From: Candidatus Poribacteria bacterium
GTDB lineage: Bacteria; Poribacteria; WGA-4E; WGA-3G
Assembly (NCBI GenBank): GCA_965205015.1
Contig: OZ242029.1
Span: 455,937-519,936 of the forward strand
Length of the DNA: 64,000 bases
Reading direction: 5' to 3'
How positions within the stretch are numbered: position 1 is the first letter of the stretch; the number at the start of each line of letters is the position of its first letter. This document shows, one piece after another, positions 1 through 64,000 of this stretch. The notes beneath the pieces were generated by a model that searched no databases, was not told the origin of the DNA, and was given only the letters and a program-made list of their open reading frames with translations. Made by a program: the position numbers and the translations under genes.

Positions 1-249
1 GCTTCTGCTTCAGTCCCATCGGGTAAAAAAGAGACGCAACTCCAAGAAACCATCGCCTTGGCTGAAAAAGCCGTCCGTTTAGCACCCATCCCACAATACC
101 TACAGACCCTCGCCTTAGCCTACTTTCAGGCAGGCGCGCATCAAAAAGCGTTGAAAGCGATTCGGACCGCCATTGAAATGGAACCCGAAAACGATGCATT
201 TCGACAGACACTGAGAAAAATAAAAAAGGCAGATGAAAAGACGAAGTAG
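1..249 (+). CDS. C-terminal fragment of a TPR-repeat protein; the ORF runs off the 5' edge of the window
   Basis: Frame 1 is open from position 1 to the stop at 249. TPR-like residues are present (LALAYFQAGAHQKALKAIRTAIEMEPEND). Confidence 0.5.
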   Translation, partial: ASASVPSGKKETQLQETIALAEKAVRLAPIPQYLQTLALAYFQAGAHQKALKAIRTAIEMEPENDAFRQTLRKIKKADEKTK

Positions 250-1915
250 CATTATAGATCTCTTAATCCTGTTCCTAATCGCAATTGCTGCACAAAGCAT
301 CCTTATCCGTCTTGTGAGTGCGGATACCAACATCCAATTCGTCGATGTGACGCAGGAAGCGGGTATTCATTGGCAACACGTCGACGGACGGAGCGGACAA
401 AAGTATTTTATGGAGACGCTCGGCGCCGGTGCCGCTTTTTTCGACTACGACACGGACGGCGATCCCGATTTGTACTTCGTTAACGGTGCGCCGCTCCCCG
501 GTTACGTCTCGCCAGAAATTCCAACCAATTGCCTCTACCGAAACAATGGTGACGGCACGTTCACAGATGTCACCGAAAAAGCCGACGTCGGGGACACCGG
601 TTACGGACACGGATGCGCCGTGGGCGACTACAATAACGATGGTAAACTGGACCTTTACGTCACAAACTACGGGGTCAATCGGCTCTATCGCAATAATGGC
701 GATGGTACGTTTACAGAAGTCGCCGAATCCGCGGGTGTAACGGAACCTCGTTGGAGCACGAGCTGCGCCTTCGCTGACTACGATCGAGACGGCCACCTCG
801 ACCTCTACGTCGTCAACTACATCGTCTTTGATATTGATGAAAATCCGTGGTGCGGCTTCAAGGAAAAAGGGATTCGTGCCTACTGTGAACCCGATAACTT
901 CACCGCCCAATCCGACACGCTCTATCGCAATAACGGTGACGGCACGTTTACCGACGTTACAAAAACGGCGGGTATCCACAACACCACCGGCAAGGGTTTA
1001 GGCGTTGTTTGGGGGGACTATAATAACGACGGCACCCCTGATATATACGTCGCTAACGATTCCACAGAAAACCTCTTTTATCACAATAACGGGAACGGTA
1101 CTTTTGAGGAGGTCGGTTTCATGGTTGGCGTCGCACTCAGCGAAGATGGTGTCGCTGAGAACGGTATGGGCACAGCCTTCGGCGATTGGAACAACGACGG
1201 TTGGATCGACCTCACCGTCACCAACTATGCCCAACAGACGAACACCCTCTACCATAATGATGCAGACGGCTTCTTTACAGACGCAACAATCACAACAAAG
1301 ACCGCACAACTCACCTATCCCTATCTCGGTTGGGCAACCGCCTTTATCGATTACGATAACGATGGATACCAAGACCTCTTTGTTGCCAACGGGCATCTGC
1401 ATGAGAATCTCGCTGAACTTGGACAGGAAGGCACATACGGGCAACGCAACCTGCTGTTCCGAAACAACGCTAACGGCACGTTTACTGAAGTCTCTGAAAC
1501 CCTCGGTGCTGGTATGAAATTGGAGGACGTCAGCCGCGGCGCCACCTTTGCAGACTACGATTTAGATGGCGACATCGATATCGTGGTAACCAATTCCAAT
1601 ACCGCACCACGCCTTTTACGCAACGATGGTGGGAATCGAAGAAACTATTTGCAGATCCGATTGACCGCGACAAACGGCTCCACGGATGCGATCGGGGCGC
1701 GCGTCAAGATTACGACGGGAAAACTCACACAGACGCGTGAGGTCCGGAGCGGGGACGGCTACCTTTCACAACAAGATCTCATACTCCATTTCGGAATTGG
1801 GAACTACGAACAGGTGGACAGTATTGAAGTGTTGTGGCAGAGTGGAACAAAGCAATTGCTCGAAAGCGTCCGAGCAAATCAGGTACTATCGCTTGAGGAA
1901 AATCGCAATGAATAA
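233..1915 (+). CDS. Secreted FG-GAP repeat / ASPIC-UnbV domain protein (CRTAC1-like)
   Basis: The N-terminus is a hydrophobic signal sequence. There are repeated DxDGDxD / [13 protein letters not shown] FG-GAP motifs. The C-terminus ([36 protein letters not shown]...VEVLWQSG) is a typical ASPIC/UnbV module. Confidence 0.8.
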
Positions 1916-2306
1916 CATATCGGATGCCGTTGAACGTCATTATTGGAAAGCGGTCACTTTTCTCGTGATACTGATTTTAGTCGGTAGCGGTTTTTGGGGT
2001 GTGAGACGCTTTGCACCTGCGGTGTTCCTTGGCAAACCCGATTTAATTGCCATTCCAAACGAGGAACGTCCACAAAACCAAACAACACAACCACTAACAC
2101 CGAACAAGCCCGAACTTCTCAACATCAACACCGCCTCTGCCGAAGAACTCCAGACCCTCCCGAACATCGGCGTGCAAATGGCACAAAGGATCCTCGATTA
2201 TCGCGAGCGGCACGGCAAGTTTACCAGTGTAGAGGCTCTCCAGAACGTCAAAGGTATTGGTGCAAAGACTTTGGAGAAACTAAGACCTTTCGTCGATGCC
2301 AAATAG
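1908..2306 (+). CDS. comEA: ComEA-like helix-hairpin-helix DNA-binding protein
   Basis: The internal ATG at 1908 overlaps the upstream stop. A TM segment is followed by [55 protein letters not shown], the classic ComEA HhH signature. The longer ORF beginning at 1686 is frame-shadow. Confidence 0.8.
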
Positions 2307-2882
2307 TTAAATTCCTATGCTACCGGCCTCTGTGAAAATGTGCTGAACCGGCACATCCCACGCCTGTGGGAACGTATCTTCTACAAGCTGTATCTCATAC
2401 GCCAATCCGATCGCCACAGCGTGTGGGCACTTCACGAGAAATCGGTCGTAGAAACCTTTGCCGTATCCGAGACGATACCCATTACGATCAAAAGCGACGC
2501 CGGGAACCACAATGAGTTGAAGGTGTCCGGTCGGAAAGATTGGGCATGCCTCGCTCGGTTCCAACATACCGTAGGAATGACGGACTAACTCTGTTTTCAG
2601 ATTTTGAATCCGTCGCGGTATAAGTGCCAGCTGTTCTGTATCTACAACAGGAGCGCAAACCTGTTTGCCTGAATCGAGTAACGCCTCAAGCAAACTGAGG
2701 GTTTCAACCTCGCTTCTCATATTCAGGTAGAGCATCACGGCGTCGAAACCCTCACGCCGTATCCAATCCGCAGCGGAATCAACGATACGCTGGCTGAGCC
2801 GTGTTCGCGCTTCTGGGGTGAGTGCCTCGCGACGGTGGAGTGTTTCCGCGCGGACGCGTTCCCGTTCGATCGCGGTCTTCAT
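2307..2882 (-). CDS. ygfA: 5-formyltetrahydrofolate cyclo-ligase (MTHFS)
   Basis: 191 aa with a conserved GYGKGFYDR motif near the C-terminus and overall MTHFS length and organisation. Confidence 0.85.
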   Translation of the reverse strand: MKTAIERERVRAETLHRREALTPEARTRLSQRIVDSAADWIRREGFDAVMLYLNMRSEVETLSLLEALLDSGKQVCAPVVDTEQLALIPRRIQNLKTELVRHSYGMLEPSEACPIFPTGHLQLIVVPGVAFDRNGYRLGYGKGFYDRFLVKCPHAVAIGLAYEIQLVEDTFPQAWDVPVQHIFTEAGSIGI

Positions 2883-2887
2883 CGTTT

Positions 2888-3175
2888 CTATTTCTGATAC
2901 CGGACTTTTCCAGCAACTTCCACGGTATCAACAATCGCCATGATCACAGCGTCGACCGGTTTGTTGCCCGTCACTGCGGTTTGACGCGCCGAACTGCCGG
3001 TGGCAACGAGAACAATTTCGCCGATACCTGCCCCGACTGCATCCACAGCAACAGTATATTGCCGATCAACCTCTCCGTTGAGATCCACATCTTGGACAAC
3101 CATCAGTTTGCTCCCGATTAATTTCTCATCTTTCTGCGTCGCGACGATTGTCCCGGTAACTTTTCCCAGGGTCAT
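2888..3175 (-). CDS. EutN/CcmL/PduN-family bacterial microcompartment vertex protein
   Basis: 95-aa protein (MTLGKVTGTIVATQKDEKLIGSKLMVVQ...GAGIGEIVLVATGSSAR) matching the EutN/CcmL pentamer fold. It lies 6 bp upstream of MTHFS on the same strand. Confidence 0.75.
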   Translation of the reverse strand: MTLGKVTGTIVATQKDEKLIGSKLMVVQDVDLNGEVDRQYTVAVDAVGAGIGEIVLVATGSSARQTAVTGNKPVDAVIMAIVDTVEVAGKVRYQK

Positions 3176-3403
3176 TTAATAAATACCTTTCGTTTCAGTA
3201 TAAGAATCGCGAGTGAAACTCGCTCCTACAAGAAGAATTTCTTTCAGCATCACCGGATTTGAGAGCGTCTACTTTACAAGAGTCGTAGTAATTATACACG
3301 GAATCTGCTGAAATTTCAAGCCTCAATCTATATTACCCAAAAAGTGCATCCGAAAATGTGTATAAGCGGTAGAACTGAAATGCCCATAGACCTCGGCAGG
3401 TGA

Positions 3404-3432
3404 AATTGACAAACGATCGACAATGTGCTAAA
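3404..3432 (+). promoter_or_regulatory. Putative sigma70-type promoter (TTGACA - 17 bp - TAAACT) upstream of the FAD oxidoreductase gene
   Basis: TTGACA is followed after a 17-nt spacer by TAAACT in the divergent intergenic region. A GGAGG SD sits at 3470-3474. Confidence 0.35.
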
Positions 3433-3443
3433 CTATCTTTATA

Positions 3444-4598
3444 GTGTTGTTTCGATTCTCTGGTAAAGTGGAGGATAACTTGAGCCGAAATCATGCCGAT
3501 GTCATCATTATCGGTGCGGGCATTATCGGATGCAACATCGCCTACGATCTCGCCAAACGGAACGTGAAATCGTTAGTGATTGATAAAGCATCCGCCGTTG
3601 GAACAGAAGCCTCATGGGCAGGTGCAGGAATTTTAACCTCACACGCCTCAACAGATGCGCCGTACCCAACCTTGTGTCGAGCGAGCCTTGCACGCTATCC
3701 GGCGTTAGCCGAAGAACTCCGAGCAGAAACCCTGATAGATATTGAGTTGATCCAATCCGGAACGCTGTCAGTATTCTTCAATCCAGCGGAAGCGGCAGGA
3801 TTAATCGGTCTCGCAGATCGGCGTGTGAAACGCGGCTTCTCAACCGAAGTTCTGACGGCGGAACAGGCATGGCAGTTGGAACCTGCGCTCTCAAAATCTA
3901 TTGCCGGTGCTGTTCTGTTCCCCGAAGACGCGCAAGTCCGTAATCCGAAGATGGTGACCGCACTCGCCAAGGGTGCAGCAAAACTCGGGGCGCAATTTCA
4001 AGTGGGCAATCCTGTTGCCGATTTTATCCGAGTGAGTGAGGGCGATAGAGAGCACGTTGTCGGTGTCGTCGTTAACAGTGAAACCTATTACGCCGACACG
4101 TTCGTGATCGCAGCAGGCTGCTGGACAGGGACGCTTACGGCTCAACTGGATGTCCCAATTCAGGTTGAACCCGCGAAAGGCCAGATCGTCCTCGTTGAAG
4201 CGATGCCACCGCCGTTCGAGCGAACGATTGATGGACTTGGCATCTACATCGTACCGAGAGCCGACGGTAAGATTCTACTCGGAGCGACGGTCGAATTTGT
4301 CGGTTATGACAAGACCGCCACTGTGGAGGGTGCTAAGCAGATGATCGACGCAGGAATTGCCATCGCGCCGCAACTCGCGCACAGTACTTTCGTGCAAACA
4401 TGGGCAGGTTTACGGCCCCATGCCAAAAAAGGACCGCTTCTCGGTTACCTACCGGGGTATGACAACGTCGTTTTGGCATCAGGGCATTTCAAAAATGGTA
4501 TTCTCCTCGCGCCGATTACAGGACACCTTATCGCTGAACTGATCACCACAGGACAGACATCGTTGCCCTTGGAACCTTTTCAGCCAACGACGGTGTAA
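3444..4598 (+). CDS. FAD-dependent oxidoreductase, DAO family (glycine / D-amino-acid oxidase-like)
   Basis: A DVIIIGAGIIGCNIAYDL Rossmann dinucleotide-binding motif lies close to the N-terminus, and length is about 370 aa. The true start may be TTG at about 3480, preceded by GGAGG. Confidence 0.8.
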   Translation: MLFRFSGKVEDNLSRNHADVIIIGAGIIGCNIAYDLAKRNVKSLVIDKASAVGTEASWAGAGILTSHASTDAPYPTLCRASLARYPALAEELRAETLIDIELIQSGTLSVFFNPAEAAGLIGLADRRVKRGFSTEVLTAEQAWQLEPALSKSIAGAVLFPEDAQVRNPKMVTALAKGAAKLGAQFQVGNPVADFIRVSEGDREHVVGVVVNSETYYADTFVIAAGCWTGTLTAQLDVPIQVEPAKGQIVLVEAMPPPFERTIDGLGIYIVPRADGKILLGATVEFVGYDKTATVEGAKQMIDAGIAIAPQLAHSTFVQTWAGLRPHAKKGPLLGYLPGYDNVVLASGHFKNGILLAPITGHLIAELITTGQTSLPLEPFQPTTV

Positions 4599-4689
4599 CG
4601 GACTATCTTTGCCTGTTTTGGAAACCCAATTTAAAGGTGTGAAATATTTTTTTAATTTTAAATGAATTGTTTCAAAATATATGGGTTAA

Positions 4690-4915
4690 ACTTTAAGTCA
4701 GTGACCTCGCCCTAAAGGGCGAGGCTTGTGCGAAGCGTATACCAAACGTTCACTCCACAAGTTAAACCATTGACTACAGTAAACTATCGCAGTATCTTAG
4801 CGTGGTAGCCAGTGCTATGTTTCAGATGCTCCCCAAGTCTGATTCCTCTCCGATACTGTGATCTGGATGGGGCAATATACAACCCGTAAGGGAGATTACA
4901 AACTCTGTTTGTGCC
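4690..4915 (+). ncRNA. Putative omega-RNA (OMEGA guide RNA scaffold) for the downstream IsrB
   Basis: This is about 220 nt of non-coding, structured sequence between the left hairpin of the element (CCTCGCCC-TAAA-GGGCGAGG, 4705-4724) and the isrB start. In IscB/IsrB systems the omega-RNA is encoded in exactly this position. It is not verified by covariance. Confidence 0.3.
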
Positions 4916-5957
4916 AGTCGTTGATCAAAACCAAAATCCACTGATGCCAACAACACCACAGCGTGCGGGAAAGTGGATAAAATCAGGAAAAGCCACACCC
5001 TTTTGGCGGAACGGTGTGTTTTGTGTCCGTCTGAATATAGAGCCTTCGGATAGATATAAGCAAGATATTGCTGTCGGCGTAGACCCCGGCAGTAAGAAAG
5101 AGGGCTTTACTGTGAAGTCTGAGGCACACACGTATTTGAATGTGCAAGCGGACGCACACCATAAAGTCGGTCAGAAAATAAAAAAGCGTCATGAGTTGCG
5201 GAGAGGTCGACGTTCCCGTAAGTGTCCGAATCGGAAAAACCGAACCAATCGTCTTGCAAACAGAGAGCGTATCCCCGCAGGCACACGCGCAAGATGGGAT
5301 TGGAAGTTGCGTATTCTTGACTATTTATCGAAACTCTATCCAATCACGCATGTGTGTGTTGAGGATATAAAGGCACGGACGATACAGCGTGCGAAGAAGT
5401 GGAATCAGTCGTTTAGTCCTTTGGAAGTCGGTAAGCAGTGGTTTTACACTGAAGTCAAAAAGCGGTGGGAGCTCCTAACACTTCAAGGATGGGAAACAAA
5501 GGAGATACGCGATAGATTGGGTCTGAAGAAATCGTCTGATAAACTATCAGAAACATTCGATGCACATTGTATTGATAGTTGGTGCTTAGCATATCAGACC
5601 ATCGGCGGTAAATCCATTGTAGACAATACTTCAATCTTCTGTATATCGCCTATCCCTATACGCAGGCGGGAACTCCACCGTCAGAACCCACAGAAAGGTG
5701 GCAAGCGTCCCCGTTATGGGGGCACAAGGTGTCTTGGTATTCCGAAGAATACATTAGTGAAGCATATCACAAAAGGACTCCTACGCGTTAGTGAATACCA
5801 AAAAGGTTGCTTGACCCTAAGTGAAATCCACAGTAGTAAACAAGTTATACTTAGGGCGAAACCAGACAGCTATAAGATTTTGAAAAAACTTAACTTTAGA
5901 TATTCATAAAACAGCGTCTACATCTCCGCCCTAAAGGACGGAGTTTTGACGCTGAAG
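4700..5957 (+). mobile_element. IS200/IS605-family-like non-autonomous element carrying isrB (no tnpA)
   Basis: The element is bounded by related subterminal hairpins sharing CGCCCTAAAGG: left 4705-4724, right 5912-5954 (CAGCGTC...CTCCGCCCTAAAGGACGGAG...GACGCTG). Boundaries are approximate. Confidence 0.45.
4911..5909 (+). CDS. isrB: IsrB (HNH-less IscB homologue; OMEGA RNA-guided nickase)
   Basis: 332 aa. It has an N-terminal PLMP domain (NPLMPTTPQRAGKWIKSGKA), RuvC-I (VGVDPGSKKEGFTV), an arginine-rich bridge helix (RRGRRSRKCPNRKNRTNR), RuvC-II (ITHVCVEDIKA) and RuvC-III (FDAHCIDSWCLA). There is no CxxC...HNH insert, so this is IsrB rather than IscB. Confidence 0.75.
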   Translation: MPVVDQNQNPLMPTTPQRAGKWIKSGKATPFWRNGVFCVRLNIEPSDRYKQDIAVGVDPGSKKEGFTVKSEAHTYLNVQADAHHKVGQKIKKRHELRRGRRSRKCPNRKNRTNRLANRERIPAGTRARWDWKLRILDYLSKLYPITHVCVEDIKARTIQRAKKWNQSFSPLEVGKQWFYTEVKKRWELLTLQGWETKEIRDRLGLKKSSDKLSETFDAHCIDSWCLAYQTIGGKSIVDNTSIFCISPIPIRRRELHRQNPQKGGKRPRYGGTRCLGIPKNTLVKHITKGLLRVSEYQKGCLTLSEIHSSKQVILRAKPDSYKILKKLNFRYS

Positions 5958-6291
5958 AATTGATAATCTTTTTAATGATCGAAAAAGGGTATAAAACACT
6001 ACCCTTATCTGACGAATAAACTTAGAAAGGAGTTTTCAAAATGCGTCAGTACGTTTTGTGTTTAACGGAGGCAATGCCTCACGCTGGAGATGAACGTGAC
6101 AATTCTTTGGGGGATTGGATCTCCCTGAAGGCACGGGCATCTAAAATTGCCAATGCATGTCGTTATTGGACGAAGACCCGATTATGGAGAAGGCACAGAC
6201 CGAGGAGTGAACAAGCAGGCATCCTCCGTTACGGAACGGAAGGAGGGGTGCGCGCCTTCGCTTGAGAAACTCCTCTCTTGAGGAGACAAGC

Positions 6292-6882
6292 ATGTTACAC
6301 ACTGACGAACAGTTGATGCTCTCTGTGAAGGATGGAAACAGAGATGCATTCCGAATTTTAACCGAGCGGCATTATACAAACACTTTAAATTTTATCTATC
6401 GATTTGTCAAAAACCGGACGCTTGCGGAAGACCTCTGTCAAGAGACGTTCCTACGGGTGTGGCGCTGTGTGCCAACCTATCGCCCAATTGCGAAATTTAG
6501 AACGTTCCTCTATCACATCGCCAAAAACGTTTGTTTGAAACAGTTAGCGAAGGACCAGAGAACACCGCAGATCGAATCTTTAGATGCACCCTATAGCGAT
6601 GAAGATGAAAACTCTCACCCCGTTGCGGTTGCTGTCGCAGACACCAACTACTCTCCAGAGGCGCTGTTGATCGCCAAGGAGACTTACGAGGCAATTCAGG
6701 CAGCAATCAACAAACTGTCGCAAGAACATCAAGTCGTGTTTCGGCTGACAGAAGTTCAAGGATTGTCTTACCAAGAAGTTGCCGAGATCGTTCAATGTCC
6801 GATTGGCACTGTTGCCTCACGTAAAAACGCTGCGATTCGACAACTCCGGAAATTTTTGGCACCCTACAGGACCAGTTTATAA
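6292..6882 (+). CDS. ECF (sigma-70 family) RNA polymerase sigma factor
   Basis: Region 2 (FRILTERHYTNTLNFIYRFVKNRTLAEDLCQETFLRVW) and region 4 (LTEVQGLSYQEVAEIVQCPIGTVASRKNAAIRQLRK) are both present. The start is taken at the ATG encoding MLHTDEQ. No anti-sigma gene is adjacent. Confidence 0.85.
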   Translation: MLHTDEQLMLSVKDGNRDAFRILTERHYTNTLNFIYRFVKNRTLAEDLCQETFLRVWRCVPTYRPIAKFRTFLYHIAKNVCLKQLAKDQRTPQIESLDAPYSDEDENSHPVAVAVADTNYSPEALLIAKETYEAIQAAINKLSQEHQVVFRLTEVQGLSYQEVAEIVQCPIGTVASRKNAAIRQLRKFLAPYRTSL

Positions 6883-6919
6883 TATATAGGTCCTTAGGCT
6901 TAAACATACAAACCCCCTT

Positions 6920-6961
6920 AGCACTCTGGCGTCCGGCTTCACGTCAGAGTGCTTTTTTTAG
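6920..6961 (+). terminator. Rho-independent terminator after the sigma factor gene
   Basis: A 9-bp stem (AGCACTCTG ... CAGAGTGCT) is followed by TTTTTTT. Confidence 0.5.
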
Positions 6962-7021
6962 AGCGATACCCACGGAAGCGTTAACAATTAATTACATCTG
7001 TACATTATTCGCAACGGTGTA

Positions 7022-7050
7022 TTGATATTTAATGCTGCGCATTGTATAAT
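7022..7050 (+). promoter_or_regulatory. Putative sigma70 promoter (TTGATA - 17 bp - TATAAT) for the HAD gene
   Basis: TTGATA at 7022-7027 and TATAAT at 7045-7050 with a 17-nt spacer. The HAD start codon at 7111 is preceded by GGGGGTAAGACA. Confidence 0.4.
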
Positions 7051-7110
7051 GAGGGAATCAGAATAGGTTGGTACTCCATCAGCGAAAAGACGGAATCTGG
7101 GGGTAAGACA

Positions 7111-7830
7111 ATGCAAAATAGACATGCCGAAGTGAAGGCACTCACATTTGATGTCTTCGGCACGGTTGTAGATTGGTACAGTTCCATTGTTGCTGAAGGC
7201 GAAAGGTTCGGGGACACCCACGGCATTGACATTGACTGGGCACAATTCGCCTTGAAATGGCGTGCTGGTTACGGTCCCGCGATGAACAGGGTTCGGCAAG
7301 GTGAATTGCCGTGGCAGAACATTGACGCACTGCATCGACGCATCTTGGACAGCCTCCTTGAGGCGTTTAACATTACAGGCTTGAGCGAAGCGGATAAAGA
7401 CCACCTGAATCGAGTCTGGCATCGACTCAAACCGTGGCCCGATGCGGTCAGCGGCTTGGCACGGCTCCGCACGCGATATATCGTCGCGACCCTCTCCAAC
7501 GGCAACGTTGCCTTGCTCACCAATATGGCAAAATTTGCGGGGCTACCGTGGGATTGTATCCTGTCTGCCGAGTTAACGGGGCATTACAAGCCGGATCCCG
7601 AAGTTTATCAAACCGCCGCCGCACTGCTCGGTTTGTCTCCCAATGAGGTCATGATGGTCGCCGCACATCCGGGGGATCTCCGCGCCTCGCAAGCCGTCGG
7701 TTTCCAAACAGCGTTGGTGCCGCGACCTCTGGAGTACGGACCCGGCAGAGTTCAAGGCGTAAATGCGCATCCCTCGGACCTCGTCGCCAGCGATTTTAAT
7801 GAGTTGGCAGATTTGTTAGATATCGAATAA
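7111..7830 (+). CDS. Haloacid dehalogenase type II (HAD superfamily)
   Basis: An N-terminal LTFDVFGTVVDW nucleophile motif characteristic of L-2-haloacid dehalogenases, with an HAD core. An internal start is chosen over the ORF start at 7042. Confidence 0.8.
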   Translation: MQNRHAEVKALTFDVFGTVVDWYSSIVAEGERFGDTHGIDIDWAQFALKWRAGYGPAMNRVRQGELPWQNIDALHRRILDSLLEAFNITGLSEADKDHLNRVWHRLKPWPDAVSGLARLRTRYIVATLSNGNVALLTNMAKFAGLPWDCILSAELTGHYKPDPEVYQTAAALLGLSPNEVMMVAAHPGDLRASQAVGFQTALVPRPLEYGPGRVQGVNAHPSDLVASDFNELADLLDIE

Positions 7831-7872
7831 GCGGCAGGAACGATCCCCTGAACTTAAATTGGAGAACACATT

Positions 7873-8892
7873 ATGGATAAAATCCGAATTGCTTTTATTG
7901 GCTGTGGTGGCATGTCATCGCAATTGCAACAGTGCATACCGATGGTGCCAGAATTTGAATTTGTCGCGACCTGTGATCTCGTGGAAGAGAAGGCAGCATC
8001 GAACGCCCGAAGGTTCGGTGCCCTTCGCCATTATACCGATTACAATGAGATGTTCAAAAACGAAGACCTCTACGCAGTGGCTGTCGTCGGTAGACCGGAG
8101 GACAAACTGCACCGCGACATCGGTATCGAGTGTCTCCAGCGCGGTTACCACATCTACACCGAAAAACCGCCTGCGACCACCGCTGAAGGCGCGAAGATGC
8201 TCGTCGATGCATCGGTTGAGAGCGGCAAAACGGGGATGGTCGGTACGATGTGGCGACACGCCCCTGCCCATCAGATTGCCAAACAGTTGATGGACGCAGC
8301 AGAATTCGGTGAAGCCTGCCAATATCATACCCGATATCTCGCCCCAAGTCCGCGTCTACAAGAGGCAGGGTCGCCGTTTGCTTGGCCCTTCATGCTCGAT
8401 CAGGTGATTCATCCGACCGATTGTATGCGCTTCTTTATGGGACAGGTCAGTGAAGTCTTTGCCCTGGGAACAATTGATGCAACATCGAGCACGGTTTCAA
8501 TGTCCGTGAACCTGCGTTATGAGAATGGCGGTATCGGTACAATGACGCTCGGCACTGGCCCGGTTTTAGAAGCCATGGTTTTCGCTAAAGGCACCGGTAA
8601 TCAGGCGATCCAAGTGTTGGAGACACGCAGACTGCGCCGTTACCGTATGCCGACATGGCTCGACGCGGGGGGTGGCTATGCCGACACACCTACCGAGGAA
8701 TGGGACCTCAACACCGCATTCCATAGCATCGGTAGACCGGGTTATCTCGAAGAGATGCAGCATTGGGCAGCATCGCTGCAGGCGGGGACCCAACCCCACG
8801 CAAGCCTCGAAGATTCCTATCAGAACATGCGCGTTTTAGAGGCAATTAGCCACAGCATTGAAACCCGTGAGGTCGTTCAAATTCCAGTGTAA
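7873..8892 (+). CDS. Gfo/Idh/MocA-family NAD(P)-dependent oxidoreductase
   Basis: An N-terminal IRIAFIGCGGMS Rossmann motif, an EKP motif (IYTEKPPATT) and a MocA-type C-terminal domain. Confidence 0.85.
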   Translation: MDKIRIAFIGCGGMSSQLQQCIPMVPEFEFVATCDLVEEKAASNARRFGALRHYTDYNEMFKNEDLYAVAVVGRPEDKLHRDIGIECLQRGYHIYTEKPPATTAEGAKMLVDASVESGKTGMVGTMWRHAPAHQIAKQLMDAAEFGEACQYHTRYLAPSPRLQEAGSPFAWPFMLDQVIHPTDCMRFFMGQVSEVFALGTIDATSSTVSMSVNLRYENGGIGTMTLGTGPVLEAMVFAKGTGNQAIQVLETRRLRRYRMPTWLDAGGGYADTPTEEWDLNTAFHSIGRPGYLEEMQHWAASLQAGTQPHASLEDSYQNMRVLEAISHSIETREVVQIPV

Positions 8893-8967
8893 CGTATAGC
8901 ATAGACAGAGATTTAGTTCTTTCGTAACCTTGGTCCTTGAGCAAACTCTTTGTATTGGAGATAAACA

Positions 8968-9174
8968 ATGAGACAAGTAGTTATTTACCCGGGCGAAGAT
9001 GGCTATTGGATCGCCGAATGTCCCAGTTTGCCCGGTTGCATCAGTCAAGCTGAAACTAAACAAGAGGTGGTCAGCAGTATTAGAGAAGCAATTGAGGGTT
9101 ATATTGTTGTGCTTAAAGAAGATGGACTGCCGGTTCCTGAAGAAAATTTTGAGGCATTGGTATTAGCCATATGA
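8968..9174 (+). CDS. HicB-like / UPF0150-family antitoxin-like protein
   Basis: 68 aa (YPGEDGYWIAECPSLPGCISQAETKQEVVSSIREAIEGYI) matching the HicB/UPF0150 fold. No HicA partner is adjacent. Confidence 0.6.
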   Translation: MRQVVIYPGEDGYWIAECPSLPGCISQAETKQEVVSSIREAIEGYIVVLKEDGLPVPEENFEALVLAI

Positions 9175-9186
9175 GTGGAGGCAGAC

Positions 9187-9417
9187 ATGAAAAAATTAGA
9201 CCGAATCCAGATTAATCCCAAAATTTGTCTTGGGCAACCTGTAGTTCGTGGGACCCGAATCACGGTAAGCGTAATTCTCAAATTATTAGCCAGTGGTCGG
9301 TCGGTTGAGGATGTTATTGAACTATATCCAGAACTGGAAGTTGCTGATATTCAGGAGGCAATGAAATACGCTGCTTGGATAGTTTCAGATCAACTTTTAG
9401 ATACGCAAGGGCTGTAG
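9187..9417 (+). CDS. DUF433-domain protein (antitoxin-like partner of DUF5615)
   Basis: INPKICLGQPVVRGTRITVSVILKLLASGRSVEDVIELYPELEVADIQEAMKYAAW is the DUF433 signature. GGAGG precedes the ATG at 9187. Confidence 0.7.
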   Translation: MKKLDRIQINPKICLGQPVVRGTRITVSVILKLLASGRSVEDVIELYPELEVADIQEAMKYAAWIVSDQLLDTQGL

Positions 9418-9428
9418 TAGGGATTTGA

Positions 9429-9803
9429 ATGACCTCGATTCGCTTTCTCGTCGATATGAATCTTTCACCAAGAATAGTTACTGATCTGCGTCAGCAGGGC
9501 TGGGATATTCTTCGAGTTTCGCAAGTTTTACCTATGGATGCTCCAGACTCTGAAATCCTTGAATTTGCTCGCCAACAAAACCGTGTGATCATTACTCAGG
9601 ATTTGGACTTTTCCTCATTACTGGCGTTGGGCGGTTATGAAAAACCCAGTTTAATCACTTTTCGCTTATCTGTCCCTGATCCTGAAACAATTACGTGGAA
9701 ATTATTGGAACTTTTATCTGATATTGAAGAAGAATTATTGGCAGGCTGTGCAGTAGTCATCGATGATCGGAGGGTGCGGGTTCGTCGCCTGCCGATCTTG
9801 TAG
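9429..9803 (+). CDS. DUF5615-family (PIN-like) putative toxin
   Basis: IRFLVDMNLSPRIVTDLRQQGWDILRVSQV...VIITQDLDF is typical of DUF5615 proteins that pair with DUF433. Confidence 0.7.
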   Translation: MTSIRFLVDMNLSPRIVTDLRQQGWDILRVSQVLPMDAPDSEILEFARQQNRVIITQDLDFSSLLALGGYEKPSLITFRLSVPDPETITWKLLELLSDIEEELLAGCAVVIDDRRVRVRRLPIL

Positions 9804-9825
9804 GTTGAAACCCAGCAGAAACATT

Positions 9826-10722
9826 ATGAACTGGTCATCTCGTGTAAAACCTATCAAAATCCGTCAACTCTATCGGTATGCTCGACTTGGCATCTACGAC
9901 GACACTTTACTACACGATGTAGGGTGGGAACTCTACGCTCGCTGTGTTGATATCGCTACAGTCGCCGACGTTTACCGAGGCGGACGTGTGCCGTGTCCGA
10001 AGTGTAGCACAAAGGTAACGCGCCGCATTGATCCACTCTTTAGTAGGGGTGAAGGTGGCACGCACGAACACTGGTTTCGCTGCCCACACTGTACCGAGCG
10101 GCTGCTTTGGCGCGACTGCCGTCAGGCACTCCGAAACATCCCGCGATGTTTCGACTGTCGCACTGTTCTACAGAAAGAGGTTGTGTTGAGCTGCGCTTGT
10201 GGTAAAACATGGACCCAAGACGCTTATAAGCAATCGGTGAGAACCCGTGTCCTCTTACCCTGTCCGCACTGTTTTAATCTCGTCCGCAGACCAGATCCAC
10301 CACCGATGGATCGAACTACCCAAAAACGACGATCCGAACCTGAGTTGCAATGTCCGAAGTGTCAAGGCATTGCAGTCCATCAGCACGGGAATATTGAATG
10401 TACAGTCTGTGGTTACAAACGTCGATGGCGGGATTACCGGAAGAGTTTAAAAAAGAAGGACGAGAAACTCGAATGCCCGAAGTGTCAACATGCCTTTAGA
10501 TGGCAGGCGTGGCGTAAAAGCACCCGTTCACTCCGAACCGGCAATCCGAGACCCGCACGCGAATTCGTTAAAAAGTGGCTCAGGTGCCGCACACCGCAAC
10601 AGTGCATGATACAGATCGATACCCTACTTCAGACGCTGCACGGTAGGGGTCCGTTAGCACCCCTGTTTATTGACAGTGGTGAACACAACATCCGCCAGAT
10701 GCTTGACGATCTGGCTTCATAA
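9826..10722 (+). CDS. Cysteine-rich multi-zinc-ribbon protein of unknown function
   Basis: There are at least seven CxxC pairs (CPKC, CPHC, CFDC, CPHC, CPKC, CTVC, CPKC) in degenerate repeats ending W..(R/K)KS. The protein is basic. The start is moved to the Met after the DUF5615 stop. Confidence 0.5.
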   Translation: MNWSSRVKPIKIRQLYRYARLGIYDDTLLHDVGWELYARCVDIATVADVYRGGRVPCPKCSTKVTRRIDPLFSRGEGGTHEHWFRCPHCTERLLWRDCRQALRNIPRCFDCRTVLQKEVVLSCACGKTWTQDAYKQSVRTRVLLPCPHCFNLVRRPDPPPMDRTTQKRRSEPELQCPKCQGIAVHQHGNIECTVCGYKRRWRDYRKSLKKKDEKLECPKCQHAFRWQAWRKSTRSLRTGNPRPAREFVKKWLRCRTPQQCMIQIDTLLQTLHGRGPLAPLFIDSGEHNIRQMLDDLAS

Positions 10723-10792
10723 AGGTAAACCAAATCCAGAAATAAAATAAGCGATTGCTAATTGATGAAATTAGCAACGCAGGAGGAACACC

Positions 10793-11551
10793 ATGAAAGT
10801 TCTGTTTTTTGTGACCCTCATTATCAGCTTGGTGGTACCCGGCACACTTTGGGCGAAAAATCTGGCACTGGAGTTAGATGGCGCGACGGCTATCGAAGTC
10901 CCAAATAGCGACAGCCTAAATCCTAAAACCGCGATAACGATAGAGGCGTGGATGAACATGAGCAAACCCGTCGGTGAATGCCTTGCAAAGGACTGGGGCG
11001 GTCAAAGGGATTACATCTTTCCAGAAATTGTCCAAAATGGAAACGGATTACGGTTTGTCCTCTGGCCCGGCACAAAAATTCTGGATGTCCCTGGATTGGA
11101 GCCGAACAAATGGCAACATGTCGCTGGGGTCTGGGATGGTAAAGAGATGCGGACATATATTGATGGGGAGGAGAAGGGGGCCGCACCTTTTGGAGCAAAG
11201 GAATTAGCCGCAACCGACGCTTCGCTGTATATCGGTGTCGGTGACAGTAAAAGTTGGTTCTGTACGGGGTCGATTGATGAAATCCGTATCTGGGAAGTCG
11301 CTCGGACCGAAGAAGAGATTAACGAGTTCATGATGAAGGTCCTCAACGGCGATGAAGCGGGATTAAACGCACACTACACTTTCGATGAAGGCAACGCCAA
11401 CGATAATACCAAAAACGGCAACGATGGCGACGGTGGGTTTGGAAAACCGAACTACATTGATGTTACCAACGCCTTGGATCTTGAGCCGCTTTCTGTTGAC
11501 CCAGAAGATAAATTGACGACAACATGGGCGTGGGTGAAACGAACCCGATAA
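10793..11551 (+). CDS. Secreted LamG / concanavalin-A-like lectin domain protein
   Basis: A signal peptide is followed by LALELDGATAIEVPNSDSLN...ITIEAWMN...WQHVAGVWDGKEMRTYIDGEE...IDEIRIWEVART, the Laminin_G_3 pattern. Confidence 0.6.
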   Translation: MKVLFFVTLIISLVVPGTLWAKNLALELDGATAIEVPNSDSLNPKTAITIEAWMNMSKPVGECLAKDWGGQRDYIFPEIVQNGNGLRFVLWPGTKILDVPGLEPNKWQHVAGVWDGKEMRTYIDGEEKGAAPFGAKELAATDASLYIGVGDSKSWFCTGSIDEIRIWEVARTEEEINEFMMKVLNGDEAGLNAHYTFDEGNANDNTKNGNDGDGGFGKPNYIDVTNALDLEPLSVDPEDKLTTTWAWVKRTR

Positions 11552-12396
11552 TCCGTTTTTGGAGGAATCAGAAATTGTATCAACTTTCAGATGAGATTCT
11601 TTCGTTCTATAGACAGACACAAGAATCGAAAAGACTTACAAATAACGTCAAAGGACAGATAGAATTTACGCGGACGCAAGAGATCATCACACGCTATCTA
11701 CCCGTGCCACCAGCAGTCGTTTTGGACATCGGTGGCGGTTCGGGGCCTTATGCCTGTTGGTTAGCAAAGGCAGGCTATGAGGTCCACCTCGTGGATCCAG
11801 TGGACCTACATATCGATCAGGCGAAAGAAGCTTCAAACCAACAGCCGGAACACCCGATTGCCAGTGTGTCGCTCGGTGACGCGCGGGACCTACGTTTTTC
11901 ATCCATGTCCGCGGATGCCGTTCTGTTGTTGGGTCCCCTCTATCATCTGATTGATAAAAACGAACGGCTACTTGTCCTCAGCGAGGCGCATCGTGTCCTG
12001 CGAAACGGTGGCGTTACGGTTGCCGCCGGTATCTCACGCTTTGCGTCTATGCTCGACAGTTTTTTTGAGGATCGATTCAGGATTCCTGTTCACATGGACA
12101 TCGTTCAAAACGATCTTGAAACGGGGTACCATCGTAACCTGACTGAGGACCTTAATTATTTTACGGATGCCTATCTTCACTGCCCGGAAGAACTCAGTTC
12201 CGAAGTGGTCGAAGCAGGTTTTCAGCATCAAGCAACACTTGCTGTGGAAGGACCCGCATGGCTTTTCAGGTCGGTTGAAAATTATTGGGCAGATTCCGAC
12301 CAGCGTGCTATGGTCTTAAATATGATTCGCAAGATCGAAGCAGAGCCTTCAATACTCGGTATGAGCGCGCATATCCTCGCGATAGGCACGAAATAG
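11524..12396 (+). CDS. Class I SAM-dependent methyltransferase
   Basis: Motif I is VLDIGGGSGPYACWLAKAGYEVHLVDPV and post-I is AVLLLGPLYHL. The true start may be TTG at 11575 after GGAGG at 11561. Confidence 0.8.
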   Translation: MGVGETNPIIRFWRNQKLYQLSDEILSFYRQTQESKRLTNNVKGQIEFTRTQEIITRYLPVPPAVVLDIGGGSGPYACWLAKAGYEVHLVDPVDLHIDQAKEASNQQPEHPIASVSLGDARDLRFSSMSADAVLLLGPLYHLIDKNERLLVLSEAHRVLRNGGVTVAAGISRFASMLDSFFEDRFRIPVHMDIVQNDLETGYHRNLTEDLNYFTDAYLHCPEELSSEVVEAGFQHQATLAVEGPAWLFRSVENYWADSDQRAMVLNMIRKIEAEPSILGMSAHILAIGTK

Positions 12397-12409
12397 AGGA
12401 TGACTGATA

Positions 12410-13231
12410 ATGCCTGAAAATCAAGTGGTTCACAAGACGGAAATACCTGTCACAGTCGAGTCGCTGCAGGCGGATTTTGAAGATCTCGGCATTGAAAAGG
12501 GGATGACTTTACTCGTTCATTCGTCCTTGAGCGCGATCGGATGGGTCTGCGGCGGTCCCGTTGCCGTCATCATTGCACTTCAGGAAGTCTTAGGGGAAAC
12601 TGGCACACTCGTGATGCCAACCCACTCGACCGACCTCAGTGATCCAAGCCAATGGGGGAATCCACCCGTGCCGGAGTCGTGGTGGCAAACCATACGGGAG
12701 ACGATGCCTGCCTACGCTCCCGATTTGACCCCGACCCGTTCCATGGGCACAATTGTCGAAACGTTCCGAAAGCAAAAAGGGGTTCTCCGCAGTGCACATC
12801 CACAGCATTCCTTTTGTGCAAAGGGTCCTCAAACATCCTATATCATCAATAACCATCCTTTGGCTTATGGCATGGGTGAAGACTCACCCCTTGCCAGAAT
12901 CTATGATTTGTATGGTTCTGTCCTACTCCTCGGTGTTGGACATTCAAACAACACGTCCCTACATCTCTCAGAATATCGAGCAGACTTTCCGGCCAAACGT
13001 ATCGTCCGAGAAGGCGCTCCAGTCTCACAGGCGGGTTCAAGGGTATGGACAACCTTTGAAAATATCGATGTAGACGCTTCGGATTTTGATCGGATCGGTG
13101 AAGACTTCCTGCGATCTGATGCCGGAAAAGTGGTTCGACACGGCAAGGTCGGCAACGCAAATTGCCAACTGATGCCACAACGTGTCGTAGTTGACTTTGC
13201 CGTCGATTGGCTTGAAAAAAATAGAACGTAG
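12410..13231 (+). CDS. Aminoglycoside N(3)-acetyltransferase family protein (AAC(3); Antibiotic_NAT fold)
   Basis: Colinear with AAC(3) enzymes (LLVHSSLSAIGWVCGGP...LVMPTHS...SAHPQHSFCAKG...LLLGVGHSNNTSLHLSEYRA...QLMPQ). Confidence 0.8.
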   Translation: MPENQVVHKTEIPVTVESLQADFEDLGIEKGMTLLVHSSLSAIGWVCGGPVAVIIALQEVLGETGTLVMPTHSTDLSDPSQWGNPPVPESWWQTIRETMPAYAPDLTPTRSMGTIVETFRKQKGVLRSAHPQHSFCAKGPQTSYIINNHPLAYGMGEDSPLARIYDLYGSVLLLGVGHSNNTSLHLSEYRADFPAKRIVREGAPVSQAGSRVWTTFENIDVDASDFDRIGEDFLRSDAGKVVRHGKVGNANCQLMPQRVVVDFAVDWLEKNRT

Positions 13232-13257
13232 AAACAATTTGCTGAATCTAAAAAAAT

Positions 13258-13287
13258 TGATTTTTCGTTACGTATGTGTTATACTGT
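13258..13287 (+). promoter_or_regulatory. Putative sigma70 promoter (TTGATT - 17 bp - TATACT)
   Basis: TTGATTTTTCGTTACGTATGTGTTATACT lies immediately upstream of the small membrane protein gene. Confidence 0.3.
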
Positions 13288-13332
13288 AAATATCTGAACC
13301 TTAAGCGGAAAGGAAAATTAAAGAAGCGGTCT

Positions 13333-13788
13333 ATGGAAGAGAAACGGGGATCCTTATTTACCGTCCGAGACGCAGAAAGTGCCATCATTACCTATACGGT
13401 ATTAGGACTCCTCTACATTATCGGGATATGTCTCTACGAACTTGTTGCCGGATGGAACGGCGTGCTGCAGCTGTTAGCGATGTTAGACGCAACGTTCCCG
13501 GTATTCAATCGGACTGCAATTGCGTTCATTGTCTTTAAAGAAGGAGTGGATATCATGCTAAGGCGTTTTAACGAATGGCGTGCTGAACATGCACAAAGCC
13601 TTGCAAAAGCGAAAGAACAAGGGATCGAACAAGGGATCGAACAAGGGATCGAACAAGGAATTGAGCAGGGGCGCGCAGAAGCATACCAAGCCATTGCGGC
13701 TTGGAATAGACGCAGACTCGCAGCCGAGGCGAAAGGTATTCCTTTCAATGAACCTCCCCCGTCACAGAACGGAAGCGAACACGGATAG
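13333..13788 (+). CDS. Small membrane protein with a (GIEQ)n tandem repeat
   Basis: A hydrophobic helix (AIITYTVLGLLYIIGICLYELVAGW) is followed by EQGIEQGIEQGIEQGIEQG. No recognisable family. The start is taken at MEEKRGS. Confidence 0.45.
   Translation: MEEKRGSLFTVRDAESAIITYTVLGLLYIIGICLYELVAGWNGVLQLLAMLDATFPVFNRTAIAFIVFKEGVDIMLRRFNEWRAEHAQSLAKAKEQGIEQGIEQGIEQGIEQGRAEAYQAIAAWNRRRLAAEAKGIPFNEPPPSQNGSEHG
13611..13673 (+). repeat. 12-bp coding minisatellite (GAACAAGGGATC)x~5
   Basis: aaagaacaagggatcgaacaagggatcgaacaagggatcgaacaaggaattgagcagggg is read directly from the sequence. Confidence 0.85.
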
Positions 13789-13806
13789 GCACAAGGAGGA
13801 ACACGG

Positions 13807-14850
13807 ATGACAGCATTAAAAGAACTTCGCGTATCCAACGATGCGATGAACGATCCGGAAGAATTGCGTCACCGGATCTCGGAAGAAGGATATGTTTTCT
13901 TCAAGAAGCTGCAAGATCCCGACAAACTCTGGGCGTTGCGGCGAGAAATGCTAACAACGATGCAGGAAGGCGGTTGGCTCATCGCAGGGACCGACCCCCT
14001 GGACGGTATCGCCGATATATCCACCCAGTGTACCGAAGGCGACCCGGAATACACGGATGTGTACCATGAGGTGTATAAGTTAGAGGCGTTTCACCGTTCC
14101 GGGCATTGGCACGAAGTCGTCGATATGGTCGAGAAGATTGTCGGTAGAGAGGTGCTACCGCATCCACAGAAGATTGCGCGCCTCTGGTTTCCTCAGTACA
14201 CGGCGCACACCACACCGATACACCAAGACTTCGTTCACTTCCAAGGGAATTTCCAGACCTATACCTGCTGGGCACCCATCGGGGATTGTCCCATAGAATT
14301 GGGAGGCTTGGCAGTCCTACCCGGTTCCCATAAAGTCAATAAGGTCATGGAACACCACTTCTCACTCGGGGCTGGGAGTTTGTGCGTTAATGAGGACGAG
14401 TTGTCGGGTGAATGGCACTCCACGAACTATGAGGTTGGCGATACGCTCATTTTTCCTGCTTTGACGATTCACAAAGCATTGCCAAATCTAACCGAGGATC
14501 GGCTCCGCGTCTCGCTCGACAACCGCTATCAGGCTGCCGATGACCCGATCGCTGAGCACATGCTTGAACCGCACCTGAACATTTTCAACTCCCTCACGTG
14601 GGAACATGTCTACCGCAATTGGGAGTCCGATGAACTGAAGTATTATTGGAAAGACCGGGATCTGACGGTTCTCCCAAGGGATTTCAGTTACGGAAACAAA
14701 GGGTTTGAGGAAGCGTTGGAGTTGGCAAGCAACGGAGATGAACGCGCCATCCTACACTTAAACCGAGCGGTCAAGCGCGATGCCACGACCGAATTGGCAC
14801 AGCGAGCGGCGGCAATCCTGCAAGAAATCAACGCCGGGACTGTTCAATAA
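13807..14850 (+). CDS. Phytanoyl-CoA dioxygenase (PhyH) family Fe(II)/2-oxoglutarate oxygenase
   Basis: An HxD...H facial triad (IHQDFVH ... TIHKALPN) within the double-stranded beta-helix PhyH arrangement. Confidence 0.75.
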   Translation: MTALKELRVSNDAMNDPEELRHRISEEGYVFFKKLQDPDKLWALRREMLTTMQEGGWLIAGTDPLDGIADISTQCTEGDPEYTDVYHEVYKLEAFHRSGHWHEVVDMVEKIVGREVLPHPQKIARLWFPQYTAHTTPIHQDFVHFQGNFQTYTCWAPIGDCPIELGGLAVLPGSHKVNKVMEHHFSLGAGSLCVNEDELSGEWHSTNYEVGDTLIFPALTIHKALPNLTEDRLRVSLDNRYQAADDPIAEHMLEPHLNIFNSLTWEHVYRNWESDELKYYWKDRDLTVLPRDFSYGNKGFEEALELASNGDERAILHLNRAVKRDATTELAQRAAAILQEINAGTVQ

Positions 14851-15158
14851 TGGAGTTCCATTACCAAGACATCGTGCCGTGGGGGAGATCGTTTGACGAA
14901 TATTTGGGTATGTTTAATCTCTCCGAGGACGACTTGGCGCGGGACCTTGTTGATGTAGGCGGCGGTCCCGCGTCGTTCAATTCCTTGATGCACCAGCGCG
15001 GCACGCCGATCGTCTCCGTGGATCCGATTTATCGGTATTCTGAGGCAGAATTGCGCCAGCGAATTCAGGACACCTACGACGATGTCATCGCCCAAGCCCA
15101 ACAGAATCAAGGTGATAGCACCCACTGCCTAAAGGAGACCGGGGCTTCGGTTTCGTAG
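14850..15158 (+). pseudogene. 5' fragment of a class I SAM-methyltransferase gene interrupted by IS insertions
   Basis: Motif I (LVDVGGGPASF) is present but the ORF stops after 102 aa. The matching 3' part (motif II PFPDGHFDLVLSAHLL) resumes at 17914 beyond two inserted elements. The last ~13 codons are probably IS-derived. Confidence 0.5.
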
Positions 15159-15330
15159 CAACTGCGGTTTTCTCTAAGAGTCCACCGTCTAACTGTTGCT
15201 CCACCCGCGGGCATTTCCCTGATACTCTGAAATAGGTGAGTATCAGGCATATCGTCAAGTGACGGCTATCCCTGCCCGCAAAATGTTTATTGCAGCGTTG
15301 ATGTCTCGGTCATGGTGAGAACCACAATCG
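15117..15330 (-). ncRNA. Putative TnpB right-end RNA (reRNA / omega-RNA)
   Basis: By analogy with characterised TnpB systems, the guide RNA derives from the 3' end of tnpB plus the element's right end. Nothing is verified structurally. Confidence 0.25.
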
Positions 15331-16367
15331 GGACACGTCCACTGCCTATCTGAAAGGGTTAGGGTTTCGTTGTGAAAACCACAATCACTGCACGGCTTTG
15401 TCGTAGCAGTCCATTGTCCGACTTGTTTCAAAAGACGCTTATGCTTGCTACATTTATACTTCAATATCTCAACAAACTGGTAGAAAGCAAGATCAGAGAC
15501 TTTACGTCCCCAAAGCCGTTTCATGCCCTCAAGATTCAAGGTTTCAATGGCGATGGTATCGAACCTTTTACAAAGTTCAGTGGCAAGCTGCCAATGAAAA
15601 TCTTTGCGTTGATTCGTGATTTTCCGATAGAGGCGTGCGAGTTGTCGAACACAGCGCCACCAGCCATTAGAACCTTTTACTTTACGAGAAAGCGATTTGT
15701 TGAGGGTTCGCAATTTGTTCAAGGAGTGTTTCAAAGGTTGTGGGTGTTGTTTCTTTTCACCCGTGCTCAGCGTCAAAAATGCGTCTTTCATACCGAAGTC
15801 CGCCCCAACGCTTTCACCTGTTGTCGGCAGACGTTTCATATCCGTGTAGTCCGTGGTTATACAAAGCCAATAATCACCGCAGTTATCACGCTTTACCGTG
15901 ATATATCTAATAAACCCGTGCCACTGGCGGTGTTTGTGAAAAGTGTAAGGCATGCGGTCAAATCGCCATTTACCGTTTTCCCATTTACAGAAGGTCAGTG
16001 TAATCCGATTATTTTTCAGTTTCCAACCTGCCTGACCGGGAAAGGTAACAGACTTAAACTTATGCCGTTTCTTAATTTTCGGTCTGCCACCCAGTTTCTT
16101 GAAAAAACGAACGTATGCTTTGTCAATACGTCTCAATTCCTGCTGAACCGCTTGACTCGGCAAGGACCTCCAATGTGGGTGTGTTGTCCGCTTGAGTTCT
16201 TTAAAGTGGCTATCCATAGCGTTATAGTTCGCATACGGCAGCCCGTCTTTATACCTTTGACGGTGCCACCTATGGAAGTATTCATGCACTTGCCACATAT
16301 CGTCAAGCATGTTGCCAATGCGGATACAATTCGATTGATCGCCAAACTTATATTTATACGTTTTCAT
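15255..16367 (-). CDS. tnpB: TnpB (IS200/IS605 OrfB; RuvC-like RNA-guided endonuclease)
   Basis: 370 aa with RuvC-I GADFGMKD, RuvC-II IAIETLNLEGM, a zinc finger CSDCG...CPDCG and RuvC-III HDRDINAAINI. The antisense 355-aa ORF is shadow. Confidence 0.9.
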   Translation of the reverse strand: MKTYKYKFGDQSNCIRIGNMLDDMWQVHEYFHRWHRQRYKDGLPYANYNAMDSHFKELKRTTHPHWRSLPSQAVQQELRRIDKAYVRFFKKLGGRPKIKKRHKFKSVTFPGQAGWKLKNNRITLTFCKWENGKWRFDRMPYTFHKHRQWHGFIRYITVKRDNCGDYWLCITTDYTDMKRLPTTGESVGADFGMKDAFLTLSTGEKKQHPQPLKHSLNKLRTLNKSLSRKVKGSNGWWRCVRQLARLYRKITNQRKDFHWQLATELCKRFDTIAIETLNLEGMKRLWGRKVSDLAFYQFVEILKYKCSKHKRLLKQVGQWTATTKPCSDCGFHNETLTLSDRQWTCPDCGSHHDRDINAAINILRAGIAVT

Positions 16368-16549
16368 GGACTATCAAGTATCAAGTCTTTAACCCCTGTT
16401 CAGTGGGTAGGCAGACACACAATCAAGCGATTGTGCTGAACACGTCTGCCAACTTGATGCTTTAATTATACTACATTTTTGACTAAATGTCAAATCTTTT
16501 TCGACAACAAAACCTAATGCCCGTCTACATCCCGCAAGCTAAAGCATGG

Positions 16550-17913
16550 GGTCACTTACCCCCATTTTTTTTCGAGAGTAGATTGTAGTTGATGTAGTCA
16601 GGTTTTTCTGTGAGAAAGTCAGTCAGTGAGTGGGTCCGAAAAGTGGATCCCCTCTGGCACCTATCTCGGTGAAAAAGGAGATAAGAAAGTGTTGGTTCCA
16701 TAAGTCGGTGAGCACGCGTTTGATAATAGTAATAACAGAAAAAGTTTTTCTGTTATTACTATTATATGCCCTCTGCCAATGCGTAGAGGCGACCTTCTCG
16801 TAACTGATAAACAGCAATCCATAAGCGAGGCAGGCACATAACCAAAGGACCTCCAGACGCGCTTGTGTCGGTTTTTTCAAGACGAGTTTACCAAATCCGA
16901 AGCACGACTTTATATCTCGAAACCCGTGTTCAATCTGCATGCGGCGTTTGTAGCAGTGATGTATCTGATGTCCACTGAGGCGATTGGAGATAAGATACAT
17001 CGGGTCTTTGAAGGTCTCATCTCTGAGGATATAGAGTTGAAGCGGTATCTGCTCCTGCGCCTGATAAAGGATATGCCGATACCAGCCCGCTTCGAGGTCA
17101 TCAAGTTTCTTCAGACTCCCATCATGCCGGATACCGACATTTCTCGCAACACGCATCACGAACGGGATATCCCGTGCCTTGAGAAACTTGATGACGTATC
17201 GCGCACGCCCAAAACCACGGTCAAACACCAGAACAGGTCGTTGTTGATGCCGCGACACCACCCCTAAAGCCTCTTGATAAACATGGACACAGAAGTATTG
17301 GATAATCTCATTATGACTCTTATAGATACCCTCGTGAAGCTGGTGATCGCTATAGATGAACCAAAAGACAGGGATCGCACGATGCCGAAACGGGATCGAA
17401 ACAACAAGGGCTTTCCACCCGGCAATCAGAGACGTCTCATCAACGAGCAAATACAGATGAGCACCCGCATCCTTGAAAAACCAACCCACAACCGACACGA
17501 ACCACGCTTCTTTGAGCGCATCAATCGGCAGTGGGGTGTCAAGGAAACGCAGAAACCTTTTCTGTTTCGACTTCTCCCGCTTGACGACGAGCGACAAACG
17601 CGACGCAACTTCATTGATCCGAAACGTCGGGGCAACACTGATCGCTATCAAGACCAATACCAGATTCCGAAAAACCGGTTTTTTCATACCAACAGACTTG
17701 AAGATTTCTCCAAAACGTGTTATCATCGTTTCTGGATTTACCCGTTTTGGGTATCTCTTTTTCATAAAATACCTCCTTACATGTTTTGTAAAATGCGTTT
17801 ACAAACAGTTGCTGTAAGGAGGTATTTTATCATAAACCCACTGAGTTTCTCACACTTTTTACAACTAAAACCTTTCACCACAAACCTTCAGAAAAAAATG
17901 GGGGTAAGTGACA
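16550..17913 (-). mobile_element. IS4-family insertion sequence with 21-bp terminal inverted repeats and a 10-bp target-site duplication
   Basis: IR-L is GTCACTTACCCCCATTTTTTT (16550-16570) and its reverse complement is at 17893-17913. The direct repeat AAAGCATGGG occurs at 16540-16549 and 17914-17923. Confidence 0.75.
16623..17765 (-). CDS. IS4-family DDE transposase
   Basis: A DDE triad is spread across LLVDETSL, VFDRGF and RMQIEHGFRDIKS (a YREK-like motif), and length is 380 aa. Confidence 0.85.
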   Translation of the reverse strand: MKKRYPKRVNPETMITRFGEIFKSVGMKKPVFRNLVLVLIAISVAPTFRINEVASRLSLVVKREKSKQKRFLRFLDTPLPIDALKEAWFVSVVGWFFKDAGAHLYLLVDETSLIAGWKALVVSIPFRHRAIPVFWFIYSDHQLHEGIYKSHNEIIQYFCVHVYQEALGVVSRHQQRPVLVFDRGFGRARYVIKFLKARDIPFVMRVARNVGIRHDGSLKKLDDLEAGWYRHILYQAQEQIPLQLYILRDETFKDPMYLISNRLSGHQIHHCYKRRMQIEHGFRDIKSCFGFGKLVLKKPTQARLEVLWLCACLAYGLLFISYEKVASTHWQRAYNSNNRKTFSVITIIKRVLTDLWNQHFLISFFTEIGARGDPLFGPTH

Positions 17914-18362
17914 AAGCATGGGGTCTTGACGGGAAGATTGATAAATTCGTCTGGACGCACATCTTATCTGTCGATGAATTGGCGGAAATCAGGATGCAGG
18001 CGATGGAGGCGTTCTGCCGAGACTTTGAAAACGGTAAGCAACACGGACGCTATATAGACGCATCACTCCCCAATTTACCCTTCCCCGACGGTCATTTCGA
18101 CCTCGTGCTCTCCGCACATCTGCTTTTCTTTTACTCCGCCAACAGAGATTTAGCGTTCCATCTCAATGCGATTCGGGAACTCCTTCGTATCGGAACTGAG
18201 GTGAGAATCTTCCCGATTGTTGATGTCAACAGCAACCCTTCGCCCTTTTTGTCACCTGTTATTGATGAACTGGAAAAAGACCGGATTGCTTGCTCAGTGG
18301 AGCGTGTTCCCTACCATTTTCAGAAAACCGGGAATGAGATGCTACGGTTAAAGTCGTGCTGA
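17914..18362 (+). pseudogene. 3' fragment of the IS-interrupted SAM-methyltransferase gene
   Basis: KAWGLDGK...PFPDGHFDLVLSAHLLFFYS...LRIGTEVRIFP (motifs II and III). Reading frame resumes directly after IR-R of the IS4 element. The upstream part of the 17274 ORF is antisense to the transposase. Confidence 0.5.
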
Positions 18363-18378
18363 TTGTCTGACTCACAGA

Positions 18379-19305
18379 CTACCACTTCTGTGTCGGTGTT
18401 TCGGAGAGGTCTTTGACGAATTCGTAGGTCCAATCCACGGTCCGATACCCGCAGTTGCTATAAAAGAGGAACGCTCGGTGGTTATCCCAAGCAGTGCTAA
18501 TCGCCGCATGCCGGTATCCGACTTTGTGCATCTCTTGCAGCGCGTATTGGAGCAGGTAACGCCCCAAACCCTGTCCCTGAAAATCGTCCTCAATACCGAG
18601 CCAAACGGTATGCAGCCAGGCTTGTGCATCGGTATCGTTTGAGAACTCACCCCCACAGAGGGATTCACAGATGCCAACCTGCTCCCCGTTTTGGTGGGCG
18701 AGCACAGTGCAGTTCGGGAATTGCCCACGTCCATCCTGCCACTCGACAGAAAGCGTTACCGGTAGACTCGAAGGGACTGGCGTAACGGAATAATCCTTCC
18801 AATCCAAAAAGACCTCGCCAGCAGAACGATGGTATCCGTTATATCCGAGGAGACCCTGAACGTGATCAAGTGCGTCCGATAGATAAGCGTGTTCAAAGTG
18901 ATAAAAGCGGTATCGGCAATCTTGTGGGAAAGCGAAAATTCGGGAAACGTTAAATGTTTTCAGATAGGCTTCGGCTTTTTCAAGCACGGCTTGTCCAATA
19001 CGCCGCGCCCCGCGTGCGTAGGCGAAGAACCGAATAACACCTATGTCCTCTTCTCTATTATCCCCGATCTGACCGATACCGACGTGGATAAACGCCTGCA
19101 CTGCACCGTTCGCCATTGCAACAAAGGCAGCTTCGGAGTCGAGCCCACCCTCCTTCTTATCGGCTTTACCGGTGGCAACCCCGCGTATCGCAGTAGCCAA
19201 TTCTTCCGCTTTCACCGGATAGCACTTCGGCACATTGGCGGTCATACGGTTGTAAAATTGGGTTAAGGGCGCTTGCATGTCGGGTGTATATTGAAGAATA
19301 TCCAT
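18379..19305 (-). CDS. GNAT-family N-acetyltransferase (two GNAT-like halves)
   Basis: The C-terminal half carries acetyl-CoA motif A (QGQGLGRYLLQYALQEMHKVG). Confidence 0.7.
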   Translation of the reverse strand: MDILQYTPDMQAPLTQFYNRMTANVPKCYPVKAEELATAIRGVATGKADKKEGGLDSEAAFVAMANGAVQAFIHVGIGQIGDNREEDIGVIRFFAYARGARRIGQAVLEKAEAYLKTFNVSRIFAFPQDCRYRFYHFEHAYLSDALDHVQGLLGYNGYHRSAGEVFLDWKDYSVTPVPSSLPVTLSVEWQDGRGQFPNCTVLAHQNGEQVGICESLCGGEFSNDTDAQAWLHTVWLGIEDDFQGQGLGRYLLQYALQEMHKVGYRHAAISTAWDNHRAFLFYSNCGYRTVDWTYEFVKDLSETPTQKW

Positions 19306-19314
19306 CCATTTCTC

Positions 19315-21942
19315 CTAACGTTTCTCGACCCGGAAACTGGCATCCAACGCCTTTTCAACTCGGACTTGCGATTCTTCAAGGTGCGCAAAACTGTAATCGT
19401 CAAGGTTACCTCTGGCATTTTGAAGTACGCGCTGTATCTTACCCCTGATTTGTCCGAGATGGAGACGTGCAAGCGATCGCGCATCTTCAGGCGTGCCACT
19501 GTCGGCTTCCAACACCAGTTTGATGAGTTGCTTCAAGTGCTCACGCTGCAAACCGCGACGGAAACTGGAGATGAACGCATCTGAATTCGACCACTGCTTC
19601 GCACCCGCATCCCTCCCGAGTTCGACCCAGACTGCATCCGTAATGCCTGAAAAGAGTTCTGGCAGTGTGAACGCCTCCTCACCCTTAGGGAACTTAAGTT
19701 CAGCGTCCTGAACGCGGGACAGAACCGAGGGATAAAGCATGCGTTCCAAGATGAGGGTTTGATTGCGCAGAATAACATCATGCACCGGATAATCGAAACG
19801 TGTAGAGGTCCAACTATCTCCGCCCCAATCACTCCAACGGGTAATTGCCAGACTATTGAGGAGTTCGGGCGAGAAACTGAAGGCTTTATCTGAAAGGGCA
19901 TATTCCTTGATGAATTGGAGTGCCTCGCGTTGTTTCGCTGCTGGCACAGGCACAAACGGTAGACGCCCATTCTCATCACCCCGATGATCGCGATGGTGAT
20001 ACTGCCCACCGATGTATCGGCTTGCGAGATACATTGTGAAACCGTGTTCATACAGCAGACTCCCAAAAGCACGCCTGACCCGCTGATAGCCCATCCCTTC
20101 CTTCGCAACTTTGTCGGCAATCTTATCCCAGAGTCCCACAACGACCTCGCGTCGTTGCTTAGCAAACGCAAGCGGATCATCACCGAGGTCCCACCGATTT
20201 ACCAGTGGATCGAGGTCTCTGAAGCGGTACCCATAAGCGTCTTCATCTGTACCATAAGTGAGTTCTGATGATGCAACACGGGAAGCGATCTCACCTAACG
20301 CTTTCAATTCACCTTCGGGTTTGCTGGCATCAATGGGTTTATAGGCGTACTCGACCACCCAGTAATCCCAAGGTCCGATCGTCTTTGTATAGTAATCCCC
20401 CTGTTCCTGACCTTCCGGTGCGATATTCACGGCATCGTATTCCATAACGGAGCCGATAAGTGCTTCGCCCTTCTTTTTGTTCAAGTCGTCAAGAGAGAAG
20501 ATCGTACTCGCTTTAAAGTTGTGGCGGAATCCCAACGTATGTCCGACTTCGTGCATCGTTAACGTCTTGAGTGCCTCCCCAATGAACTCCTCCGGGAGCT
20601 CACCGTCTTCGTCAGCCAAACCCCGTGCCTGCAAGACACTTGCCATAAAGCCCATCTGCCGTGCTAATCCGGATGCGATCTGACATTGGAAGTGTGAAGA
20701 GTGGTCCATCGGGTGGTCGCGTTCATGTGCTACCTCATCAAAGAACGTCGTATACTCGCGCTGCCAGTACCGGATCCAACTTTCACCGATAAGGATATCG
20801 GCATCCAAGATCTGTCCCGTCAACGGGTTCACGCGAGAGGGACCGATCGCGAACCCCGCGCCAACCATCCAACGAATCGTATTGTACCGCGCATCTTCGG
20901 GGTCCCAGTCCTCATGGTCTTGCTGAATCCGCGCTTCAATCGCATCGGCAAAGCCTATTTTTTCAAACGCCTTGTTCCATTCCAGAATCCCCTGTCGGAC
21001 ATAGGGACGGTAGCGATGCGGTACGGTTTTCTCAATGTAGAAGATGATCGGTGCTTTTGGGGGTGAAAGTTTCGCATCTTTGTCGGCTTTCTCCAAATGC
21101 CAGCGGTTGACATACCGGATAAAAGGGGCATCACTGGTTTTAGACGAATAGTCTTTGACCGCCGTCATAAAATGTCCGAGGCGATCATCAGCCAATCGGG
21201 GACGATAATTGTTCTCTGGAAGTCCAGCGAGACTGTAGTGCAGCGTCAACTGGATCCCACGACTGTCCGGAATGGTACTCATATTCCTTTGGGAACTGTA
21301 GACAGCATTGACTTTTAACTCAACGTTCTTCGGGAACGCCTTGACTGCTCCCCACGTACTCCGCGTTTTGTCGAAGCGGGCATCAGATGCAATACGGCGT
21401 GCCAAAGGCGGTAGGTCGGATATGAAAACCGGAGAGATGTTCACCAGCACGCTCTTCCGTTGCGGGTGGATGCTTTCAATCTTGAGGGAGAACAGCACGG
21501 AGTCGTTGTGCCCTAAGTCAACCGCTTCTGCAATCGGTGTCCCTTTGTCCGCACGGAAACGCACATTTTTTCGCACCAGATGCACCTTGTCCCCGACACG
21601 CCGCCAGACGAGCATCCACTCCTCCAGCGTCATCCCTGAAAGGAGGAATCCTTGCCCCAGACCGCGCGCAACGCTAATCATGCACAGAAAGGGCTTGTCC
21701 AACTGGGAGGGTTGAATTTCGCAATAGAGGTTCTCTTTTTTCTGGTACAGTTTGAAAAAGCCCTCGTAACTTTTACTGTCCTCGGTCACCTTTGAAAAAT
21801 CTTCAAACTCTTTCTTCTTTTTTGCGGGTGCTTCCTGTGTCGTCGGTTTTGCGGGTTGTGTCGCTTCCTGAGCAGATACCGAAAAGCAAAAAACCCCTAT
21901 TAGAATTAGACAGATCCAGAAAGTCAATTGATATCGCATCAT
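19315..21942 (-). CDS. Secreted zinc-dependent metalloprotease (DUF5117/DUF4953-type)
   Basis: A signal peptide, an HEXXH motif (MHEVGHTLGFRHNF), length 875 aa and overall organisation matching the Bacteroidetes-type zinc metalloprotease family. Confidence 0.8.
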   Translation of the reverse strand: MMRYQLTFWICLILIGVFCFSVSAQEATQPAKPTTQEAPAKKKKEFEDFSKVTEDSKSYEGFFKLYQKKENLYCEIQPSQLDKPFLCMISVARGLGQGFLLSGMTLEEWMLVWRRVGDKVHLVRKNVRFRADKGTPIAEAVDLGHNDSVLFSLKIESIHPQRKSVLVNISPVFISDLPPLARRIASDARFDKTRSTWGAVKAFPKNVELKVNAVYSSQRNMSTIPDSRGIQLTLHYSLAGLPENNYRPRLADDRLGHFMTAVKDYSSKTSDAPFIRYVNRWHLEKADKDAKLSPPKAPIIFYIEKTVPHRYRPYVRQGILEWNKAFEKIGFADAIEARIQQDHEDWDPEDARYNTIRWMVGAGFAIGPSRVNPLTGQILDADILIGESWIRYWQREYTTFFDEVAHERDHPMDHSSHFQCQIASGLARQMGFMASVLQARGLADEDGELPEEFIGEALKTLTMHEVGHTLGFRHNFKASTIFSLDDLNKKKGEALIGSVMEYDAVNIAPEGQEQGDYYTKTIGPWDYWVVEYAYKPIDASKPEGELKALGEIASRVASSELTYGTDEDAYGYRFRDLDPLVNRWDLGDDPLAFAKQRREVVVGLWDKIADKVAKEGMGYQRVRRAFGSLLYEHGFTMYLASRYIGGQYHHRDHRGDENGRLPFVPVPAAKQREALQFIKEYALSDKAFSFSPELLNSLAITRWSDWGGDSWTSTRFDYPVHDVILRNQTLILERMLYPSVLSRVQDAELKFPKGEEAFTLPELFSGITDAVWVELGRDAGAKQWSNSDAFISSFRRGLQREHLKQLIKLVLEADSGTPEDARSLARLHLGQIRGKIQRVLQNARGNLDDYSFAHLEESQVRVEKALDASFRVEKR

Positions 21943-22209
21943 CTCTCCTCCTTATTTCATTACCGATAGACAAATACGCGTGAGTGCTACCAGTGTGAGA
22001 GGTTTAGGTGTCTTTTTCCGCGCCAATCCGTTTCTGCCGTAGGTTTACCGTCCGAAGAGGGATAGAAGGGTGTTGGCACAGACATGATTTTTTTCCGCAG
22101 GGTGCTACCTCCTCAAAGGATTATCAAACTGCCAAGACTTTCGTCATTAAGGATAACACACAAGGTGCGAAATGTCAATTTGCATCAAGGTCTTCTTGTT
22201 ATCCCCACT

Positions 22210-22965
22210 TTACTGATAATGAATCCGCCGATTGCCATCGAATGAAAACCTGGGCCAATCACGTTCCCAGTTTTCGGAGGCGTAAGGGATATAATGGCAC
22301 GCCAAGGCGTGTCTACGCGTTCCCGACTTCAAAATTTCCGCGCCCCCGTGGATTAACTTTCCATCAAATAGAATCACGTCCCCAGCATTCACCATCACCT
22401 GAACTGCGTCGGTTCCGTTTTCGTCGAAAACCTGTTTGACGGCTGGAAAATAACGGTTGTGCTGTTGCAACTCGTACGTCTCTCCGGGCAACAATGTCAT
22501 CGGCACATCATTTTTCGTAATCAATCGACCCCGGTTCGACCCCGGCTGGACTATCAGGGGTCCATTATCTTCATCAACACGAACCATCGCAAGCCAAGCG
22601 GATATGCAATCGGGTAGATAATACTGGTCTTGATGCAGCGGATGCTCCGATCCTTCATAAAAATGCATCGTTTGGATGCCTTCCGGTTCCCCACCGAAAC
22701 AATCCGCGAGCGGCTTATGTAAGCGCGGATCAATAAGCATATCCAGCACGACGGGATCGTAAAGATGCTGATTAAAGGTTCGAGACCCGTATTTATCCTG
22801 TTGAAAGAACCCCTCAAGTTGCTTGTGACCTGTGTGCAGGTCTTCCATGTGCTTAACAAAACGCTGACATTCCTCTTGCGAGAAAACACCTTCAAGAACG
22901 AGATACCCATTCTCTTGATAAAATGTTTTTTGTGCAGGTGTCAAACCTGTCTTTTCGGATGCCAT
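22210..22965 (-). CDS. Phytanoyl-CoA dioxygenase (PhyH) family oxygenase
   Basis: HQDQYY ... LIHGG facial triad spacing within a PhyH-like fold. Confidence 0.75.
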   Translation of the reverse strand: MASEKTGLTPAQKTFYQENGYLVLEGVFSQEECQRFVKHMEDLHTGHKQLEGFFQQDKYGSRTFNQHLYDPVVLDMLIDPRLHKPLADCFGGEPEGIQTMHFYEGSEHPLHQDQYYLPDCISAWLAMVRVDEDNGPLIVQPGSNRGRLITKNDVPMTLLPGETYELQQHNRYFPAVKQVFDENGTDAVQVMVNAGDVILFDGKLIHGGAEILKSGTRRHALACHYIPYASENWERDWPRFSFDGNRRIHYQ

Positions 22966-23140
22966 TTTCCCTCCTCAAGAAGTTGCAGACTCTTTTTAGC
23001 GGCTTCTCTTTTTATTTTATCACAATCTTTGGTGACACTGTAGTTAAATTCTTAGATTCTGAAGGGTTTGACAGCCTTTACCAAAACTGTTATCATATTT
23101 GCAAGTATTTTCGCCAAAGAGGGTTGAAAGGAGACGATTA

Positions 23141-23890
23141 ATGGAAAGGGTTCCGAAGATTGTCGCAATTGGTGGGGGAGAAATTAGTGAACAGGAAACC
23201 GAGGCGATTGATAGACGTATCATTGAATTAACCGGCAAAACACAGCCGAAGGCACTCTTTATTCCAACCGCCAGTAGCGATGCTCATGGATATATTGAGA
23301 CGTTTGAGACATATTACGGCGGACATCTCGGGTGTCAAACGCGGAGTCTCAAACTCACACAAGAGCCACCAGCATTTGATGAGATGTCAGCACTCGTGTT
23401 GGACTCGGACCTTATTTATGTTGGGGGCGGAAACACGCTCCGAATGATGAAACTCTGGCGACGGCTGGGATTAGATACCGTGCTGGCGGAAGCCGCATCC
23501 CGCGGCATCGTCCTATCAGGTCTCAGTGCCGGGGCGATCTGCTGGTTTAAATACGGACATAGCGATTCCCAGTCTTTCACCAGCAATCCGAAATGGGACT
23601 ATATCCGTGTGAGGGGACTCGGATTCATCAACGCTATATACTGCCCGCACTATCACTTCGAGAAGCGAGAACATAGTTTTTCACAGACAATTGCAAAGCG
23701 AAGCGGGATCGGCATCGCCTGTGATAACAACGCCGCAATTGAGATCGTAGGTGATCACTATCGCATTATCACTTCTGCCCCTACCGGGAAGGCATACAAA
23801 CTCTTTAAGCGTAAAGGAGAAGTTGTTCGTACGGAATTATCCGAAAATAGTGACTACACATCTTTAGCCGACCTTTTAAGGCGGAGATAA
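23141..23890 (+). CDS. pepE: Peptidase S51 family (dipeptidase E / cyanophycinase-like)
   Basis: KIVAIGGG...ALFIPTASSD...VGGGNT...GLSAGAICWF carries the GxSAG nucleophile elbow. AAAGGAG precedes the ATG at 23141. Confidence 0.8.
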   Translation: MERVPKIVAIGGGEISEQETEAIDRRIIELTGKTQPKALFIPTASSDAHGYIETFETYYGGHLGCQTRSLKLTQEPPAFDEMSALVLDSDLIYVGGGNTLRMMKLWRRLGLDTVLAEAASRGIVLSGLSAGAICWFKYGHSDSQSFTSNPKWDYIRVRGLGFINAIYCPHYHFEKREHSFSQTIAKRSGIGIACDNNAAIEIVGDHYRIITSAPTGKAYKLFKRKGEVVRTELSENSDYTSLADLLRRR

Positions 23891-24193
23891 CGCCAAAACA
23901 CGGAAACCGAAATATGTCTTGACGGATTGCCCGCGCCGTACCATTCTATCCCAATCAACACTTTTTAAAGAATTGAAAGCACTTCCCGGTGTTGTCGATG
24001 CGCAACGGAACATCCTGTACGACATATTTCAGACGCTTTCAGGAAATGTGTCAATTCCCACGCCTCCCCCTATAAACTTCTGAGTATCCAAATTATGTCT
24101 TGACCGATTACACACCCTATGCTATCCTATCCACATCAATACTTTTAAGAAGGAGGAGGACCTTTTCTCTTCGCGATGGAAGCCTCGTAAACC

Positions 24194-25249
24194 TTGGTCG
24201 GGGATGTGGAGAGTTTCGGTTACCATATTTTTATGCAAGTTGCAGCAATGTTTGGTGAGGGTAAGGGAGGCGTGGTAGATAAACCCGATCCTCAGGCAGC
24301 AGGAGATATCGTCGTTGTTAAAATTCATGCCGTCCCAATGTGTACAGAATATAAAGGATTCATATCTGGCGGCACCGGCGATAATTTTGGTCACGAAGCC
24401 GCTGGAGAAGTCGTCGAAGTCGCACAACCCGGTCGTGTCAAGGTAGGCGACCGTGTGGTGGTGCAGCCACAGAACTCCTGTGGGAAGTGCGAGATGTGTG
24501 CGATTGGTGAGCATATCCACTGCCTCAAAGGACGGAACATCCAGGAGATTCTCGGGACGGAACCGGCTTCAGCGACTTACGCGCAGTATATGCACAAAAT
24601 GGAAGATCTGTTGTCTCCAATTCCAGATGGTGTAAGCTACGCACACGCCGGGATGGCGTGTTGTGGATTGGGACCGACATTCGGTGCCATGGAGCAGATG
24701 CAGGTCAATTCATTAGATACCGTCATGGTTACCGGATTGGGTCCCGTTGGACTTGGCGGGATTGTGAATGCCCGGTACCGCGGTGCGCGTGTCATCGGTG
24801 TTGAAAGCCACCCGTATCGCGCCGCACTCGCGAAAAAATTAGGCGCAGACATTGTCTTCAATCCGATGGATGAAGATATCCTCGATCAGATCCAAGACTT
24901 TACGGACGGAGTCGGCGTTGACAAAGCATTGGACTGCTCAGGCGCGTCTGCGGCACACCGGTTGATGGTCGATGCTGCCCGCAGGAAAGGACAGGTCACG
25001 TTCGTTGGAGAAGGTGGGGAATTTCCGCTTGGCGCAAGCCGAGATATGATTCGGAAAGGTCTCGTGCTACGCGGGAATTGGCACTATAACCTCGGTGTCT
25101 ATCCAAAATTGATGCAGGTGATTCAGAGTGTGCCTGAACAAATAGATACCTTCATCACTCACACGTTCCCGATGCATGACGTTCAGACAGCGTGGGAATT
25201 GCAAGCAACAGGTGAGTGTGGTAAGGTTGTGCTGGATCCGTGGGCATAG
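24194..25249 (+). CDS. Zinc-dependent alcohol dehydrogenase (MDR family; threonine/sorbitol dehydrogenase-like)
   Basis: A catalytic GHEAAGEVVEV motif, a structural-zinc motif CGKCEMCAIGEHIHC and a Rossmann motif VTGLGPVGLG. The start is uncertain, with candidates TTG 24194, ATG 24233 or ATG 24248. Confidence 0.85.
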   Translation: MVGDVESFGYHIFMQVAAMFGEGKGGVVDKPDPQAAGDIVVVKIHAVPMCTEYKGFISGGTGDNFGHEAAGEVVEVAQPGRVKVGDRVVVQPQNSCGKCEMCAIGEHIHCLKGRNIQEILGTEPASATYAQYMHKMEDLLSPIPDGVSYAHAGMACCGLGPTFGAMEQMQVNSLDTVMVTGLGPVGLGGIVNARYRGARVIGVESHPYRAALAKKLGADIVFNPMDEDILDQIQDFTDGVGVDKALDCSGASAAHRLMVDAARRKGQVTFVGEGGEFPLGASRDMIRKGLVLRGNWHYNLGVYPKLMQVIQSVPEQIDTFITHTFPMHDVQTAWELQATGECGKVVLDPWA

Positions 25250-25307
25250 CCTCTTTTTAAATGTTCCCTACGGGTCAAGATCAGGGATTCATCCTTCAAC
25301 ACGTCTT

Positions 25308-26657
25308 TCAGACGGTTGCGTCTTGGAGACGACGGAGTTTGAGGACGAAAGACGCTTCGTTGAGCTCTACCATATCATAAGAGATCGCTTCCCCTTGAGA
25401 AACATCGCTTTTGAGTTTGACATCATACGCCAAACCGAGGGGAAGTAGATTCTCAGCGCGTGCAACTTCCGCCTTTTCAATGAGTCCGTTGACGGTATAC
25501 CCACCACTTCCATCAAGGGCTTCTCCGGCTTTCAAATTGCGTTTAGCAACCGTAATCACATCCGCAACGGGTGTCGGCAGCGGCGTGCCTGTTGGTTGTC
25601 CATAGAGCGCAGCTTTTGCAATCGAAATAGGTGCTTCAACAGCCACTAAGTGATACGGACGGTAAAGAAGATAGTTCTTTCCGTTCCCACCGGGATAGAG
25701 ATTGTAGCCAGCAAGATCTTCTTGCGTGAACGGGTGATCCGTCCGAATGACAACGAACACTCCCATCCGAAGCGGATTCTCCAGCATCGTCCTCCCATCG
25801 GTCGCAACACTGTTTGCGAGCTCTACGACCCCGTGTCGGTTTAGAATACCCCCCTCCTCTTGAAGGCTGAAGACCTTGGCAATGTCTTCAATGTTCACTG
25901 AAGGTTCGTGCATACCGCGGATATCCGGTGGCAGTCCTGCCATATTTGCCAACGAGGTCATTTCAATTTGCGCTTTCGATCCATCTCGAAATGAATTGAA
26001 CATCTTGAAGTTAATCGTGCGACGCTCAATATGTTCTTGGCTAAATCCGAATCTCTGAGGAACGGTATCTGGTATCCCGACACGATCATCGTCATAGAAC
26101 ACGGTGCCGCGTCCGGCAGCGACGATTTCAAAACCGAGCGTTTTTGACCACTCAACGATGTTCATCGTCACACCGGGCTGATCCCCGTCGACGAGCGTAT
26201 AAACAACCCCCGCGGTGTCTGCCAAGCGTCTCAGAAACGGACCGATAGTCACATCGGTCTCGACGTTAACCATCACCAGATGCTTCTTGTGCATCAGGGT
26301 ATGGTACGCCATTCGCGCGCCGACTTCAGGGATACCGGTGGCTTCAACAACCACATCAATTAAATCCGATTGGATAATGTGTAGTCCATCTTCAGTGATT
26401 GCGCGTTTACCGCTGCGGATCGCATCGTTCATTGCGTCAACGTTTCCCACCCGCTGAATCGCGTCGGAGAGGACATCGCTGACTTTATACGCGCCTTTAG
26501 CATGTCCCAAGTCAATGTCGGCAATTGCGCTTGCCACCATACCTTGCATCTGCGAGATTTGCGCCACCAGCCCGGCACCAAATTTCCCCGCACCGATGAT
26601 ACCGACCCGGATCGGATTATTCTCCGCTGCGCGCTTGGCAAGTTGTGTACTGAACAT
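25308..26657 (-). CDS. NAD(P)-binding oxidoreductase with C-terminal SAF domain (COG4091, homoserine-dehydrogenase-like)
   Basis: An N-terminal Rossmann motif IRVGIIGAGKFGAG and a C-terminal SAF-like segment (VAKRNLKAGEALDGSGGYTV). Confidence 0.55.
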   Translation of the reverse strand: MFSTQLAKRAAENNPIRVGIIGAGKFGAGLVAQISQMQGMVASAIADIDLGHAKGAYKVSDVLSDAIQRVGNVDAMNDAIRSGKRAITEDGLHIIQSDLIDVVVEATGIPEVGARMAYHTLMHKKHLVMVNVETDVTIGPFLRRLADTAGVVYTLVDGDQPGVTMNIVEWSKTLGFEIVAAGRGTVFYDDDRVGIPDTVPQRFGFSQEHIERRTINFKMFNSFRDGSKAQIEMTSLANMAGLPPDIRGMHEPSVNIEDIAKVFSLQEEGGILNRHGVVELANSVATDGRTMLENPLRMGVFVVIRTDHPFTQEDLAGYNLYPGGNGKNYLLYRPYHLVAVEAPISIAKAALYGQPTGTPLPTPVADVITVAKRNLKAGEALDGSGGYTVNGLIEKAEVARAENLLPLGLAYDVKLKSDVSQGEAISYDMVELNEASFVLKLRRLQDATV

Positions 26658-26710
26658 CAGGACTCCTCTTCGGAGGTCCCGCGATGGCGTGCCTCCGCTG
26701 ATTTGAAACG

Positions 26711-27280
26711 CTATTGAACACGTTTCTCATATGCTGCGCGTGTCATCTCAAAGTCCACCGTTTTTCCGTCGTCCACTTCTCGTGAAACGGTGAATCCGAG
26801 TGACTCCCACAACGTTTTTGAACGGGCATTGTCTACCCGGACATCCATCGGACAGAACCGATCAATCCCCAATTTCTCAAACGCGTGCGCGACTAAACAC
26901 CGCACGACCTCTTTTCCGTAGCCTTTACCCCACAAGGTTTTGTCCCAAATTCCGATGGGTAGGCGCATTATCTTTTCACCCTCGATTTTTCCTCGCTCCA
27001 AGTTCATCCACTGCAAACAGACCTCGCCGATGGTGCGTCCGCTTGCTTTTTCTACAATCGCGAACAAAAAACCGTCTTTTGCCATCGCCTTGCCAGCGGC
27101 TTTGAGATAGTCTTTCGTTATGGGTTCATCCGGTGGCTCCCCCTCCATCGCCAGTAGGAAATCAGGGTCATTGTAAAAGGGGACCGCAATATCAAAATCA
27201 GCATCTTTAAAGGGGCGAAGTCTGAGCCGTTTAGTTTCCAAGTGAATACTGTGGCCTGCAAAATTACCGGGTTGTAGCAT
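26711..27280 (-). CDS. GNAT-family N-acetyltransferase (RimJ/RimL-like)
   Basis: LRLRPFKDADFD...GEVCLQW...WGKGYGKEVVRCLVAHAFEKLG is the Acetyltransf_3 pattern. Confidence 0.85.
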   Translation of the reverse strand: MLQPGNFAGHSIHLETKRLRLRPFKDADFDIAVPFYNDPDFLLAMEGEPPDEPITKDYLKAAGKAMAKDGFLFAIVEKASGRTIGEVCLQWMNLERGKIEGEKIMRLPIGIWDKTLWGKGYGKEVVRCLVAHAFEKLGIDRFCPMDVRVDNARSKTLWESLGFTVSREVDDGKTVDFEMTRAAYEKRVQ

Positions 27281-27304
27281 ACCTAAAACGCTCCTTACCC
27301 ATTA

Positions 27305-27718
27305 TTAGAGGATTTCTGTAATCCATTCACCATCATGTGCCGGATTATAGATGAGTCCCTCTTTTATATCAAGACAGAGATCGAGATGTTCCAATACCAT
27401 GTGTCCGACGAGAACAGGTGATCCGTCGGGCAGATCGGTAACCTGTATTGACCTTGTTCGTCCCAATATCGTAAATTGGACTTCTGAATAGAGAATGCGC
27501 TCAGCAATACCAGTGGCAGTGCGGACTCTTGTCGACTCGACCGGCGTGAGTCCGAGTCGTTCAATGAGGGGAGTCGGCAAACAAAGCCCTGTTGCCCCCG
27601 TATCAACGAGGGCATCCGTAATGGTAAGCCGCCGCACGTCTTCCGGATCCATAACGCCTAATTTCACGGCTACCAAGTCGTATAGATTTTCGAGTTCAAT
27701 GTGTGTTGTGTGTCTCAT
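27305..27718 (-). CDS. Retropepsin-like aspartic protease domain protein (clan AA)
   Basis: 137 aa with a DALVDTGATGLCLP active-site motif (DTGA). Confidence 0.75.
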   Translation of the reverse strand: MRHTTHIELENLYDLVAVKLGVMDPEDVRRLTITDALVDTGATGLCLPTPLIERLGLTPVESTRVRTATGIAERILYSEVQFTILGRTRSIQVTDLPDGSPVLVGHMVLEHLDLCLDIKEGLIYNPAHDGEWITEIL

Positions 27719-27848
27719 TTTTATCCTCCTCCCTTAGCGTTGAATTCTGAAATTGCGTATTGTATTGACACGGACAATTATAGCAGATTTGAATCAGAAA
27801 TATCAAGAGGAAGGTGTCTGATTTCGCGTAGAGATCACGACTATAACA

Positions 27849-30002
27849 TTATAGACTAAATAGATAAGTAAACTTGCTCAATACTGTCCATTCGTGCTCT
27901 TGGAGGTTTCCGTCCGAAGCATTCCACGCCTGATCAAACACGAAGTAAAAATCGCTACCGGACCGGTAGATGTAATTGAGCAGAAAGTTCGCACTTGCCC
28001 GCTCTGCACTGTCGTTCCATTGCGCGTATAATTTGGTAAAGAAACGCGTATTCAACGCATAACTGATACGTGTGCCGACAACGTTTGTCGTAAACAGATC
28101 GCTTTCGGGCAGGTTAATCCAGTTGCGTTGGTATCGCATTTCAATCGCGAACTGATACGTCATCCGCCACTGGCTATCAATGCTGATACTCACACGATCG
28201 CCATGAAAGTAATCCCCGTAATCCATCTGTCCGAAGAGCGCGAGCGGACGACTGGTCTCGGTGAAAGTAGTTAGTGAAACCTGATTCATTTCGTAATCGC
28301 CAGCGGGAATCTCAACATCACCGACGCTGAAAGGTTCCTCAACACGGTCAAAAAACCGCCGGAAATCGAGGTTGAGTCCATCGTCGGATTCCGAAATCAT
28401 GTCTCCACCAACGCCTACGTCCCAACCGATGAGCCTATTATCGTGGTCTAACAGATAACTACCAGTGAACATTGCACCGACATTTCGGACACTATATCGT
28501 CTCACTTGGACTTCGTAATCGGCATTCAACATCAACGAACGGATGTCTCGTCGATGCATGAACCCCATTTTACTGGTAAATTGGGGACCGATGTCGAGAT
28601 AAGACGCATTGACGTGAAAAGAGTCGTTGCGCCAGTCGTTCGAGAGATACCATGCGATATCGCGCTCGTCCGGATCTGGAGACCAGCTGCCAACGGTCAT
28701 TGCCCGCATCCGCCACTGATCGTGAGGTCGAAAAAAGAGGTCTACCCCGCCGTTGCGATGATACTCGCCGATGTCGCTCTGCCGATTGGTGAGAATGAAA
28801 CCGACGCTCGAATCACTGAGAATATCGCGCTGCATCCTTAGCACAGAGAAGTTCGTCAGCGGCGCTTCTTCTGAGGCGGCGGTTGTCATGTTGAGCGCGC
28901 CCACACTGTAAGACCCGACCTTTCCCGTCAGCTTCCCACCTCCGAGAAGCCGAACCTGTTTGCCGTCTTCAATGCCGATGCGCCGACTGTAGAAGACCGA
29001 CAGCGGTGGGGGCCCGAAATCTCCGATGCCTGCCCCAAAGGCGAAGAGTCCACTCCCTTCAAGGAAGAACTCGCGCCGCTCCGGAAAAAAGAGACTGAAG
29101 CGTGTGAGGTTCACCTCCTCTTGATCGGCTTCTACCTGTGCGAAATCGGTGTTCACCGTCAAATCCAAGGTCAGGTTCGAGGTCACCCCGTATTTCATGT
29201 CTAAGCCGAGATCGCGTTCGGCAGTCCGTTGCCACTTTGTGTCGTCGAGATGCCTCGCCAAGCCACCGAGGAGATACGGCTTGACATCAAAATAGGATGG
29301 GGAAGCGATCCCTTCTAACCCAATAAGTTTGCCTTGATACGTCGGGTGATAGGTGCCGGGCCAACTCTCACTTCGAGGGACCTGTATCCATTGTGTCGTT
29401 TCATTCTTTCGCGCGATATTGCGTCCAAAATTCACACCCCACACCATCGAATCGCCTTTTTTAAACCGTAACTGATTGAACGGGATCGCGATCTCAACTG
29501 TCCACCCTTTATCGTGCCGTCGTCCCGCAGCCTCCCAGATACAGTCCCAACTCCCGTTCAGATTTTCACCGCCGTCCGTGACCGCGGTGTCTGACTGCGC
29601 ACCGAGCGCATTCATCCGAAAAAAGACGCACTGTCTTTTATCACCATAGGTGTCAAGCATCACATAAACATTGTCATTTTGCCACAGCTGGCCGTCGCGC
29701 CGCATTTCGTTCGCAACAACCTTTTCCGGTTGGGAGTCGAAACACGCAAACCCGATATAAAGTTTCCCCGTACTATACAACATGCGAACCTCTGTACGCT
29801 CACTACTCGGTTGCCCTTCATCGGGGGATTGTTGGATAAAGTCATCAATGACCTGCGCCCGCGTCCAATCTTCTTCGTTGAGATGCCCATCAATTTCGAT
29901 TGTGTCTTGGGTGAACAGGGGTCTAATTTCTTTGCTGGCTTCGACATGTATGCTCGTTGCTGCGATCACAGCAAATATTACAAGCCCGATTCTGTGGCGC
30001 AT
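27849..30002 (-). CDS. Secreted CBM9-like/DOMON-like + DUF5916 beta-barrel protein
   Basis: A signal peptide and an N-terminal CBM9-like region (IDGHLNEEDWTRAQVID...LYIGFACFD...GWTVEIAIPF) precede a long beta-rich C-terminus. It is paralogous to 52130-54118. Confidence 0.6.
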   Translation of the reverse strand: MRHRIGLVIFAVIAATSIHVEASKEIRPLFTQDTIEIDGHLNEEDWTRAQVIDDFIQQSPDEGQPSSERTEVRMLYSTGKLYIGFACFDSQPEKVVANEMRRDGQLWQNDNVYVMLDTYGDKRQCVFFRMNALGAQSDTAVTDGGENLNGSWDCIWEAAGRRHDKGWTVEIAIPFNQLRFKKGDSMVWGVNFGRNIARKNETTQWIQVPRSESWPGTYHPTYQGKLIGLEGIASPSYFDVKPYLLGGLARHLDDTKWQRTAERDLGLDMKYGVTSNLTLDLTVNTDFAQVEADQEEVNLTRFSLFFPERREFFLEGSGLFAFGAGIGDFGPPPLSVFYSRRIGIEDGKQVRLLGGGKLTGKVGSYSVGALNMTTAASEEAPLTNFSVLRMQRDILSDSSVGFILTNRQSDIGEYHRNGGVDLFFRPHDQWRMRAMTVGSWSPDPDERDIAWYLSNDWRNDSFHVNASYLDIGPQFTSKMGFMHRRDIRSLMLNADYEVQVRRYSVRNVGAMFTGSYLLDHDNRLIGWDVGVGGDMISESDDGLNLDFRRFFDRVEEPFSVGDVEIPAGDYEMNQVSLTTFTETSRPLALFGQMDYGDYFHGDRVSISIDSQWRMTYQFAIEMRYQRNWINLPESDLFTTNVVGTRISYALNTRFFTKLYAQWNDSAERASANFLLNYIYRSGSDFYFVFDQAWNASDGNLQEHEWTVLSKFTYLFSL

Positions 30003-30479
30003 CTTTTCTCCTCTTTTAAAGTTTTACCTATAAACGTGATATTTTGTTGTCGTTTAAAAAAGAAAACACCCTCACCGAAACCCTGCTTTTATGACCTTCA
30101 GTGATGGGCGCTATAGTGTGCAACTTAGAAACCGTTTTATCCGCTACTTATAAGCCCATCCCTGCACGACACATGGCAATAGTGCCTCGCATAATACCAA
30201 AACCAGTAAAGGCACAAAGGCAATTCTCATGCACCAATGGGGCAAACGACAGATAAAACATTTGATAATCCTGCTTAGAATCCATATATGTTAAGTGTTA
30301 TAGCACATTCTGCGGTTAGATGTCAAGTCTATTTACGATTCCTATAGAATTCCTTAAAATAATTAACCTTCAATTTTTGGGAAAATTCACATTTTTTTCA
30401 AGAAAAACGAAGCAACTTCCAACTAAAGATAAGAGTAAAGTGAAGTGTCGGGAATCGGAGTTCCCTCCTACAAGAAAAT

Positions 30480-30508
30480 TTGACGGGACGACGGCAGTCG
30501 GTTATAAT
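30480..30508 (+). promoter_or_regulatory. Sigma70-type promoter (TTGACG - 17 bp - TATAAT) for the lamin-tail-domain gene
   Basis: TTGACG at 30480-30485 and TATAAT at 30503-30508 with an exact 17-nt spacer. A GGAAGG SD lies 8 nt before the ATG at 30543. Confidence 0.5.
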
Positions 30509-30542
30509 AACGTGAATTCGATAACTTGGAAGGTATTTTTCC

Positions 30543-31748
30543 ATGAAAAACTTGATGACGCGAAGGCTTGTCCTTCGTATATTTATAACCCTCCTGTTGA
30601 CATTCAGCCTCCAAGGCATTGCAGACGCATTGGTCCCTGAGACTGTCGTTCCACAAGTGTTAAAGCGAACATCGCAATCAGTCCGCGAAGATGATACCGT
30701 TCCGGTAGCTGCAAAGGACGATCTCGCCATTAGCGAAATTATGTACACCACCGATACCAGTGGACTTCCGCAGTGGATTGAACTTCACAACAGAAGCACA
30801 CGAAGGGTCAGCCTTGAAGGGTGGGCAGTTACAATTGAAAATCACCCGGAAGATACATCTGTTCTCGCCACCGAACTCACCTTCACTTTAGGTGCGAAGA
30901 TACTCAATGCTGACCAAGTCTTGCTACTTGTGACCGAGCAAGGTGCTAACTCTGGCGTTGGGGAGAAGCAGGGCGATATCCGAGCAGATGGCGTTCTTAT
31001 CCTAAAAGACCGTATCGGAGGCACGCCAGGCTACCGCCTTTTGAGCCAAACCACCTTCAAAGTTACCCTCACGGCACCGACTACTAAAAAAACCGCTCAC
31101 AAGATACCGAGCGACATCGTGGGCAATCTCGGCGCAATACCTAAATGGGAACTTCCGCTAATTGAGAGAAACCAACGGAGTTCTATCATCCGAGTGTATG
31201 AGGGTAACGACACACCCGATGGGACAGCAGCAGACGGATGGAAACTTGCCACAGAAAAAAATCTTGGGTATCCGCAAGGCATAACCTACTACGGACACCG
31301 CAGCGATCACGGCACGCCGGGATATCGCGAACCTGATCCCTTGCCTGTGGCACTCTCTCACTTCCGTCCTGCGCGTGAAAGATCGAATAGTAGATTCCAT
31401 TTGGCGCGTGAAAGGTTCACCGGCGCGCCCATTATTGCATGGATAACCGAATCCGAAACGAATAACGCTGGATTCCTCATCAAGCGAAGTCAACACCGCG
31501 ATGGCGAGCTCAAGATTATCAACGCGACCTTGATTCCTGGCGCAGGCACAACCCACGAGAAGCAATCCTATACCTATACCGATACGACTGCGAGACCGAA
31601 TGGCGTTTACTACTATCAACTTGAATGTGTCTCCATAGAGGGTACCCGGCGGACATTGACTCGCCCCATACGCCTCAAAGGACATGTTGGTCGTGCTGGT
31701 CGCATTTATGAGGAGGCTCCATTTTGGTGGAAAGATTTAAATCAGTAA
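30543..31748 (+). CDS. Secreted lamin-tail-domain (LTD) protein
   Basis: A signal peptide is followed by LAISEIMYTTDTSGLPQWIELHNRSTRRVSLEGWAV, the LTD signature. Confidence 0.7.
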   Translation: MKNLMTRRLVLRIFITLLLTFSLQGIADALVPETVVPQVLKRTSQSVREDDTVPVAAKDDLAISEIMYTTDTSGLPQWIELHNRSTRRVSLEGWAVTIENHPEDTSVLATELTFTLGAKILNADQVLLLVTEQGANSGVGEKQGDIRADGVLILKDRIGGTPGYRLLSQTTFKVTLTAPTTKKTAHKIPSDIVGNLGAIPKWELPLIERNQRSSIIRVYEGNDTPDGTAADGWKLATEKNLGYPQGITYYGHRSDHGTPGYREPDPLPVALSHFRPARERSNSRFHLARERFTGAPIIAWITESETNNAGFLIKRSQHRDGELKIINATLIPGAGTTHEKQSYTYTDTTARPNGVYYYQLECVSIEGTRRTLTRPIRLKGHVGRAGRIYEEAPFWWKDLNQ

Positions 31749-31762
31749 GAACAGACTTCCAC

Positions 31763-33313
31763 ATGAAAACAAACAGAAAATTTGCCTTGGGCTTGCTGGC
31801 TTTAATAATTTTGTGTGCTTGTGCGCGGGCGCCTCAAGAGATTGAAGAAAAAAGCTTAGCACCTGCAGAACCTTCAAAATCGGAAGATGTGCGGAATTCT
31901 ATCGTTCGTGTAGGAGGGAGAGATATCCATGCCACCGGCTTTTTTGTGACACGGAACAAGGTCGCAACGAACATTCACGTTATTGCACACCGCGAATTCG
32001 TTCTCGTACGATCGGTTGATGATGAGAAAAACTGGACTGTTGAAGGTGTTACTGCGTTTGATGCCAAAAATGACCTTGCTATCCTAAAAGTTGCGGAGGA
32101 GGGAACGCCGTTTCCACTTGGGGACAGCGATACGCTTCAGAGAGGTGAGACTGTATCCGCCGTTGGATACCCCAAAGGAAAATATACAGTCGCAGAGGGG
32201 ACTTTGCATAGCGTCCGGGATAGCGATAAATGGCTTCAGATGAACGTTAAAATTTCTCCCGGCAACAGCGGTTCACCTGTAATAAACAGGAAAGGGCAGG
32301 TCATAGGTATCGTCTCCGCATCAGAAGATCCCTACAGTTACGCCGTCCCTTCAAACGCACTGAAAGCACTCCTCACACAATCGGGTTCCGCTGAACCATT
32401 GGCACTCTGGCGAAAACGAGTACCTATCCACCCCTATGTATACGCCTCCCGAGGGACAAGGAACTACTTTGAGGGTCGCTACGATGAAGCGATAGCTGAC
32501 TTCAATAAAGTCATCGAACTAAACCCTGAGAATACCCATGCTTATTACAATCGAGGCCTTGCAAAATTCAGGCTCGGTGATATTGAATCTGAAAAAGGAA
32601 ATACGGAGAAAGCCAGACAGTTATATGAGGCAGGAATTGCAGATAGCACACAAGCTATCAAACGAACCCCAGAGGATGCCAACGCCTACCACAATCGCGC
32701 AGGTGGAAAGTTCCGTCTTGCGCAATCGGAAACAGATACTGTAAAGGAACAACAGTACTATCGAGACGCTATTGATGATTGGACACGGGTTATTACCCTG
32801 AATCCAGAACTTGCCGATCCGTATAGCAATCGCGGTGCTGCGAAGGCTCTTCTTGGTGAATCTAAAGCAGATCAGGGAGATATCGCGGAGGTACAGGCAT
32901 TATATGCGTCGGCGATTCAGGATTGCACGCAAGCGATACAACTCAACCCAGAGAACCCGGATCCATATATTAATCGGGGGTATGCCCAGTTCCGCCTCGG
33001 TAAAACTAAGACGGATAAGGAAGCTACAGCGGGGGCAGAAGTGTTATACAGAGCCGCAGTCCGAGACTGCACACAAGCCATACAACTGAACCCAGAAAAA
33101 GATGCTGCCTACAGTAATCGGGGTGTTGCTAAAGCCGCCCTCGGTAACGCTGAAGACGCGATAGAGGATTTTGATGCCGCTATCCGACTTAACCCGGAGG
33201 AGGCAGAATACTTCCATGAGCGTGGGCTTGCAAAGGAGGCACTCGGGCAAACGGAAGAAGCCAAAGCAGATTTTCAAAAGGCTAAAGAACTGGATCCGGA
33301 TGTAGGAAAATAA
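31763..33313 (+). CDS. Lipoprotein: trypsin-like (S1) serine protease domain fused to TPR repeats
   Basis: A lipobox-like signal (LIILCAC) and a catalytic triad in context (ATNIHVI, KNDLAILK, GNSGSPVIN) are followed by about six TPR repeats (AYYNRGLAKF...). An alternative upstream start at 31724 overlaps the LTD gene. Confidence 0.75.
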   Translation: MKTNRKFALGLLALIILCACARAPQEIEEKSLAPAEPSKSEDVRNSIVRVGGRDIHATGFFVTRNKVATNIHVIAHREFVLVRSVDDEKNWTVEGVTAFDAKNDLAILKVAEEGTPFPLGDSDTLQRGETVSAVGYPKGKYTVAEGTLHSVRDSDKWLQMNVKISPGNSGSPVINRKGQVIGIVSASEDPYSYAVPSNALKALLTQSGSAEPLALWRKRVPIHPYVYASRGTRNYFEGRYDEAIADFNKVIELNPENTHAYYNRGLAKFRLGDIESEKGNTEKARQLYEAGIADSTQAIKRTPEDANAYHNRAGGKFRLAQSETDTVKEQQYYRDAIDDWTRVITLNPELADPYSNRGAAKALLGESKADQGDIAEVQALYASAIQDCTQAIQLNPENPDPYINRGYAQFRLGKTKTDKEATAGAEVLYRAAVRDCTQAIQLNPEKDAAYSNRGVAKAALGNAEDAIEDFDAAIRLNPEEAEYFHERGLAKEALGQTEEAKADFQKAKELDPDVGK

Positions 33314-33343
33314 CCACAGATAATAAGGTTAAGGTATCCATTT

Positions 33344-34912
33344 ATGAACACGAACAAAAAATCGTTATTGAGTTTACTGGCTTTAGTGATGCTCTTTTCC
33401 TGCACGCGGGAACCACGGCAATTGGTGTCCGAAAAAAAGTCGGTCCCGACAGAGTCCTCAGAATCCCAAAGGATAAAAAAAGCTACATTATGTTTGATGA
33501 AAGAGGGAAGGCTTGTTGGTAGATGCTTCCTTGTGGCCCGTGACAAGATAGCGACGAACATTCACATTATGGACAGTGTAGATCCTGTGTCTACACACGT
33601 AAGGAGCAGATACGCAACTTGGTCTATTCGGGGTGTGACAGCGTATGATCTGAAAAATGATCTTGTGATCCTAAAAATCTCGGATGGAGACACACCGCTT
33701 CCGCTGGGTGACAGCAATACCGTTCAGGATGGCGAGCCCATTTCTGTTGTTGAATACTCTGGTGTAATGGAACACAAAATCACAGAAGGAGTTATACACA
33801 GCGTCCGGAATACCGACAAATGGCTTAGGATGAAAATCGATGCCCCTCGTGGGACAAGTGGCAGTGCAGTGGTGAACAGCGAAGGAAAAGTCATTGGGGT
33901 CGTTGCTAGAGGGGATTCCTTTTATGTCTACGCGGCTCCATCGAATGCGTTGAAGACATTGCTTGCCCGTTCGGAATCAACAGAATCTTTGGCACAATGG
34001 CAACAGAGAGCACAAATATCCGCCCATCGCTACTGGACGCAGGCAAACCAGAAATACGGTGAAAAACGCTATGAAGAGGCGATCACTGACTTAGATAAAG
34101 CTCTTGCGTTAAATCCTGAATTTGTTGACGCGTACCACGGACGTGCCACTGTAAAACTTAGCCTCACTGCCTCTGAAATCAAGTCGGGAAATGCGAAAAA
34201 AGCACGCGATCTCTCCCAAGCAGCGATTGAAGATTTTGATGAGGCTATCAAATTAGACCCCGAATACAGCATTGCTTACAGCGCACGTGGTGCTGCGAAA
34301 ATCGAGGCTGCTAAGCTCGAATCCAGTACAGGAAATGAAAAGAAAGCACATGCTTTATATGCAGCAGCAATTGGCGACTTGACCCAAACCATCAGACTGG
34401 AACCGAAGGAGGTCGCAGCATACAGCTACCGTGGCATTGCGAAGGACTATTTTGCTAAATTTAAAGCAAATCATGGACATACGACCGAAGCACAGCAACT
34501 GTATGAAGAGTCAATCAGAGATCATACACAAGCAATACAATTAGATCCAGAGAATGCCTATGCCTACAACAATCGGGGATGTGCGAAATATTCCCTCGGG
34601 AAATTTGAAGCAGCGAAAGGAAATATGGAAAAAGCACGAAATCTATATGAAGCGGCGATAACAGATAGTGACACCGCTGTAAAACTGTATCCGAATCGTT
34701 CTGAGCTCTACCATACCCGCGGTGCTGCAAAGGCAGCGCTTGGTAACTTTAAGGGAGCAATAGCCGACTTCGATAAAGCCATCGAGATGAATCCTGAAGA
34801 CGCCGAGGCCTACTACGAGCGTGCCCAAGCAAAAGAAGCACTTGGGCAGAAGGAAGGCGCAAAAGCGGATTTTGAGAAAGCTAAGGAATTGGACCCAGAT
34901 GTGGGAAAGTAA
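33344..34912 (+). CDS. Lipoprotein: trypsin-like serine protease-TPR fusion (paralogue of 31763-33313)
   Basis: Same architecture as the upstream gene: signal LVMLFSC, triad ATNIHIM, KNDLVILK, GTSGSAVVN, then TPR repeats. The C-terminus is near-identical (AKADFEKAKELDPDVGK). Confidence 0.75.
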   Translation: MNTNKKSLLSLLALVMLFSCTREPRQLVSEKKSVPTESSESQRIKKATLCLMKEGRLVGRCFLVARDKIATNIHIMDSVDPVSTHVRSRYATWSIRGVTAYDLKNDLVILKISDGDTPLPLGDSNTVQDGEPISVVEYSGVMEHKITEGVIHSVRNTDKWLRMKIDAPRGTSGSAVVNSEGKVIGVVARGDSFYVYAAPSNALKTLLARSESTESLAQWQQRAQISAHRYWTQANQKYGEKRYEEAITDLDKALALNPEFVDAYHGRATVKLSLTASEIKSGNAKKARDLSQAAIEDFDEAIKLDPEYSIAYSARGAAKIEAAKLESSTGNEKKAHALYAAAIGDLTQTIRLEPKEVAAYSYRGIAKDYFAKFKANHGHTTEAQQLYEESIRDHTQAIQLDPENAYAYNNRGCAKYSLGKFEAAKGNMEKARNLYEAAITDSDTAVKLYPNRSELYHTRGAAKAALGNFKGAIADFDKAIEMNPEDAEAYYERAQAKEALGQKEGAKADFEKAKELDPDVGK

Positions 34913-34932
34913 ATAAGACGAGATTCAAGAAA

Positions 34933-34951
34933 GGGCGGAGTAACTCCGCCC
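34933..34951. terminator. Perfect 8-bp hairpin between convergent genes (possible bidirectional terminator)
   Basis: GGGCGGAG-TAA-CTCCGCCC. There is no strong U-tract. Confidence 0.3.
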
Positions 34952-34965
34952 GATACTATCGGTAA

Positions 34966-36582
34966 TTACTGAACACGGAAGGCATACAGTTTGGCTCGGT
35001 TCAAGACAAAACGGAACCGTAAGGGTTGCTCAGCACTCGCCAACCTCGCCGATTTCCATTGCACCGACTGCCGTATATTATCTTCTGTCATTGGAACACA
35101 CGCATCAGCTGAAAATCCGGGTTGAACCCGTCCATCGGCTGTCAGCACTTCGACAGCAATCTGCCCACCGCTTGCATCCGCGTTAATCTCAAGCCCGCCG
35201 TCCGGAATTTGCAACGGAACGGTTTCAATGACACCACCCTCCGCATCAGCATCGAGCGAGACGAAACCGTCTAACCGCCACTTCGCGAGCCCAATCTCCT
35301 TGTGCCTGTCCTTCATCTGGGCACCGTGGGTATGGACGGTCCCTGTATAGTACCAGTGAATTTCATCATCGGTGATGATCGGCTCTATCGCCGTTCCCAT
35401 AATCATACCGGTGTCGAATGTGCCGCTTTCGCCGCGTGGAATAATCGGCGTCCGAATCGAATCCGGATACTCCCAATTAAACCCGTCTCGGCTACTAACG
35501 AGTTGCGCGTCAATCGGTCCGTCAATAGGAATCTCGTGCTCCGCTGCCCCGGGTCCCGTCACATACAATACCCCAACAAGCCCGATGTAGATATTGTGAT
35601 AAAGGAAACCCGACATGTTGTGAATCTCAGCGCGATCCGCACCATATCGCTGCACACCGATTTCATCGTCCTCAGCAGTTGCCCCGAACATCGGTTCGAG
35701 AGGTTTCCACGGTCCCTCCAAGCGCGGACTCTCGGTATACGCGATCATACGTCGCGCGTCTTTATCGTCCCCGCGTATCAGCGCATAAGCCCGGAACATC
35801 TCTTTTTTGTTATCGTAGATTACGTTGAACGCACCCTCGTTGTCCCGATCTGCAACCGGTTCCAAGTAGTCTGAATCGTCCCATCGGATACCGTCGGGTG
35901 ACGTGAGCAGAAAGATATTGCGATACCGTCTGCAAAAGCCGATCATCTTATACCGTCTCTGCGGATCCGACGCCTCGTCATCACGGAAGACACACGCGCC
36001 GTGCAGATCCCACACGATATTGTTATTTGGGTTCCCGTTGAATTCAAAGAGTCCAAGATTCGGTTTCGCCCACGTCAGTCCATCCTCACTTTCTGCGTAG
36101 CAGGTGAGATCGCCGCGATCGTTTTCGACAAACTTCCGTCCGTAGGCATCATGGGTCTGTCCCCTATATGTTGAAGGGTTTCGGTCTGGACGTGGGACAT
36201 AGAGTCCCGGAACCTCATTCGCCTCAAACCGCCAATGCGGTCCCATGCGACACATGTACCACATCCGATACTTCCCGAATGCGGCATCGTACATCGTAGT
36301 GCCATAGAGATGCACACGTCTGGACTGATCTGGTCCGCCGTGTTCCCACGGATTGTCAGGATCAGGTTTAAGGACAGATACGTCATGTTTTACGCATTGA
36401 TGCAGGGTGCGCGTCACGTTATGTTTAGCAGAGATCCGTGCGTCATCAACGAACAGTTCTGGGGTTCCGGTGTTAAGCGCGTGAACGGTATTTGAATTCA
36501 CGTCATTTCCTCGATGTGTCAGTAGATTCTTCTGGTAGCGTGTGTCTGGGCAGATCAATCCGTGATACCAGACGATTAACAA
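34966..36582 (-). CDS. Predicted beta-propeller glycoside-hydrolase-like protein (GH43/GH32/GH130 superfamily-like); function uncertain
   Basis: Repeated DG(L/I/F)xW motifs (DGLTWAKP, DGIRWDD, DGFNWEYP) and a C-terminal beta-sandwich-like tail. Confidence 0.35.
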   Translation of the reverse strand: MLIVWYHGLICPDTRYQKNLLTHRGNDVNSNTVHALNTGTPELFVDDARISAKHNVTRTLHQCVKHDVSVLKPDPDNPWEHGGPDQSRRVHLYGTTMYDAAFGKYRMWYMCRMGPHWRFEANEVPGLYVPRPDRNPSTYRGQTHDAYGRKFVENDRGDLTCYAESEDGLTWAKPNLGLFEFNGNPNNNIVWDLHGACVFRDDEASDPQRRYKMIGFCRRYRNIFLLTSPDGIRWDDSDYLEPVADRDNEGAFNVIYDNKKEMFRAYALIRGDDKDARRMIAYTESPRLEGPWKPLEPMFGATAEDDEIGVQRYGADRAEIHNMSGFLYHNIYIGLVGVLYVTGPGAAEHEIPIDGPIDAQLVSSRDGFNWEYPDSIRTPIIPRGESGTFDTGMIMGTAIEPIITDDEIHWYYTGTVHTHGAQMKDRHKEIGLAKWRLDGFVSLDADAEGGVIETVPLQIPDGGLEINADASGGQIAVEVLTADGRVQPGFSADACVPMTEDNIRQSVQWKSARLASAEQPLRFRFVLNRAKLYAFRVQ

Positions 36583-36650
36583 TCATGAGCTCAATGTAAA
36601 CTATTATTCTGAGTTCCTCCGACTACAATGCCCAGCGTCTTGACAGACAA

Positions 36651-38207
36651 CTAATGAAGAGACGAGTTATCCAACTCGGTGAGCGATTGATTTTCTGCTT
36701 TGAGATAGGCGTTCGGATCATGATACAACGCCCCCTCCGGGAGCCATTCCCATAACGCCCCCAAATCCCTACGTATCCAATCCACATAGAATTGTGGGAG
36801 TTCTCCCGTATCCCCATCAAAGAAGGCAAGGAATTGTTTATCGGCATCAAGTTGCCGGCGCACATTATGGTACAACCGGGTTCGTTCATGCCCCGCCATG
36901 GCACGAATGACGTTCAGCCATCGCGGCATGAAGACCTCAACCGCCTTATAACGTCTAAAAATCGCTCTCGATGAAAAGGTGTAGTTGATCATATCAATGA
37001 CACCATCATAGAACTCATCCCATTTGTAATTTTTCGGTTTCACATTCATCGCATGAACGTTGTTCAGGAAATGGAATGGAAAAGGGAGGACGCGTCCGTC
37101 GCGCTGGTATTCAAGATTGAGGGGTGCTGCTTGTCCATAGGCGGTGAGTAATGAATAGACGGGATAGGCTCCGGGGGTCATCTCTACGAATAACTTTGTG
37201 AGGTCAAAGGGTTCTGGACCCTCATCAATATCAAGTCCAAACACAAAGTTTGTTTGGACGTAGGGAACGTATCTCAGCATCATATTAACCTGATCGGAAA
37301 CCTGTCGGACCTTATTGAATCCGTGGTCCTTCCCCGTTTTCGATTTATTACCGAAGTCTGACCAGGACTCGATGCCAGGCAATATCGCCTTAAATCCATT
37401 TCGCTTGAGCCGCTTCATATGCGGTTCCGAGAGAAGAGACAGACTACTTTCGGCAATGAAGTTGACGCTTCCTGGGGGCGCAGCTTCCTCAATGGCAGAC
37501 ATGTAATCATCAAATCGGATACCGAAGTTTGGGTCATGCCACGCGACGAGCGGTTTCTTAAATTTCTGTATGAGGAAACGCAGGTCTGCCTTGATCTCAC
37601 CGAACTCCAGAGGTTGGTAGGGAACGACTGAATCAATACAAAAACTACACGTATACGGACACCCCATACTCCCGAGCATCGGTACACTCTTCAGCCATGG
37701 TGCTTTACGGAGGGTTAATTCTATGAACTTCCAACGCTCACGCACACCGGGCAGCGTTAAGGGTTGCCCTTGGGCTGAAAGATGAACGCCAATCGGACGA
37801 TGCGCGGATCCGTCTTGTAAGAGATCTCGGATGATTGTTCGGTCAATGAAACCCAGAACGTAATCGAAATACTTCAGGGCATCCTGTGGATAGCAACGCG
37901 CATGAGGTCCCCCAAGCACCGTGACAGCCCCTTTAGATCGGAAGAGATTGCTCAGTGCGTACGCCAATTGGGCAGCCAACGAAAAGGCACTTATGAAAAC
38001 AATGTCAACATCATCAGGTAATTCTTCCTCTAAAGTTTCAATACCGGTATAACATACGTATGTGACAGCGTATCCATCTTCTTCACACCATGCTGCAACA
38101 GCTTGAGGCATAATGCTTGCAAAATTAGCATTTACTGCCCGTTTCCACAAGTTCCGCTTGGAACTATTGGTAACGAGGTCAATAACACCGACTTTAAGTT
38201 TTGGCAT
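36651..38207 (-). CDS. B12-binding-domain radical SAM protein (class B, BchE/HpnJ-like)
   Basis: An N-terminal Rossmann-like cobalamin domain (VLGGPHA), a radical-SAM CxxxCxxC cluster motif (GCPYTCSFC) and a long C-terminal domain. The start is set at the ATG preceded by AGGAAGGAG. Confidence 0.8.
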   Translation of the reverse strand: MPKLKVGVIDLVTNSSKRNLWKRAVNANFASIMPQAVAAWCEEDGYAVTYVCYTGIETLEEELPDDVDIVFISAFSLAAQLAYALSNLFRSKGAVTVLGGPHARCYPQDALKYFDYVLGFIDRTIIRDLLQDGSAHRPIGVHLSAQGQPLTLPGVRERWKFIELTLRKAPWLKSVPMLGSMGCPYTCSFCIDSVVPYQPLEFGEIKADLRFLIQKFKKPLVAWHDPNFGIRFDDYMSAIEEAAPPGSVNFIAESSLSLLSEPHMKRLKRNGFKAILPGIESWSDFGNKSKTGKDHGFNKVRQVSDQVNMMLRYVPYVQTNFVFGLDIDEGPEPFDLTKLFVEMTPGAYPVYSLLTAYGQAAPLNLEYQRDGRVLPFPFHFLNNVHAMNVKPKNYKWDEFYDGVIDMINYTFSSRAIFRRYKAVEVFMPRWLNVIRAMAGHERTRLYHNVRRQLDADKQFLAFFDGDTGELPQFYVDWIRRDLGALWEWLPEGALYHDPNAYLKAENQSLTELDNSSLH

Positions 38208-38229
38208 ATTACTCCTTCCTTCTACGTTT

Positions 38230-39981
38230 TCAATCACCTGCCCATAACTTCTGCATCTCTCTGGAGGAAGCGAGCAGTTCATCCAACGTCCCGACCGCCT
38301 CAACTCGCCCCTCTTTCAGCACAACGATCTGATCTGCGCGACGGAGCGCGGGACGCCGGTGAGAAACAACGAGGCAGGTCGATCGCGTCGTCTCAAAAAG
38401 GCGTTCCCATAGGGTCTGTTCCGTCTCAACATCAAGACCAGACGAAAGATCGTCAAAAACGAGAAGATCCGAGTCTCGCACGAACATCCGTGCCGCCGCA
38501 GTGCGTTGCATTTGCCCACCTGATAATTTTACACCGCGTGGTCCAACGATAGTATCGAGACCGTCTTCAAGTGTTGGCAGATCCTGCTCCATGACCCCGA
38601 GCCGGATCGCACGGTTTAGGGTATCCCAATCCCACGGTAAACCCATGAGGATGTTGGCACTCAGTTTTTCGCTGAAGAGTTTCGGTGTTTGCGGTGTATA
38701 CGCGCAACGCGGTGGAACGAAAAACGACTTCGGGTCCTCAACGATTTCGCCGTTCCAGCGAATCTCGCCCCCCTGTTTCGGCAGAACCCCTAAGAGTGTT
38801 TGTACCAAGGTTGTTTTGCCTGAACCGATCTGCCCTGTAACAACGGTGAACGATCCAGCCGGAATTTTTAAATCAACCGCAGCAATGCCCGCTGCGTCGC
38901 CGTCGTAACGGTAGGTGAGTCCAGAAACGGTCAGCTCATTCAGCCGATCCACCTCTCGCTTTTGAGGGACAATGAGCGGCGGTTGGTTTTCCCGTAAATA
39001 TACCGGTGTGTGTTCGACTAATTTCTCCTCTGGCATCTCCTCAACGGTCTGCCCCATGCGGGAGTACGAAACCTCTGCGCGTTTGTGCTGTGCCATTATA
39101 CTACCAACGAGTGACCCACTCCTGGCAACTTCACCAATATACGTGGTGAAAAGTGCGAAATCTCCAACTGTAAATTCCCCTGTCTGCATCTGTTCTGCAA
39201 TCAGAATCAAAACCACGCCAGTAGCAAGATTGTTAATATTGAAACTAATGGATCGGAGGAGTTGATTGAACACATTATCCACCACCGTTGCCTTGCGGCG
39301 CGCATCGTTCAGCTTCTGAAAATGGTCAATCACATTTTTCTCCGTTCGTGCAACCTTCACTGCTAAGATGGATTGGAACAGTTCGTTGATAAAATTAGTC
39401 GACTGTTCGGTGGTGACACGCTGTGCCGTACGATATCTTTGAATGAATCGCCGTGACACGTTGACCACTGTGATAATCAGAATAAACGGGATAACCGTGA
39501 TGAGTGTCACCGCTACGTCAATCTGAGCCATCCAGATGATCGCCAAGATCGCGAAAATAAGATTCCCCCATAAGTGAATATATTGTTCCAGATAACTTAA
39601 AATCGCCTGAACATCGTCACGGAGTCGATTTGTCGTTTCACCGGAGGCAGTTGACACATTATGCGGTGCCGACATGTTCATAATGGCGGTCATCAGGTTT
39701 TTTCGCAGGAGCGTTGAAACAGCGTAACGCCAACGCGCCCATACGAATGCTGAAGAGATTAGCACACCTCGATCGGCAAGGTGCGCGACAACAAAGAGCG
39801 CAACGAATGTCCAAGCGTTGAATCCTACGCCCGATTCTCCAGTGAGGGCGTCAAAAAATCCCTTCCGAATCAGTCCCTCAAAGAATGGCATGAGGTCGTC
39901 CAATCCTCGGAAAAGGATGGTGCTGAGAAAGAGGACTGGACGGTAACGAATGAGACGAACGGATGCTTGCCCTGTTGTCAC
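38230..39981 (-). CDS. ABC transporter permease/ATP-binding fusion protein (exporter half-transporter)
   Basis: An N-terminal 6-TM domain, Walker [13 protein letters not shown] signature LSGGQMQR and Walker [13 protein letters not shown]. Confidence 0.85.
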
Positions 39982-41720
39982 TATATCATTTCCTCCAATC
40001 CTGTTCTCAGCAATCGCGAGAAAAGCGAATCCGGGTCCTGGACAAGTCGTTTGCGTTCACCGTGTTCCTGAATCTCTCCATTGGCGAGAATCATAATTTC
40101 GTCTACCTGTTGTACCGTTCCGAGTCGGTGCGCAATAATGATACTGGTGCGTCCCTTCAATAACCGCTGTACCGCGCTGTCAATCCGTTGCTCTGTCGCT
40201 GGATCAAGCCGTGAGGAAGGCTCATCAAGGATAACGACTCTTGGATCCTTGAGGAAAACCCTCGCAAATGCCAGCAACTGCGACTCTCCAGCAGAAAGCC
40301 CCGTGCCTTCAAGAAGTGTATCCAGCCCGTTTGGCAGGGATTCATACCACTCCAATAATCCGAGTTCCTCAATCACCGACAAAATCCGGTCGTCGGAAAT
40401 TTCAGTATCAAAGAGCGTCAAATTATCGCGCACCGTCGCATTGAAGAGTTGCACATCCTGTGTAACCATGCCGATTTGGTTCCGCAGATCATCCAGCAGA
40501 ATTTTCTCGATTGGCTTACCTCCGACGCGAATGTGTCCACTATTAATCTCATAGAACCGAAACAGGAGACGGGTGATCGTGCTCTTACCGCTACCCGTCC
40601 GTCCCAACAACCCGAGCGATTTCCCCGGGGTCAGTTGGAACGAAACATCTTTCAGCACAGACTCATCTTCGGTGTAAGCAAATGTGACATGGTCGAATTC
40701 AATGTCAAGCGCGCCGGATGCAGGAAGTGCTTCTGTTCCATCTTCAATACTTGAGGTGACGCGATAGAGTTCTTCAATCCGTTTGAACCCTGCAGTCGCC
40801 CGTTGGAGTTCATTAATCTGACGACCAATCATGATTAATGGACCTCGGAGCATCGCAGTGTAATGAATGACAAGGTAGACCGTCCCGATCGTAAACACCT
40901 CTATCTGATACAGGTAGATACTCATGCCCATCGCCAGCGCCACCCCTAATGCGAAAAGGATACCGCTTATGGTTTGTAGCACTTCTCCCATCACATGTGC
41001 TTTTACGGCTCTACCGTATACATCGCGATTTACATCGTAGAACCGATCCATGGTATACCCGATCCCCCCGTTTGTGCGGAGATCTTCAATACCTGTTAAC
41101 CGTTCTTCAAGAAACCCAAAGAGTCTGGAGTATCCCTCTCGCTCAGCTGTATAGACTGGAACAGCAATGTTTCGAGTCAGATTGTAAACGAAAATGGAAA
41201 CCACCACAAAACCCGTTAATGCGACACCGATCCGCCAGTCTTCGAGGGTGATCACAACCAAGATACCGCCGAGCAGCAATAAACTCCCCATCACCTGAAG
41301 TATGAACTCAGAAAAAAAGTTTGAGAGTGCCGCTGTATCCCCGTCAACGCGCTCCACCATTTCACCGGGGGTTCGCTCGTGGTGGAAGGACATGTCGAGT
41401 TGTAGACAGTGATGCGCGAGGTCACCGCGCATCCAGTTCGTTGCTCGCCAACCGATGTCTTGTCCTAAATAGGTGTTGACTAACATCAACACTTGTCCAA
41501 GAATCCCGATTGCCAAGAACGCAACACCAGCGATAATCAGGTCTTGTCTCTCGCCTCCCGCCTTTGCGGTATCAATGAAATAGCGGAGAATTTGTGGATT
41601 GAGTAGGGCTAGACCGATCCCACCGAACATGAAAAACGCGAGCAACGCCACGCGTATCCATTGCGGTTTCAGGTACTGTGAAAGGAGTGCGGCATATTGC
41701 CTGAAAGGTACTTTTTCCAA
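39981..41720 (-). CDS. ABC transporter permease/ATP-binding fusion protein (exporter half-transporter)
   Basis: Walker [10 protein letters not shown], a slightly degenerate signature LSAGESQ and Walker [13 protein letters not shown]. Its stop overlaps the start of the next ABC gene. Confidence 0.85.
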
Positions 41721-41721
41721 A

Positions 41722-41762
41722 TTTTAATTTTTTCCTTGCGGATTTTTAATTTTCCTTGCGGG
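41722..41762 (-). promoter_or_regulatory. Tandem ~20-bp direct repeat immediately upstream of the ABC/rSAM operon
   Basis: TTTTAATTTTTTCCTTGCGG / TTTTTAATTTTCCTTGCGGG on the plus strand, equivalent to CCGCAAGGAAAAxTTAAAA twice on the coding strand. Confidence 0.35.
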
Positions 41763-41811
41763 AGAACAACGGGGAAACACCCCAGCAAAAATATCGCCTT
41801 TTAACCGACAA

Positions 41812-42570
41812 CTAATTTCGTTTGAGTGATGCCCAAGTGATTGCGAGTTTCCCTTTACTCTCGACAGGCAGTCCAACGGTTGCAAGCCTTTTGAGGTCGT
41901 CGGCATTCAACGTCCGATCATAGATCATCACTTCGTCGATTAATCCTTTGAAGAATCTGGCACCACAGCATTCATCCCATCCGAACTTTAAGTTGACGAC
42001 CGTCTGTTCAATATGGGGAATGTCGTTTACCTCAGCATCAAGTTTGTCACTATCTCTGTGATAAATGTAACTCGTTGCTTTATCAGGTTCAATTGCTATC
42101 GCGACCAACGCCCATTTATTTTCTGGGATTTCTGGTGCGCCTTGCCAGTTCCACGTCAGTGCGGAGTTGTTGTTCCATACATACGTCAGGGTATTGTTCG
42201 CGGCGACCCCCATCCACCACGATGCTGGATCACTTCGACCGACGACAATTCCCGACCAATCTATCGTTTTCCAGCCGTTGATTCGGGCGATCACCGTGAT
42301 TGCTGTCGTTGTCAATTCAAACGTATCATCAACAACGACATGTCCGCCACCACCATCGAACTCAACGGCACCGTTCACCCAACCGTCGTCAGACCATTTC
42401 GCGCCTTTTTCCAAATTGGCATCGTTTCCGTTACCGGATTCGTCGTTTCCATTGCCATCAAGGGGCCAGTAACCGACAAGTCCTTCCGTCAGATCCGCTG
42501 CGAACGCGCCTGTAGACCAAAGACTCACGGCAACGGCTAAAACTATAATACCTTTCACTCTGTGCTTCAA
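41812..42570 (-). CDS. Secreted LamG / concanavalin-A-like lectin domain protein
   Basis: A signal peptide (KHRVKGIIVLAVAVSLWSTGAFA) is followed by LVGYWPLDGNGNDESGNGNDANL...NGAVEFDG...FFKGLIDEVMIYDRTL. The start is set at TTG with an upstream GGAGG. Confidence 0.6.
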   Translation of the reverse strand: MKHRVKGIIVLAVAVSLWSTGAFAADLTEGLVGYWPLDGNGNDESGNGNDANLEKGAKWSDDGWVNGAVEFDGGGGHVVVDDTFELTTTAITVIARINGWKTIDWSGIVVGRSDPASWWMGVAANNTLTYVWNNNSALTWNWQGAPEIPENKWALVAIAIEPDKATSYIYHRDSDKLDAEVNDIPHIEQTVVNLKFGWDECCGARFFKGLIDEVMIYDRTLNADDLKRLATVGLPVESKGKLAITWASLKRN

Positions 42571-42802
42571 TTCTTGCCTCCTTATGTTACATCCCACGCT
42601 TCCAGTGGTGGGAATTAAGAACGCTATTTTTGATAGAGAAAAACAGCCAAAGATGCTATACTTTAAACGAACAGAATCCCAAAAAATAACAGCACCTTCA
42701 TAAGCCCTTATCATACAGTAAAAAACGGTTTCATGCAAGAAAAATCGTGTAACTCACGTTAGGCATAAGGCACCATTGACGAAACACATGAGGACATTTT
42801 GA

Positions 42803-43696
42803 ATGATTGATCCGGAAAGTCAACCCATTATTGTGCTTGGTGTTGAGCGCAGCGGGACATCTGTCGTTGCAGAGATGGTGCACAGATGGGGTGCGTATGC
42901 GGGTCCTCCGGATAAGTTACATAAAGCCGATGCACATGCTCCCAGAGGATATTGGGAGTTTCTGCCTTTATGGGATCTGCTTGCTGAGCTAGGGGACTTT
43001 GATGCTGGAGCGACTTGGTGGGACCACGATTTCCAACAGCGAATGAAGAAAAAAGCCGATGATCCTGCCTCCAGAAAGAAAGCCACTGAACTCATGGCTG
43101 AAATGTACAAAGGAGGTCCCTGGTTTTGGAAAGACCCAGCACTGAGCCATTTTTTGCTGTTTTGGAAACAGATATGGGGCAATGCGATTTATATAATCAC
43201 GGTTCGCCATCCTTTTGACACCGCAGTATCCTGGCAGAAATTCATTATGCCATCTAACGTGAAAGCCCGTATCTCCTTCGTCGCGATGAATTTGCTACGC
43301 TGGCAGCATATAATGACGCAAATCTTGCAGCACACAGAGGATGCACAACACCGACTCTTTCTTGGCTACGAAGATATTATGCGTCAGCCACGCGCCCAAG
43401 CTGAGCAGTTGGCTTATTTTCTGAATTCAAAGTTTGGAAATCCAGTTTCATCCATTCAGGCAATGGTTGATGCAGTTGAACCTGAACTCTGGCGAAATGA
43501 TTGTGATATTCCGTTTGAACAGGTAACTGAAGCGACAGTGGAGCAGAAAGCCCTTTATACCTTTGCAAGGCGGAAGATTGATAACCCATTTGAGCCCTTT
43601 GACGTTGCAGAATATCCATTACCACCGGGATACCTTGAGTTCCTAAACATTCAAGAGGCATTACTGAAAGCCTATCGCGAACTTGGACACCGATGA
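42803..43696 (+). CDS. Sulfotransferase-family protein
   Basis: An N-terminal PAPS 5'-phosphosulfate-binding loop (IIVLGVERSGTS) and a later RHPFDTAVSW segment. Confidence 0.7.
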   Translation: MIDPESQPIIVLGVERSGTSVVAEMVHRWGAYAGPPDKLHKADAHAPRGYWEFLPLWDLLAELGDFDAGATWWDHDFQQRMKKKADDPASRKKATELMAEMYKGGPWFWKDPALSHFLLFWKQIWGNAIYIITVRHPFDTAVSWQKFIMPSNVKARISFVAMNLLRWQHIMTQILQHTEDAQHRLFLGYEDIMRQPRAQAEQLAYFLNSKFGNPVSSIQAMVDAVEPELWRNDCDIPFEQVTEATVEQKALYTFARRKIDNPFEPFDVAEYPLPPGYLEFLNIQEALLKAYRELGHR

Positions 43697-43744
43697 ATGT
43701 CTACAGCTAACACAACAGTTTTTGTCAGAGTATGAGGTTAGACT

Positions 43745-44119
43745 TTGTATATTGATATTGTCCCAGCACAAAATCATATACCTGATCATTACAGCGATTA
43801 CCTGCAAGGCTATCGCGCCGTCCGTTTGTTGGCAGAAGACAGCACAATTCTGGGTGAACTCGTTTGGCGTGTTGCATCAGGACATAATATTGAGATCACG
43901 GAATTCGGTATATTTGAGGAAGAGAATAAACGAAAGGGTTGGGGGACGCAGGCAGTATCTTTGGGAACTGACCCTGAACTAACAGGGAACCAAGTTCTTG
44001 TGGACGTTGCATGGATATGCCTAAACGAACTCACAGAACGAGATAGAGTGTTTCTATGGACTGCTGGCTTGTTGACAATTCCCGAATTTTCTGAGGAAAT
44101 TTGGCACTTACCGACTTGA
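43745..44119 (+). CDS. Small hypothetical protein, possibly a truncated GNAT-like fold
   Basis: An RKGWGTQAV segment resembles GNAT motif A. There is no other similarity. Confidence 0.3.
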   Translation: MYIDIVPAQNHIPDHYSDYLQGYRAVRLLAEDSTILGELVWRVASGHNIEITEFGIFEEENKRKGWGTQAVSLGTDPELTGNQVLVDVAWICLNELTERDRVFLWTAGLLTIPEFSEEIWHLPT

Positions 44120-44132
44120 GTGAGGAAGCTTC

Positions 44133-45056
44133 ATGGACGGAGCGATTCGTGTGGTGGAACAGTTGAAAGGTCCCGTCGTACCGGTGAATGTCTGCTTTGG
44201 TGACGATGACTCACTGGATATCAGTGCAATGCGGAAATACGTCAACTGGTTGTGTGAGCAGAACGTTCCAGTGATTCTCCTCACGTATGGTAGTAGCGAA
44301 TTCTGTAGCCTGACAGACGAAGAAATCTGGCAGTTGACTGCGGAGCTCGCAGAAGAAATATCAGGTCGCTCGCTTTTCATCGCTTCAACGGGTTGGTGGC
44401 ATCCCGGACAGTGCAGAGAGTTTTTGAAACACTGCGATGACGTGGGTGTAGACGCTGTCAAGATACAGATTCATCCGGGTTTAGGGGTGAAGCGCGAGGT
44501 CATCGTTGGCTACTTTGATAGCATTCAGGAGGCCGCGCCGATGCCCTTGTTGGTTTGGGGAGCATGGCAAGACCCCTATCCTGTGGACATCGTTGCTGAG
44601 TTAGCCAAACGTCCGGAAGTGGTCGGTATCAAGAATGACGGTCATCCGTTCTATGCTTACTATGACATCATTCGTGCAACCACCGACGAGAATTTTGTGG
44701 TGATCAGCGGTGGGCAGATGCGTAATTTCATGTTCGGCTACCCGATCGGTTCAACCGCATATCTCTGTACCATTGCTCCCTTCCGACCCGACATTGCGTT
44801 GGAATTCTACGATGCTTTAACCGCAGGGCGCAACGATGATGCACATGAGATTATCTTTCGCTATGAAGAACCTTGGCTCAAGGTAGCAACAAGATTGGAA
44901 TGGTTACCAAGCATCAAATCAGCACTGCATCTTCACGGACTCTATCCCAACCATCGCCTTCGAACGCCTGCTGTTTCGCACACAGACGAGAAACATCACG
45001 AAGTACAAACGGTGTTGGAGCAGGTCTTTGGGAACATCAAACTTGTGCGACTCTAA
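44133..45056 (+). CDS. Dihydrodipicolinate synthase / N-acetylneuraminate lyase family class I aldolase-like protein
   Basis: The N-terminal pattern VPVNVCFGDDDSLDISAMRKYVNWLCEQNVPVILLTYGSSEFCSLTDEE and a length of about 300 aa fit the DapA/NAL fold. Confidence 0.55.
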   Translation: MDGAIRVVEQLKGPVVPVNVCFGDDDSLDISAMRKYVNWLCEQNVPVILLTYGSSEFCSLTDEEIWQLTAELAEEISGRSLFIASTGWWHPGQCREFLKHCDDVGVDAVKIQIHPGLGVKREVIVGYFDSIQEAAPMPLLVWGAWQDPYPVDIVAELAKRPEVVGIKNDGHPFYAYYDIIRATTDENFVVISGGQMRNFMFGYPIGSTAYLCTIAPFRPDIALEFYDALTAGRNDDAHEIIFRYEEPWLKVATRLEWLPSIKSALHLHGLYPNHRLRTPAVSHTDEKHHEVQTVLEQVFGNIKLVRL

Positions 45057-45137
45057 TTGATGGACGCAAATGGTTAAACCCTATTCAGCCGTGATATCAA
45101 CGATCGTTCTCAATCTACTCGATGTACGCATACGCCA

Positions 45138-46025
45138 ATGAACCAAACAACTGAGATTACAGCAGAGAATGTGTGCGATTTTCTTAAAAAATTCGCTACA
45201 GATATATCTGTTGAAGATCTAAAACCTATATCCAATCGCCACCGCGGGGGTGATAACCTTACTTTCTACTACCGCGACGATGCTATCCTCAAGATTGCGC
45301 GTAATGCCTATCGAGCCAGGCTTCTAAAAGAAGCTAAACTCACAGAATACCTACACACATTATCCATGCCTTTCACTGTCGCAAAACCGATCATGGTACA
45401 CGACAAGGGATTCTATGCGGTGTTTTCAAGAATCAAGGGTTCTTCACTACCCATAGAAGCACTTGAGAAATTTACCACCAGAGAATTAGAATCCTTTGGC
45501 AAATCTCTCGGAACCTCTCTCACCTTTCTACACAGGCACAAATTTCCAGATGAGGTCTTAGACTATATCCCACACGCTGATGACCCTTTCGCAATGGCAA
45601 TTCGTGACACAAGGCAACAACTTGCCTTTATTGCGGAAAATACTACAGAAGTCGATACAAATCGATGGCGTGAAAAACTGGAAAACCTGCAGGAATCCTT
45701 AGATCAGAGGTGGGCTGTCGTTCACACCGATCTCCAAATAAACCATCTGTTTTTTGTACAGGAAGATCTTGAACAGCTCGTCATTATTGATTGGGCTGAT
45801 GCTTTGCTGCACGATCCAGCGATAGATCTATCTGAGTTCGCTATAGAGATGTATTCAGATTTACCGCCTGATGGTATTGTTGCCAAAAAGGTTATTGACG
45901 TGGTCCTGAAGTATTATCAGACAGATGATGCTGCGATTACAGAGAAGATTGAATTTGGACTTCTGGTTTTTGAAATTGGACGCGCCTACCAACGGGTCAG
46001 GAATTCGGTCGGACAGCCTAAATAA
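45138..46025 (+). CDS. Aminoglycoside phosphotransferase (APH)-family small-molecule kinase
   Basis: A catalytic loop HTDLQINHLFF and a metal-binding IIDWADA (DFG-equivalent). Confidence 0.7.
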   Translation: MNQTTEITAENVCDFLKKFATDISVEDLKPISNRHRGGDNLTFYYRDDAILKIARNAYRARLLKEAKLTEYLHTLSMPFTVAKPIMVHDKGFYAVFSRIKGSSLPIEALEKFTTRELESFGKSLGTSLTFLHRHKFPDEVLDYIPHADDPFAMAIRDTRQQLAFIAENTTEVDTNRWREKLENLQESLDQRWAVVHTDLQINHLFFVQEDLEQLVIIDWADALLHDPAIDLSEFAIEMYSDLPPDGIVAKKVIDVVLKYYQTDDAAITEKIEFGLLVFEIGRAYQRVRNSVGQPK

Positions 46026-46238
46026 TGTCTGATTTGTATACACACCCCAAGCTTGACCCTCTCCTAACTTATTTGGCGAAACCTGCCCTCTCCCGAATTT
46101 CGCCGTTGCTGTTTTTCTGAAGATGGTGTATATTACACCTAACTGTTTTTAAGGTTATAGCCGTTTTGGATCGTCAAGCTACCGTAATCAATAGGTTTTC
46201 TGTGTCTACAAACTCATCTGATGCAGGAAGGAGATTTT

Positions 46239-47405
46239 ATGAAAATTAAAGAAATTCGCGTCGTAGAAATCGAACTAAACCCAAAACCGACAACAACGCC
46301 GCGCACACCGAGTCGATCCGGAACATATCAATTGAATCGACCCATCACACGTTATCCCTCATTCAACAGAAAAGAAGGACACGTTTCCTATTCGGAATGG
46401 AAACGTCCCGCCTGCATTATAACGGCGGAAGATGGGACATGGGGTTTCGGTATCTCGCTTTATGGCGGTCCCGTAACCCGAATCATCTCAGATCACTTTG
46501 TCCCCTTCCTCGTTGGCGAAAATTGCATGGCAACTGAAAAAATATGGGACATGATGGTGCGATTGTCAGCTGCCTTCGGCGCAACCGGCTTGACGAGTTA
46601 CGCCATCAGCGCGGTGGATTGTGCGTTGTGGGACCTCAAAGGCAAAATTTTGGGACGACCGGTTTATGAACTCCTCGGCGGACCGCAAAAAGAAAAGATT
46701 TTCTGCTACGCCTCTGGGTTCGATCAGGAATGGTACATGGAACTCGGATTCAAAGCCACAAAACTCTTCACACCGTGGGGTCCAGAGCAAGGAAAAGAAG
46801 GCTTAGGCAAGTTGGAAGAATTGGTAGCAACGACACGGGAAGCGATTGGCGATAACGTTGACTTGATGTTGGACGCTTGGACCGGTTTTGACATAGAACA
46901 TACCGTCCGCGTCTGTGAAACGATGAAGCCTTACGGGTTGAAGTGGATGGAGGACTATATCCGTGCCGATGATTTTGTCGGCTACGAGACGGTGCGTCAA
47001 CGCCTCCCTTGGCAAACGCTCGCTACTGGCGAACATTGGTATCTGCCGACTGTCTTTGCGGAGGCGGCAGGACGACGGCTGGTTGACATCTTCCAACCGG
47101 ACGTTTTGTGGTGCGGCGGCATTACATCGGCAGCAAAGATTTGTCACATTGCTGAGGCGAATGGAATTTCCGTGATTACACACGGTGGCATGAACTATCC
47201 CTATGGTCAACATCTCGCCTTTGCGATGCCTGCCATCACGTGGGGTGAACGCTCCGAGGGTGTATCTGCCCCCGGTGTCCCTCTGGAGGAGATGGTCAAG
47301 TTGCCTGGCACTTCTGTTATCAAAGACGGCTATGTCGCTCCATCAGATGCCCCCGGCTTCGGTCTCGAAATTGATGAGGCATGGATAGAGAGTGTAATGG
47401 CATGA
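46239..47405 (+). CDS. Enolase-superfamily mandelate racemase/muconate lactonizing enzyme family (sugar-acid dehydratase-like)
   Basis: MKIKEIRVVEIEL..., metal-ligand context DLMLDAWTGFD ... WMEDYI, and length about 390 aa. Confidence 0.8.
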   Translation: MKIKEIRVVEIELNPKPTTTPRTPSRSGTYQLNRPITRYPSFNRKEGHVSYSEWKRPACIITAEDGTWGFGISLYGGPVTRIISDHFVPFLVGENCMATEKIWDMMVRLSAAFGATGLTSYAISAVDCALWDLKGKILGRPVYELLGGPQKEKIFCYASGFDQEWYMELGFKATKLFTPWGPEQGKEGLGKLEELVATTREAIGDNVDLMLDAWTGFDIEHTVRVCETMKPYGLKWMEDYIRADDFVGYETVRQRLPWQTLATGEHWYLPTVFAEAAGRRLVDIFQPDVLWCGGITSAAKICHIAEANGISVITHGGMNYPYGQHLAFAMPAITWGERSEGVSAPGVPLEEMVKLPGTSVIKDGYVAPSDAPGFGLEIDEAWIESVMA

Positions 47406-48175
47406 ATGACGAAATTACGATTGCCAATCGAGCGCGGTGGGAAGCCGAAGTCTTGAAAAAGAACGGCTTTACTGTGCCGTGGCTTGACCTCGATAGAGAT
47501 GATATTCTGCAATATGCTGAAGGGCAGCTTGACCCGATTCCGTATCATCTCTATCAAATCTATCCCGCGTATCTACTCAGAGATGTTGCGCGCAAAGATG
47601 TGTTGTGCCTTGCCGCAGGTGGAGGACAGCAATCAGCGGTATTCGGTCTGCTTGATGCCCGTGTGACGGTGATTGATTTCACGCGGGGGCAGCTTGACGG
47701 AGATATAACGGCTGCGAAGCATTACGGCTATTACGTAGAAACGCGACGCCTCAATATGCGAGATCTGTCCGCAATTGAGGACGCATCGTTTGATTTTGTC
47801 TATCAGGGTCCCTCCATGAGTTGGGTGCCATCCGTTCATGAAATCTATAGAGGCGTAGCGAGGATCATCCGTCCGGGAGGTCAGTATCGCGTGGATTTCG
47901 GCAATCCCGCCAATCATTTTTGGGAGTGGGATGGTGAATTCTATCGTGTTACCGAACCGTATTCTGAGCGCGTTTTCAGGTATCCAGACGGCGCATTCGA
48001 TTTCCGGCACTACCTGAGTGATATATTCAATGGACTCGTGGACAACGGTTTTCGGATTGAGCGGGTTGAGGAACGTTCTTGGATCCAGCCAGATATTAAT
48101 GCTACACCGGGAAGTTGGACGCACGAGATGGCTTACAACGTGAGTTTTGCTATCGTCGCGAAGAAAGACGGATAG
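47402..48175 (+). CDS. Class I SAM-dependent methyltransferase
   Basis: Motif I is VLCLAAGGGQQSAVFGLLDARVTVIDF. The ATG overlaps the enolase stop (ATGA). Confidence 0.75.
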   Translation: MNDEITIANRARWEAEVLKKNGFTVPWLDLDRDDILQYAEGQLDPIPYHLYQIYPAYLLRDVARKDVLCLAAGGGQQSAVFGLLDARVTVIDFTRGQLDGDITAAKHYGYYVETRRLNMRDLSAIEDASFDFVYQGPSMSWVPSVHEIYRGVARIIRPGGQYRVDFGNPANHFWEWDGEFYRVTEPYSERVFRYPDGAFDFRHYLSDIFNGLVDNGFRIERVEERSWIQPDINATPGSWTHEMAYNVSFAIVAKKDG

Positions 48176-48318
48176 ATCTGAAAGACAGAGGTTTACTGTG
48201 GAGGAACTAAGTCTTCGCAAGGCGCACGCAAGCGAGCGTGAAAGTTTTACCCATTTCCAGATGGAGAAAAGGTAATAGGCACACGCCGTGTGCCGTCGCT
48301 GGAGCATATAGATCCATA

Positions 48319-49272
48319 ATGGCTATTGATTTCGTTGAAGCACTCTCCACAGATAACTTGACTGCCATAAGAGCAGCCCCTAAAACCGATGTTCACTCCC
48401 ATTCTTTTTTAAGTGCACGTCGAGAGAATGCAGAGCGTTGGCTCGGACGTCCGCTCACCAAACCGCCTCTCAAAATGAAAGGACTTGGCGGGATGATGGA
48501 ATACATAGATGCTGCTTTAGCACCGCACTTAGAACACCGCCAAGGTTTTGAGTTCATTGTGGTGTCAGCGATAGATGACGCAGTCCAAGATGGTGTCGTT
48601 ATACTTGAAATGAGTTTCGACATCCGGTTGCTTAAGTTTTATCCGGGGGGGTTGACCGAACTTCGCGCATTTATTGAACTGTTAGTTGAGCGGTATCGGG
48701 AGCACATTGATTTGCGTCCTGAACTCGGCGTTGCGCGCGAGTGTGCCGCCGATCCAAAATGGATGAAATTGGCACATCAAGCAATAGAATTGGCGTTTTT
48801 TCAATCAATCGATCTGTATAGCCATCAAGAGGCGTGTGCACCTGAAGCCGTGCAGTCCTTATATGCCAAGGCACGCGAAGTAGGGATGAAACTCAAAGCA
48901 CACGTTGGCGAGTTTGGCGGTGCAGAAGAAGTCCGACGAACCGTCGAAGTCTTGGATTTGGATGAGGTTCAACACGGCATTGGTGCTGCGGAATCGGTTG
49001 AAGTTATGCGGTGGCTTTCGGAGAATCAGATACAATTGAACGTGTGTCCAACGAGCAATGTGATGTTAGACGCAGTGCGGGATCTCGCCTCACATCCGAT
49101 CCGCATCTTATTTGACAACGGTGTGTCGGTGACCATTAACACAGATGATCTGATGATATTCGGTCAGAGCGTCTCCGAAGAGTATCGGAATCTTTACCGC
49201 GCAGGCGTCTTCAGCGCGCAAGAATTGGACGATATTCGGTGCGCCTCTCTCTCACCTTCGCCAATTGCGTAA
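48319..49272 (+). CDS. Adenosine/AMP deaminase-family metallo-dependent hydrolase
   Basis: A metal-binding DVHSH, a mid-region HVGEF and a C-terminal TINTDD, matching ADA family positions. Confidence 0.75.
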   Translation: MAIDFVEALSTDNLTAIRAAPKTDVHSHSFLSARRENAERWLGRPLTKPPLKMKGLGGMMEYIDAALAPHLEHRQGFEFIVVSAIDDAVQDGVVILEMSFDIRLLKFYPGGLTELRAFIELLVERYREHIDLRPELGVARECAADPKWMKLAHQAIELAFFQSIDLYSHQEACAPEAVQSLYAKAREVGMKLKAHVGEFGGAEEVRRTVEVLDLDEVQHGIGAAESVEVMRWLSENQIQLNVCPTSNVMLDAVRDLASHPIRILFDNGVSVTINTDDLMIFGQSVSEEYRNLYRAGVFSAQELDDIRCASLSPSPIA

Positions 49273-49286
49273 AGGAGAAATCAACT

Positions 49287-49775
49287 GTGTCCAATACACA
49301 GACATGGCACATTCGACACGCTCTACCGAGTGAAGTTGAGTATTTGAGTGGACTCGCATTCCGTTCCAAGTCGTATTGGGGCTATTCCGACCGATTTATG
49401 CAGGCATGCCTTGAGGAACTCACGGTTGACGAGTGCTACATTGAGAACAACCCTACTTTTGTGATTGAAGCTGCAGGAAACCTCGTAGGATTCTATGCGT
49501 TAGAACACATCTCTGCTGTCGAAGCAGAATTGAGTTTTCTATTTGTTGACCCAACCTTTATTGGAAAAGGTTACGGTCGAAAGTTAATGATGCACGCGCA
49601 AGAAAAAGCACGGCACCTCGGATACAGTAAAATGATTATTCAAGGAGACCCGAACGCCGAACGATTCTATCGCTCAGCGGGAGGTTCGGTAGTCGGCACA
49701 AGGAAGTCTGCGAGTATTCCCAATCGTGAACTTCCTATATTCTGTATCAATTTGAAAGAATCAGACAAATCCTAA
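49287..49775 (+). CDS. GNAT-family N-acetyltransferase
   Basis: VGFYALEH...LFVDPTFIGKGYGRKLMMHAQEKARHLG is motif A. A GTG start at 49287 is preceded by AAAGGAG. Confidence 0.75.
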   Translation: MSNTQTWHIRHALPSEVEYLSGLAFRSKSYWGYSDRFMQACLEELTVDECYIENNPTFVIEAAGNLVGFYALEHISAVEAELSFLFVDPTFIGKGYGRKLMMHAQEKARHLGYSKMIIQGDPNAERFYRSAGGSVVGTRKSASIPNRELPIFCINLKESDKS

Positions 49776-49845
49776 GGAGTGTGCACAAAGCGATAACCGA
49801 AATATAGACTGAAGATTGTCGTTTCCATTTTTAAATCTCGTTGAA

Positions 49846-49884
49846 GCCTTATGCACACCGATCCCGGCAGCATAAGGTTTTTTT
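49846..49884 (+). terminator. Rho-independent terminator ending the 9-gene plus-strand block
   Basis: CCTTATGC ... GCATAAGG (8-bp stem) followed by TTTTTTT. Confidence 0.6.
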
Positions 49885-50148
49885 GTCAGTTCACAGATTT
49901 CCAAAATTTACGACTATATCGCAAAACGCAATTCCCACGCGCCGTTTTGTTTCTCCGAAATATAGGCAATCGGCAATTTATTCTGTTTCAAGCACTTACC
50001 TCACGAAACAATTCCAAAAAATCCATTTTTTTTTATAAGATGCACGTTTTCTATCCCAAAATTTTGTCTTTAATAATTAAGTGCACAGTGATACAAACGT
50101 GTTGGATTTTTGAATTTTAGAAAACCGACATTCAAGGAGTCGTAAAAA

Positions 50149-51918
50149 ATGTCAACAGAGAATCCAAAGGCTGTTGGAAAGCGATTTTTAAAAGGTGTTT
50201 TCCGATACTGGCCCCAGATTGTTAAAACCACGTTGTGCATGACTGTAATGGTGGGTTTCTCGCTGCTGATACCTCTTTTTACAAAATTGGTAATAGACAG
50301 AGCGATCACACAACAGGACCAAAAATTGCTCTGGATCGTCTGCCTTGGCGGTGTTGGTTCCATCTGCGTGTATGTTTTACTTTCTCTTATACGTGACCGA
50401 TTCTATATCTATACGACAAGGCGGATCCTGCTCGATTTCCGGAATCGGTTTTTCCAACACCTCCTGCGGCTTCCGATGCCGAGTCTCACCAAAAGGCAAA
50501 CGGGGGAGTATGGTTCGATGGTCATTAACGATGTAGATGCGATTCTGACGAGTGCAACGTATAATGTCCTTCATTTCTTTACAGACACGCTGTCAGCGGC
50601 CGCCATTATCACGATAATGTTTTACTTCAATTGGAGGTTGGCACTGATCGCACTGATTGTTGTTCCGCTTAATGGACTCACTTACGTCTACTTTCGACCG
50701 CATTTTCATAAGGCGACCCTAAAGAGACAAGAAGCGACAGCGGCGACGTTCTCATACGTGCAGCAAACTTTATCAGCGATTCGACTGGTAAAGTCCTTTT
50801 CGGCAGAGAAACATCATAACCGCTCCTTCTTTCGAGAATCCAAATTGTTGCTTTTTGCCCAAGCAAAGGTCTCGGTTTTAGAATCGATTGCTGGTAACAT
50901 TAGTCAGTTCGTGGTAAGAACGCAACCCATCGTGATTATCTGCTTTGGCGGTCTGGAAGTCTTAGAAAACCGATTGACGATCGGTGAGTTGGTTGCCTTC
51001 TCGGCATATCTTGAATACCTGTCTGCTCCCGTATATCGTATCCTCCACTTCCACCTTGGACTCGCCGCGACGAAAGCGGTCCTCCAGCGTCTTTTCCAAG
51101 TTCTTGATTTACCGGATGAACACAATGGAAACGAAGATCTGGAAAAGAAAAAACTTGACGACGTCGTCGGGCAGATTCAGTTTCAGTCTGTACGTTTTGC
51201 ATATCAAGAGGTTGAAGTTCTTAAAGACATCAATTTGGAGGTCCGTCCAGGTAGCATTGTCGCGCTTGTTGGACCTTCGGGTTCCGGCAAAACCACACTG
51301 ACGAATCTAATTCCTCGCCTGTATGAACCGAATGCCGGTCGTCTTCTGCTTGATGGACATGATTTGCAAACTTTAGACCTGAAATTCCTAAGACAGCAGA
51401 TCGGCATTGTGCCACAAGAACCGGTTCTCTTTGATGTGAGTATCAAAGATAATATCCGATATGGGTGTCCCTCCGCAACAGACGAGGCCGTCTACGCCGC
51501 AGCGCAAGCTGCGAATATACACGAGTTCATTGTGTCTCTGCCGGACGGATACGAGACGCAGATCGGTGAACGCGGTTTCAAGTTGTCTGGTGGTCAAAAA
51601 CAGCGCGTCGCGATTGCCATGGCAATCTTGAAAAATCCAAAAATTTTAATCTTGGATGAGGCAACGAGCGCGCTGGATTCACAATCCGAGACACTCATCC
51701 AAGAGGCACTCCAAAATGTCATGAAACAGCGGACGACCTTTGTGATCGCTCACCGCCTCTCTACAATCCAGAATGCAGACCAGATTGTGGTTATGGATCA
51801 GGGAGAGATCGTCGAAGTTGGAAGTCATTCTGAACTGTTAGCGTCCGGCAAACTCTATAGTCAATTATATCGTGAGCAGTTCAAATCGCTCTTAGATTCA
51901 CCAGAAAGGAACGTCTAA
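50149..51918 (+). CDS. ABC transporter permease/ATP-binding fusion protein (MsbA-like exporter)
   Basis: 6 TM, Walker A GPSGSGKTT, signature LSGGQKQR and Walker B ILILDEATSALD. AAGGAG precedes the ATG. Confidence 0.85.
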   Translation: MSTENPKAVGKRFLKGVFRYWPQIVKTTLCMTVMVGFSLLIPLFTKLVIDRAITQQDQKLLWIVCLGGVGSICVYVLLSLIRDRFYIYTTRRILLDFRNRFFQHLLRLPMPSLTKRQTGEYGSMVINDVDAILTSATYNVLHFFTDTLSAAAIITIMFYFNWRLALIALIVVPLNGLTYVYFRPHFHKATLKRQEATAATFSYVQQTLSAIRLVKSFSAEKHHNRSFFRESKLLLFAQAKVSVLESIAGNISQFVVRTQPIVIICFGGLEVLENRLTIGELVAFSAYLEYLSAPVYRILHFHLGLAATKAVLQRLFQVLDLPDEHNGNEDLEKKKLDDVVGQIQFQSVRFAYQEVEVLKDINLEVRPGSIVALVGPSGSGKTTLTNLIPRLYEPNAGRLLLDGHDLQTLDLKFLRQQIGIVPQEPVLFDVSIKDNIRYGCPSATDEAVYAAAQAANIHEFIVSLPDGYETQIGERGFKLSGGQKQRVAIAMAILKNPKILILDEATSALDSQSETLIQEALQNVMKQRTTFVIAHRLSTIQNADQIVVMDQGEIVEVGSHSELLASGKLYSQLYREQFKSLLDSPERNV

Positions 51919-52129
51919 GCGGAAACATTCTGATGTACCAATTATTGTTAAGAATTTTTACCAACTTTGGGAGTTAAGATATACAGAAATCTCAGAAGAC
52001 TATCTGGCAATGCGCAAGGAATTCGCTGAAATGTATGGGCAGGACGAGGTTTTTCTGAGTCGTTTTCCGCGCCCGGTGCCGGAGTCGCTTAGAATATCAG
52101 ACACTCCGAATTAATTTAGGATAAAAGAA

Positions 52130-54118
52130 TTGATGATTTACTTCACGTCCTATTGGAAAATTTTACTGAGTGCTATGGCTTTTTTCATAGCGACACACCT
52201 CGTTGCCGAGTCTCAGACGATAGAAGCGATTAAACTTCACACGCCTCCGACGATTGATGGTAAACTTGATGATGCGTGTTGGCAACGCGTGACAGCGGTC
52301 GACGCATTTAAAGTTGCGGAGTTGGAGACCACAGTGCCAGACAAAACGGAAGTCTATCTCGGATTCGATGACGAAGCCCTCTATGTCGGTTTTCGTTGTG
52401 TTCAAGAAGCAGCATCCATCATTGCGAACCAGACGCGAAGGGACGGGAGCTTTCAATATGAGGACCATGTTGCCATATATCTCGATACACATCATGACCG
52501 CCGGCGTTCCTATTGCTTTGCTGTGAGTCCCCTTGGCATACAACGCGACGAAAAACAGGGTGACTTGGGGTGGGATGGCGAATGGAGTGCCGCTGCAATC
52601 ATAGAACCGTCCGTGTGGACGGTCGAGATGAAAATCCCTTACGACATACTTGATATGCCGCAGGCTGCGAAACAGACATGGGGACTTAACCTCGTGCGCC
52701 GTCATCAAAACCTCGATCGGACCAGTATCTGGGCGGACACGGGTGTTAACGTTTCTGACGCGAATCAATTCGGGACGTTGACGAATCTTGAATTCAATCC
52801 CCAAGATACTGGAAAGAAGTTCCAGATCGGTGGGTACTTCTCCGGTAAAGCTGAGGATTTCTCAACAACAGAAGATCTCTCAAGGCGATTAACAGCGACG
52901 GTCGGTGGGGATGTCTCCTATAAACTAACACCCAGTACCGCTTTCATTGGCACAGTGAACCCCGACTTTAGCCATATTGAGTCGGAGGTTCAGGGAATCG
53001 TTTTGTCCGATCTGGAGCAACGCTTAACCGACCGACGTCCCTTCTTTCAGGAAGACGGACGAATTTTCAGAGCACCTATTGCCCTTTTTTACAGTCGACG
53101 CATCGGTGAGATGGCATACGGGGCGAAACTCATCGGTAAAACTGGAAAAGCAACGTACGGATTGATGAATGTCAAAGAGACAGCGGATGAGAGTCACAAC
53201 GTTTTGCTACGCGGACTTTGGGACGCAGGCAATGCATCCTCACTGGGACTCTTTTTCGCCTCGAAAGAGATACCGGGGTCGTATAACAGGTCCGTCGCTC
53301 TTGATGGCTCCGTTCGTTTACCGAAGGCACTGAACTTTGTTACATCCTATGCAGGAAATTGGGAACCGCATCAGGAAAACACACGTGCCTTCATCGCGGA
53401 AGTCAAGCGGAAAGGCAACCCCATTTTGAGTCTCGTCTATCGCGACTTCTCGGGAGGCTTCAATCCTGTCAATGGCTACGTTCGGCTCACGGACATTCGG
53501 CAACCAAGTTTCTGGGGGGTGTATCGTTGGCCCGTCGAGAAAGGCTTTTTGCGAAGCGTTAACTTCGAGTCTGTCCAATCTGTGACGTGGAATCAAGACG
53601 GCGAAAAAACACGAGGCAACCACTTTCAACTGATCGGTTTCGATCTGGGAGAAAAGATAGAGACGGGATTCTTTTACAGAAACTGGTCTTATGATGTTCA
53701 CTCGAACTGGATAGTGGCAGCACAGACAACATATAACCGTCAGAGACCTGACCGCATTTTTGTCGTCTATCAACACGGCGAGTTTGAGGGTGCCACGGCA
53801 ACATTTGTTACGACAGCGATGAACTTAATCCCGTTCCGCTTTTTGTCGGTAGGTATTGAAGGCGAAAATCTCTGGCAGACGTTTCCAGACGGACGCAAGA
53901 CTCGCAATTTTTCTGTTCGTGCAAGCATGAATCTTGAGATAGGAACCGAAAGGTGGGTAACGGTTCGGCTGCGTTCAGCACGTGAACATAAACCGAATTT
54001 CAATGCGGTCTTTAAATATACTTTTATTGAAAATCTTGTGTTATACATTGTCTACGGGGACCAGCACGCCCCTGAGACAATCAACCAACTCTTTACAAAA
54101 ATTGCCTTCAATTGGTAA
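52130..54118 (+). CDS. Secreted CBM9-like/DOMON-like + DUF5916 beta-barrel protein (paralogue of 27849-30002)
   Basis: A signal peptide and N-terminal IDGKLDDACWQRVTAVDAF...LYVGFRC...WTVEMKIPY. Confidence 0.6.
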   Translation: MMIYFTSYWKILLSAMAFFIATHLVAESQTIEAIKLHTPPTIDGKLDDACWQRVTAVDAFKVAELETTVPDKTEVYLGFDDEALYVGFRCVQEAASIIANQTRRDGSFQYEDHVAIYLDTHHDRRRSYCFAVSPLGIQRDEKQGDLGWDGEWSAAAIIEPSVWTVEMKIPYDILDMPQAAKQTWGLNLVRRHQNLDRTSIWADTGVNVSDANQFGTLTNLEFNPQDTGKKFQIGGYFSGKAEDFSTTEDLSRRLTATVGGDVSYKLTPSTAFIGTVNPDFSHIESEVQGIVLSDLEQRLTDRRPFFQEDGRIFRAPIALFYSRRIGEMAYGAKLIGKTGKATYGLMNVKETADESHNVLLRGLWDAGNASSLGLFFASKEIPGSYNRSVALDGSVRLPKALNFVTSYAGNWEPHQENTRAFIAEVKRKGNPILSLVYRDFSGGFNPVNGYVRLTDIRQPSFWGVYRWPVEKGFLRSVNFESVQSVTWNQDGEKTRGNHFQLIGFDLGEKIETGFFYRNWSYDVHSNWIVAAQTTYNRQRPDRIFVVYQHGEFEGATATFVTTAMNLIPFRFLSVGIEGENLWQTFPDGRKTRNFSVRASMNLEIGTERWVTVRLRSAREHKPNFNAVFKYTFIENLVLYIVYGDQHAPETINQLFTKIAFNW

Positions 54119-54206
54119 TTCACCTTATAATCAGATTGTATAAACCGTTCTAATTAAATCTATTGTCGAGTGCGGACACTCGAACCTACAGTTTAGGGGG
54201 TTTCTG

Positions 54207-57185
54207 GTGGAAAGAGAAAATGATGCGCAACTCATTCAAGATACGTTGGCCGGTAATGATGAAGCCTTTAATGCCTTGGTGCGAAAGTACCAAAAGAGCG
54301 TTCACGCCCTTGCCTGGCGAAAAATCGGTGATTTTCAGGACGCTGAGGAGGTAACCCAAGACACTTTCCTTCGCGCATACAAAAACCTCTCAACGCTCAA
54401 GAATCCTCATCAATTCGCTGGATGGCTGTATGTCATTGCAAACCGGCTTTGTCTCAATTGGATTCAAAAACAGAAATCTGCCATACAATCCTTAGAGGAC
54501 ACGCCTATGAAAGAAATCGAGAATGCGTCGTATACACATTATGAATCCGAGCGACGTGAAACAGCAGCCGGCGAGTATCGCCTTGAACGCGCCAAAAAAC
54601 TGCTCGCAAAACTGCCGGAGAGTGAACGCACTGTCGTCACCCTCTACTATCTTGGTGAGATGACCACTCGGGAGATTAGCAGATTCTTGGGAGTGTCCGT
54701 AAACACCATCACCAGTCGCCTCCAGCGCGGACGAAAGCGTTTACAAGACAATCAAGAACATCTCATCAAAGAAGTCCTCGGCGGCAGACAGATACCGGCG
54801 CGTTTAAGCGAGGGCATCAAGCGGCAAATCGCCGATATGAAACCCACACCTTCGCCCGCTGGAAAACCGCTGTTACCCTGGAGTGCTTTCGGCACGGCTG
54901 TGGTCGTAATTATATTGATGCTCGGGGTTAGCAGCCGATATCTTGTCCGCTTTCAGAGACCCTACAACTTCGAGGCACAATCTGAACCGACCATTGAAAT
55001 CATTGAGGCACCTATCGTTTTTGATGTCAAATCGAAACCCGATGTGCGAAAGCAGGTCGGACGCACAACATCCTCAGACAAAAGCATGGGAGCCAGCCTG
55101 CAGCCTTTTGAGGACGTTTCAACATCTAATGTACAAGACGATTCCGCTAAATTTTCCAGAGCACAGTGGATACAGGGAAATACACCACCAGGGGGGCATG
55201 TCCGCAACATCTTCGCTGGACCTGAAGGCACGCTGTATGCTGTTTCACCAACAGGGTTGTACAGATTTACAGTCGGTGCGACCGCATGGACACGCATGAA
55301 CGCAAATGTCCCGATTGATAAATCTTTCATGCCGATGGCAGCATCTAAAGGTACCCTTTATATCGTCTCTGTCGATGAAATATTTACCTCGGGTGACAGA
55401 GGTGAGACGTGGAATCCGATAGGTTCTCGACCCAAGGGATATGCTGTTGGGCTTATCATCAGGGATTCACTACATACGCCGATTACGATGTATCTTGCAC
55501 TCCAAGATAAAGGAGTTTTCCGTTCTACAGACGAGGGCATAAAATGGGATACCCTCAATGACGGACTGAGAAACGAAAGGATTTCTGCCATAGCGGCCGT
55601 TGGAGAAATAGTGTTTGTTGGTACGAACCGCGGCCTCTACCGCCTCGATTCAGATATTTGGAAAAAGTTGCCGGTCGGTGCGTCACAAACCGTCTATTCC
55701 TTGGCAGTCTTTAATAATAATCTCTATGTTGCCACGGGACCTGATCTACCCCATCACGACTCAGATATTTGGAAAAAGTTGCCGGTAGATGCGTCACAAA
55801 CCGTCTATTCCTTGGCAGTCTTTAACAATAATCTTCATGCTGAAACAGGTCCCTATCGACTCGGATTCACGCCAATAAAGGTAGGGAAACCAGAGGCCCC
55901 GAAAAGCGAGTCACATTCAGTTAGAATCTTCCACTCGGCTGACTTGGGAGCGTCATGGACCGAAATAACGCATATAGATAAAACTGACTCGCAGGCGGAA
56001 GCATCCGGTATAACCATTTTAGCTGCCGGTAAAACGATCTTAGCCCTGGGAGCCACACAATCTCGTTCGACAGATGGTGGACATACATGGACAGAGTTTG
56101 AAATTGACACGGATAGGCACATGACCCACAGTCTTCCGGTATCCGTAGCGGCGAACGAGACGACATTTTACAAAGCGGGTGCATCCGGTATTCATCGCAC
56201 CACTGATAGCGGTAAATCGTGGCATCTATTTATGGATGGAATAGCAGGAACACGGGCAAACAACCTGATTGTTTTCAACAACAGATTATATGCCCATACC
56301 GGCTACGAAGTTTATCAATCAACAGATGAAGGTGGGACTTGGAAAAAACTTTCGATCGCCAGGGAGCCTGCTACGAAGGAGACGCCGTCTGACCCCTTAA
56401 AACAGGACAGGTTAGGCGTCTATACCTCTTTCGATTCACAGTTAATGGTTGACGGTAACACACTTTATTTTGTTTCACCTGAAAGGCACCTCTTGCGAAT
56501 TTACCGTTTATCTGCAGACGGCAATACGCTCATCCCAGTTCAAGACTTTTCGACTTCTGATCATGAATCCGTATCTTCTCTGCCTGAAAAAGAGATGAAA
56601 GTCAAAGCGATTGTCGTCAGTAACAGTGTGTTCTACGCGGAATACAGACAAAGACTTTTCAAACGGAAACTCGGAGATCCGAAATGGACAGATACCGGAC
56701 TGATAAACACTGATAAACCGCCGAATGCGAATACTGGTTTCAAGGTAGCAATTTCAGAAGAAACCGTCTACGTCGGTAAGCGAGATGGTCGACTGTTTCA
56801 ATCGCTGGATAACGGAAAAAACTGGAAAGACATTACGCTGAGTCTGCCCCTTCGCTTTACGCACTTCAACGAGATCCTCTTTGTCGGTTCAACGGTTTAT
56901 GTCGCAACAGACGCAGGTGTTTTGGCTTCACAAACCGGCGAACACTGGCATGTAATCACTGATAACTTCGGAGAGCGTCCCATTATAGACAAATTTGCTA
57001 TAGAGGGTATCACCGTTTACAGTGCTGGCGATGCGGGCGTCTACCGTCTGGATAAACTCGGTAAATGGAAGCAGATTTCCTCAGAAGTTTTAGGTGAAGT
57101 TATTTCGCTCGCCGTCATTAACAATCGACTCTATACCGCCATTAATGCGCGCGGGATTTTTCATATCTCACTCGGTGAAGAATAG
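54207..57185 (+). CDS. ECF sigma factor fused via a single TM helix to a large extracytoplasmic BNR/Asp-box beta-propeller domain
   Basis: The first ~190 aa carry sigma region 2 (DTFLRAYKNL...WLYVIANRLCLNW) and region 4 (LGEMTTREISRFLGVSVNTITSRLQRGRKRL). A TM helix (LLPWSAFGTAVVVIILMLGV) follows at about residue 230. Downstream there are at least six S/TxDxGxxW repeats (GDRGETW, TDEGIKW, TDGGHTW, TDSGKSW, TDEGGTW, LDNGKNW). Confidence 0.75.
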   Translation: MERENDAQLIQDTLAGNDEAFNALVRKYQKSVHALAWRKIGDFQDAEEVTQDTFLRAYKNLSTLKNPHQFAGWLYVIANRLCLNWIQKQKSAIQSLEDTPMKEIENASYTHYESERRETAAGEYRLERAKKLLAKLPESERTVVTLYYLGEMTTREISRFLGVSVNTITSRLQRGRKRLQDNQEHLIKEVLGGRQIPARLSEGIKRQIADMKPTPSPAGKPLLPWSAFGTAVVVIILMLGVSSRYLVRFQRPYNFEAQSEPTIEIIEAPIVFDVKSKPDVRKQVGRTTSSDKSMGASLQPFEDVSTSNVQDDSAKFSRAQWIQGNTPPGGHVRNIFAGPEGTLYAVSPTGLYRFTVGATAWTRMNANVPIDKSFMPMAASKGTLYIVSVDEIFTSGDRGETWNPIGSRPKGYAVGLIIRDSLHTPITMYLALQDKGVFRSTDEGIKWDTLNDGLRNERISAIAAVGEIVFVGTNRGLYRLDSDIWKKLPVGASQTVYSLAVFNNNLYVATGPDLPHHDSDIWKKLPVDASQTVYSLAVFNNNLHAETGPYRLGFTPIKVGKPEAPKSESHSVRIFHSADLGASWTEITHIDKTDSQAEASGITILAAGKTILALGATQSRSTDGGHTWTEFEIDTDRHMTHSLPVSVAANETTFYKAGASGIHRTTDSGKSWHLFMDGIAGTRANNLIVFNNRLYAHTGYEVYQSTDEGGTWKKLSIAREPATKETPSDPLKQDRLGVYTSFDSQLMVDGNTLYFVSPERHLLRIYRLSADGNTLIPVQDFSTSDHESVSSLPEKEMKVKAIVVSNSVFYAEYRQRLFKRKLGDPKWTDTGLINTDKPPNANTGFKVAISEETVYVGKRDGRLFQSLDNGKNWKDITLSLPLRFTHFNEILFVGSTVYVATDAGVLASQTGEHWHVITDNFGERPIIDKFAIEGITVYSAGDAGVYRLDKLGKWKQISSEVLGEVISLAVINNRLYTAINARGIFHISLGEE
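55647..55840 (+). repeat. In-frame 111-bp tandem duplication inside the sigma-BNR gene
   Basis: Two consecutive copies start at 55647 and 55758 with about 93% identity, encoding DSDIWKKLPV(G/D)ASQTVYSLAVFNNNL... twice. Confidence 0.85.
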
Positions 57186-57209
57186 TTCACTTAATTTGGT
57201 ATTACAGAT

Positions 57210-58151
57210 ATGGATTTCATTAAAGCACTCTCCACAGATAACTTGACCGCTATCAGAGCAGCCCCTAAAACCGACGTTCATTGCCACGCATTCTTCAGTA
57301 CACGATTAGAGAATGTCGAACGTTGGATAGGGCATTCCCTAACGAAGCCACCTCCCAAGATGAAAGGGGTTGAGGGAATGATGGCGTATGCGGACGCGGT
57401 CTTAGCAGCACCCATAAAACACCGTGAAGGTTTCGAGTTTGTCGCGGTGTCAGCGATGGAGGATGCCGTCCAAGATGGTGTTATCATGCTTGAAATGAGC
57501 TTCGACATCCGTCTGGTAGGGTTCTATCCTGACGGGGTGGCTGGGCTTTGCGCGTTTATTGAGACATTGGTTGAGCGATATCGGGGACAGACAGATTTAC
57601 GTCCAGAACTCGGCTTTTCTCGTGGAGATGCTGACGATCCGAAACTGATGACATTGGCGCACGAAGCAGTAGAATTAGGTTTTTTTCGCTCAATTGATCT
57701 CTATAGCCGTCAAGAGATCTGTCCACCTGCGGTTATGAAGCCGTTGTTTACACAAGCACGCGTAGCAGGAATGAAACTTAAAGCACACGTTGGTGAATTT
57801 GAAGACGCGGAGGAAATCCGACGAACTGTTGAAGTTCTCAATTTAGACGAGGTCCAGCACGGTATCGCTGCCGCAGCATCGACAGAAGTTATGCGCTGGC
57901 TCTCGGAGAATCAGATACAATTAAACGTCTGTCCAACGAGCAACGTAATGTTGGACGGTGTGTCGGATCTCGCCTCACACCCGATTCGCGTTTTATATGA
58001 TAACGGCGTGCCGGTGACAATCAACACGGACGATCTGATGATATTCGGTCAGAGTGTCTCCGAAGAGTATCGGAACCTCTACCGTGCAGGCGTCTTCAGC
58101 GCGCAGGAGTTAGACGATATTCGACGCGTGTCCCTTGAAGTCCTTGATTGA
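57210..58151 (+). CDS. Adenosine/AMP deaminase-family metallo-dependent hydrolase (paralogue of 48319-49272)
   Basis: DVHCH, HVGEF and TINTDD motifs. The 3' 230 nt are about 90% identical at DNA level to the other copy. Confidence 0.75.
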   Translation: MDFIKALSTDNLTAIRAAPKTDVHCHAFFSTRLENVERWIGHSLTKPPPKMKGVEGMMAYADAVLAAPIKHREGFEFVAVSAMEDAVQDGVIMLEMSFDIRLVGFYPDGVAGLCAFIETLVERYRGQTDLRPELGFSRGDADDPKLMTLAHEAVELGFFRSIDLYSRQEICPPAVMKPLFTQARVAGMKLKAHVGEFEDAEEIRRTVEVLNLDEVQHGIAAAASTEVMRWLSENQIQLNVCPTSNVMLDGVSDLASHPIRVLYDNGVPVTINTDDLMIFGQSVSEEYRNLYRAGVFSAQELDDIRRVSLEVLD

Positions 58152-58190
58152 TACCCCAAAATTGGGAGGATACTTCTAAACTTGCTATGG

Positions 58191-59270
58191 TTACTCAACC
58201 CTGGGTTGTCTTGCAGTTGGGTTTCTTTGTAAACGGACTTTTGAGTCTTTCAACGGAAGTTCAATACGTGCACCGTTGTGTAGATGTGATTCAATGATGC
58301 CAAAAATCAGTTCCGTGCTGGCATACGCGCACCGGACCCCGCCTCGGGTCGGTTCACCTGTATCTAATGCGTGAACAAGGTCTTTAACCAAGTTGGCTGT
58401 GCTACTGGTACGTTCAAATTCAGGAAAAGTTTCAGGTACCTGACATGCCCGCCACCCCGGTACATCTTGCTGTTTACGGAGATGCCACTGCCAACCGTTG
58501 TTCCAGCACGTAACGGTTCCACTATCACAAATTGCTTCCCATTCACTACTGCGTGGGGTTAGCAGCGCATGTGCCGTCACACCATTTTCAAACTGGATCG
58601 TTCCCCCGCCAGACGGATCAACTCGCAGTTCATCGCCATCAAAAACCGAATCGCCTTGTGGTAGATAGCCTGTGATCCAACTCGCAGACGCATCACTATT
58701 CAAACGTAAAATTAGGTCGAAGTGATGGCTGGCTGAGTTGAAAAGTGTGCCGTTTGAATAGATAATCAAGGTGCGTAGATTACCGATTTCACCACTGTCA
58801 ATGACCTCTTTCATCTTGTCGAAACCTGTATGCCACCGGCGATTCGTGCCGAGGTTAAAGGCAACGTTGTTTTCTTCTACCGCCGATACCATTGCGGCTG
58901 CCTCGTCCATAGAAGCCGCCATCGCCTTTTCTGCATAGATGGCTTTCACACCGTGTTCCGCTGCGTAAATAACAATTTCGGCGCGATGCTCGGGTTGTGT
59001 GGCAACGCTGACGATATCAGGCTGTTCTTTTTCCAGCATGTCACGATAATCGGTGTATTGATTCGCTTTTGGAACATTATATCGGTTCCCAAAATGTTCC
59101 ATAACTTCTGGACGCAGATCCGCACATGCGACAAGGTCGGTTCGCTCTTCGGCAAAAAAGCCTGCAGCATGGGAATACGGTAACATAATCGCTTCGTAAT
59201 CGGGGACTTCGTTATCAATAAATGCCCCCATCCGGCTACAACCGATAACAGCAGCACGATACGTTTTCAT
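58191..59270 (-). CDS. Gfo/Idh/MocA-family oxidoreductase
   Basis: An N-terminal YRAAVIGCSRMGAF Rossmann motif, an EKA/EKP motif (IYAEKAMAAS) and a MocA C-terminal domain. The start is at the internal ATG encoding MKTYRAA. Confidence 0.8.
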   Translation of the reverse strand: MKTYRAAVIGCSRMGAFIDNEVPDYEAIMLPYSHAAGFFAEERTDLVACADLRPEVMEHFGNRYNVPKANQYTDYRDMLEKEQPDIVSVATQPEHRAEIVIYAAEHGVKAIYAEKAMAASMDEAAAMVSAVEENNVAFNLGTNRRWHTGFDKMKEVIDSGEIGNLRTLIIYSNGTLFNSASHHFDLILRLNSDASASWITGYLPQGDSVFDGDELRVDPSGGGTIQFENGVTAHALLTPRSSEWEAICDSGTVTCWNNGWQWHLRKQQDVPGWRACQVPETFPEFERTSSTANLVKDLVHALDTGEPTRGGVRCAYASTELIFGIIESHLHNGARIELPLKDSKVRLQRNPTARQPRVE

Positions 59271-59531
59271 CGGTATTCTCCTCATCCTGAATAAAATAAT
59301 TTGATAGGTCCTTCCACCGCGTTCGATCAATCGCTCACTCATCAGAAGAATAACCAATTTCCGAAAACACGTCAAGAAAAATCAGCACATCGTTCACATG
59401 ATGCCTCCTAAAGTGCATCCAAAATTGTATGTAGATGAAACATTATCACGTTTTAGCAGAGCCTTAACAAACGTTTCTTTGAATCATTCGCAAAAATTTG
59501 AAGCGATTCGGGGTAGACAACACAAAGGGAA

Positions 59532-60743
59532 TTGAAGCCTATGGCAATGTCTGTTTACGCTGGCACAACTTTAAGTGAAGCAGAAAAGATTATCGCAGGC
59601 GATTACTCGGCTTTTGATTGGCGGGAGCACGTCACCTATAGCAGGGTTTACCTCGATATGAATCCAGCGATTCGGGATGCCGAAAACGCCGTTGACACCG
59701 ACCAAGACAAACCCGTTGTTGTCGCACTGCTGCTCAAATCAGAGAAGATGCTCGTCAAAGACCGAGTCAGACGTCTCAGTGCGATCAAAGCCGCACGCAT
59801 TATACCGGACGAGGAACTCCTCAAACGGACAGGCTATCTCTTCGATAACGAAAAATTGATCGGACTTCCCGAAGGTATCGTGATGCGTGCCAGCAACGGT
59901 GTTTACATCGTGCAGTGCGATGCGGATCAATATCAATGTTCGCTACGCGGAAAACGAGATGCCTTTAGCACAAATCAGCAGGTTTATGTTGGGGACCGCG
60001 TCAAAATTCAGGTGATTGATGAAACGCATGGCACGATTGCAGCCGTTATGCGCCGCAAGAGCCAATATAAACGAAAGGGAACGCAGTCCAAACGGGTTAT
60101 TCTTATTCCAAATCTCGATGGGCTTGTCATCGTTTCTTCTGTAAAAGAACCGCCCATCTGGCAACGCATGCTGGACGGATTCCTTGTTATCGCCGAGGCA
60201 TCCGGAATTGAACCGCTTATCTGTTTCAATAAAATTGATATGCTCGAAAATCGATTGGAAGTGGAGTCGATAGCAACAGTTTACCAAAAAATCGGTTATC
60301 GGACACTCCTCACGAGTGCGACGACCGGCGAGGGAATCGAGGACTTGAAAGCGTGGATGAAAGGGAAAATTTCGGCATTCACAGGATTATCGGGAGTCGG
60401 AAAATCTTCGCTCCTGAATGCCATTCAGCCCAATTTGAAACTGAAAACGAACACAGTGAATCCGAGACGAGGCGGAAGACACACGACGGTTGCAACCCAA
60501 CTTTACAATTTGGATTTCGGCGGTTTTATCGCCGATACACCGGGGCTGCGAGAATTAAACTTTTGGGACATCGAGCCGCGCTTGATGGACCGCTATTTTC
60601 CAGAGATGAACTCACTCCGAGAGCATTGCACTAACAGCTCCTGCGGGCATATTGATGAGAAAGGCTGTCGCGTGGAAGATGCCCTGAAAAAAGGGGACAT
60701 CTCACAGTCTCGGTATGAAAGTTACCGTGAATTTCGAAAATAG
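59532..60743 (+). CDS. rsgA: Ribosome small-subunit-dependent GTPase A (RsgA/YjeQ) with an N-terminal ~115-aa extension
   Basis: An OB-fold (GIVMRASNGVYIVQCD...CSLRGK), a circularly permuted GTPase (G4 FNKID, G1 GLSGVGKSSLLN, G3 DTPG) and a C-terminal zinc knuckle (CTNSSCGHIDEKGC). Confidence 0.85.
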   Translation: MKPMAMSVYAGTTLSEAEKIIAGDYSAFDWREHVTYSRVYLDMNPAIRDAENAVDTDQDKPVVVALLLKSEKMLVKDRVRRLSAIKAARIIPDEELLKRTGYLFDNEKLIGLPEGIVMRASNGVYIVQCDADQYQCSLRGKRDAFSTNQQVYVGDRVKIQVIDETHGTIAAVMRRKSQYKRKGTQSKRVILIPNLDGLVIVSSVKEPPIWQRMLDGFLVIAEASGIEPLICFNKIDMLENRLEVESIATVYQKIGYRTLLTSATTGEGIEDLKAWMKGKISAFTGLSGVGKSSLLNAIQPNLKLKTNTVNPRRGGRHTTVATQLYNLDFGGFIADTPGLRELNFWDIEPRLMDRYFPEMNSLREHCTNSSCGHIDEKGCRVEDALKKGDISQSRYESYREFRK

Positions 60744-60830
60744 AGCGATTAGTATAAACACAAGAGGTTTGGACTTCCCTCCGCGCTGGCGAGGTTTCCT
60801 AACCTCGCAACTATCATTGGTGATTACGGA

Positions 60831-61544
60831 GTGAAATCTGTGAGTGAAAAATTATGTATCATGACGGCTTACGCCGACGAAACACATACACTCCTGAACG
60901 TCTTGGGTCAGGAGGTTGGGGATTCGGTTGACTGGAACAGTAGACTCCAGTTTGAAGGGTCGGATGGAGACAAAAAATGGGTCGTCATGCAGTCAGGGAT
61001 GGGCAAAGTCCGCGCGGCATCGATGTGCCAAATGATAATAGACACATATCAGGTAGACACCTTCTTTGAGTTCGGATTTGCCGGTGGATTGGTCGATACC
61101 CTGGATATCGGAGACATCGTCGTGATTACGGGTGTCTCTGAACACGACGTGCCGAATCGATCAGAAATTCAGCGCGAGCAAGATGAATGGAGAGCGCGTC
61201 TTTTTCAGGCTTCTGCACCTTCAATAAGCACATTCGCAACTACCTTATCAACGGATCCCAATGTTACAATTACAAAAGCCCCTGTAATCTGCGGAGATAT
61301 GGACGTATATAACCGTGCAGTGAGGGACAAAATCGCAGTAGAGAGTGGAGCCGTCGCAGTGAATTGGGAATCGTCGGCGATTGTGGATGTCTGCGCGCTT
61401 AACAACGTCAAATACGTCGGCATCCGCGTCATATCCGATCTGTGTATCGAAGAGGATAGCGGACCTATCCCAAAGGAACGGATTGAACGCTTGCATGAAT
61501 CAACCAAAACTTACGTAAATGCTTTAGTGGATTTCAATAATTGA
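60831..61544 (+). CDS. PNP/UDP phosphorylase-fold nucleosidase (MTA/SAH nucleosidase-like)
   Basis: FGFAGGL, VGIRVISD and overall length about 235 aa fit the Pfs/MTAN-family fold. Confidence 0.55.
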   Translation: MKSVSEKLCIMTAYADETHTLLNVLGQEVGDSVDWNSRLQFEGSDGDKKWVVMQSGMGKVRAASMCQMIIDTYQVDTFFEFGFAGGLVDTLDIGDIVVITGVSEHDVPNRSEIQREQDEWRARLFQASAPSISTFATTLSTDPNVTITKAPVICGDMDVYNRAVRDKIAVESGAVAVNWESSAIVDVCALNNVKYVGIRVISDLCIEEDSGPIPKERIERLHESTKTYVNALVDFNN

Positions 61545-61663
61545 TTTGGTACAAGTCGCTTTAGAATTTCGATTTAGACAACTGTGAATTTGACATCCAT
61601 CTCACATTATGATAGGATACGGCATTAGCGATAGAACCAACCAGCGATTAGGAGGAATACCAC

Positions 61664-64000
61664 ATGCGATGCCCAACAAATCGAGACAACACTCTTGCCA
61701 AAAAAGGAGTTCGCAGTCCACTTTACTTGATACTTATCAGTTGGATGCTGTTTTCAGTTGTTATTTCCGTAGGTTTCACCGATGAATTGAGCCTCGTTAC
61801 TGAAGTGGAGTTTCAACCCTTTGCATCAGCGACCCAACGACTCATTGAGGCGTTGGATTATCTCGGTTCACCCCTCTCTGAAGAAGACCTTTCAATAATC
61901 AAGGAAGCCTTGATCTCCGATGATCACACACAGGCGATTGTTGATATCCAAAAAACGCTTGACGCATACTGTTTAGCAGGTGTCAATATCAATCCTGAAA
62001 GCCGCGTGAAGGTGAAGGAAGGTCCGGTAGACAAGGAACTGATGCAGCGGGGTTGGCGCACCTTTTTAGTAAAAGTCCACAACGAGGCCGGCGTGACAGC
62101 CCCCTTAGCCGCAGAGAGTGGGAACGCGGCGCCCCTATATAAGCGTTCCACTGGAAGGCCTGACCCAGAGATGACTGTACCAAAAAGCGATATTCCGCAC
62201 CGGTTTCTCGATATTGTGGTCTATTCTAACCCGCCCTTGAAGGCGAGCCTTTCCGGACTGGAATTGGAATATCGTATTGTTCAACTCTATAGCCGCGATG
62301 CCGGCAAACGGGAAGCGATGCTCGGTTTCAACGTCGGTCAAGGGACCCAAGACATCGGCTTCCGCAGCGAAGTTCCTATCCTATTCGACTGTGTACCGGC
62401 GGTAAACGTAACGCTTGAAGTCTTGGACTTCGACGGAAAACCGACAACCGCGGGTTTTATCATTCGAGACGAATTGAACCGCGTGTATCCATCGCGCGGG
62501 CGACGCTTGGCACCCGATTTCTTTTTTCATAACCAAATCTATCGGCACAACGGCGAATCGGTGCTTCTACCACCCGGAAAATATAAGGTCGAGTACACAC
62601 GAGGACCGGAATACCGAGTCAAGACCCAAACCATTACCGTCCCGAATACCGAAACACATCAAGAGACATTTCATTTGGAAAGATGGATCCATATCGCAGC
62701 GGAAGGCTGGCGTTCCGGGGATCATCACGTCCATGCCGCGGGTTGCGCCCACTACGAAAGCCCTACCGAGGGTGTCACACCGGAAGACATGATGCGACAC
62801 ATTCTCGGAGAGGATCTCAACGTCGGGTGCGTCCTCTCGTGGGGACCCTGTTGGTATTACCAGAAGCAGTTTTTCGAGGGCAAAATCCACGAACTCTCGA
62901 CCGATGACTACGTGATCCGCTACGATGTGGAGGTTTCCGGCTTCCCTTCCTCACACGCAGGACATCTCTCGTTGCTTGCCTTGACTGAAGACGACTACAA
63001 CGGTACCGAGCGCATTGAAGAATGGCCGAGTTGGGACCTCCCCATCCTCCAATGGGCGAAAGAACAGGGCGCGGTAACGGGCTTCAGTCACAGCGGTTGG
63101 GGTTTGAAAGTGGATGGAGACGAGCTCCCCAATTACAACATGCCCCCTTTCGATGGCATCGGTGCTAACGAGTATATCGTGGATGTCGTTCACGACGTTG
63201 TTGATTTCATCTCTACTGTAGACACACCCGCTATTTGGGAATTGAGTATCTGGTATCATACCCTGAACTGTGGTTTCCGCACTCGAATCAGTGGCGAGAC
63301 GGATTTCCCTTGCATCTACGGTGAACGCGTCGGATTAGGTCGCATATACGTAAAAATGCCTGCGGGTTCCCTTGATTTCGATGCGTGGGCAGCAGGATTG
63401 CGAGACGGGCGTTCCTACGTCGGCGACGGTAAAAGCCATCTGCTGGACTTCACTGTCGGTGGTGTGCCAGTTGGCGAAAAGTCACCGACCGGACAACTCA
63501 GTCAGTTGGATCTGGAAGCACCCAACACAGTAACCATCACCGCTCGCGTCGCCGCACGGCTCAATGAAGCACCTAAGCCTGAGATACAGAACCGTCCGTT
63601 GGATCAAAAACCGTACTGGGATATCGAACGGGCACGCATTGCGGAAGAACGGAAAGTGCCTGTTGAACTCATCGTCAACGGTGAATCCGTCGAGACGCAA
63701 GAAATTGTGGCTAACGGTGAAATCATTCCTATTCAATTTGAGGCACCCATTGATAGGTCGAGTTGGGTGGCGTTACGGATTTTCCCCTCGTCTCATACGA
63801 ATCCGGTTTTCGTTATTGTCGATGGAAAGCCGATCCGAGCCAGTCGTAGAAGCGCGCAGTGGTGTTTGGAGGCAGTCGAAGTCTGCTGGAACGCAAAGGT
63901 TGATCGCATTCGAGAGGAGGAACGCGAAGCCGCCCGTACGGCATACAACGTAGCATCGCAGACATATCAAAAGATTCTCGAAGAATCCGATGTAGACTGA
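61664..64000 (+). CDS. Secreted PHP-like (CehA/McbA-family) metallohydrolase domain protein
   Basis: A signal/TM segment at the N-terminus, a GDHHVHAAGCAHY PHP-type His cluster mid-protein and length 778 aa. The stop coincides with the window end. Confidence 0.45.
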   Translation: MRCPTNRDNTLAKKGVRSPLYLILISWMLFSVVISVGFTDELSLVTEVEFQPFASATQRLIEALDYLGSPLSEEDLSIIKEALISDDHTQAIVDIQKTLDAYCLAGVNINPESRVKVKEGPVDKELMQRGWRTFLVKVHNEAGVTAPLAAESGNAAPLYKRSTGRPDPEMTVPKSDIPHRFLDIVVYSNPPLKASLSGLELEYRIVQLYSRDAGKREAMLGFNVGQGTQDIGFRSEVPILFDCVPAVNVTLEVLDFDGKPTTAGFIIRDELNRVYPSRGRRLAPDFFFHNQIYRHNGESVLLPPGKYKVEYTRGPEYRVKTQTITVPNTETHQETFHLERWIHIAAEGWRSGDHHVHAAGCAHYESPTEGVTPEDMMRHILGEDLNVGCVLSWGPCWYYQKQFFEGKIHELSTDDYVIRYDVEVSGFPSSHAGHLSLLALTEDDYNGTERIEEWPSWDLPILQWAKEQGAVTGFSHSGWGLKVDGDELPNYNMPPFDGIGANEYIVDVVHDVVDFISTVDTPAIWELSIWYHTLNCGFRTRISGETDFPCIYGERVGLGRIYVKMPAGSLDFDAWAAGLRDGRSYVGDGKSHLLDFTVGGVPVGEKSPTGQLSQLDLEAPNTVTITARVAARLNEAPKPEIQNRPLDQKPYWDIERARIAEERKVPVELIVNGESVETQEIVANGEIIPIQFEAPIDRSSWVALRIFPSSHTNPVFVIVDGKPIRASRRSAQWCLEAVEVCWNAKVDRIREEEREAARTAYNVASQTYQKILEESDVD

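Follow-up and report, generated by a model that had tools for sequence, protein, structure and literature searches.

A probable non-autonomous IS200/IS605-type OMEGA element encoding IsrB in a Candidatus Poribacteria chromosome

The DNA analysed here, referred to as the window, is a stretch of 64,000 nt from a Candidatus Poribacteria chromosome. Near its start, the plus strand carries an open reading frame (ORF) whose product is IsrB, a small relative of Cas9, together with a structured non-coding leader and a hairpin at each end of the conserved region. With a probability of roughly 0.85, this region is a non-autonomous IS200/IS605-type OMEGA element. It is considered non-autonomous because no tnpA was found inside it: the other ORFs of at least 40 aa all overlap isrB, and the largest does not exceed 78 aa. 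The locus belongs to a known class, being an IsrB transposon remnant of a sponge-symbiont (Poribacteria) genome, and is an ordinary new member of that class. The element and its coding features, referred where appropriate to the characterized IsrB of Desulfovirgula thermocuniculi (DtIsrB), are as follows.

4697 to 5959, plus strand: whole OMEGA element, with its right edge at 5959 or 5960, delimited by column conservation in 77-81 Poribacteria loci
4911 to 5909, plus strand: isrB ORF, 332 aa from GTG 4911, identified from the ORF itself, its family and fold matches
4938 to 4949, plus strand: PLMP motif, residues 10-13, in the N-terminal PLMP domain, aligned to the DtIsrB N-terminus
5076 to 5096, plus strand: RuvC-I motif GVDPGSK, residues 56-62, with D58 at 5082-5084
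5178 to 5267, plus strand: Arg-rich bridge helix region, residues 90-119
5361 to 5576, plus strand: RuvC-II E151 (5361-5363) to RuvC-III H219 (5565-5567) and D222 (5574-5576), with a short HNH-less linker
5718 to 5906, plus strand: C-terminal beta-rich domain, equivalent to the WED/TAM-interacting region, from the structural model and the DtIsrB alignment

An earlier, sequence-only reading of this DNA had proposed a 332-aa protein with the order PLMP, RuvC-I, bridge helix, RuvC-II and RuvC-III, lacking HNH and hence an IsrB, and each of these motifs could be located in the ORF. Pfam RRXRR (PF14239) matches residues 2-155 (E=2.2e-31), and the best PDB match by sequence is DtIsrB (8DMB; E=2e-34, residues 1-275). 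An AlphaFold model of the protein (pLDDT 84, pTM 0.79) likewise has DtIsrB as its best fold match (8dmb_P; E=4.2e-25, TM 0.76/0.76, full length, 345 alignment columns), with RuvC resolvases also among the matches. The PLMP domain lies at the N-terminus as in IsrB proteins, and the split RuvC carries the D/E/H/D residues, with the bridge helix after RuvC-I. The conservation expected of these catalytic residues is borne out in diverse relatives (19 sequences, 30-80% identity): no variation is seen at D58 (aligned with VDPGAK of DtIsrB), E151 or D222, and conservation of H219 is at least 90%. In the bridge region, R100, R101, R103 and R108 are invariant in the 19 sequences, and the model places helices at 85-101 and 111-117. 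The C-terminal TAM-interacting beta domain is recognized through the full-length alignment of the AlphaFold model to DtIsrB; beta strands are modelled at 281-331, pLDDT is ~86-93 over residues 271-332, and the family motif GG.R..YGGT is conserved.

The absence of an HNH domain deserves separate consideration, since an IscB whose HNH is degenerate or had been overlooked would cut both strands. Several IscB structures are matched by the protein, and its N-terminal half matches the NCBIfam model guided_IscB (NF040563) with 91.5 bits. This score is under the cut-off of 175, and the match covers profile positions 3-157 of 314 only. Between RuvC-II and RuvC-III there are 67 residues with no cysteine and no CxxC, no HNH Pfam match was obtained at E<=1, and this segment is colinear with DtIsrB. 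Moreover, target-normalised TM is 0.76 for IsrB and 0.36-0.63 for the IscB structures, whose additional HNH domain lowers their target-side score. The linker, the guided_IscB score and the TM comparison together refute an HNH-bearing IscB, whose probability is practically negligible.

The non-coding features of the locus, which enclose or precede isrB, are listed below.

4677 to 4696, plus strand: predicted 20-nt guide ATATATGGGTTAAACTTTAA, flanking DNA just outside the left end, from IsrB architecture
4697 to 4904, plus strand: omega-RNA scaffold of ~208 nt, with outer stem, left-end hairpin, nested stems, pseudoknot and terminal hairpin
4705 to 4724, plus strand: left-end subterminal hairpin CCTCGCCC-TAAA-GGGCGAGG, perfect over 8 bp, read from the sequence
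4831 to 4872, plus strand: pseudoknot between CCCCA 4831-4835, in the loop of hairpin 4822-4842, and TGGGG 4868-4872
4883 to 4894, plus strand: terminal hairpin CCC-GTAA-GGG (4883-4892), overlapping the Shine-Dalgarno sequence AAGGGAG (4888-4894)
4905 to 4907, plus strand: lost ancestral start codon, CTG here and ATG in relatives
5912 to 5954, plus strand: right-end structure, with outer stem CAGCGTC (5912-5918) / GACGCTG (5948-5954) around the hairpin
5924 to 5943, plus strand: right-end hairpin CTCCGCCC-TAAA-GGACGGAG, with one C-A mismatch, read from the sequence
5960 to 5963, plus strand: TTGA abutting the right end, predicted TAM of the restored empty site

Comparison with other members of the family delimits the element. 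Poribacteria genomes hold 304 related loci, of which about 80 (77-81 depending on the comparison) were fetched and compared. Column conservation rises from ~0.35 to at least 0.95 at 4697 and falls from ~0.85 to ~0.45 past 5960, and the flanks are unrelated from locus to locus. The element is thus 1263-1264 bp long; the two hairpins had been thought to delimit an element of roughly 1.25 kb without tnpA, and its ends were confirmed, with the edges now set at 4697 and 5959/5960. Both hairpins exist as originally described, the left one perfect over 8 bp and a related one inside CAGCGTC/GACGCTG on the right. They share a CTAAAG loop, which is also found in the right-end family consensus, and in loci where the right-end hairpin is readable the left and right stems are alike within one element. 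Subterminal hairpins at both ends together with the lack of inverted terminal repeats are as in IS200/IS605 elements, and the left-end hairpin is presumed to be the one bound by TnpA. A search of metagenome contigs for an empty site gave 0 matches to GGGTTAAACTTTAA-N0-8-GATAATCTTTTT, and for this reason neither the exact right edge (5959 or 5960) nor the TAM register is settled.

The leader between 4697 and 4904 lies directly upstream of isrB on the same strand and overlaps the transposon end, as is usual for the omega RNA of IsrB. Its 5' edge coincides with the conservation boundary at 4697. An omega RNA had previously been placed between the left-end hairpin and the start codon; a covarying fold is present there, but it begins at 4697, and the hairpin is its first stem-loop. 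The structure was assembled manually on the basis of the fold of the window sequence itself and checked with slide and shuffle controls. Over its 56 pairs, 91.8% of cells pair vs 32-45% with partners slid, and 33 of the pairs, including one in the pseudoknot, show compensatory changes; the observed values were reached by 0 of 500 shuffles. RNAalifold found covariation in 18 of 27 pairs, its smaller number of recovered pairs being due to MAFFT gaps that broke several helices. The single-sequence fold of the 214-nt leader shows the same helices at -71.1 kcal/mol, vs -52.6 +/- 4.4 for shuffled sequences (z = -4.2).

Individual helices follow this pattern. The left-end hairpin has compensatory changes in seven of its eight pairs across the family. 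In the pseudoknot, 98.8% of cells pair; 16 of 49 sequences have U-A in place of A-U, and hardly any change is seen in the four C-G pairs. The terminal hairpin, which covers part of the isrB Shine-Dalgarno sequence, has a stem that covaries among subfamilies (CCCG..GGG, CTCC..GGAG, CTCG..GAG). A covariance-model search, as the sequence-only reading had suggested, gave a full-length match of Rfam HEARO (RF02033) to 4697-4904, but at 21.7 bits (E=0.1) against a gathering threshold of 83. Seven of 10 related loci also scored below threshold at the same place (19-40 bits, up to 40.2), and in these and in the window the matches start with the leftmost base of the element. The scaffold RNA is a distant, sub-threshold relative of HEARO and not a member by the Rfam criterion.

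A reading of 4697-4904 as a simple 5'UTR or an attenuator was also weighed and discarded: the onset of conservation is the transposon end, the region moves with the element to unrelated sites, and covariation and similarity to HEARO also speak against it.

In IsrB systems the scaffold is preceded on its 5' side by a guide of 20 nt (Hirano et al. 2022, PMC9581776), and by analogy the guide is predicted here to be 4677-4696. The 20 nt preceding the left end are different in every locus. The sequence-only reading had suggested looking for the same element with other guides elsewhere in the genome; related genomes do hold copies with different flanks, including 11 of the 80 fetched loci on a single chromosome (OZ253447.1), each with its own. 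Within the 64,000-nt window, an nhmmer profile matched the known copy only. At the other end, of 77 distinct sites 68 (88%) have TGA within 9 nt past the right end, vs 11.7% in control windows, and the TAM of DtIsrB is NTGA/TTGA (PMC9581776). The left end begins with GTCA, so the occupied site is without a TAM.

Taken together, these features suggest how the element could act. A transcript entering from the left flank would carry ~20 nt of that flank (4677-4696) as a guide fused to the ~208-nt scaffold (4697-4904), whose first stem-loop is the left-end hairpin and whose last covers part of the isrB ribosome-binding site. This RNA would be bound by the 332-aa IsrB, with its PLMP domain, split RuvC and bridge helix, no HNH, and C-terminal TAM-interacting domain. 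The complex might then recognize the guide match followed by NTGA, that is, the joint ATATATGGGTTAAACTTTAA|TTGA, which would be present only after excision. Nicking of the non-target strand at this joint by IsrB, followed by repair from a sister copy, could restore the element (restorative homing). The occupied site, where the guide match is followed by GTCA and not NTGA, would be protected. Transcription, guide use, nicking and homing are proposed from studies of DtIsrB and of IscB and TnpB, and RNA-guided nicking by the window IsrB in particular is predicted from DtIsrB. No HUH-type ORF was detected within 1.3 kb of 80 related loci, a weak negative obtained with an HUH/Tyr motif heuristic only. 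With no tnpA in the element or found near these loci, both current mobility and the homing that depends on it are putative.

How such elements are transcribed is a related question. A sigma-70 promoter and terminator scan over 4400-6300 did not exceed shuffle expectation, and upstream of the guide it showed no promoter. As a separate observation on the family, at 41 of 73 distinct sites the insertion falls precisely between the Shine-Dalgarno sequence of a host gene and its genuine start codon, always co-oriented, and at ~10 further sites the left end is entered by a co-oriented open frame of 100 codons or more. The window copy stands 80 nt ahead of a small ORF and of an ECF sigma factor operon. 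It may tentatively be imagined, though this is rather doubtful, that promoter-less elements rely on host 5'UTRs for transcription of guide, omega RNA and isrB, with a TTGATG/ATGA target motif tuned to start codons, so that host translation initiation is rewired at dozens of genes; the window copy would be a looser example. In the literature, nothing relevant was found on IsrB in Poribacteria or on insertion of IS605/IscB elements at start codons.

The age of the insertion can be judged from strains that share it. The window copy is present at the same site in three strains (0.6% and ~6% diverged) and is an old fixed insertion. Between isrB and its same-site ortholog in the ~6%-diverged strain (L082), pN/pS is 0.12 (pS 0.196), and thus isrB is still maintained; against paralogs the ratio is 0.07-0.20. 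These ratios indicate long-term purifying selection on isrB. In the same ortholog comparison, the omega RNA has nine differences over 208 nt (4.3%) while synonymous sites differ by 19.6%.

An alternative reading of this persistence is that IsrB has been immobilised and domesticated, the ribonucleoprotein (RNP) being kept by the host for RNA-guided nicking or binding elsewhere and not for homing. Sharing of the insertion by strains 0.6% and ~6% diverged would fit such retention, as would a pN/pS of 0.12 similar to that of the neighbouring host gene (pN is 0.024 in both) and the absence of tnpA in or near related elements. The surroundings of the element would fit as well, being almost invariant between orthologs: in L082 the 48 nt that precede the left end are 100% identical, with intergenic DNA further upstream diverged, and the 100 nt 3' of the right end are nearly unchanged. 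However, the catalytic residues are intact, unlike those of known nuclease-dead domesticated relatives, and the element retains its two transposon ends and the TAM-like flank. In related genomes the family occurs in multiple copies with varied flanks, as for a mobile element, and no target for the guide was identified other than its own flank, which it matches by construction. Domestication is accordingly judged very unlikely, and an IS200/IS605-type OMEGA element is the preferred reading.

The start of isrB is where the window copy departs from its family. The sequence-only reading had begun the protein at GTG 4911; this ORF exists, but the family starts two codons earlier, at an ATG that in the window copy reads CTG. 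ATG is found at the position equivalent to 4905 in 63 of 81 loci, and CTG is unique to the window among the 81. The same-site ortholog L082 has ATG, whereas the 99.4%-identical strain L081 has CTG, and the change from ATG to CTG at 4905 is, by this comparison, a recent mutation. Only GTG 4911 and ATG 4944 are left as possible starts. The public gene call (NCBI/ENA) uses ATG 4944, which gives a protein of 321 aa, without a name in the collection searched; with this start the PLMP domain loses its first strand, and deletion of that domain abolishes DtIsrB nicking (PMC9581776). Since the canonical ATG recently became CTG, expression must rely on GTG 4911, and isrB expression in the window copy may be reduced.

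These observations raise the question of whether the copy is a decaying relic, a pseudogene in progress that makes no functional RNP. The mutation is indeed unique among 81 loci, being common only to the 99.4%-identical strain, and the alternative GTG stands at a long spacing, 16 nt past the Shine-Dalgarno sequence; decay would not yet be visible because the mutation is too recent. Against this, the reading frame is free of frameshifts and internal stops, all conserved residues are retained, GTG 4911 costs the first two residues only (Met-Phe), and over the long term selection has been purifying. A relic is thus an unlikely reading, and on the preferred one the guide RNA scaffold and IsrB are intact apart from the recently mutated start codon. 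The earlier view of the locus as a complete programmable nickase holds for the presence of protein, RNA and ends, and is weakened by the ATG-to-CTG change.

The element itself leaves knowledge of IsrB unchanged. It adds a compact, well-delimited IsrB (332 aa and a ~208-nt scaffold) of a mesophilic, uncultivated sponge-symbiont phylum. Some 300 natural variants, an RNA structure supported by covariation and a predicted TAM are raw material for the engineering of small nickases. The same-site orthologs show a tnpA-less IsrB and its RNA under continued purifying selection after fixation, which bears on how OMEGA nucleases persist without a transposase, and the bias for insertion at start codons is a lead on how guides of such elements get transcribed.

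Among known systems, DtIsrB (PDB 8DMB; Hirano et al. 2022, PMC9581776) is of similar size (~350 aa vs 332 aa) and has the same order of PLMP, RuvC-I, bridge helix and RuvC-II, followed, as in the window protein, by a short linker in place of HNH and by RuvC-III and WED/TAM-interacting domains. The RNAs are also alike, lying directly upstream, ending at the start codon, and having pseudoknot(s) and a terminal hairpin at the Shine-Dalgarno sequence; in DtIsrB the PLMP domain contacts this hairpin and the Shine-Dalgarno sequence (PMC9581776). NTGA/TTGA beside the element is common to both. However, identity is only ~28% in the structural alignment, the DtIsrB scaffold is 262 nt vs ~208 nt here, and its host is a thermophile whereas the window host is a mesophilic marine sponge symbiont. 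Unlike DtIsrB, the window copy has a mutated start codon and its protein is known from its sequence and a structural model. IscB (for example OgeuIscB, PDB 7UTN/7XHT) is alike in its PLMP/RRXRR N-terminus, in its split RuvC and in having an omega RNA upstream, but has an HNH and cuts both strands, while the window protein lacks this domain. The HEARO family (RF02033), aligned over its full length from the left end, has the same outer stem and first hairpin as the window RNA. Finally, tnpA-less IS200/IS605 elements with TnpB or IscB have, like the window element, subterminal hairpins of similar sequence at either end and a fixed short motif at one of them, and lack terminal inverted repeats and target duplication; like the window family they are multi-copy, with unrelated flanks and a guide taken from the flank. 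The window family differs from them in that no cognate Y1 transposase was found within 1.3 kb of 80 loci by the motif heuristic, and in that more than half of its copies lie between a host Shine-Dalgarno sequence and a start codon.

The 332-aa protein encoded in the window is IsrB, and its gene lies between the following host features.

Features of the IsrB region (4599-6040) and its neighbours, in window positions
ends 4598: DAO/FAD-oxidoreductase gene, the host feature 5' of the region
4911-5909, + strand: isrB ORF, 332 aa, GTG start, the sole long ORF of the region
5912-5918/5948-5954: outer stem around the right hairpin, CAGCGTC/GACGCTG
starts 6041, + strand: 74-aa ORF, the host feature 3' of the region, followed by an ECF-type sigma-70 gene

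The 74-aa ORF has a good Shine-Dalgarno sequence, AAGGAG, 8 nt before its ATG at 6041 and overlaps the start region of the ECF-type sigma-70 gene (window 6020-6882), which carries Sigma70_r2/r4 domains. Together they have the layout of an operon of a small regulator plus a sigma factor, a pairing also conserved in L081, a same-site ortholog of the window copy.

Homologs of the protein are numerous (3485 at E<=1e-3 in a homology search; 1281 cluster representatives in a representative search). In Pfam it is matched by RRXRR (PF14239) only (E=2.2e-31, residues 2-155), and the NCBIfam IscB equivalog matches the N-terminal half alone, scoring 91.5 bits where the cut-off is 175. By sequence, no solved structure matches better than Desulfovirgula thermocuniculi IsrB (DtIsrB; 8DMB; E=2e-34, residues 1-275), and IscB structures give far weaker matches confined to the N-terminus. 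The top fold match of an AlphaFold model (pLDDT 84, pTM 0.79) is likewise the DtIsrB chain 8dmb_P, over the full length (E=4.2e-25, TM 0.76 on both normalisations); IscB structures reach a TM of 0.36-0.63 on the target side, lower because of their extra HNH domain. The sequence-only reading had called the protein HNH-less, and neither a hidden HNH domain nor a loss of catalytic residues was found: there is no cysteine in the 67 residues between E151 and H219, no HNH family is matched in Pfam even at E<=1, and in an alignment with 18 relatives (30-80% identity) D58, E151, D222 and four bridge-helix arginines are invariant and H219 nearly so.

The limits of the element were drawn from related loci, of which 304 were found and 80 fetched, every one from Candidatus Poribacteria MAGs. 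Column identity over 77-81 loci climbs abruptly at 4697 (GTCA...), from about 0.35 to at least 0.95, and drops after about 5960 (...GAAGA[A/T]T), with flanks unrelated from locus to locus; the element therefore spans 4697-5959/60, or 1.26 kb. Both end hairpins are present as first quoted, CCTCGCCC-TAAA-GGGCGAGG at 4705-4724 on the left and, with one mismatch, CTCCGCCC-TAAA-GGACGGAG at 5924-5943 on the right. A CTAAAG loop is common to the left-end and right-end hairpins, and the right-end stem resembles the left-end stem of the same element in loci where the right-end hairpin was readable. IS200/IS605 elements are arranged in this way, with a single transposase recognising the two ends. Apart from isrB, the element has no credible gene: its other ORFs overlap isrB and are at most 78 aa long. 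A motif heuristic, applied to the 1.3 kb around each of the 80 related loci, detected no HUH-type ORF, and the window holds one copy only. In most family members, isrB runs into the right-end hairpin, leaving only about 26-30 nt from its stop codon to the host start codon (stop to right end about 26 nt in, e.g., L009, L010 and L030); in the window, 50 nt separate the stop from the right end. Translational coupling of isrB to the host gene is conceivable in the related loci.

For the omega-RNA, a search of 4000-6600 against Rfam returned a single match, HEARO, the RNA associated with IscB, which is full-length (4697-4899, + strand) but scores only 21.7 bits where the threshold is 83. HEARO matches below threshold also lie at the equivalent position of 7/10 related loci (best 40.2 bits, E=8.5e-5), which argues for distant homology, not membership. 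In an alignment of 49 distinct upstream regions, RNAalifold gave 27 pairs, 18 of them with compensatory changes. A hand-built structure has 56 pairs, in which 91.8% of cells pair, compared with 32-45% when partners are slid by 1-3 columns; 33/56 pairs show changes on both sides, and 0/500 shuffles reached the observed values. It consists of an outer stem, the left-end hairpin, two nested stems, a long-range 14-bp stem around two hairpins, a CCCCA/TGGGG pseudoknot (one pair of which changes from A-U to U-A in 16/49 sequences) and a terminal hairpin. Folded alone, the window sequence forms these helices too (-71.1 kcal/mol, z = -4.2). The terminal hairpin overlaps part of the isrB Shine-Dalgarno sequence, as in DtIsrB (PMC9581776). 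At about 208 nt, the scaffold is shorter than the 262 nt of DtIsrB.

In DtIsrB, a 20-nt guide lies 5' of the scaffold (PMC9581776), and by analogy the predicted guide here is 4677-4696, ATATATGGGTTAAACTTTAA. The right flank of the window copy opens with TTGA (5960-5963), and in 68/77 distinct sites across the family a TGA is found no more than 9 nt from the right end, versus 11.7% in control windows, in agreement with the published NTGA/TTGA target-adjacent motif (TAM) of DtIsrB (PMC9581776). Because the left end begins GTCA, the occupied site has no TAM, and therefore a target would exist only at the excised joint. This logic of restorative homing is established for TnpB and IscB (review PMC13565253), and we infer that it may extend to IsrB.

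Two orthologous loci with the same neighbours and flanks were recovered, L081 (99.4% identical to the window) and L082 (94%). In 63/81 relatives (MFVPV...) the start is an ATG two codons before the GTG of the window; this codon is CTG in the window and L081, and ATG in L082 (window 4905-4907, L082:580-582). Since the insertion is shared and L082 keeps the ATG, the insertion is old and fixed and the loss of the start codon recent. Two in-frame starts are left, GTG 4911, 16 nt after the Shine-Dalgarno sequence, and ATG 4944, the start to which public gene calls fall back now that the ancestral ATG is CTG; their 321-aa product is truncated within the PLMP domain. Against L082, isrB has a pS of 0.196 and a pN of 0.024 (ratio 0.12, similar to the neighbouring host gene), and the omega-RNA differs at only 9/208 positions; gene and RNA have thus been functionally maintained at a fixed site. 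Against paralogs, pN/pS is 0.07-0.20 with dS saturated. Present-day maintenance would depend on translation starting at the GTG. L082, about 6% diverged, has the same 48 nt next to the left end (window 4647-4696 compared) and a single difference in the 100 nt beyond the right end (5961-6060), while intergenic 4599-4646 has diverged by roughly a quarter. Such near-invariant flanks suggest constrained signals: on the left possibly a promoter or the guide, on the right possibly the 5' region of the small-ORF/ECF-sigma operon.

The window copy is not at a start codon. Among related copies, 42/76 loci have a start codon no more than 10 nt from the right end that begins an ORF of 100 aa or longer (9% for random positions), and 41/73 distinct sites are at the start of a co-oriented gene, with 0 at the start of an opposite-strand gene. 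In 40/76 left flanks, a GGAG-type Shine-Dalgarno sequence lies no more than 25 nt from the left end, usually 4-16 nt away. More than half of the copies, those at the 41/73 sites (9% expected at random), thus fall exactly between a host Shine-Dalgarno in the left flank and the genuine start codon abutting the right end, always in the orientation of the host gene (e.g. L015:4040-4050, L030:4040-4050, L058:4036-4046). Ten of these host ORFs were checked, eight with Pfam domains and two with no Pfam match; they have signal-peptide-like N-termini or domains near the N-terminus, and include TonB-dependent receptors, MatE, a phosphorylase and flotillin. Part of this bias is explained by the overlap of TAM-like TTGATG/ATGA with start codons and by selection against insertion inside genes, though not that so many genes tolerate a Shine-Dalgarno separated from its ATG. 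The guide may plausibly be transcribed from host promoters. At about 10 sites, a second class, a co-oriented frame stays open for 100 codons or more right up to the left end (100-490 codons in L021, L022, L025, L029, L034, L043 and L074), several of them with a right flank that starts with TTGATAG or similar; there, the TAM-like TGA may be the stop codon of the host gene.

A literature search found no report linking IsrB with Poribacteria. IsrB OMEGA elements were reportedly described by Altae-Tran et al. in 2021. They were also described by Hirano et al. 2022 (PMC9581776), and the window element belongs to them as described, a kind that is itself already known.

What the first reader, a model, noticed from the sequence alone, without database searches (positions are those of the whole stretch)
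14850..18362. One methyltransferase gene split by two different mobile elements (TnpB/IS605-like and IS4-family) inserted side by side
MTase motif I (LVDVGGGPASF) lies at 14850-15158 and motifs II/III (PFPDGHFDLVLSAHLL) at 17914-18362. Between them sit a tnpB-only element (~15117-16539) and an IS4-family element (16550-17913). The IS4 element has perfect 21-bp inverted repeats and an AAAGCATGGG direct duplication at both ends, which is a fresh-looking insertion signature. Splicing out 15117-16539 and 16550-17923 appears to restore a continuous QNQGD|KAWGLDGK reading frame. This documents OMEGA nuclease mobility and recent IS activity in this genome.
Basis: seen in the sequence. Interest (0 to 1): 0.6.

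Follow-up and report, generated by a model that had tools for sequence, protein, structure and literature searches.

The report
Nested insertion sequences splitting a methyltransferase gene
A Poribacteria methyltransferase gene was broken once, by a TnpB-only transposon of the IS200/IS605 family, and an IS4-family element later jumped into that transposon's left end; this is ordinary nested transposon decay, not two side-by-side hits on the gene.

Summary
The sequence features are real. The MTase is split. The IS4-like element (16551-17912) has perfect 21-bp inverted repeats and a 10-bp AAAGCATGGG duplication. A catalytically intact tnpB lies at 15255-16367 (minus strand).

The 11 extra residues (GDKAWGLDGKI, 33 nt) are absent from all eight orthologs aligned. 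They are the tips of the TnpB element: 5 nt of its right end and 28 nt of its left end.

About 80 independent copies in Poribacteria genomes share exactly these ends: TTAT/TTAC | CAATCTTCCCG...GGGTGCTATCAC. So one 1457-bp TnpB-only element inserted 3' of TTAT in the MTase and now spans 15112-17940. The IS4 element sits nested in its left-end hairpin region.

A 98-99% identical metagenome contig (L001) carries the same TnpB insertion without IS4 and with one copy of the duplicated target. IS4 therefore arrived later and is polymorphic between strains. Deleting 15112-17940 gives a gapless 227-aa MTase, 93% identical to its best ortholog.

Both ends of the TnpB element now look defective: the left end is split and the right-end hairpin is mutated. 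Low interest; new members of known kinds.

The parts
14850..15111 (+). MTase N-terminal fragment (codons 1-87 plus the first base of codon 88; carries motif I, VDVGGGPASF)
   Evidence: Aligns without gaps to the 227-aa Poribacteria orthologs up to ...AQAQQNQ.
15092..15111 (-). Flank abutting the right end. This is the predicted omega-RNA guide / target sequence, CTTGATTCTGTTGGGCTTGG on the tnpB strand.
   Evidence: Position inferred from the right-end boundary and from the known architecture of IS200/IS605 TnpB systems (PMC8612924). Expression was not tested.
15112..17940 (-). Composite tnpB-only IS200/IS605-family element: 2829 bp = 1457-bp element + 1362-bp nested IS + 10-bp duplication
   Evidence: Homology to about 80 independent Poribacteria copies starts and stops exactly at these tips. 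The orthologous empty site is in L002.
15112..15254 (-). Right end and omega-RNA-like scaffold downstream of tnpB. The right-end hairpin region is 15121-15144.
   Evidence: RNAalifold on 42 copies gives 44 pairs, 14 with compensatory changes. The window copy (and L001) alone has a 3-nt insertion, CCCCGGTCTCC, and the hairpin is no longer predicted to form.
15255..16367 (-). tnpB ORF, 370 aa, intact
   Evidence: Pfam and NCBIfam matches. Aligns to ISDra2 TnpB (8bf8) at E=1.4e-40. The RuvC residues D190/E275/D355 and the CxxC...CxxC motif are conserved.
16368..16550 (-). Proximal part of the left end: inner hairpin about 16531-16550, and the 3' arm of the outer stem, GACGGG, at 16520-16525
   Evidence: Conserved in family copies. 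DNA fold of the reconstituted left end.
16541..16550 (.). Target-site duplication copy 1 (AAAGCATGGG)
   Evidence: family D2. Present as a single copy in L001.
16551..17912 (-). IS4-family insertion sequence, 1362 bp, with 21-bp perfect inverted repeats at 16551-16571 and 17892-17912
   Evidence: (pair I2). The independent copy in L084/L085 aligns to exactly these termini. Absent from L001.
16623..17765 (-). DDE transposase ORF, 380 aa
   Evidence: Pfam DDE_Tnp_1, E=2.6e-15. Best NCBIfam match is the IS4 family, 95.5 bits, below the cutoff of 152. The Y-x2-R-x3-E-x6-K motif, YKRRMQIEHGFRDIK, is read directly from the translation.
17913..17922 (.). Target-site duplication copy 2 (AAAGCATGGG)
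   Evidence: family D2.
17913..17940 (-). Distal 28-nt tip of the TnpB element's left end (CAATCTTCCCGTCAAGACCCCATGCTTT on the tnpB strand), cut off from the rest of the left end by IS4
   Evidence: Contiguous with the rest of the left end in L001 and in about 50 other copies.
17941..17944 (-). TTAT insertion target and presumed TAM (ATAA on the + strand), abutting the left end
   Evidence: 47 of 52 left-end flanks in the family are TTAT (36) or TTAC (11). TTAT is also present at the empty site in L002.
17941..18362 (+). MTase C-terminal fragment (completes codon 88, D, and runs DKFVWTH... to the stop; carries PFPDGHFDLVLSAHLL)

Best explanation
Proposed history:
1. A 227-aa class I SAM-dependent methyltransferase gene of a Candidatus Poribacteria bacterium was inactivated by one insertion of a 1457-bp tnpA-less (IS1341-type) IS200/IS605-family element.
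2. The element lies on the minus strand, with its left end abutting the tetranucleotide TTAT. It made no target duplication, as expected for single-strand 'peel-and-paste' transposition by a Y1 TnpA supplied in trans.
3. Later, an IS4-family DDE element (1362 bp) inserted by cut-and-paste into the left end of that element. It duplicated 10 bp of the left-end hairpin's 5' arm and loop.

Consequences:
- IS4 separates the left-end cleavage site and the outer-stem arm from the rest of the left end by 1.37 kb.
- The right-end hairpin also carries a disruptive 3-nt insertion.
- The TnpB element is therefore most likely locked in place, even though tnpB itself is still intact.
- By analogy with ISDra2, its omega-RNA would guide TnpB to TTAT followed by CTTGATTCTGTTGGGC..., which is the empty MTase allele.

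Shown here: the element boundaries, the nesting, the order of events, the target motif, the intact catalytic residues and the conserved RNA structure.
Inferred: TnpA supplied in trans, guide function and immobility.
For: - Alignment A1 places an 11-aa insert, GDKAWGLDGKI, that all eight orthologs aligned lack.
- **True restoration.** Deleting 15112-17940 gives a 227-aa protein 93.4% identical to P0001 with no gap.
- **Element boundaries.** BLAST of the IS4-deleted element against 80 Poribacteria tnpB loci shows homology running from the predicted left-end tip (within a few nt) to the right-end tip, reference positions about 194-197 to 1657-1658. The termini are conserved: TTAY|CAATCTTCCCGYCAAGACCCCATGCTTTAGC... 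and ...TGGGTGCTATCAC|variable flank.
- **Order of events.** L001 (98-99% identical) is colinear over 4512 nt once IS4 and one duplication copy are removed. It holds the TnpB element in the same site with an unbroken left end.
- **Empty site for the TnpB element.** L002 has the intact MTase and TTAT at the junction.
- **IS4 boundaries.** A second copy with its own 12-bp duplication confirms the termini.
- **TnpB integrity.** D190/E275/D355 are conserved against ISDra2 TnpB.
- **Omega-RNA-like structure.** 14 covarying pairs.
- **Right-end hairpin.** Lost in the window copy.
Against: - No tnpA was found in the 64-kb window.
- Omega-RNA expression and the TAM are not demonstrated, and no Rfam family matches.
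- L001 and the window are metagenome assemblies. Strain mixtures could blur which cells carry IS4.
- The right-end hairpin variant might still be tolerated by a cognate TnpA.
Confidence: 0.9

Rival explanations
1. Two independent insertions hit the MTase coding sequence side by side: a TnpB element at 15117-16539 and IS4 at 16550-17913. AAAGCATGGG would then be MTase sequence.
For: Removing those intervals leaves an open 238-aa frame. The duplication translates as K-A-W-G, in frame.
Against: The 11 extra residues are missing from all eight orthologs aligned, and 103 of the 120 top orthologs are 227 aa. The 28 nt around and beyond the duplication are the conserved left-end tip of about 50 other copies, which sit in unrelated flanks.
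Confidence: 0.02
2. IS4 inserted first. The TnpB element arrived later next to it, or L001 lost IS4 by precise excision.
For: Either order can generate a direct repeat flanking IS4. The TTAT target is not affected by IS4.
Against: The IS4 duplication consists of TnpB-element left-end sequence, so the left end had to be there first. L001 has the TnpB element with an unbroken left end and a single copy of the 10-mer. Precise excision of a DDE IS that also removes one duplication copy is rare (established knowledge).
Confidence: 0.03
3. Assembly artefact. The IS4 or TnpB copy was placed here by misassembly of repeated elements in a metagenome-assembled genome.
For: The TnpB family has at least 5-6 copies per Poribacteria genome, and repeats are prone to misassembly.
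Against: There is an exact 10-bp duplication at perfect inverted-repeat termini. Both MTase halves are colinear with orthologs. An independent assembly (L001) shows the same TnpB junctions.
Confidence: 0.04

Closest known systems
IS200/IS605 family, IS1341-type (tnpB-only) elements, with IS608 / ISDra2 as mechanistic models
   Same: - TnpB with a RuvC D-E-D triad and zinc finger.
- No terminal inverted repeats and no target duplication.
- Subterminal imperfect hairpins at the left and right ends.
- Left end abuts a fixed tetranucleotide, TTAT/TTAC here. IS608 uses TTAC and ISDra2 uses TTGAT (my recollection of the IS200/IS605 literature; ISDra2 TTGAT is in PMC8612924).
- A structured RNA region between the tnpB 3' end and the right end.
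   Different: - Only about 30-35% identity-level similarity to ISDra2 TnpB (E=1e-40).
- No tnpA in the element.
- This copy has a mutated right-end hairpin and a left end split by another IS.
- The omega-RNA matches no Rfam family.
IS4 family (DDE_Tnp_1 transposases with the YREK motif)
   Same: - DDE_Tnp_1 domain.
- Y-x2-R-x3-E-x6-K motif.
- 21-bp terminal inverted repeats.
- Target duplications of 10-12 bp.
- A single transposase ORF of about 380 aa in a 1.36-kb element.
- A 5' hairpin that can sequester the ribosome-binding site, reminiscent of IS10/IS50 fold-back inhibition (from my knowledge of those systems).
   Different: The score is below NCBIfam's curated IS4 cutoffs (95.5 against 152 bits), so this is a divergent, unnamed member. 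Only two insertion sites are known.
Nested or 'IS-in-IS' insertions in symbiont genomes
   Same: One mobile element is disrupted by another inside a pseudogenised host gene. IS expansion in host-associated bacteria is well known.
   Different: Nothing mechanistically different. There is no evidence that the IS4 element targets TnpB left ends: 0 of 80 other loci carry it, and the second copy lies in an unrelated target.

Membership tests
IS200/IS605 family (tnpB-only, IS1341 type) | TnpB protein with OrfB_IS605 and zinc-ribbon domains and an intact RuvC D-E-D triad | tested here: met
   Pfam matches at 80.6 and 76.1 bits. NCBIfam guided_TnpB at 230 bits, above the cutoff of 100. D190/E275/D355 align to D191/E278/D361 of ISDra2 TnpB.
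IS200/IS605 family (tnpB-only, IS1341 type) | Left end abuts a conserved 4-5 nt target; no target-site duplication; no terminal inverted repeats | tested here: met
   47 of 52 left-end flanks are TTAT or TTAC. Right-end flanks are unconserved. The ancestral junction CAAG|ATAA carries no duplication.
IS200/IS605 family (tnpB-only, IS1341 type) | Subterminal imperfect hairpins at the left and right ends | tested here: met
   Met for the family: the right-end hairpin covaries (AACC/GGTT, TACC/GGTA, ACGC/GCGT, CGCC/GGCG), and the left-end fold is predicted. The window's own right-end hairpin is disrupted.
IS200/IS605 family (tnpB-only, IS1341 type) | Y1 (HUH) TnpA transposase that mobilises the element | tested here: inconclusive
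A truncated HUH tnpA lies next to a family tnpB in L044. A genome-wide search was not possible.
IS200/IS605 family (tnpB-only, IS1341 type) | Omega-RNA encoded at the tnpB 3' end / right end, with its guide read from the flank | tested here: inconclusive
   A conserved structure with 14 compensatory pairs is present. There is no Rfam match. Transcription and guide use are not testable here.
IS4 family | DDE_Tnp_1 transposase with the Y-x2-R-x3-E-x6-K signature | tested here: met
   Pfam DDE_Tnp_1 at 57.1 bits, above the cutoff of 23. YKRRMQIEHGFRDIK is read in the translation.
IS4 family | Terminal inverted repeats and a 9-13 bp target duplication | tested here: met
   21-bp perfect inverted repeats and a 10-bp duplication. 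The second copy has a 12-bp duplication.
IS4 family | Score above NCBIfam's curated IS4 equivalog cutoff | tested here: not met
   transpos_IS4_2 scores 95.5 bits against a cutoff of 152, and transpos_IS4_1 scores 45.3 against 115. IS4 is the best-scoring family, but this is a divergent member.
Class I SAM-dependent methyltransferase (Methyltransf_11) | Pfam domain above gathering score, and full-length colinearity with annotated orthologs | tested here: met
   Methyltransf_11 at 31.5 bits, above 21.2. The restored 227-aa protein is 93.4% identical to P0001. Orthologs are named class I SAM-dependent methyltransferase by NCBI.

The most novel reading that the evidence does not exclude
The TnpB element together with short flanks (24 nt on the left-end side, 148 nt on the right-end side) is nearly identical between the window and L001: 2 substitutions in about 1600 nt. 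The adjoining MTase/GNAT DNA differs by 4-8%, and more distant flanks by about 0.75%. This could be a natural footprint of the element being copied into a divergent allele by break-induced gene conversion, that is, TnpB/omega-RNA homing, rather than simple vertical inheritance.
Probability: 0.12. Interest if true: 0.5.

Novelty: new member of a known kind. Interest (0 to 1): 0.22.

Why it matters
- **Annotation.** The case shows how an in-frame remnant of transposon ends (33 nt) can mimic a 'restored' gene. Element boundaries should be set from other copies and from orthologous empty sites, not from an open frame.
- **TnpB family resource.** It defines the ends, the TTAY target and presumed TAM, and a covarying omega-RNA-like structure for an abundant TnpB family in Poribacteria. 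There are at least 229 hits in species-representative genomes and at least 5-6 copies per genome. This could help genome-editing prospecting or studies of IS dynamics in sponge symbionts.
- **Biology.** Otherwise it is ordinary gene decay by mobile elements.

Tried and rejected
- **Rfam.** An E-value scan of the region and a gathering-threshold scan of the whole window gave no omega-RNA or other family. The only hits were spurious miRNA matches caused by IS4 hairpins.
- **Exact-product look-ups.** The IS4 transposase and the 102-aa MTase N-terminal ORF returned nothing, so the window's own source contig could not be retrieved.
- **IS4 targeting TnpB left ends.** Rejected. No IS4 inverted repeat occurs in the 82 loci fetched by then, and the only other copy sits in an unrelated 12-bp target.
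- **13-bp duplication.** Rejected. The extra GTC belongs to the IS inverted repeat, which the L084 termini confirm.
- **Left-end flank regex.** A hand-written regex matched nothing. It was replaced by fuzzy matching.
- **Literature.** A search for Poribacteria plus TnpB found nothing.
- **Not run.** Structure prediction and the large profile searches were skipped because sequence evidence was decisive.
Full report
**Observation**

- An MTase N-terminal ORF starts at 14850, and a C-terminal part ends at 18362.
- tnpB lies at 15255-16367 on the minus strand. It matches Pfam OrfB_IS605 and Cas12f1-like_TNB and NCBIfam guided_TnpB at 230 bits against a cutoff of 100.
- A DDE_Tnp_1 transposase ORF lies at 16623-17765 on the minus strand.
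- It sits inside an element with perfect 21-bp inverted repeats at 16551-16571 and 17892-17912. The element is flanked by AAAGCATGGG at 16541-16550 and 17913-17922. The inverted-repeat sequence has no chance matches in shuffles.
- The direct repeat appears to be 13 nt long only because the IS starts with GTC and the right flank also continues GTC.

**The 'restored' frame is not the gene**

- A search of that product found 1760 homologs at E <= 0.001. Of the 120 best, 103 are exactly 227 aa, and every source name given is Candidatus Poribacteria.
- In alignment A1 the window product has an 11-residue insert, GDKAWGLDGKI, between ...QNQ and DKFVWTH.... All eight orthologs aligned lack it.
- Those 33 nt are 15112-15116, 16541-16550 and 17923-17940.
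- Removing 15112-17940 instead yields a 684-nt ORF. Its 227-aa product aligns position for position with P0001 (93.4% identical), P0002 and P0003.
- The ancestral junction is CAGAATCAAG|ATAAATTC, reading Q-N-Q|D-K-F.

**The 33 nt are transposon ends**

- I fetched 80 loci encoding 78-90% identical TnpB proteins, all from Poribacteria genomes. In total 229 stretches encoded relatives, and several genomes contribute 5-6 of the top 80.
- I BLASTed the window element, with IS4 and one duplication copy deleted in silico, against these loci. Homology repeatedly begins at reference position about 194-197 and ends at 1657-1658. Those positions are the predicted tips, and the flanks are unrelated.
- The left end reads TTAT|CAATCTTCCCG(Y)CAAGACCCCATGCTTTAGCTTGCGGGATGTAG(R)CGGGC. 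The right end reads ...CCGAAGCCCC-NNNN-TTTA-NNNN-(G/T)TGGGTGCTATCAC|.
- The left flank is TTAT in 36 and TTAC in 11 of 52 copies. The right flank shows no conservation.
AAAGCATGGG is the reverse complement of CCCATGCTTT, which forms the 5' arm and loop of the left-end hairpin.
- The element occupies 15112-17940 on the minus strand: 1457 bp of its own, plus the 1362-bp IS, plus the 10-bp duplication.
- The empty site in L002 (intact MTase P0001) retains TTAT at the junction.

**Order of events**

- An exact-product look-up of TnpB returned contig L001 (ENA ERZ23495174).
- After removing IS4 and one duplication copy from the window, L001 and the window are colinear over 4512 nt with 55 substitutions and no indels.
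- L001 has the TnpB element at the same MTase position. Its left end is continuous and it holds a single copy of the 10-mer, with one substitution (GACCCTATGCTTT).
- The TnpB insertion is therefore shared and older. The IS4 insertion is specific to the window's strain and younger.
- A second, 87% identical copy of the IS in JGI metagenome contigs (L084/L085) aligns to exactly 16551-17912. It is flanked by a 12-bp duplication, AATTCAACATAC, in an unrelated sequence. This fixes the IS termini and argues against specific targeting of TnpB left ends. None of the 82 loci fetched by then contained the IS inverted repeat.

**How it works**

*TnpB and its ends*
- The TnpB protein aligns to ISDra2 TnpB (PDB 8bf8/8exa) at E=1.4e-40. 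D190, E275 and D355 match the catalytic D191, E278 and D361, and both CxxC pairs are present.
- Downstream of tnpB, 42 family copies share a structure of 44 predicted pairs, 14 of them with compensatory changes. This includes the terminal right-end hairpin. It is consistent with an omega-RNA scaffold, although no Rfam model matches.
- In characterised IS200/IS605 systems, TnpA excises and inserts single-stranded DNA 3' of a short target next to the left end. TnpB/omega-RNA cuts the TAM-plus-flank sequence of the vacated site, which favours retention of the transposon (PMC8612924; PMC10055086).
- By that analogy, I infer that this element inserted 3' of TTAT using a TnpA supplied in trans. Its guide would read CTTGATTCTGTTGGGC..., the reverse complement of 15111 downward.
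One family locus, L044, has a truncated HUH tnpA next to tnpB.

*Likely immobilisation*
- The IS4 insertion separates the left-end tip from the inner hairpin and the 3' arm of the outer stem. The tip carries the cleavage site and the 5' arm of the covarying outer stem (CCCGTC, 17928-17933). The 3' arm lies at 16520-16525.
- The right-end hairpin of the window copy, shared with L001, carries a 3-nt insertion unique among the 42 aligned copies. That hairpin is no longer predicted to form.
- I therefore consider the element probably immobile, although tnpB is intact.

*IS4 element*
- It has the IS4-family YREK signature (YKRRMQIEHGFRDIK) and IS4 is its best NCBIfam family, but the score is below the curated cutoff.
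- It is best called a divergent IS4-family member that moves by DDE cut-and-paste and makes 10-12-bp duplications.

**Comparison and novelty**

- Both elements are unnamed members of well-known families, and nested IS insertions in pseudogenes are commonplace.
- No paper in the held library mentions Poribacteria together with TnpB.
- The useful outcomes are three. The anatomy is corrected to one hit on the gene, with IS4 nested. An abundant Poribacteria TnpB family now has defined ends, a TTAY target and RNA structure. And the locus supplies an IS4 insertion that is polymorphic between strains.

**Residual oddity**

Substitutions between L001 and the window are strongly clustered.

| L001 interval | Content | Substitutions |
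|---|---|---|
| 2801-4400 | Element plus about 145 nt of right-end flank | 2 |
| 2201-2800 | MTase C-terminal part / GNAT end | 26 |
| 4401-4512 | Last 112 nt of homology | 9 |

- Beyond L001 4512 (window 14856) homology stops altogether.
- This mosaic indicates recombination at the locus.
- It could reflect element-centred gene conversion (homing), but ordinary recombination or a chimeric metagenome consensus is at least as likely.

**Verdict**

It is wrong on architecture and on the restored frame. Interest is low.

Noticed in passing
window 17758-17836 (minus strand; 5' region of the IS4 transposase gene): A 24-bp inverted repeat (92% complementary) places the Shine-Dalgarno AAGGAGG and the ATG start of the transposase in the 3' arm of a very stable RNA hairpin (-34.1 kcal/mol, z = -7.8). 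The 5' arm lies 31 nt upstream. This resembles IS10/IS50 'fold-back' inhibition of translation from read-through transcripts. An inverted self-match at the same place exists in the L084/L085 copy. This hairpin caused the spurious miRNA Rfam hits.
   Followed up: partly
window 16723-16765: A perfect 21+21-nt palindrome (ATAATAGTAATAACAGAAAAA / TTTTTCTGTTATTACTATTAT) lies inside the 3' end of the IS4 transposase ORF. It is conserved (97.7%) in the 87%-identical copy L084/L085. Its function is unknown; it may be a terminator or a protein-binding site.
   Followed up: no
L001 1-4512 versus window 14856-20739: Substitutions between the two strains are mosaic. There are about 0.14% within the TnpB element and its immediate flanks, 4-8% in the adjoining MTase fragments and GNAT 3' end, and about 0.75% further out. 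This suggests recombination tracts centred on the locus.
   Followed up: partly
window about 14850 (MTase start); L001 4513 onward; L002 3371-3976: The gene upstream of the MTase differs in three related genomes. In the window, PhyH abuts the MTase directly (TAATG overlap). In L002 an extra 201-aa ORF sits between PhyH and the MTase. In L001 a 633-aa HATPase_c_3 gene is there instead. The MTase lies at the edge of a variable region.
   Followed up: partly
window 17274-18362 (+): A mechanical 362-aa ORF runs antisense through the IS4 element, across its end and the left-end tip, and in frame into the MTase C-terminal fragment. It is a likely source of a spurious 'fusion' gene call.
   Followed up: no
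window 13615-13658: A perfect 12-nt tandem repeat (GAACAAGGGATC x3.7) encodes (EQGI)n inside a 170-aa ORF (13276-13788) upstream of the PhyH gene.
   Followed up: no
L044 2002-2316; L049 2293-3790 and 4645-6102; L033 and L042 about 3683-3795: Variants within the TnpB family. L044 has a truncated HUH tnpA (104 aa) immediately upstream of tnpB. L049 has two family elements about 850 bp apart. L033 and L042 have an insertion of about 80-110 nt within the omega-RNA/right-end region.
   Followed up: no

Follow-up and report, generated by a model that had tools for sequence, protein, structure and literature searches.

A co-directional enzyme array in Candidatus Poribacteria is probably a partly eroded locus of ordinary accessory metabolism rather than an antibiotic-tailoring operon

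A run of genes in a Candidatus Poribacteria genome, encoding a sulfotransferase, a kinase, a methyltransferase, a deaminase and an acetyltransferase and followed by an ABC exporter, raises the question of whether it forms a specialised operon for natural-product modification or belongs to more ordinary metabolism. A sequence-only reading had counted nine co-directional genes ending in the exporter and likened them to the tailoring or self-resistance sets of nucleoside and aminoglycoside clusters. Within the 64-kb stretch of DNA analysed here (the window), eight plus-strand ORFs at 42803–49775 are indeed followed by an MsbA-like gene, but one of the "genes" is a deletion remnant. Searches with Pfam and NCBIfam, on which the domain calls rest, bore out the proposed families except for that of a small GNAT-like ORF. 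The array and its signals are as follows.

42571–42802, unstranded: intergenic region between a divergent LamG-domain gene (minus strand) and the array, likely array promoter region (consensus matches)
42803–43696, plus: PAPS-type sulfotransferase, accessory (Sulfotransfer_3, Pfam 63 bits)
43745–44119, plus: in-frame GNAT'-'NUDIX fusion ORF, product of a 472-bp deletion
44133–45056, plus: DHDPS/NAL-family class I aldolase or dehydratase, KdgD-like, accessory (Pfam 69.6 bits)
45138–46025, plus: APH/ChoK-fold small-molecule kinase, accessory (Pfam APH 62.8 bits)
46026–46238, plus: 213-nt spacer, weak hairpin then T-rich tail at 46125–46139 (terminator-like site)
46239–47405, plus: enolase-superfamily acid-sugar dehydratase, RhamD group, invariant core (MR_MLE_N plus MR_MLE_C)
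47402–48175, plus: class I SAM methyltransferase, invariant core (Methyltransf_11)
48198–48275, plus: GNATb stub of 25 codons, internal deletion of about 350 bp
48278–48294, plus: conserved GC-rich hairpin GGCACACGCCGTGTGCC just upstream of ADA1, without a U-tract
48319–49272, plus: ADA1, compact (317 aa) adenosine/adenine-deaminase-family amidohydrolase, core (A_deaminase, Pfam 118 bits)
49287–49775, plus: 162-aa GNAT acetyltransferase, accessory (Pfam 52.7 bits; GTG start, AAGGAG Shine–Dalgarno)
49846–49884, plus: intrinsic terminator closing the array (−18.5 kcal/mol, z = −3.7, then U7)

The comparison set comprised 74 loci from species-representative poribacterial genomes and two close metagenome relatives, with several genomes contributing two or three paralogous loci; all 74 related loci belong to Candidatus Poribacteria. 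Because the loci were retrieved through the ADA gene, statements that a gene is always present apply to genomes carrying such a locus; ADA-PNP also occurs without the array in some poribacterial loci (the L051 type). Twenty-five loci were fully covered from the left anchor through the GFO-type oxidoreductase that converges on the end of the array, GFO presence being a selection criterion.

All 25 complete loci contain the RhamD-like dehydratase (Enol), the methyltransferase coupled to it and one or more ADA-like deaminases, together with, by selection, GFO. Co-conservation as a block, which the sequence-only reading had itself proposed to check, does not extend beyond these genes. DUF218 and GNATb are each present in 15 complete loci, the sulfotransferase (Sulfo) in 11, NUDIX and the GNAT that follows ADA in 9 each, PRK in 8, the DHDPS-like, APH-like and glyoxalase genes in 5 each, and MsbA in 2. 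The fullest array reads sulfotransferase, GNAT, NUDIX, DHDPS-like, APH-like kinase, RhamD-like dehydratase, glyoxalase, uridine-kinase-like kinase, SAM methyltransferase, GNAT, DUF218, ADA-like deaminase and GNAT; NUDIX, glyoxalase, the uridine-kinase-like gene, an additional GNAT and DUF218 are extras of other genomes. Across loci, relative gene order is invariant wherever the genes are present. Where the upstream region is visible (39 loci), 20 have none of the Sulfo, DHDPS-like and APH-like genes, 6 have all three and 13 carry partial sets, with any combination represented. The window's own gene set is matched by no other locus, and several gene-sized indels separate even relatives at 88–96% DNA identity. 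Array genes other than the dehydratase, methyltransferase and deaminase (and GFO, by selection) are individually dispensable.

The intact array genes are under purifying selection (dN/dS 0.055–0.18 vs 0.13 for the housekeeping gene RsgA), and Enol, ADA, DHDPS, APH and Sulfo retain intact catalytic motifs. What survives of the proposed small-molecule gene set is thus a phylum-conserved co-directional neighbourhood, kept in order and under selection, but not inherited as a block. We consider it fairly likely that the 42.8–49.9 kb region represents, in this genome, a colinear and co-directional array that occurs in many Poribacteria and consists of individually dispensable enzymes able to work independently.

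Loci L077 and L078 (90–96% and 84–96% DNA identity to the window, respectively) share the window's frame, but with NUDIX, glyoxalase plus PRK, and GNATb intact; most of Sulfo is gone from L077, as are APH and the ADA-linked GNAT from L078. Compared with its closest relatives, the window bears two clear scars of deletion and also lacks one other gene-sized segment. The first scar is the supposed small GNAT-like gene at 43745–44119, which has no Pfam match. Its residues 1–69 correspond to the N-terminal half of a 136-aa GNAT (L001:2022–2432) and residues 67–124 to the C-terminal 57 aa of a 138-aa NUDIX protein (L001:2452–2868); in the DNA alignment a single 472-bp gap opens cleanly, and ACGCAG microhomology marks its junction. 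The fusion ORF has neither a Nudix box nor the C-terminal GNAT half and is probably a non-functional remnant.

The second scar had been read as the beginning of the ADA-like gene, placed at GTG 48238; the gene starts at ATG 48319, and the sequence before it is what remains of a deleted GNAT gene. Relative to the intact 145-aa GNATb at L077:9520–9957, the stub keeps ~50 nt of the start and ~35 nt of the end, and the middle is absent. The hairpin GGCACACGCCGTGTGCC is also present after intact GNATb in L077. The start of the ADA-linked GNAT was likewise corrected, to GTG 49287. The third difference, of about 1.2 kb, lies at the Enol–methyltransferase junction, where L077 and L078 carry glyoxalase plus PRK; the distant L075 shares the short junction with the window, and this form may be ancestral rather than a deletion product. 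These alignments suggest that small microhomology-mediated deletions strip dispensable genes from the array.

No array enzyme reached an equivalog or resistance model cutoff in NCBIfam. The sulfotransferase carries a PSB loop (GVERSGTS, residue 16) and has no relative in PDB or NCBIfam; its dN/dS is 0.128, and L076 has a truncated form of 184 aa and L077 an 83-aa stub. For the DHDPS-like protein (lysine motif VVGIKNDG at residue 165; dN/dS 0.088), the top NCBIfam match is of KdgD type (87 bits vs a cutoff of 278, compared with 55 vs 206 for the DapA model) and the best PDB match, 4ur7, is a KdgD. The APH-like kinase has an IIDWAD motif, recovered by motif search, and a catalytic loop read from the translation as HTDLQINH. 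Its PDB matches are weak (E about 1e-4), and the top-scoring AMR models (Mph, APH(2'')) reach 16–23 bits vs cutoffs of 550–650; the gene has a dN/dS of 0.175, and a 94-aa stub is all that is left of it in L078.

Enol is found in 50/74 loci at 87–99% amino-acid identity and has the lowest dN/dS of the locus (0.055). Its best model is L-rhamnonate dehydratase (NCBIfam, 224 bits vs a cutoff of 393), with PDB matches to 2oz3/3ekg (197 bits) and E. coli RhamD 2i5q (177 bits), and the motifs LMLDAW, WMED, TGEH and THGG line up with conserved motifs of RhamD structures. The methyltransferase, in 49/74 loci at 82–96% identity (dN/dS 0.088), has as its nearest PDB entry 8k76, an unnamed SAM methyltransferase (59 bits). 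The ATGA coupling of the two genes proposed earlier is confirmed (ATG 47402–47404, TGA 47403–47405); where glyoxalase and PRK are inserted upstream, the methyltransferase overlaps the PRK stop in equal fashion. Tight packing holds within sub-groups of the array, but gaps of 213 nt (APH–Enol) and 143 nt (methyltransferase–ADA) interrupt it.

ADA1 aligns over its full length with NF006856 (272 bits, cutoff 510), carries the motifs HSH (residue 26), HVGE (195), HGI (219) and TDD (275), and has a dN/dS of 0.12; its best PDB matches, at about 80 bits, are adenosine-deaminase-family entries. The GNAT beginning 14 nt downstream (dN/dS 0.177) usually travels with an ADA copy, and ADA–GNAT pairs are duplicated in L003/L076 and L040. 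Beyond the terminator lie the exporter, a second deaminase and further enzymes.

49885–50148, plus: non-coding stretch before the ABC exporter, strongly conserved (multi-locus comparison)
50149–51918, plus: MsbA-like half-size ABC exporter (ABC_membrane plus ABC_tran)
57210–58151, plus: ADA2, second ADA-like paralogue, 313 aa
58191–59375, minus: GFO/IDH/MocA oxidoreductase, convergent with the array (Pfam)
60831–61544, plus: MTA/SAH-nucleosidase-like PNP_UDP_1 protein near the ADA genes (NF004079, TIGR01704)

The exporter (473 bits against the MsbA model, cutoff 602) had been taken as the end of the operon. It leads a module with a CBM9/DUF5916 protein and an ECF sigma::BNR protein, which was found by tblastn in L001, L003, L012, L055 and L071 and has identical gene order in L077 and L078 by Pfam gene tables. 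The terminator described earlier was upheld, as was the exporter's own Shine–Dalgarno sequence (AAGGAG); a simple terminator scan overlooked the former because its loop exceeds 8 nt. The terminator is kept in 7/7 compared loci carrying the MsbA module, and 49885–50148, conserved nearly base for base among the window, L077, L078, L001, L012, L071 and L076 whatever gene lies upstream, is presumably the promoter and 5′ UTR of the module. As both elements travel with it, the exporter is counted separately; it appears to be a separately transcribed module, present in only a few loci, lodged outside the array between two deaminase paralogues. These, ADA1 and ADA2, are 75% identical, and the slot after the methyltransferase holds an ADA1-type orthogroup in some species and an ADA2-type in others.

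At the 5′ end, LamG homologues of 251–252 aa in relatives place the real LamG start near 42567–42570, and the promoter-like plus-strand sites at 42634–42662 and 42686–42714 are consensus matches only. Judged from such signals, array transcription most likely starts in 42571–42802, possibly restarts before the dehydratase and would end at 49846–49884; the 213-nt spacer, which has no Rfam match, is a possible internal transcription-unit boundary. Nothing except the AAGGAG Shine–Dalgarno is conserved upstream of Enol across 48 loci, so a conserved leader RNA is absent.

GFO is 89–95% identical across loci (dN/dS 0.079), and its best NCBIfam matches are inositol and sugar dehydrogenases, all below cutoff. 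The PNP_UDP_1 protein also falls short of its models (NF004079, 91 bits vs 169; TIGR01704, 67 vs 73.8). An MTAN-like PNP directly follows an ADA paralogue in L051, L056, L066 and L072, an ADA paralogue adjoins a xanthine-dehydrogenase-type enzyme in L063, and NUDIX–ADA and HD–ADA fusions occur among distant members of the array's ADA subfamily.

These neighbours bear on the strongest competitor to independently acting enzymes, a single pathway that degrades or salvages a modified adenine nucleoside or deoxy-sugar (5′-deoxyadenosine, MTA or a sponge-derived nucleoside), proceeding by deamination, base removal, sugar oxidation, dehydration and aldol cleavage, while the transferases would prepare or detoxify substrate variants. 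The classic three-step oxidative sugar route consists of GFO, a RhamD-like dehydratase and a DHDPS-type aldolase, and RhamD-group enzymes act on terminal-methyl sugar acids; the conserved colinear order, purifying selection, ADA–PNP neighbours and NUDIX–ADA fusions elsewhere fit as well. However, aldolase and kinase are each confined to 5/25 complete loci, neither a lactonase nor an isomerase was seen, such a route offers no role for the methyltransferase that is always coupled to the dehydratase, and single genes vanish in close relatives while others stay. We regard this pathway as unlikely, though an ancestral single pathway under trimming would also fit the order and coupling (ATGA overlap, 13–14 nt gaps).

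Somewhat less probable still is a detoxification or resistance island, in which each gene would encode an exporter or an independent enzyme (kinase, acetyltransferases, sulfotransferase, methyltransferase, glyoxalase/bleomycin-type, beta-lactamase-fold) inactivating environmental bioactive compounds. Gene-by-gene patchiness is expected of independent functions, the accessory pool across loci includes APH, glyoxalase, beta-lactamase-fold and DUF218 genes as well as several GNATs and ABC exporters, and an AAC(3)-type NAT (316 bits) lies elsewhere in the window. Yet AMR cutoffs are not approached (Mph, 23 bits vs 550–650; AAC(6'), 24 vs 265), and the invariant dehydratase, deaminase and oxidoreductase are not of resistance type. 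The families invoked are also abundant throughout the genome, so finding them here is weak evidence.

The original proposal, a tailoring or self-resistance operon of a nucleoside- or aminoglycoside-like cluster closed by the exporter, we judge improbable. Co-directional transferase, kinase and deaminase genes are compatible with it, and there may be a loose likeness to sets such as the puromycin cluster, which contains NUDIX, a GFO-type dehydrogenase, methyltransferases and a GNAT. Among ORFs of at least 150 aa across the 64 kb, however, no scaffold-forming, aminotransferase, glycosyltransferase or NDP-sugar (sugar-nucleotide) genes were found. The kinase and acetyltransferases fall far short of all resistance-family cutoffs, the genes are not inherited together, the exporter is part of a sporadic module that follows a conserved terminator, and a deletion remnant was counted among the members. 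The combination of families does not stand out against the genome background, since GNAT, Methyltransf_11, AAC(3)-type NAT, PhyH and GFO families are also common in other parts of the window. An integron-like or otherwise mobile cassette array, suggested by small, variable, co-directional genes and by IS605 TnpA and TnpB, an RRXRR (IscB-like) gene and a restriction-modification pair inserted at the locus in other genomes, is very improbable given the absence of attC-like or other repeated boundary elements, of shared junction sequences and of an integrase, several junctions of merely −4 to 14 nt, and a fixed relative order across species.

The flagged genes are thus probably a partly eroded copy of the Poribacteria array, serving ordinary accessory metabolism rather than antibiotic tailoring. 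The array would not be one obligate pathway, and its enzymes may act independently. By family-level analogy, every enzyme being below equivalog cutoff, two themes can be proposed: sugar-acid catabolism (GFO dehydrogenase, RhamD-like dehydratase and, where present, DHDPS-type aldolase) and the processing of adenine nucleosides or nucleotides (ADA paralogues, NUDIX, the uridine-kinase-like kinase and, nearby, the MTAN-like nucleosidase). Support for the nucleoside theme comes from the ADA–PNP adjacency, the xanthine-dehydrogenase-type neighbour and the NUDIX–ADA and HD–ADA fusions. The remaining GNATs, kinase, sulfotransferase and methyltransferase would be stand-alone group-transfer enzymes that probably modify or inactivate small molecules from the host or environment.

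Pfam and NCBIfam searches confirmed a row of co-directional plus-strand ORFs carrying the predicted domains, here termed the array (42803-49775), with an ABC exporter downstream:

42803-43696, + strand: sulfotransferase, Sulfotransfer_3 (Pfam)
44133-45056, + strand: DHDPS family protein (nearest models KdgD-type, far under cutoff)
45138-46025, + strand: APH-fold kinase (Pfam/NCBIfam)
46239-47405, + strand: enolase-superfamily dehydratase (L-rhamnonate dehydratase model, 224 bits vs. cutoff 393)
47402-48175, + strand: SAM methyltransferase, Methyltransf_11 (Pfam)
48319-49272, + strand: A_deaminase, ADA1 (NF006856, 272 bits vs. 510)
49287-49775, + strand: GNAT (Pfam)
50149-51918, + strand: MsbA-like ABC exporter (MsbA model, 473 bits vs. 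602)

The ATGA overlap, in which the methyltransferase start lies on the dehydratase stop, is real, and the array closes with a strong terminator hairpin at 49846-49884 (-18.5 kcal/mol, z = -3.7, followed by U7); the last two genes start at ATG 48319 (ADA1) and GTG 49287 (GNAT). The tight packing proposed in the sequence-only reading holds in part: the overlap and the short junctions agree with it, whereas larger gaps of 213 nt 5' of the dehydratase and 143 nt 5' of ADA1 do not, and a weak internal hairpin lies at 46125-46139. As to a single transcription unit over 42803-49775, the shared direction and the terminal terminator would fit one, and the two gaps and the internal hairpin would fit it less well. 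Family-conserved catalytic motifs are kept in the dehydratase, in both deaminases of the window (ADA1 and its paralogue ADA2, 57210-58151), in the DHDPS-like protein (lysine motif VVGIKNDG), in the kinase (HTDLQINH, read in translation, and IIDWAD), and in the sulfotransferase (GVERSGTS). The catalytic loop of the kinase, in that translation, has His where Asn is usual, as in macrolide 2'-phosphotransferases; its best NCBIfam matches are Mph families, all very weak.

None of the array proteins reached an NCBIfam equivalog or AMR cutoff. The DHDPS-like protein scored 55 bits against 206 for dapA, 70 against 374 for KdgD, and 29 against 281 for NanA; it belongs to the DHDPS family and matches no equivalog within it. 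Searches of the PDB gave no match for the sulfotransferase and, for the kinase, matches at E about 1e-4 that offered no functional lead. Rfam and tRNA scans of the window returned no matches. No conserved leader or riboswitch was found 5' of the dehydratase, where 48 loci align at the Shine-Dalgarno sequence only. Literature searches on Poribacteria with such enzymes, on pangenomes and genomic islands, and on PDB entry 8K76 yielded nothing on this locus.

More than 120 database clusters match the ADA-like protein at 82-96% identity, and all of the named ones are Candidatus Poribacteria. Scanning one genome per GTDB species gave a comparison set of 74 loci, all poribacterial, with two or three ADA paralogues each in several genomes. 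Window proteins were compared with these loci by tblastn using corrected gene starts, and unmatched ORFs were called, clustered, and annotated. Loci whose coverage runs from the divergent ABC/LamG operon as far as the gene for a GFO/IDH/MocA oxidoreductase (GFO) were treated as complete (n = 25). The dehydratase, the methyltransferase, and one ADA are present in 25/25 complete loci; GFO is as well, but complete loci were chosen for having it. The expectation that the genes are co-conserved as a block in relatives was not borne out beyond these constant members. A DUF218 gene and a 149-aa GNAT each occur in 15/25 complete loci, the sulfotransferase in 11/25, NUDIX and the ADA-linked GNAT in 9/25 each, a uridine-kinase-like P-loop kinase (PRK) in 8/25, DHDPS, APH, and a glyoxalase in 5/25 each, and the exporter with its two downstream genes (the MsbA module, described below) in 2/25.

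Where at least 4.5 kb could be seen upstream of the dehydratase (39 loci), the sulfotransferase, DHDPS, and APH genes are all absent from 20, all present in six, and partially represented in 13, with every combination observed. The accessory genes are patchy in both dehydratase clades (96-99% and 87-94% identity). Gene order, by contrast with gene presence, never varies: sulfotransferase, GNAT, NUDIX, DHDPS, APH, dehydratase, glyoxalase, PRK, methyltransferase, GNAT, DUF218, ADA, GNAT.

In most loci the array is flanked by a divergent operon (34966-42738, - strand, in the window) comprising a 538-aa unknown gene, two half-size ABC exporters, and a LamG-domain protein; the listed LamG ORF (308 aa) probably overshoots the true gene by about 56 codons, judging from homologs of 251-252 aa. 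In the window, a B12-binding radical SAM ORF (36651-38303, - strand) separates the conserved 538-aa gene from the two ABC exporters. None of the 74 poribacterial loci gave a tblastn match to this ORF; there, the 538-aa gene is immediately adjacent to the first ABC gene. The ORF therefore looks like a lineage-specific insertion.

Gene loss can be seen within the window itself. Two close metagenome relatives, L077 and L078 (90-96% and 84-96% DNA identity to the window, respectively), each differ from it by gene-sized indels. ORF 43745-44119, read from sequence alone as a small GNAT-like gene, is a fusion in which residues 1-69 of a 136-aa GNAT run into the C-terminal 57 residues of a 138-aa NUDIX protein. 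One deletion of 472 bp, with ACGCAG microhomology at the junction, created it, and locus L001 has intact copies of both parents. The GNAT between the methyltransferase and ADA1 persists as a 25-codon stub (48198-48275) followed by its conserved hairpin. Relative to close relatives, the glyoxalase and PRK genes (about 1.2 kb) are absent between the dehydratase and methyltransferase of the window, though the direction of this event is less certain because the distant locus L075 has the same short junction. Relatives are eroding in like manner: L076 and L077 have a shortened sulfotransferase gene, and L078 keeps only a 94-aa stub of APH.

Pairwise dN/dS against the comparison loci is 0.055 for the dehydratase, 0.088 for both the methyltransferase and DHDPS, 0.12 for ADA1, 0.128 for the sulfotransferase, 0.175 for APH, and 0.177 for GNAT, with 0.129 for the housekeeping gene RsgA. 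By this measure, the array genes remaining in the window are predicted to be functional. These values, together with patchy presence, therefore describe accessory genes that are dispensable between species and constrained where kept. The deletion scars argue for differential loss from a long ancestral array, not for import of unrelated cargo. The description that fits the locus best is a colinear array, differentially eroded, with a core of three genes; the locus also represents a clean, small-scale case of gene loss via microhomology-mediated deletion in an uncultivated lineage.

The array also resembles flexible-genome hot-spot islets, which share conserved flanks and core, gene-by-gene presence and absence, and the insertion in some genomes of IS605 elements, an IscB-like gene, and a restriction-modification pair; the poribacterial array differs in that its variable genes keep a fixed relative order. 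Insertions recorded at the locus in other genomes comprise IS605 TnpA and TnpB, an RRXRR (IscB-like) gene, a beta-lactamase-fold gene, and the restriction-modification pair. The window also carries mobile-element genes at 4911-5909, 15255-16367, and 16623-17765 (an RRXRR, IscB-like ORF, an IS605-type TnpB, and a DDE transposase). L001 has a relative of this RRXRR ORF, inserted between its DHDPS and APH genes.

The exporter, previously taken as the last gene of the unit, is set apart from the array by a conserved terminator and upstream region, and few loci have its module. Across all compared loci with the MsbA module (seven; 49830-50148 in the window), the terminator and some 300 nt of noncoding sequence 5' of the ABC gene are nearly invariant, independent of the identity of the upstream gene, and on this conservation the exporter would be transcriptionally separate from the array. 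The stretch 49830-50148 is a candidate regulatory region for the module, which consists of the exporter, a CBM9/DUF5916 gene, and an ECF sigma::BNR gene. The module was recovered by tblastn in L001, L003, L012, L055, and L071, and Pfam gene tables give L077 and L078 the same gene order as the window; these two retain the whole frame, including the exporter, CBM9/DUF5916, ECF sigma::BNR, ADA2, and GFO. The exporter falls below the cutoff of the MsbA lipid A flippase equivalog; it is a type-I ABC exporter of the generic kind. The window has the module placed between the two ADA paralogues, which are 75% identical; in other genomes, ADA or ADA-GNAT units occur in tandem or bracket cargo such as a restriction-modification pair. 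The ECF sigma::BNR protein (992 aa, 54207-57185) begins with an ECF sigma factor (regions 2 and 4), to which a large beta-propeller region of BNR/Sortilin type is fused, and is 83-87% identical in relatives.

The sequence-only reading had proposed a candidate small-molecule modification operon, likened to the tailoring or self-resistance sets of natural-product clusters. The array does resemble nucleoside and aminoglycoside cluster sets, of which the puromycin pur cluster is an example, in its co-directional NUDIX, GFO-type oxidoreductase, methyltransferase, GNAT, and kinase families. However, antibiotic tailoring sets differ from this locus, which has no core biosynthetic genes among the scanned ORFs, no co-inheritance, a separate exporter, and no resistance-model match. 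Pfam searches covering nearly all ORFs of 150 aa or longer in the 64 kb found no scaffold-forming or precursor-supplying enzymes: no PKS, NRPS, terpene synthase, glycosyltransferase, aminotransferase, or NDP-sugar enzymes. On the absence of core genes from the scanned ORFs, the lack of co-inheritance, and the separate exporter, the tailoring reading was rejected. Nor is the mix of families distinctive: Methyltransf_11, AAC(3)-type N-acetyltransferase, GNAT, PhyH, and GFO genes are abundant elsewhere in the window. What stands is a real and conserved small-molecule gene neighborhood; what does not is a dedicated tailoring operon with its own exporter. A second co-directional array (9763-14850) comprises TackOD1-like, LamG-domain, Methyltransf_11, AAC(3)-type aminoglycoside N-acetyltransferase-family (316 bits), unknown, and PhyH dioxygenase ORFs.

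An integron or cassette array was rejected on the lack of repeated boundary elements, junctions of -4 to 14 nt with unshared sequences, and a fixed gene order; no integrase was found among the ORFs scanned. Curated AMR models lend no support to a resistance gene, the best scores of the kinase being 23 bits against 650 for Mph(F) and 16 against 600 for APH(2''). Anti-phage defense was dismissed, as PADLOC gave generic similarity only (ADA domain to CARF-ADA at 54-67 bits, and an ABC ATPase).

Returning to the core of the eroded array, the dehydratase falls within the RhamD group. Its motifs LMLDAW (residue 211), WMED (236), GEH (264), and THGG (314) align with those of PDB 2i5q, 2oz3, and 3fxg; in this family such motifs supply the metal ligands (Asp, Glu, Glu) and the HG-motif His. 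The fold and the LMLDAW/WMED/TGEH/THGG motifs are common to RhamD of E. coli (YfaW, 2i5q) and its Azotobacter vinelandii homolog (2oz3/3ekg), though the protein scores below the NCBIfam L-rhamnonate dehydratase equivalog cutoff. In contrast to known rhamnonate operons, which lack a SAM methyltransferase, the poribacterial dehydratase is always coupled to one; unlike rhamnose systems, the locus has no rhamnose-type sugar transporter or regulator. Oxidative nonphosphorylative sugar pathways combine a dehydrogenase, a dehydratase, and a 2-keto-3-deoxy-acid aldolase. The poribacterial locus is similar in that it includes a dehydrogenase of the GFO type and, in a subset of genomes, a member of the DHDPS family; by analogy, the combination with the dehydratase would match the logic of oxidative sugar-acid catabolism, although the aldolase partner is dispensable here.

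ADA1 retains the motifs HSH (residue 26), HVGE (195), HGI (219), and TDD (275), with equivalents in ADA2. It thus keeps the HxH, HxGE, HG, and TDD motifs of PF00962 adenosine/adenine deaminases, which mark metal-binding and catalytic positions in this family, and it aligns to NF006856 over the whole length of that model. It is below all equivalog cutoffs, including TIGR01430 (120.6 bits vs. 216.55), and its similarity to solved PF00962 structures reaches only about 80 bits, mostly in the C-terminal half. The nearest solved relatives are PDB 3rys and 3ou8, both cog1816 adenine deaminases, and Plasmodium adenosine deaminase. No database record is identical to ADA1 in an exact-sequence search, and the names of distant homologs are uninformative ("adenosine deaminase" or none). 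Repeat D3, a 23-nt similarity linking the 5' end of ADA1 to sequence preceding the terminator, was attributed to chance.

Compared with other PF00962 members, poribacterial ADA stands out for its paralogous groups, tandem copies, and linked GNAT. The compact ADA-like deaminase forms at least four to six orthogroups in Poribacteria, 72-76% identical to each other. One copy (L063:10001-10948) adjoins IleRS and a xanthine-dehydrogenase-type enzyme; others lie directly before an MTAN-like PNP, and in one of these (L051:9992-10948) a GNAT and an ORF of 778 aa, as long as the CehA/McbA-type protein of the window, come after the PNP. The compact subfamily reaches beyond Poribacteria and comprises 201 representative clusters at E ≤ 1e-30; distant homologs in other lineages (P0208, P0214, P0135) include NUDIX-ADA and HD-ADA fusions, which suggest that the subfamily acts on nucleotide-derived substrates. 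Taken together, the orthogroups, the XDH-type and PNP neighbors, and the fusions point to putative adenine nucleoside or nucleotide substrates. The futalosine pathway (aminofutalosine deaminase with MqnB) was set aside: on the futalosine hydrolase model the PNP reaches only 47 bits (vs. 124.7), and the neighborhood has no mqn genes.

It is conceivable, though in our estimate very improbable, that an undescribed oxidative route made up of the invariant deaminase, the MTAN-like nucleosidase, GFO, the RhamD-like dehydratase, and, in genomes that keep it, the DHDPS-type aldolase would clear the 5-deoxy or 6-deoxy sugar moiety derived from an adenine nucleoside (5'-deoxyadenosine/MTA by-products or a host-derived nucleoside analogue), with the coupled methyltransferase and GNATs handling side products.

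These results serve mostly as a caution, in that genes for a kinase, acetyltransferase, sulfotransferase, methyltransferase, and deaminase lined up in a row can mimic antibiotic tailoring when seen in a single genome. Comparison over more than 50 related genomes instead resolves the row into an array that is loosely coupled and eroding, organized about a small conserved core. The RhamD-like dehydratase, its coupled methyltransferase, and the multicopy compact ADA-like deaminase, all strongly conserved and uncharacterized, are reasonable targets for substrate screening.
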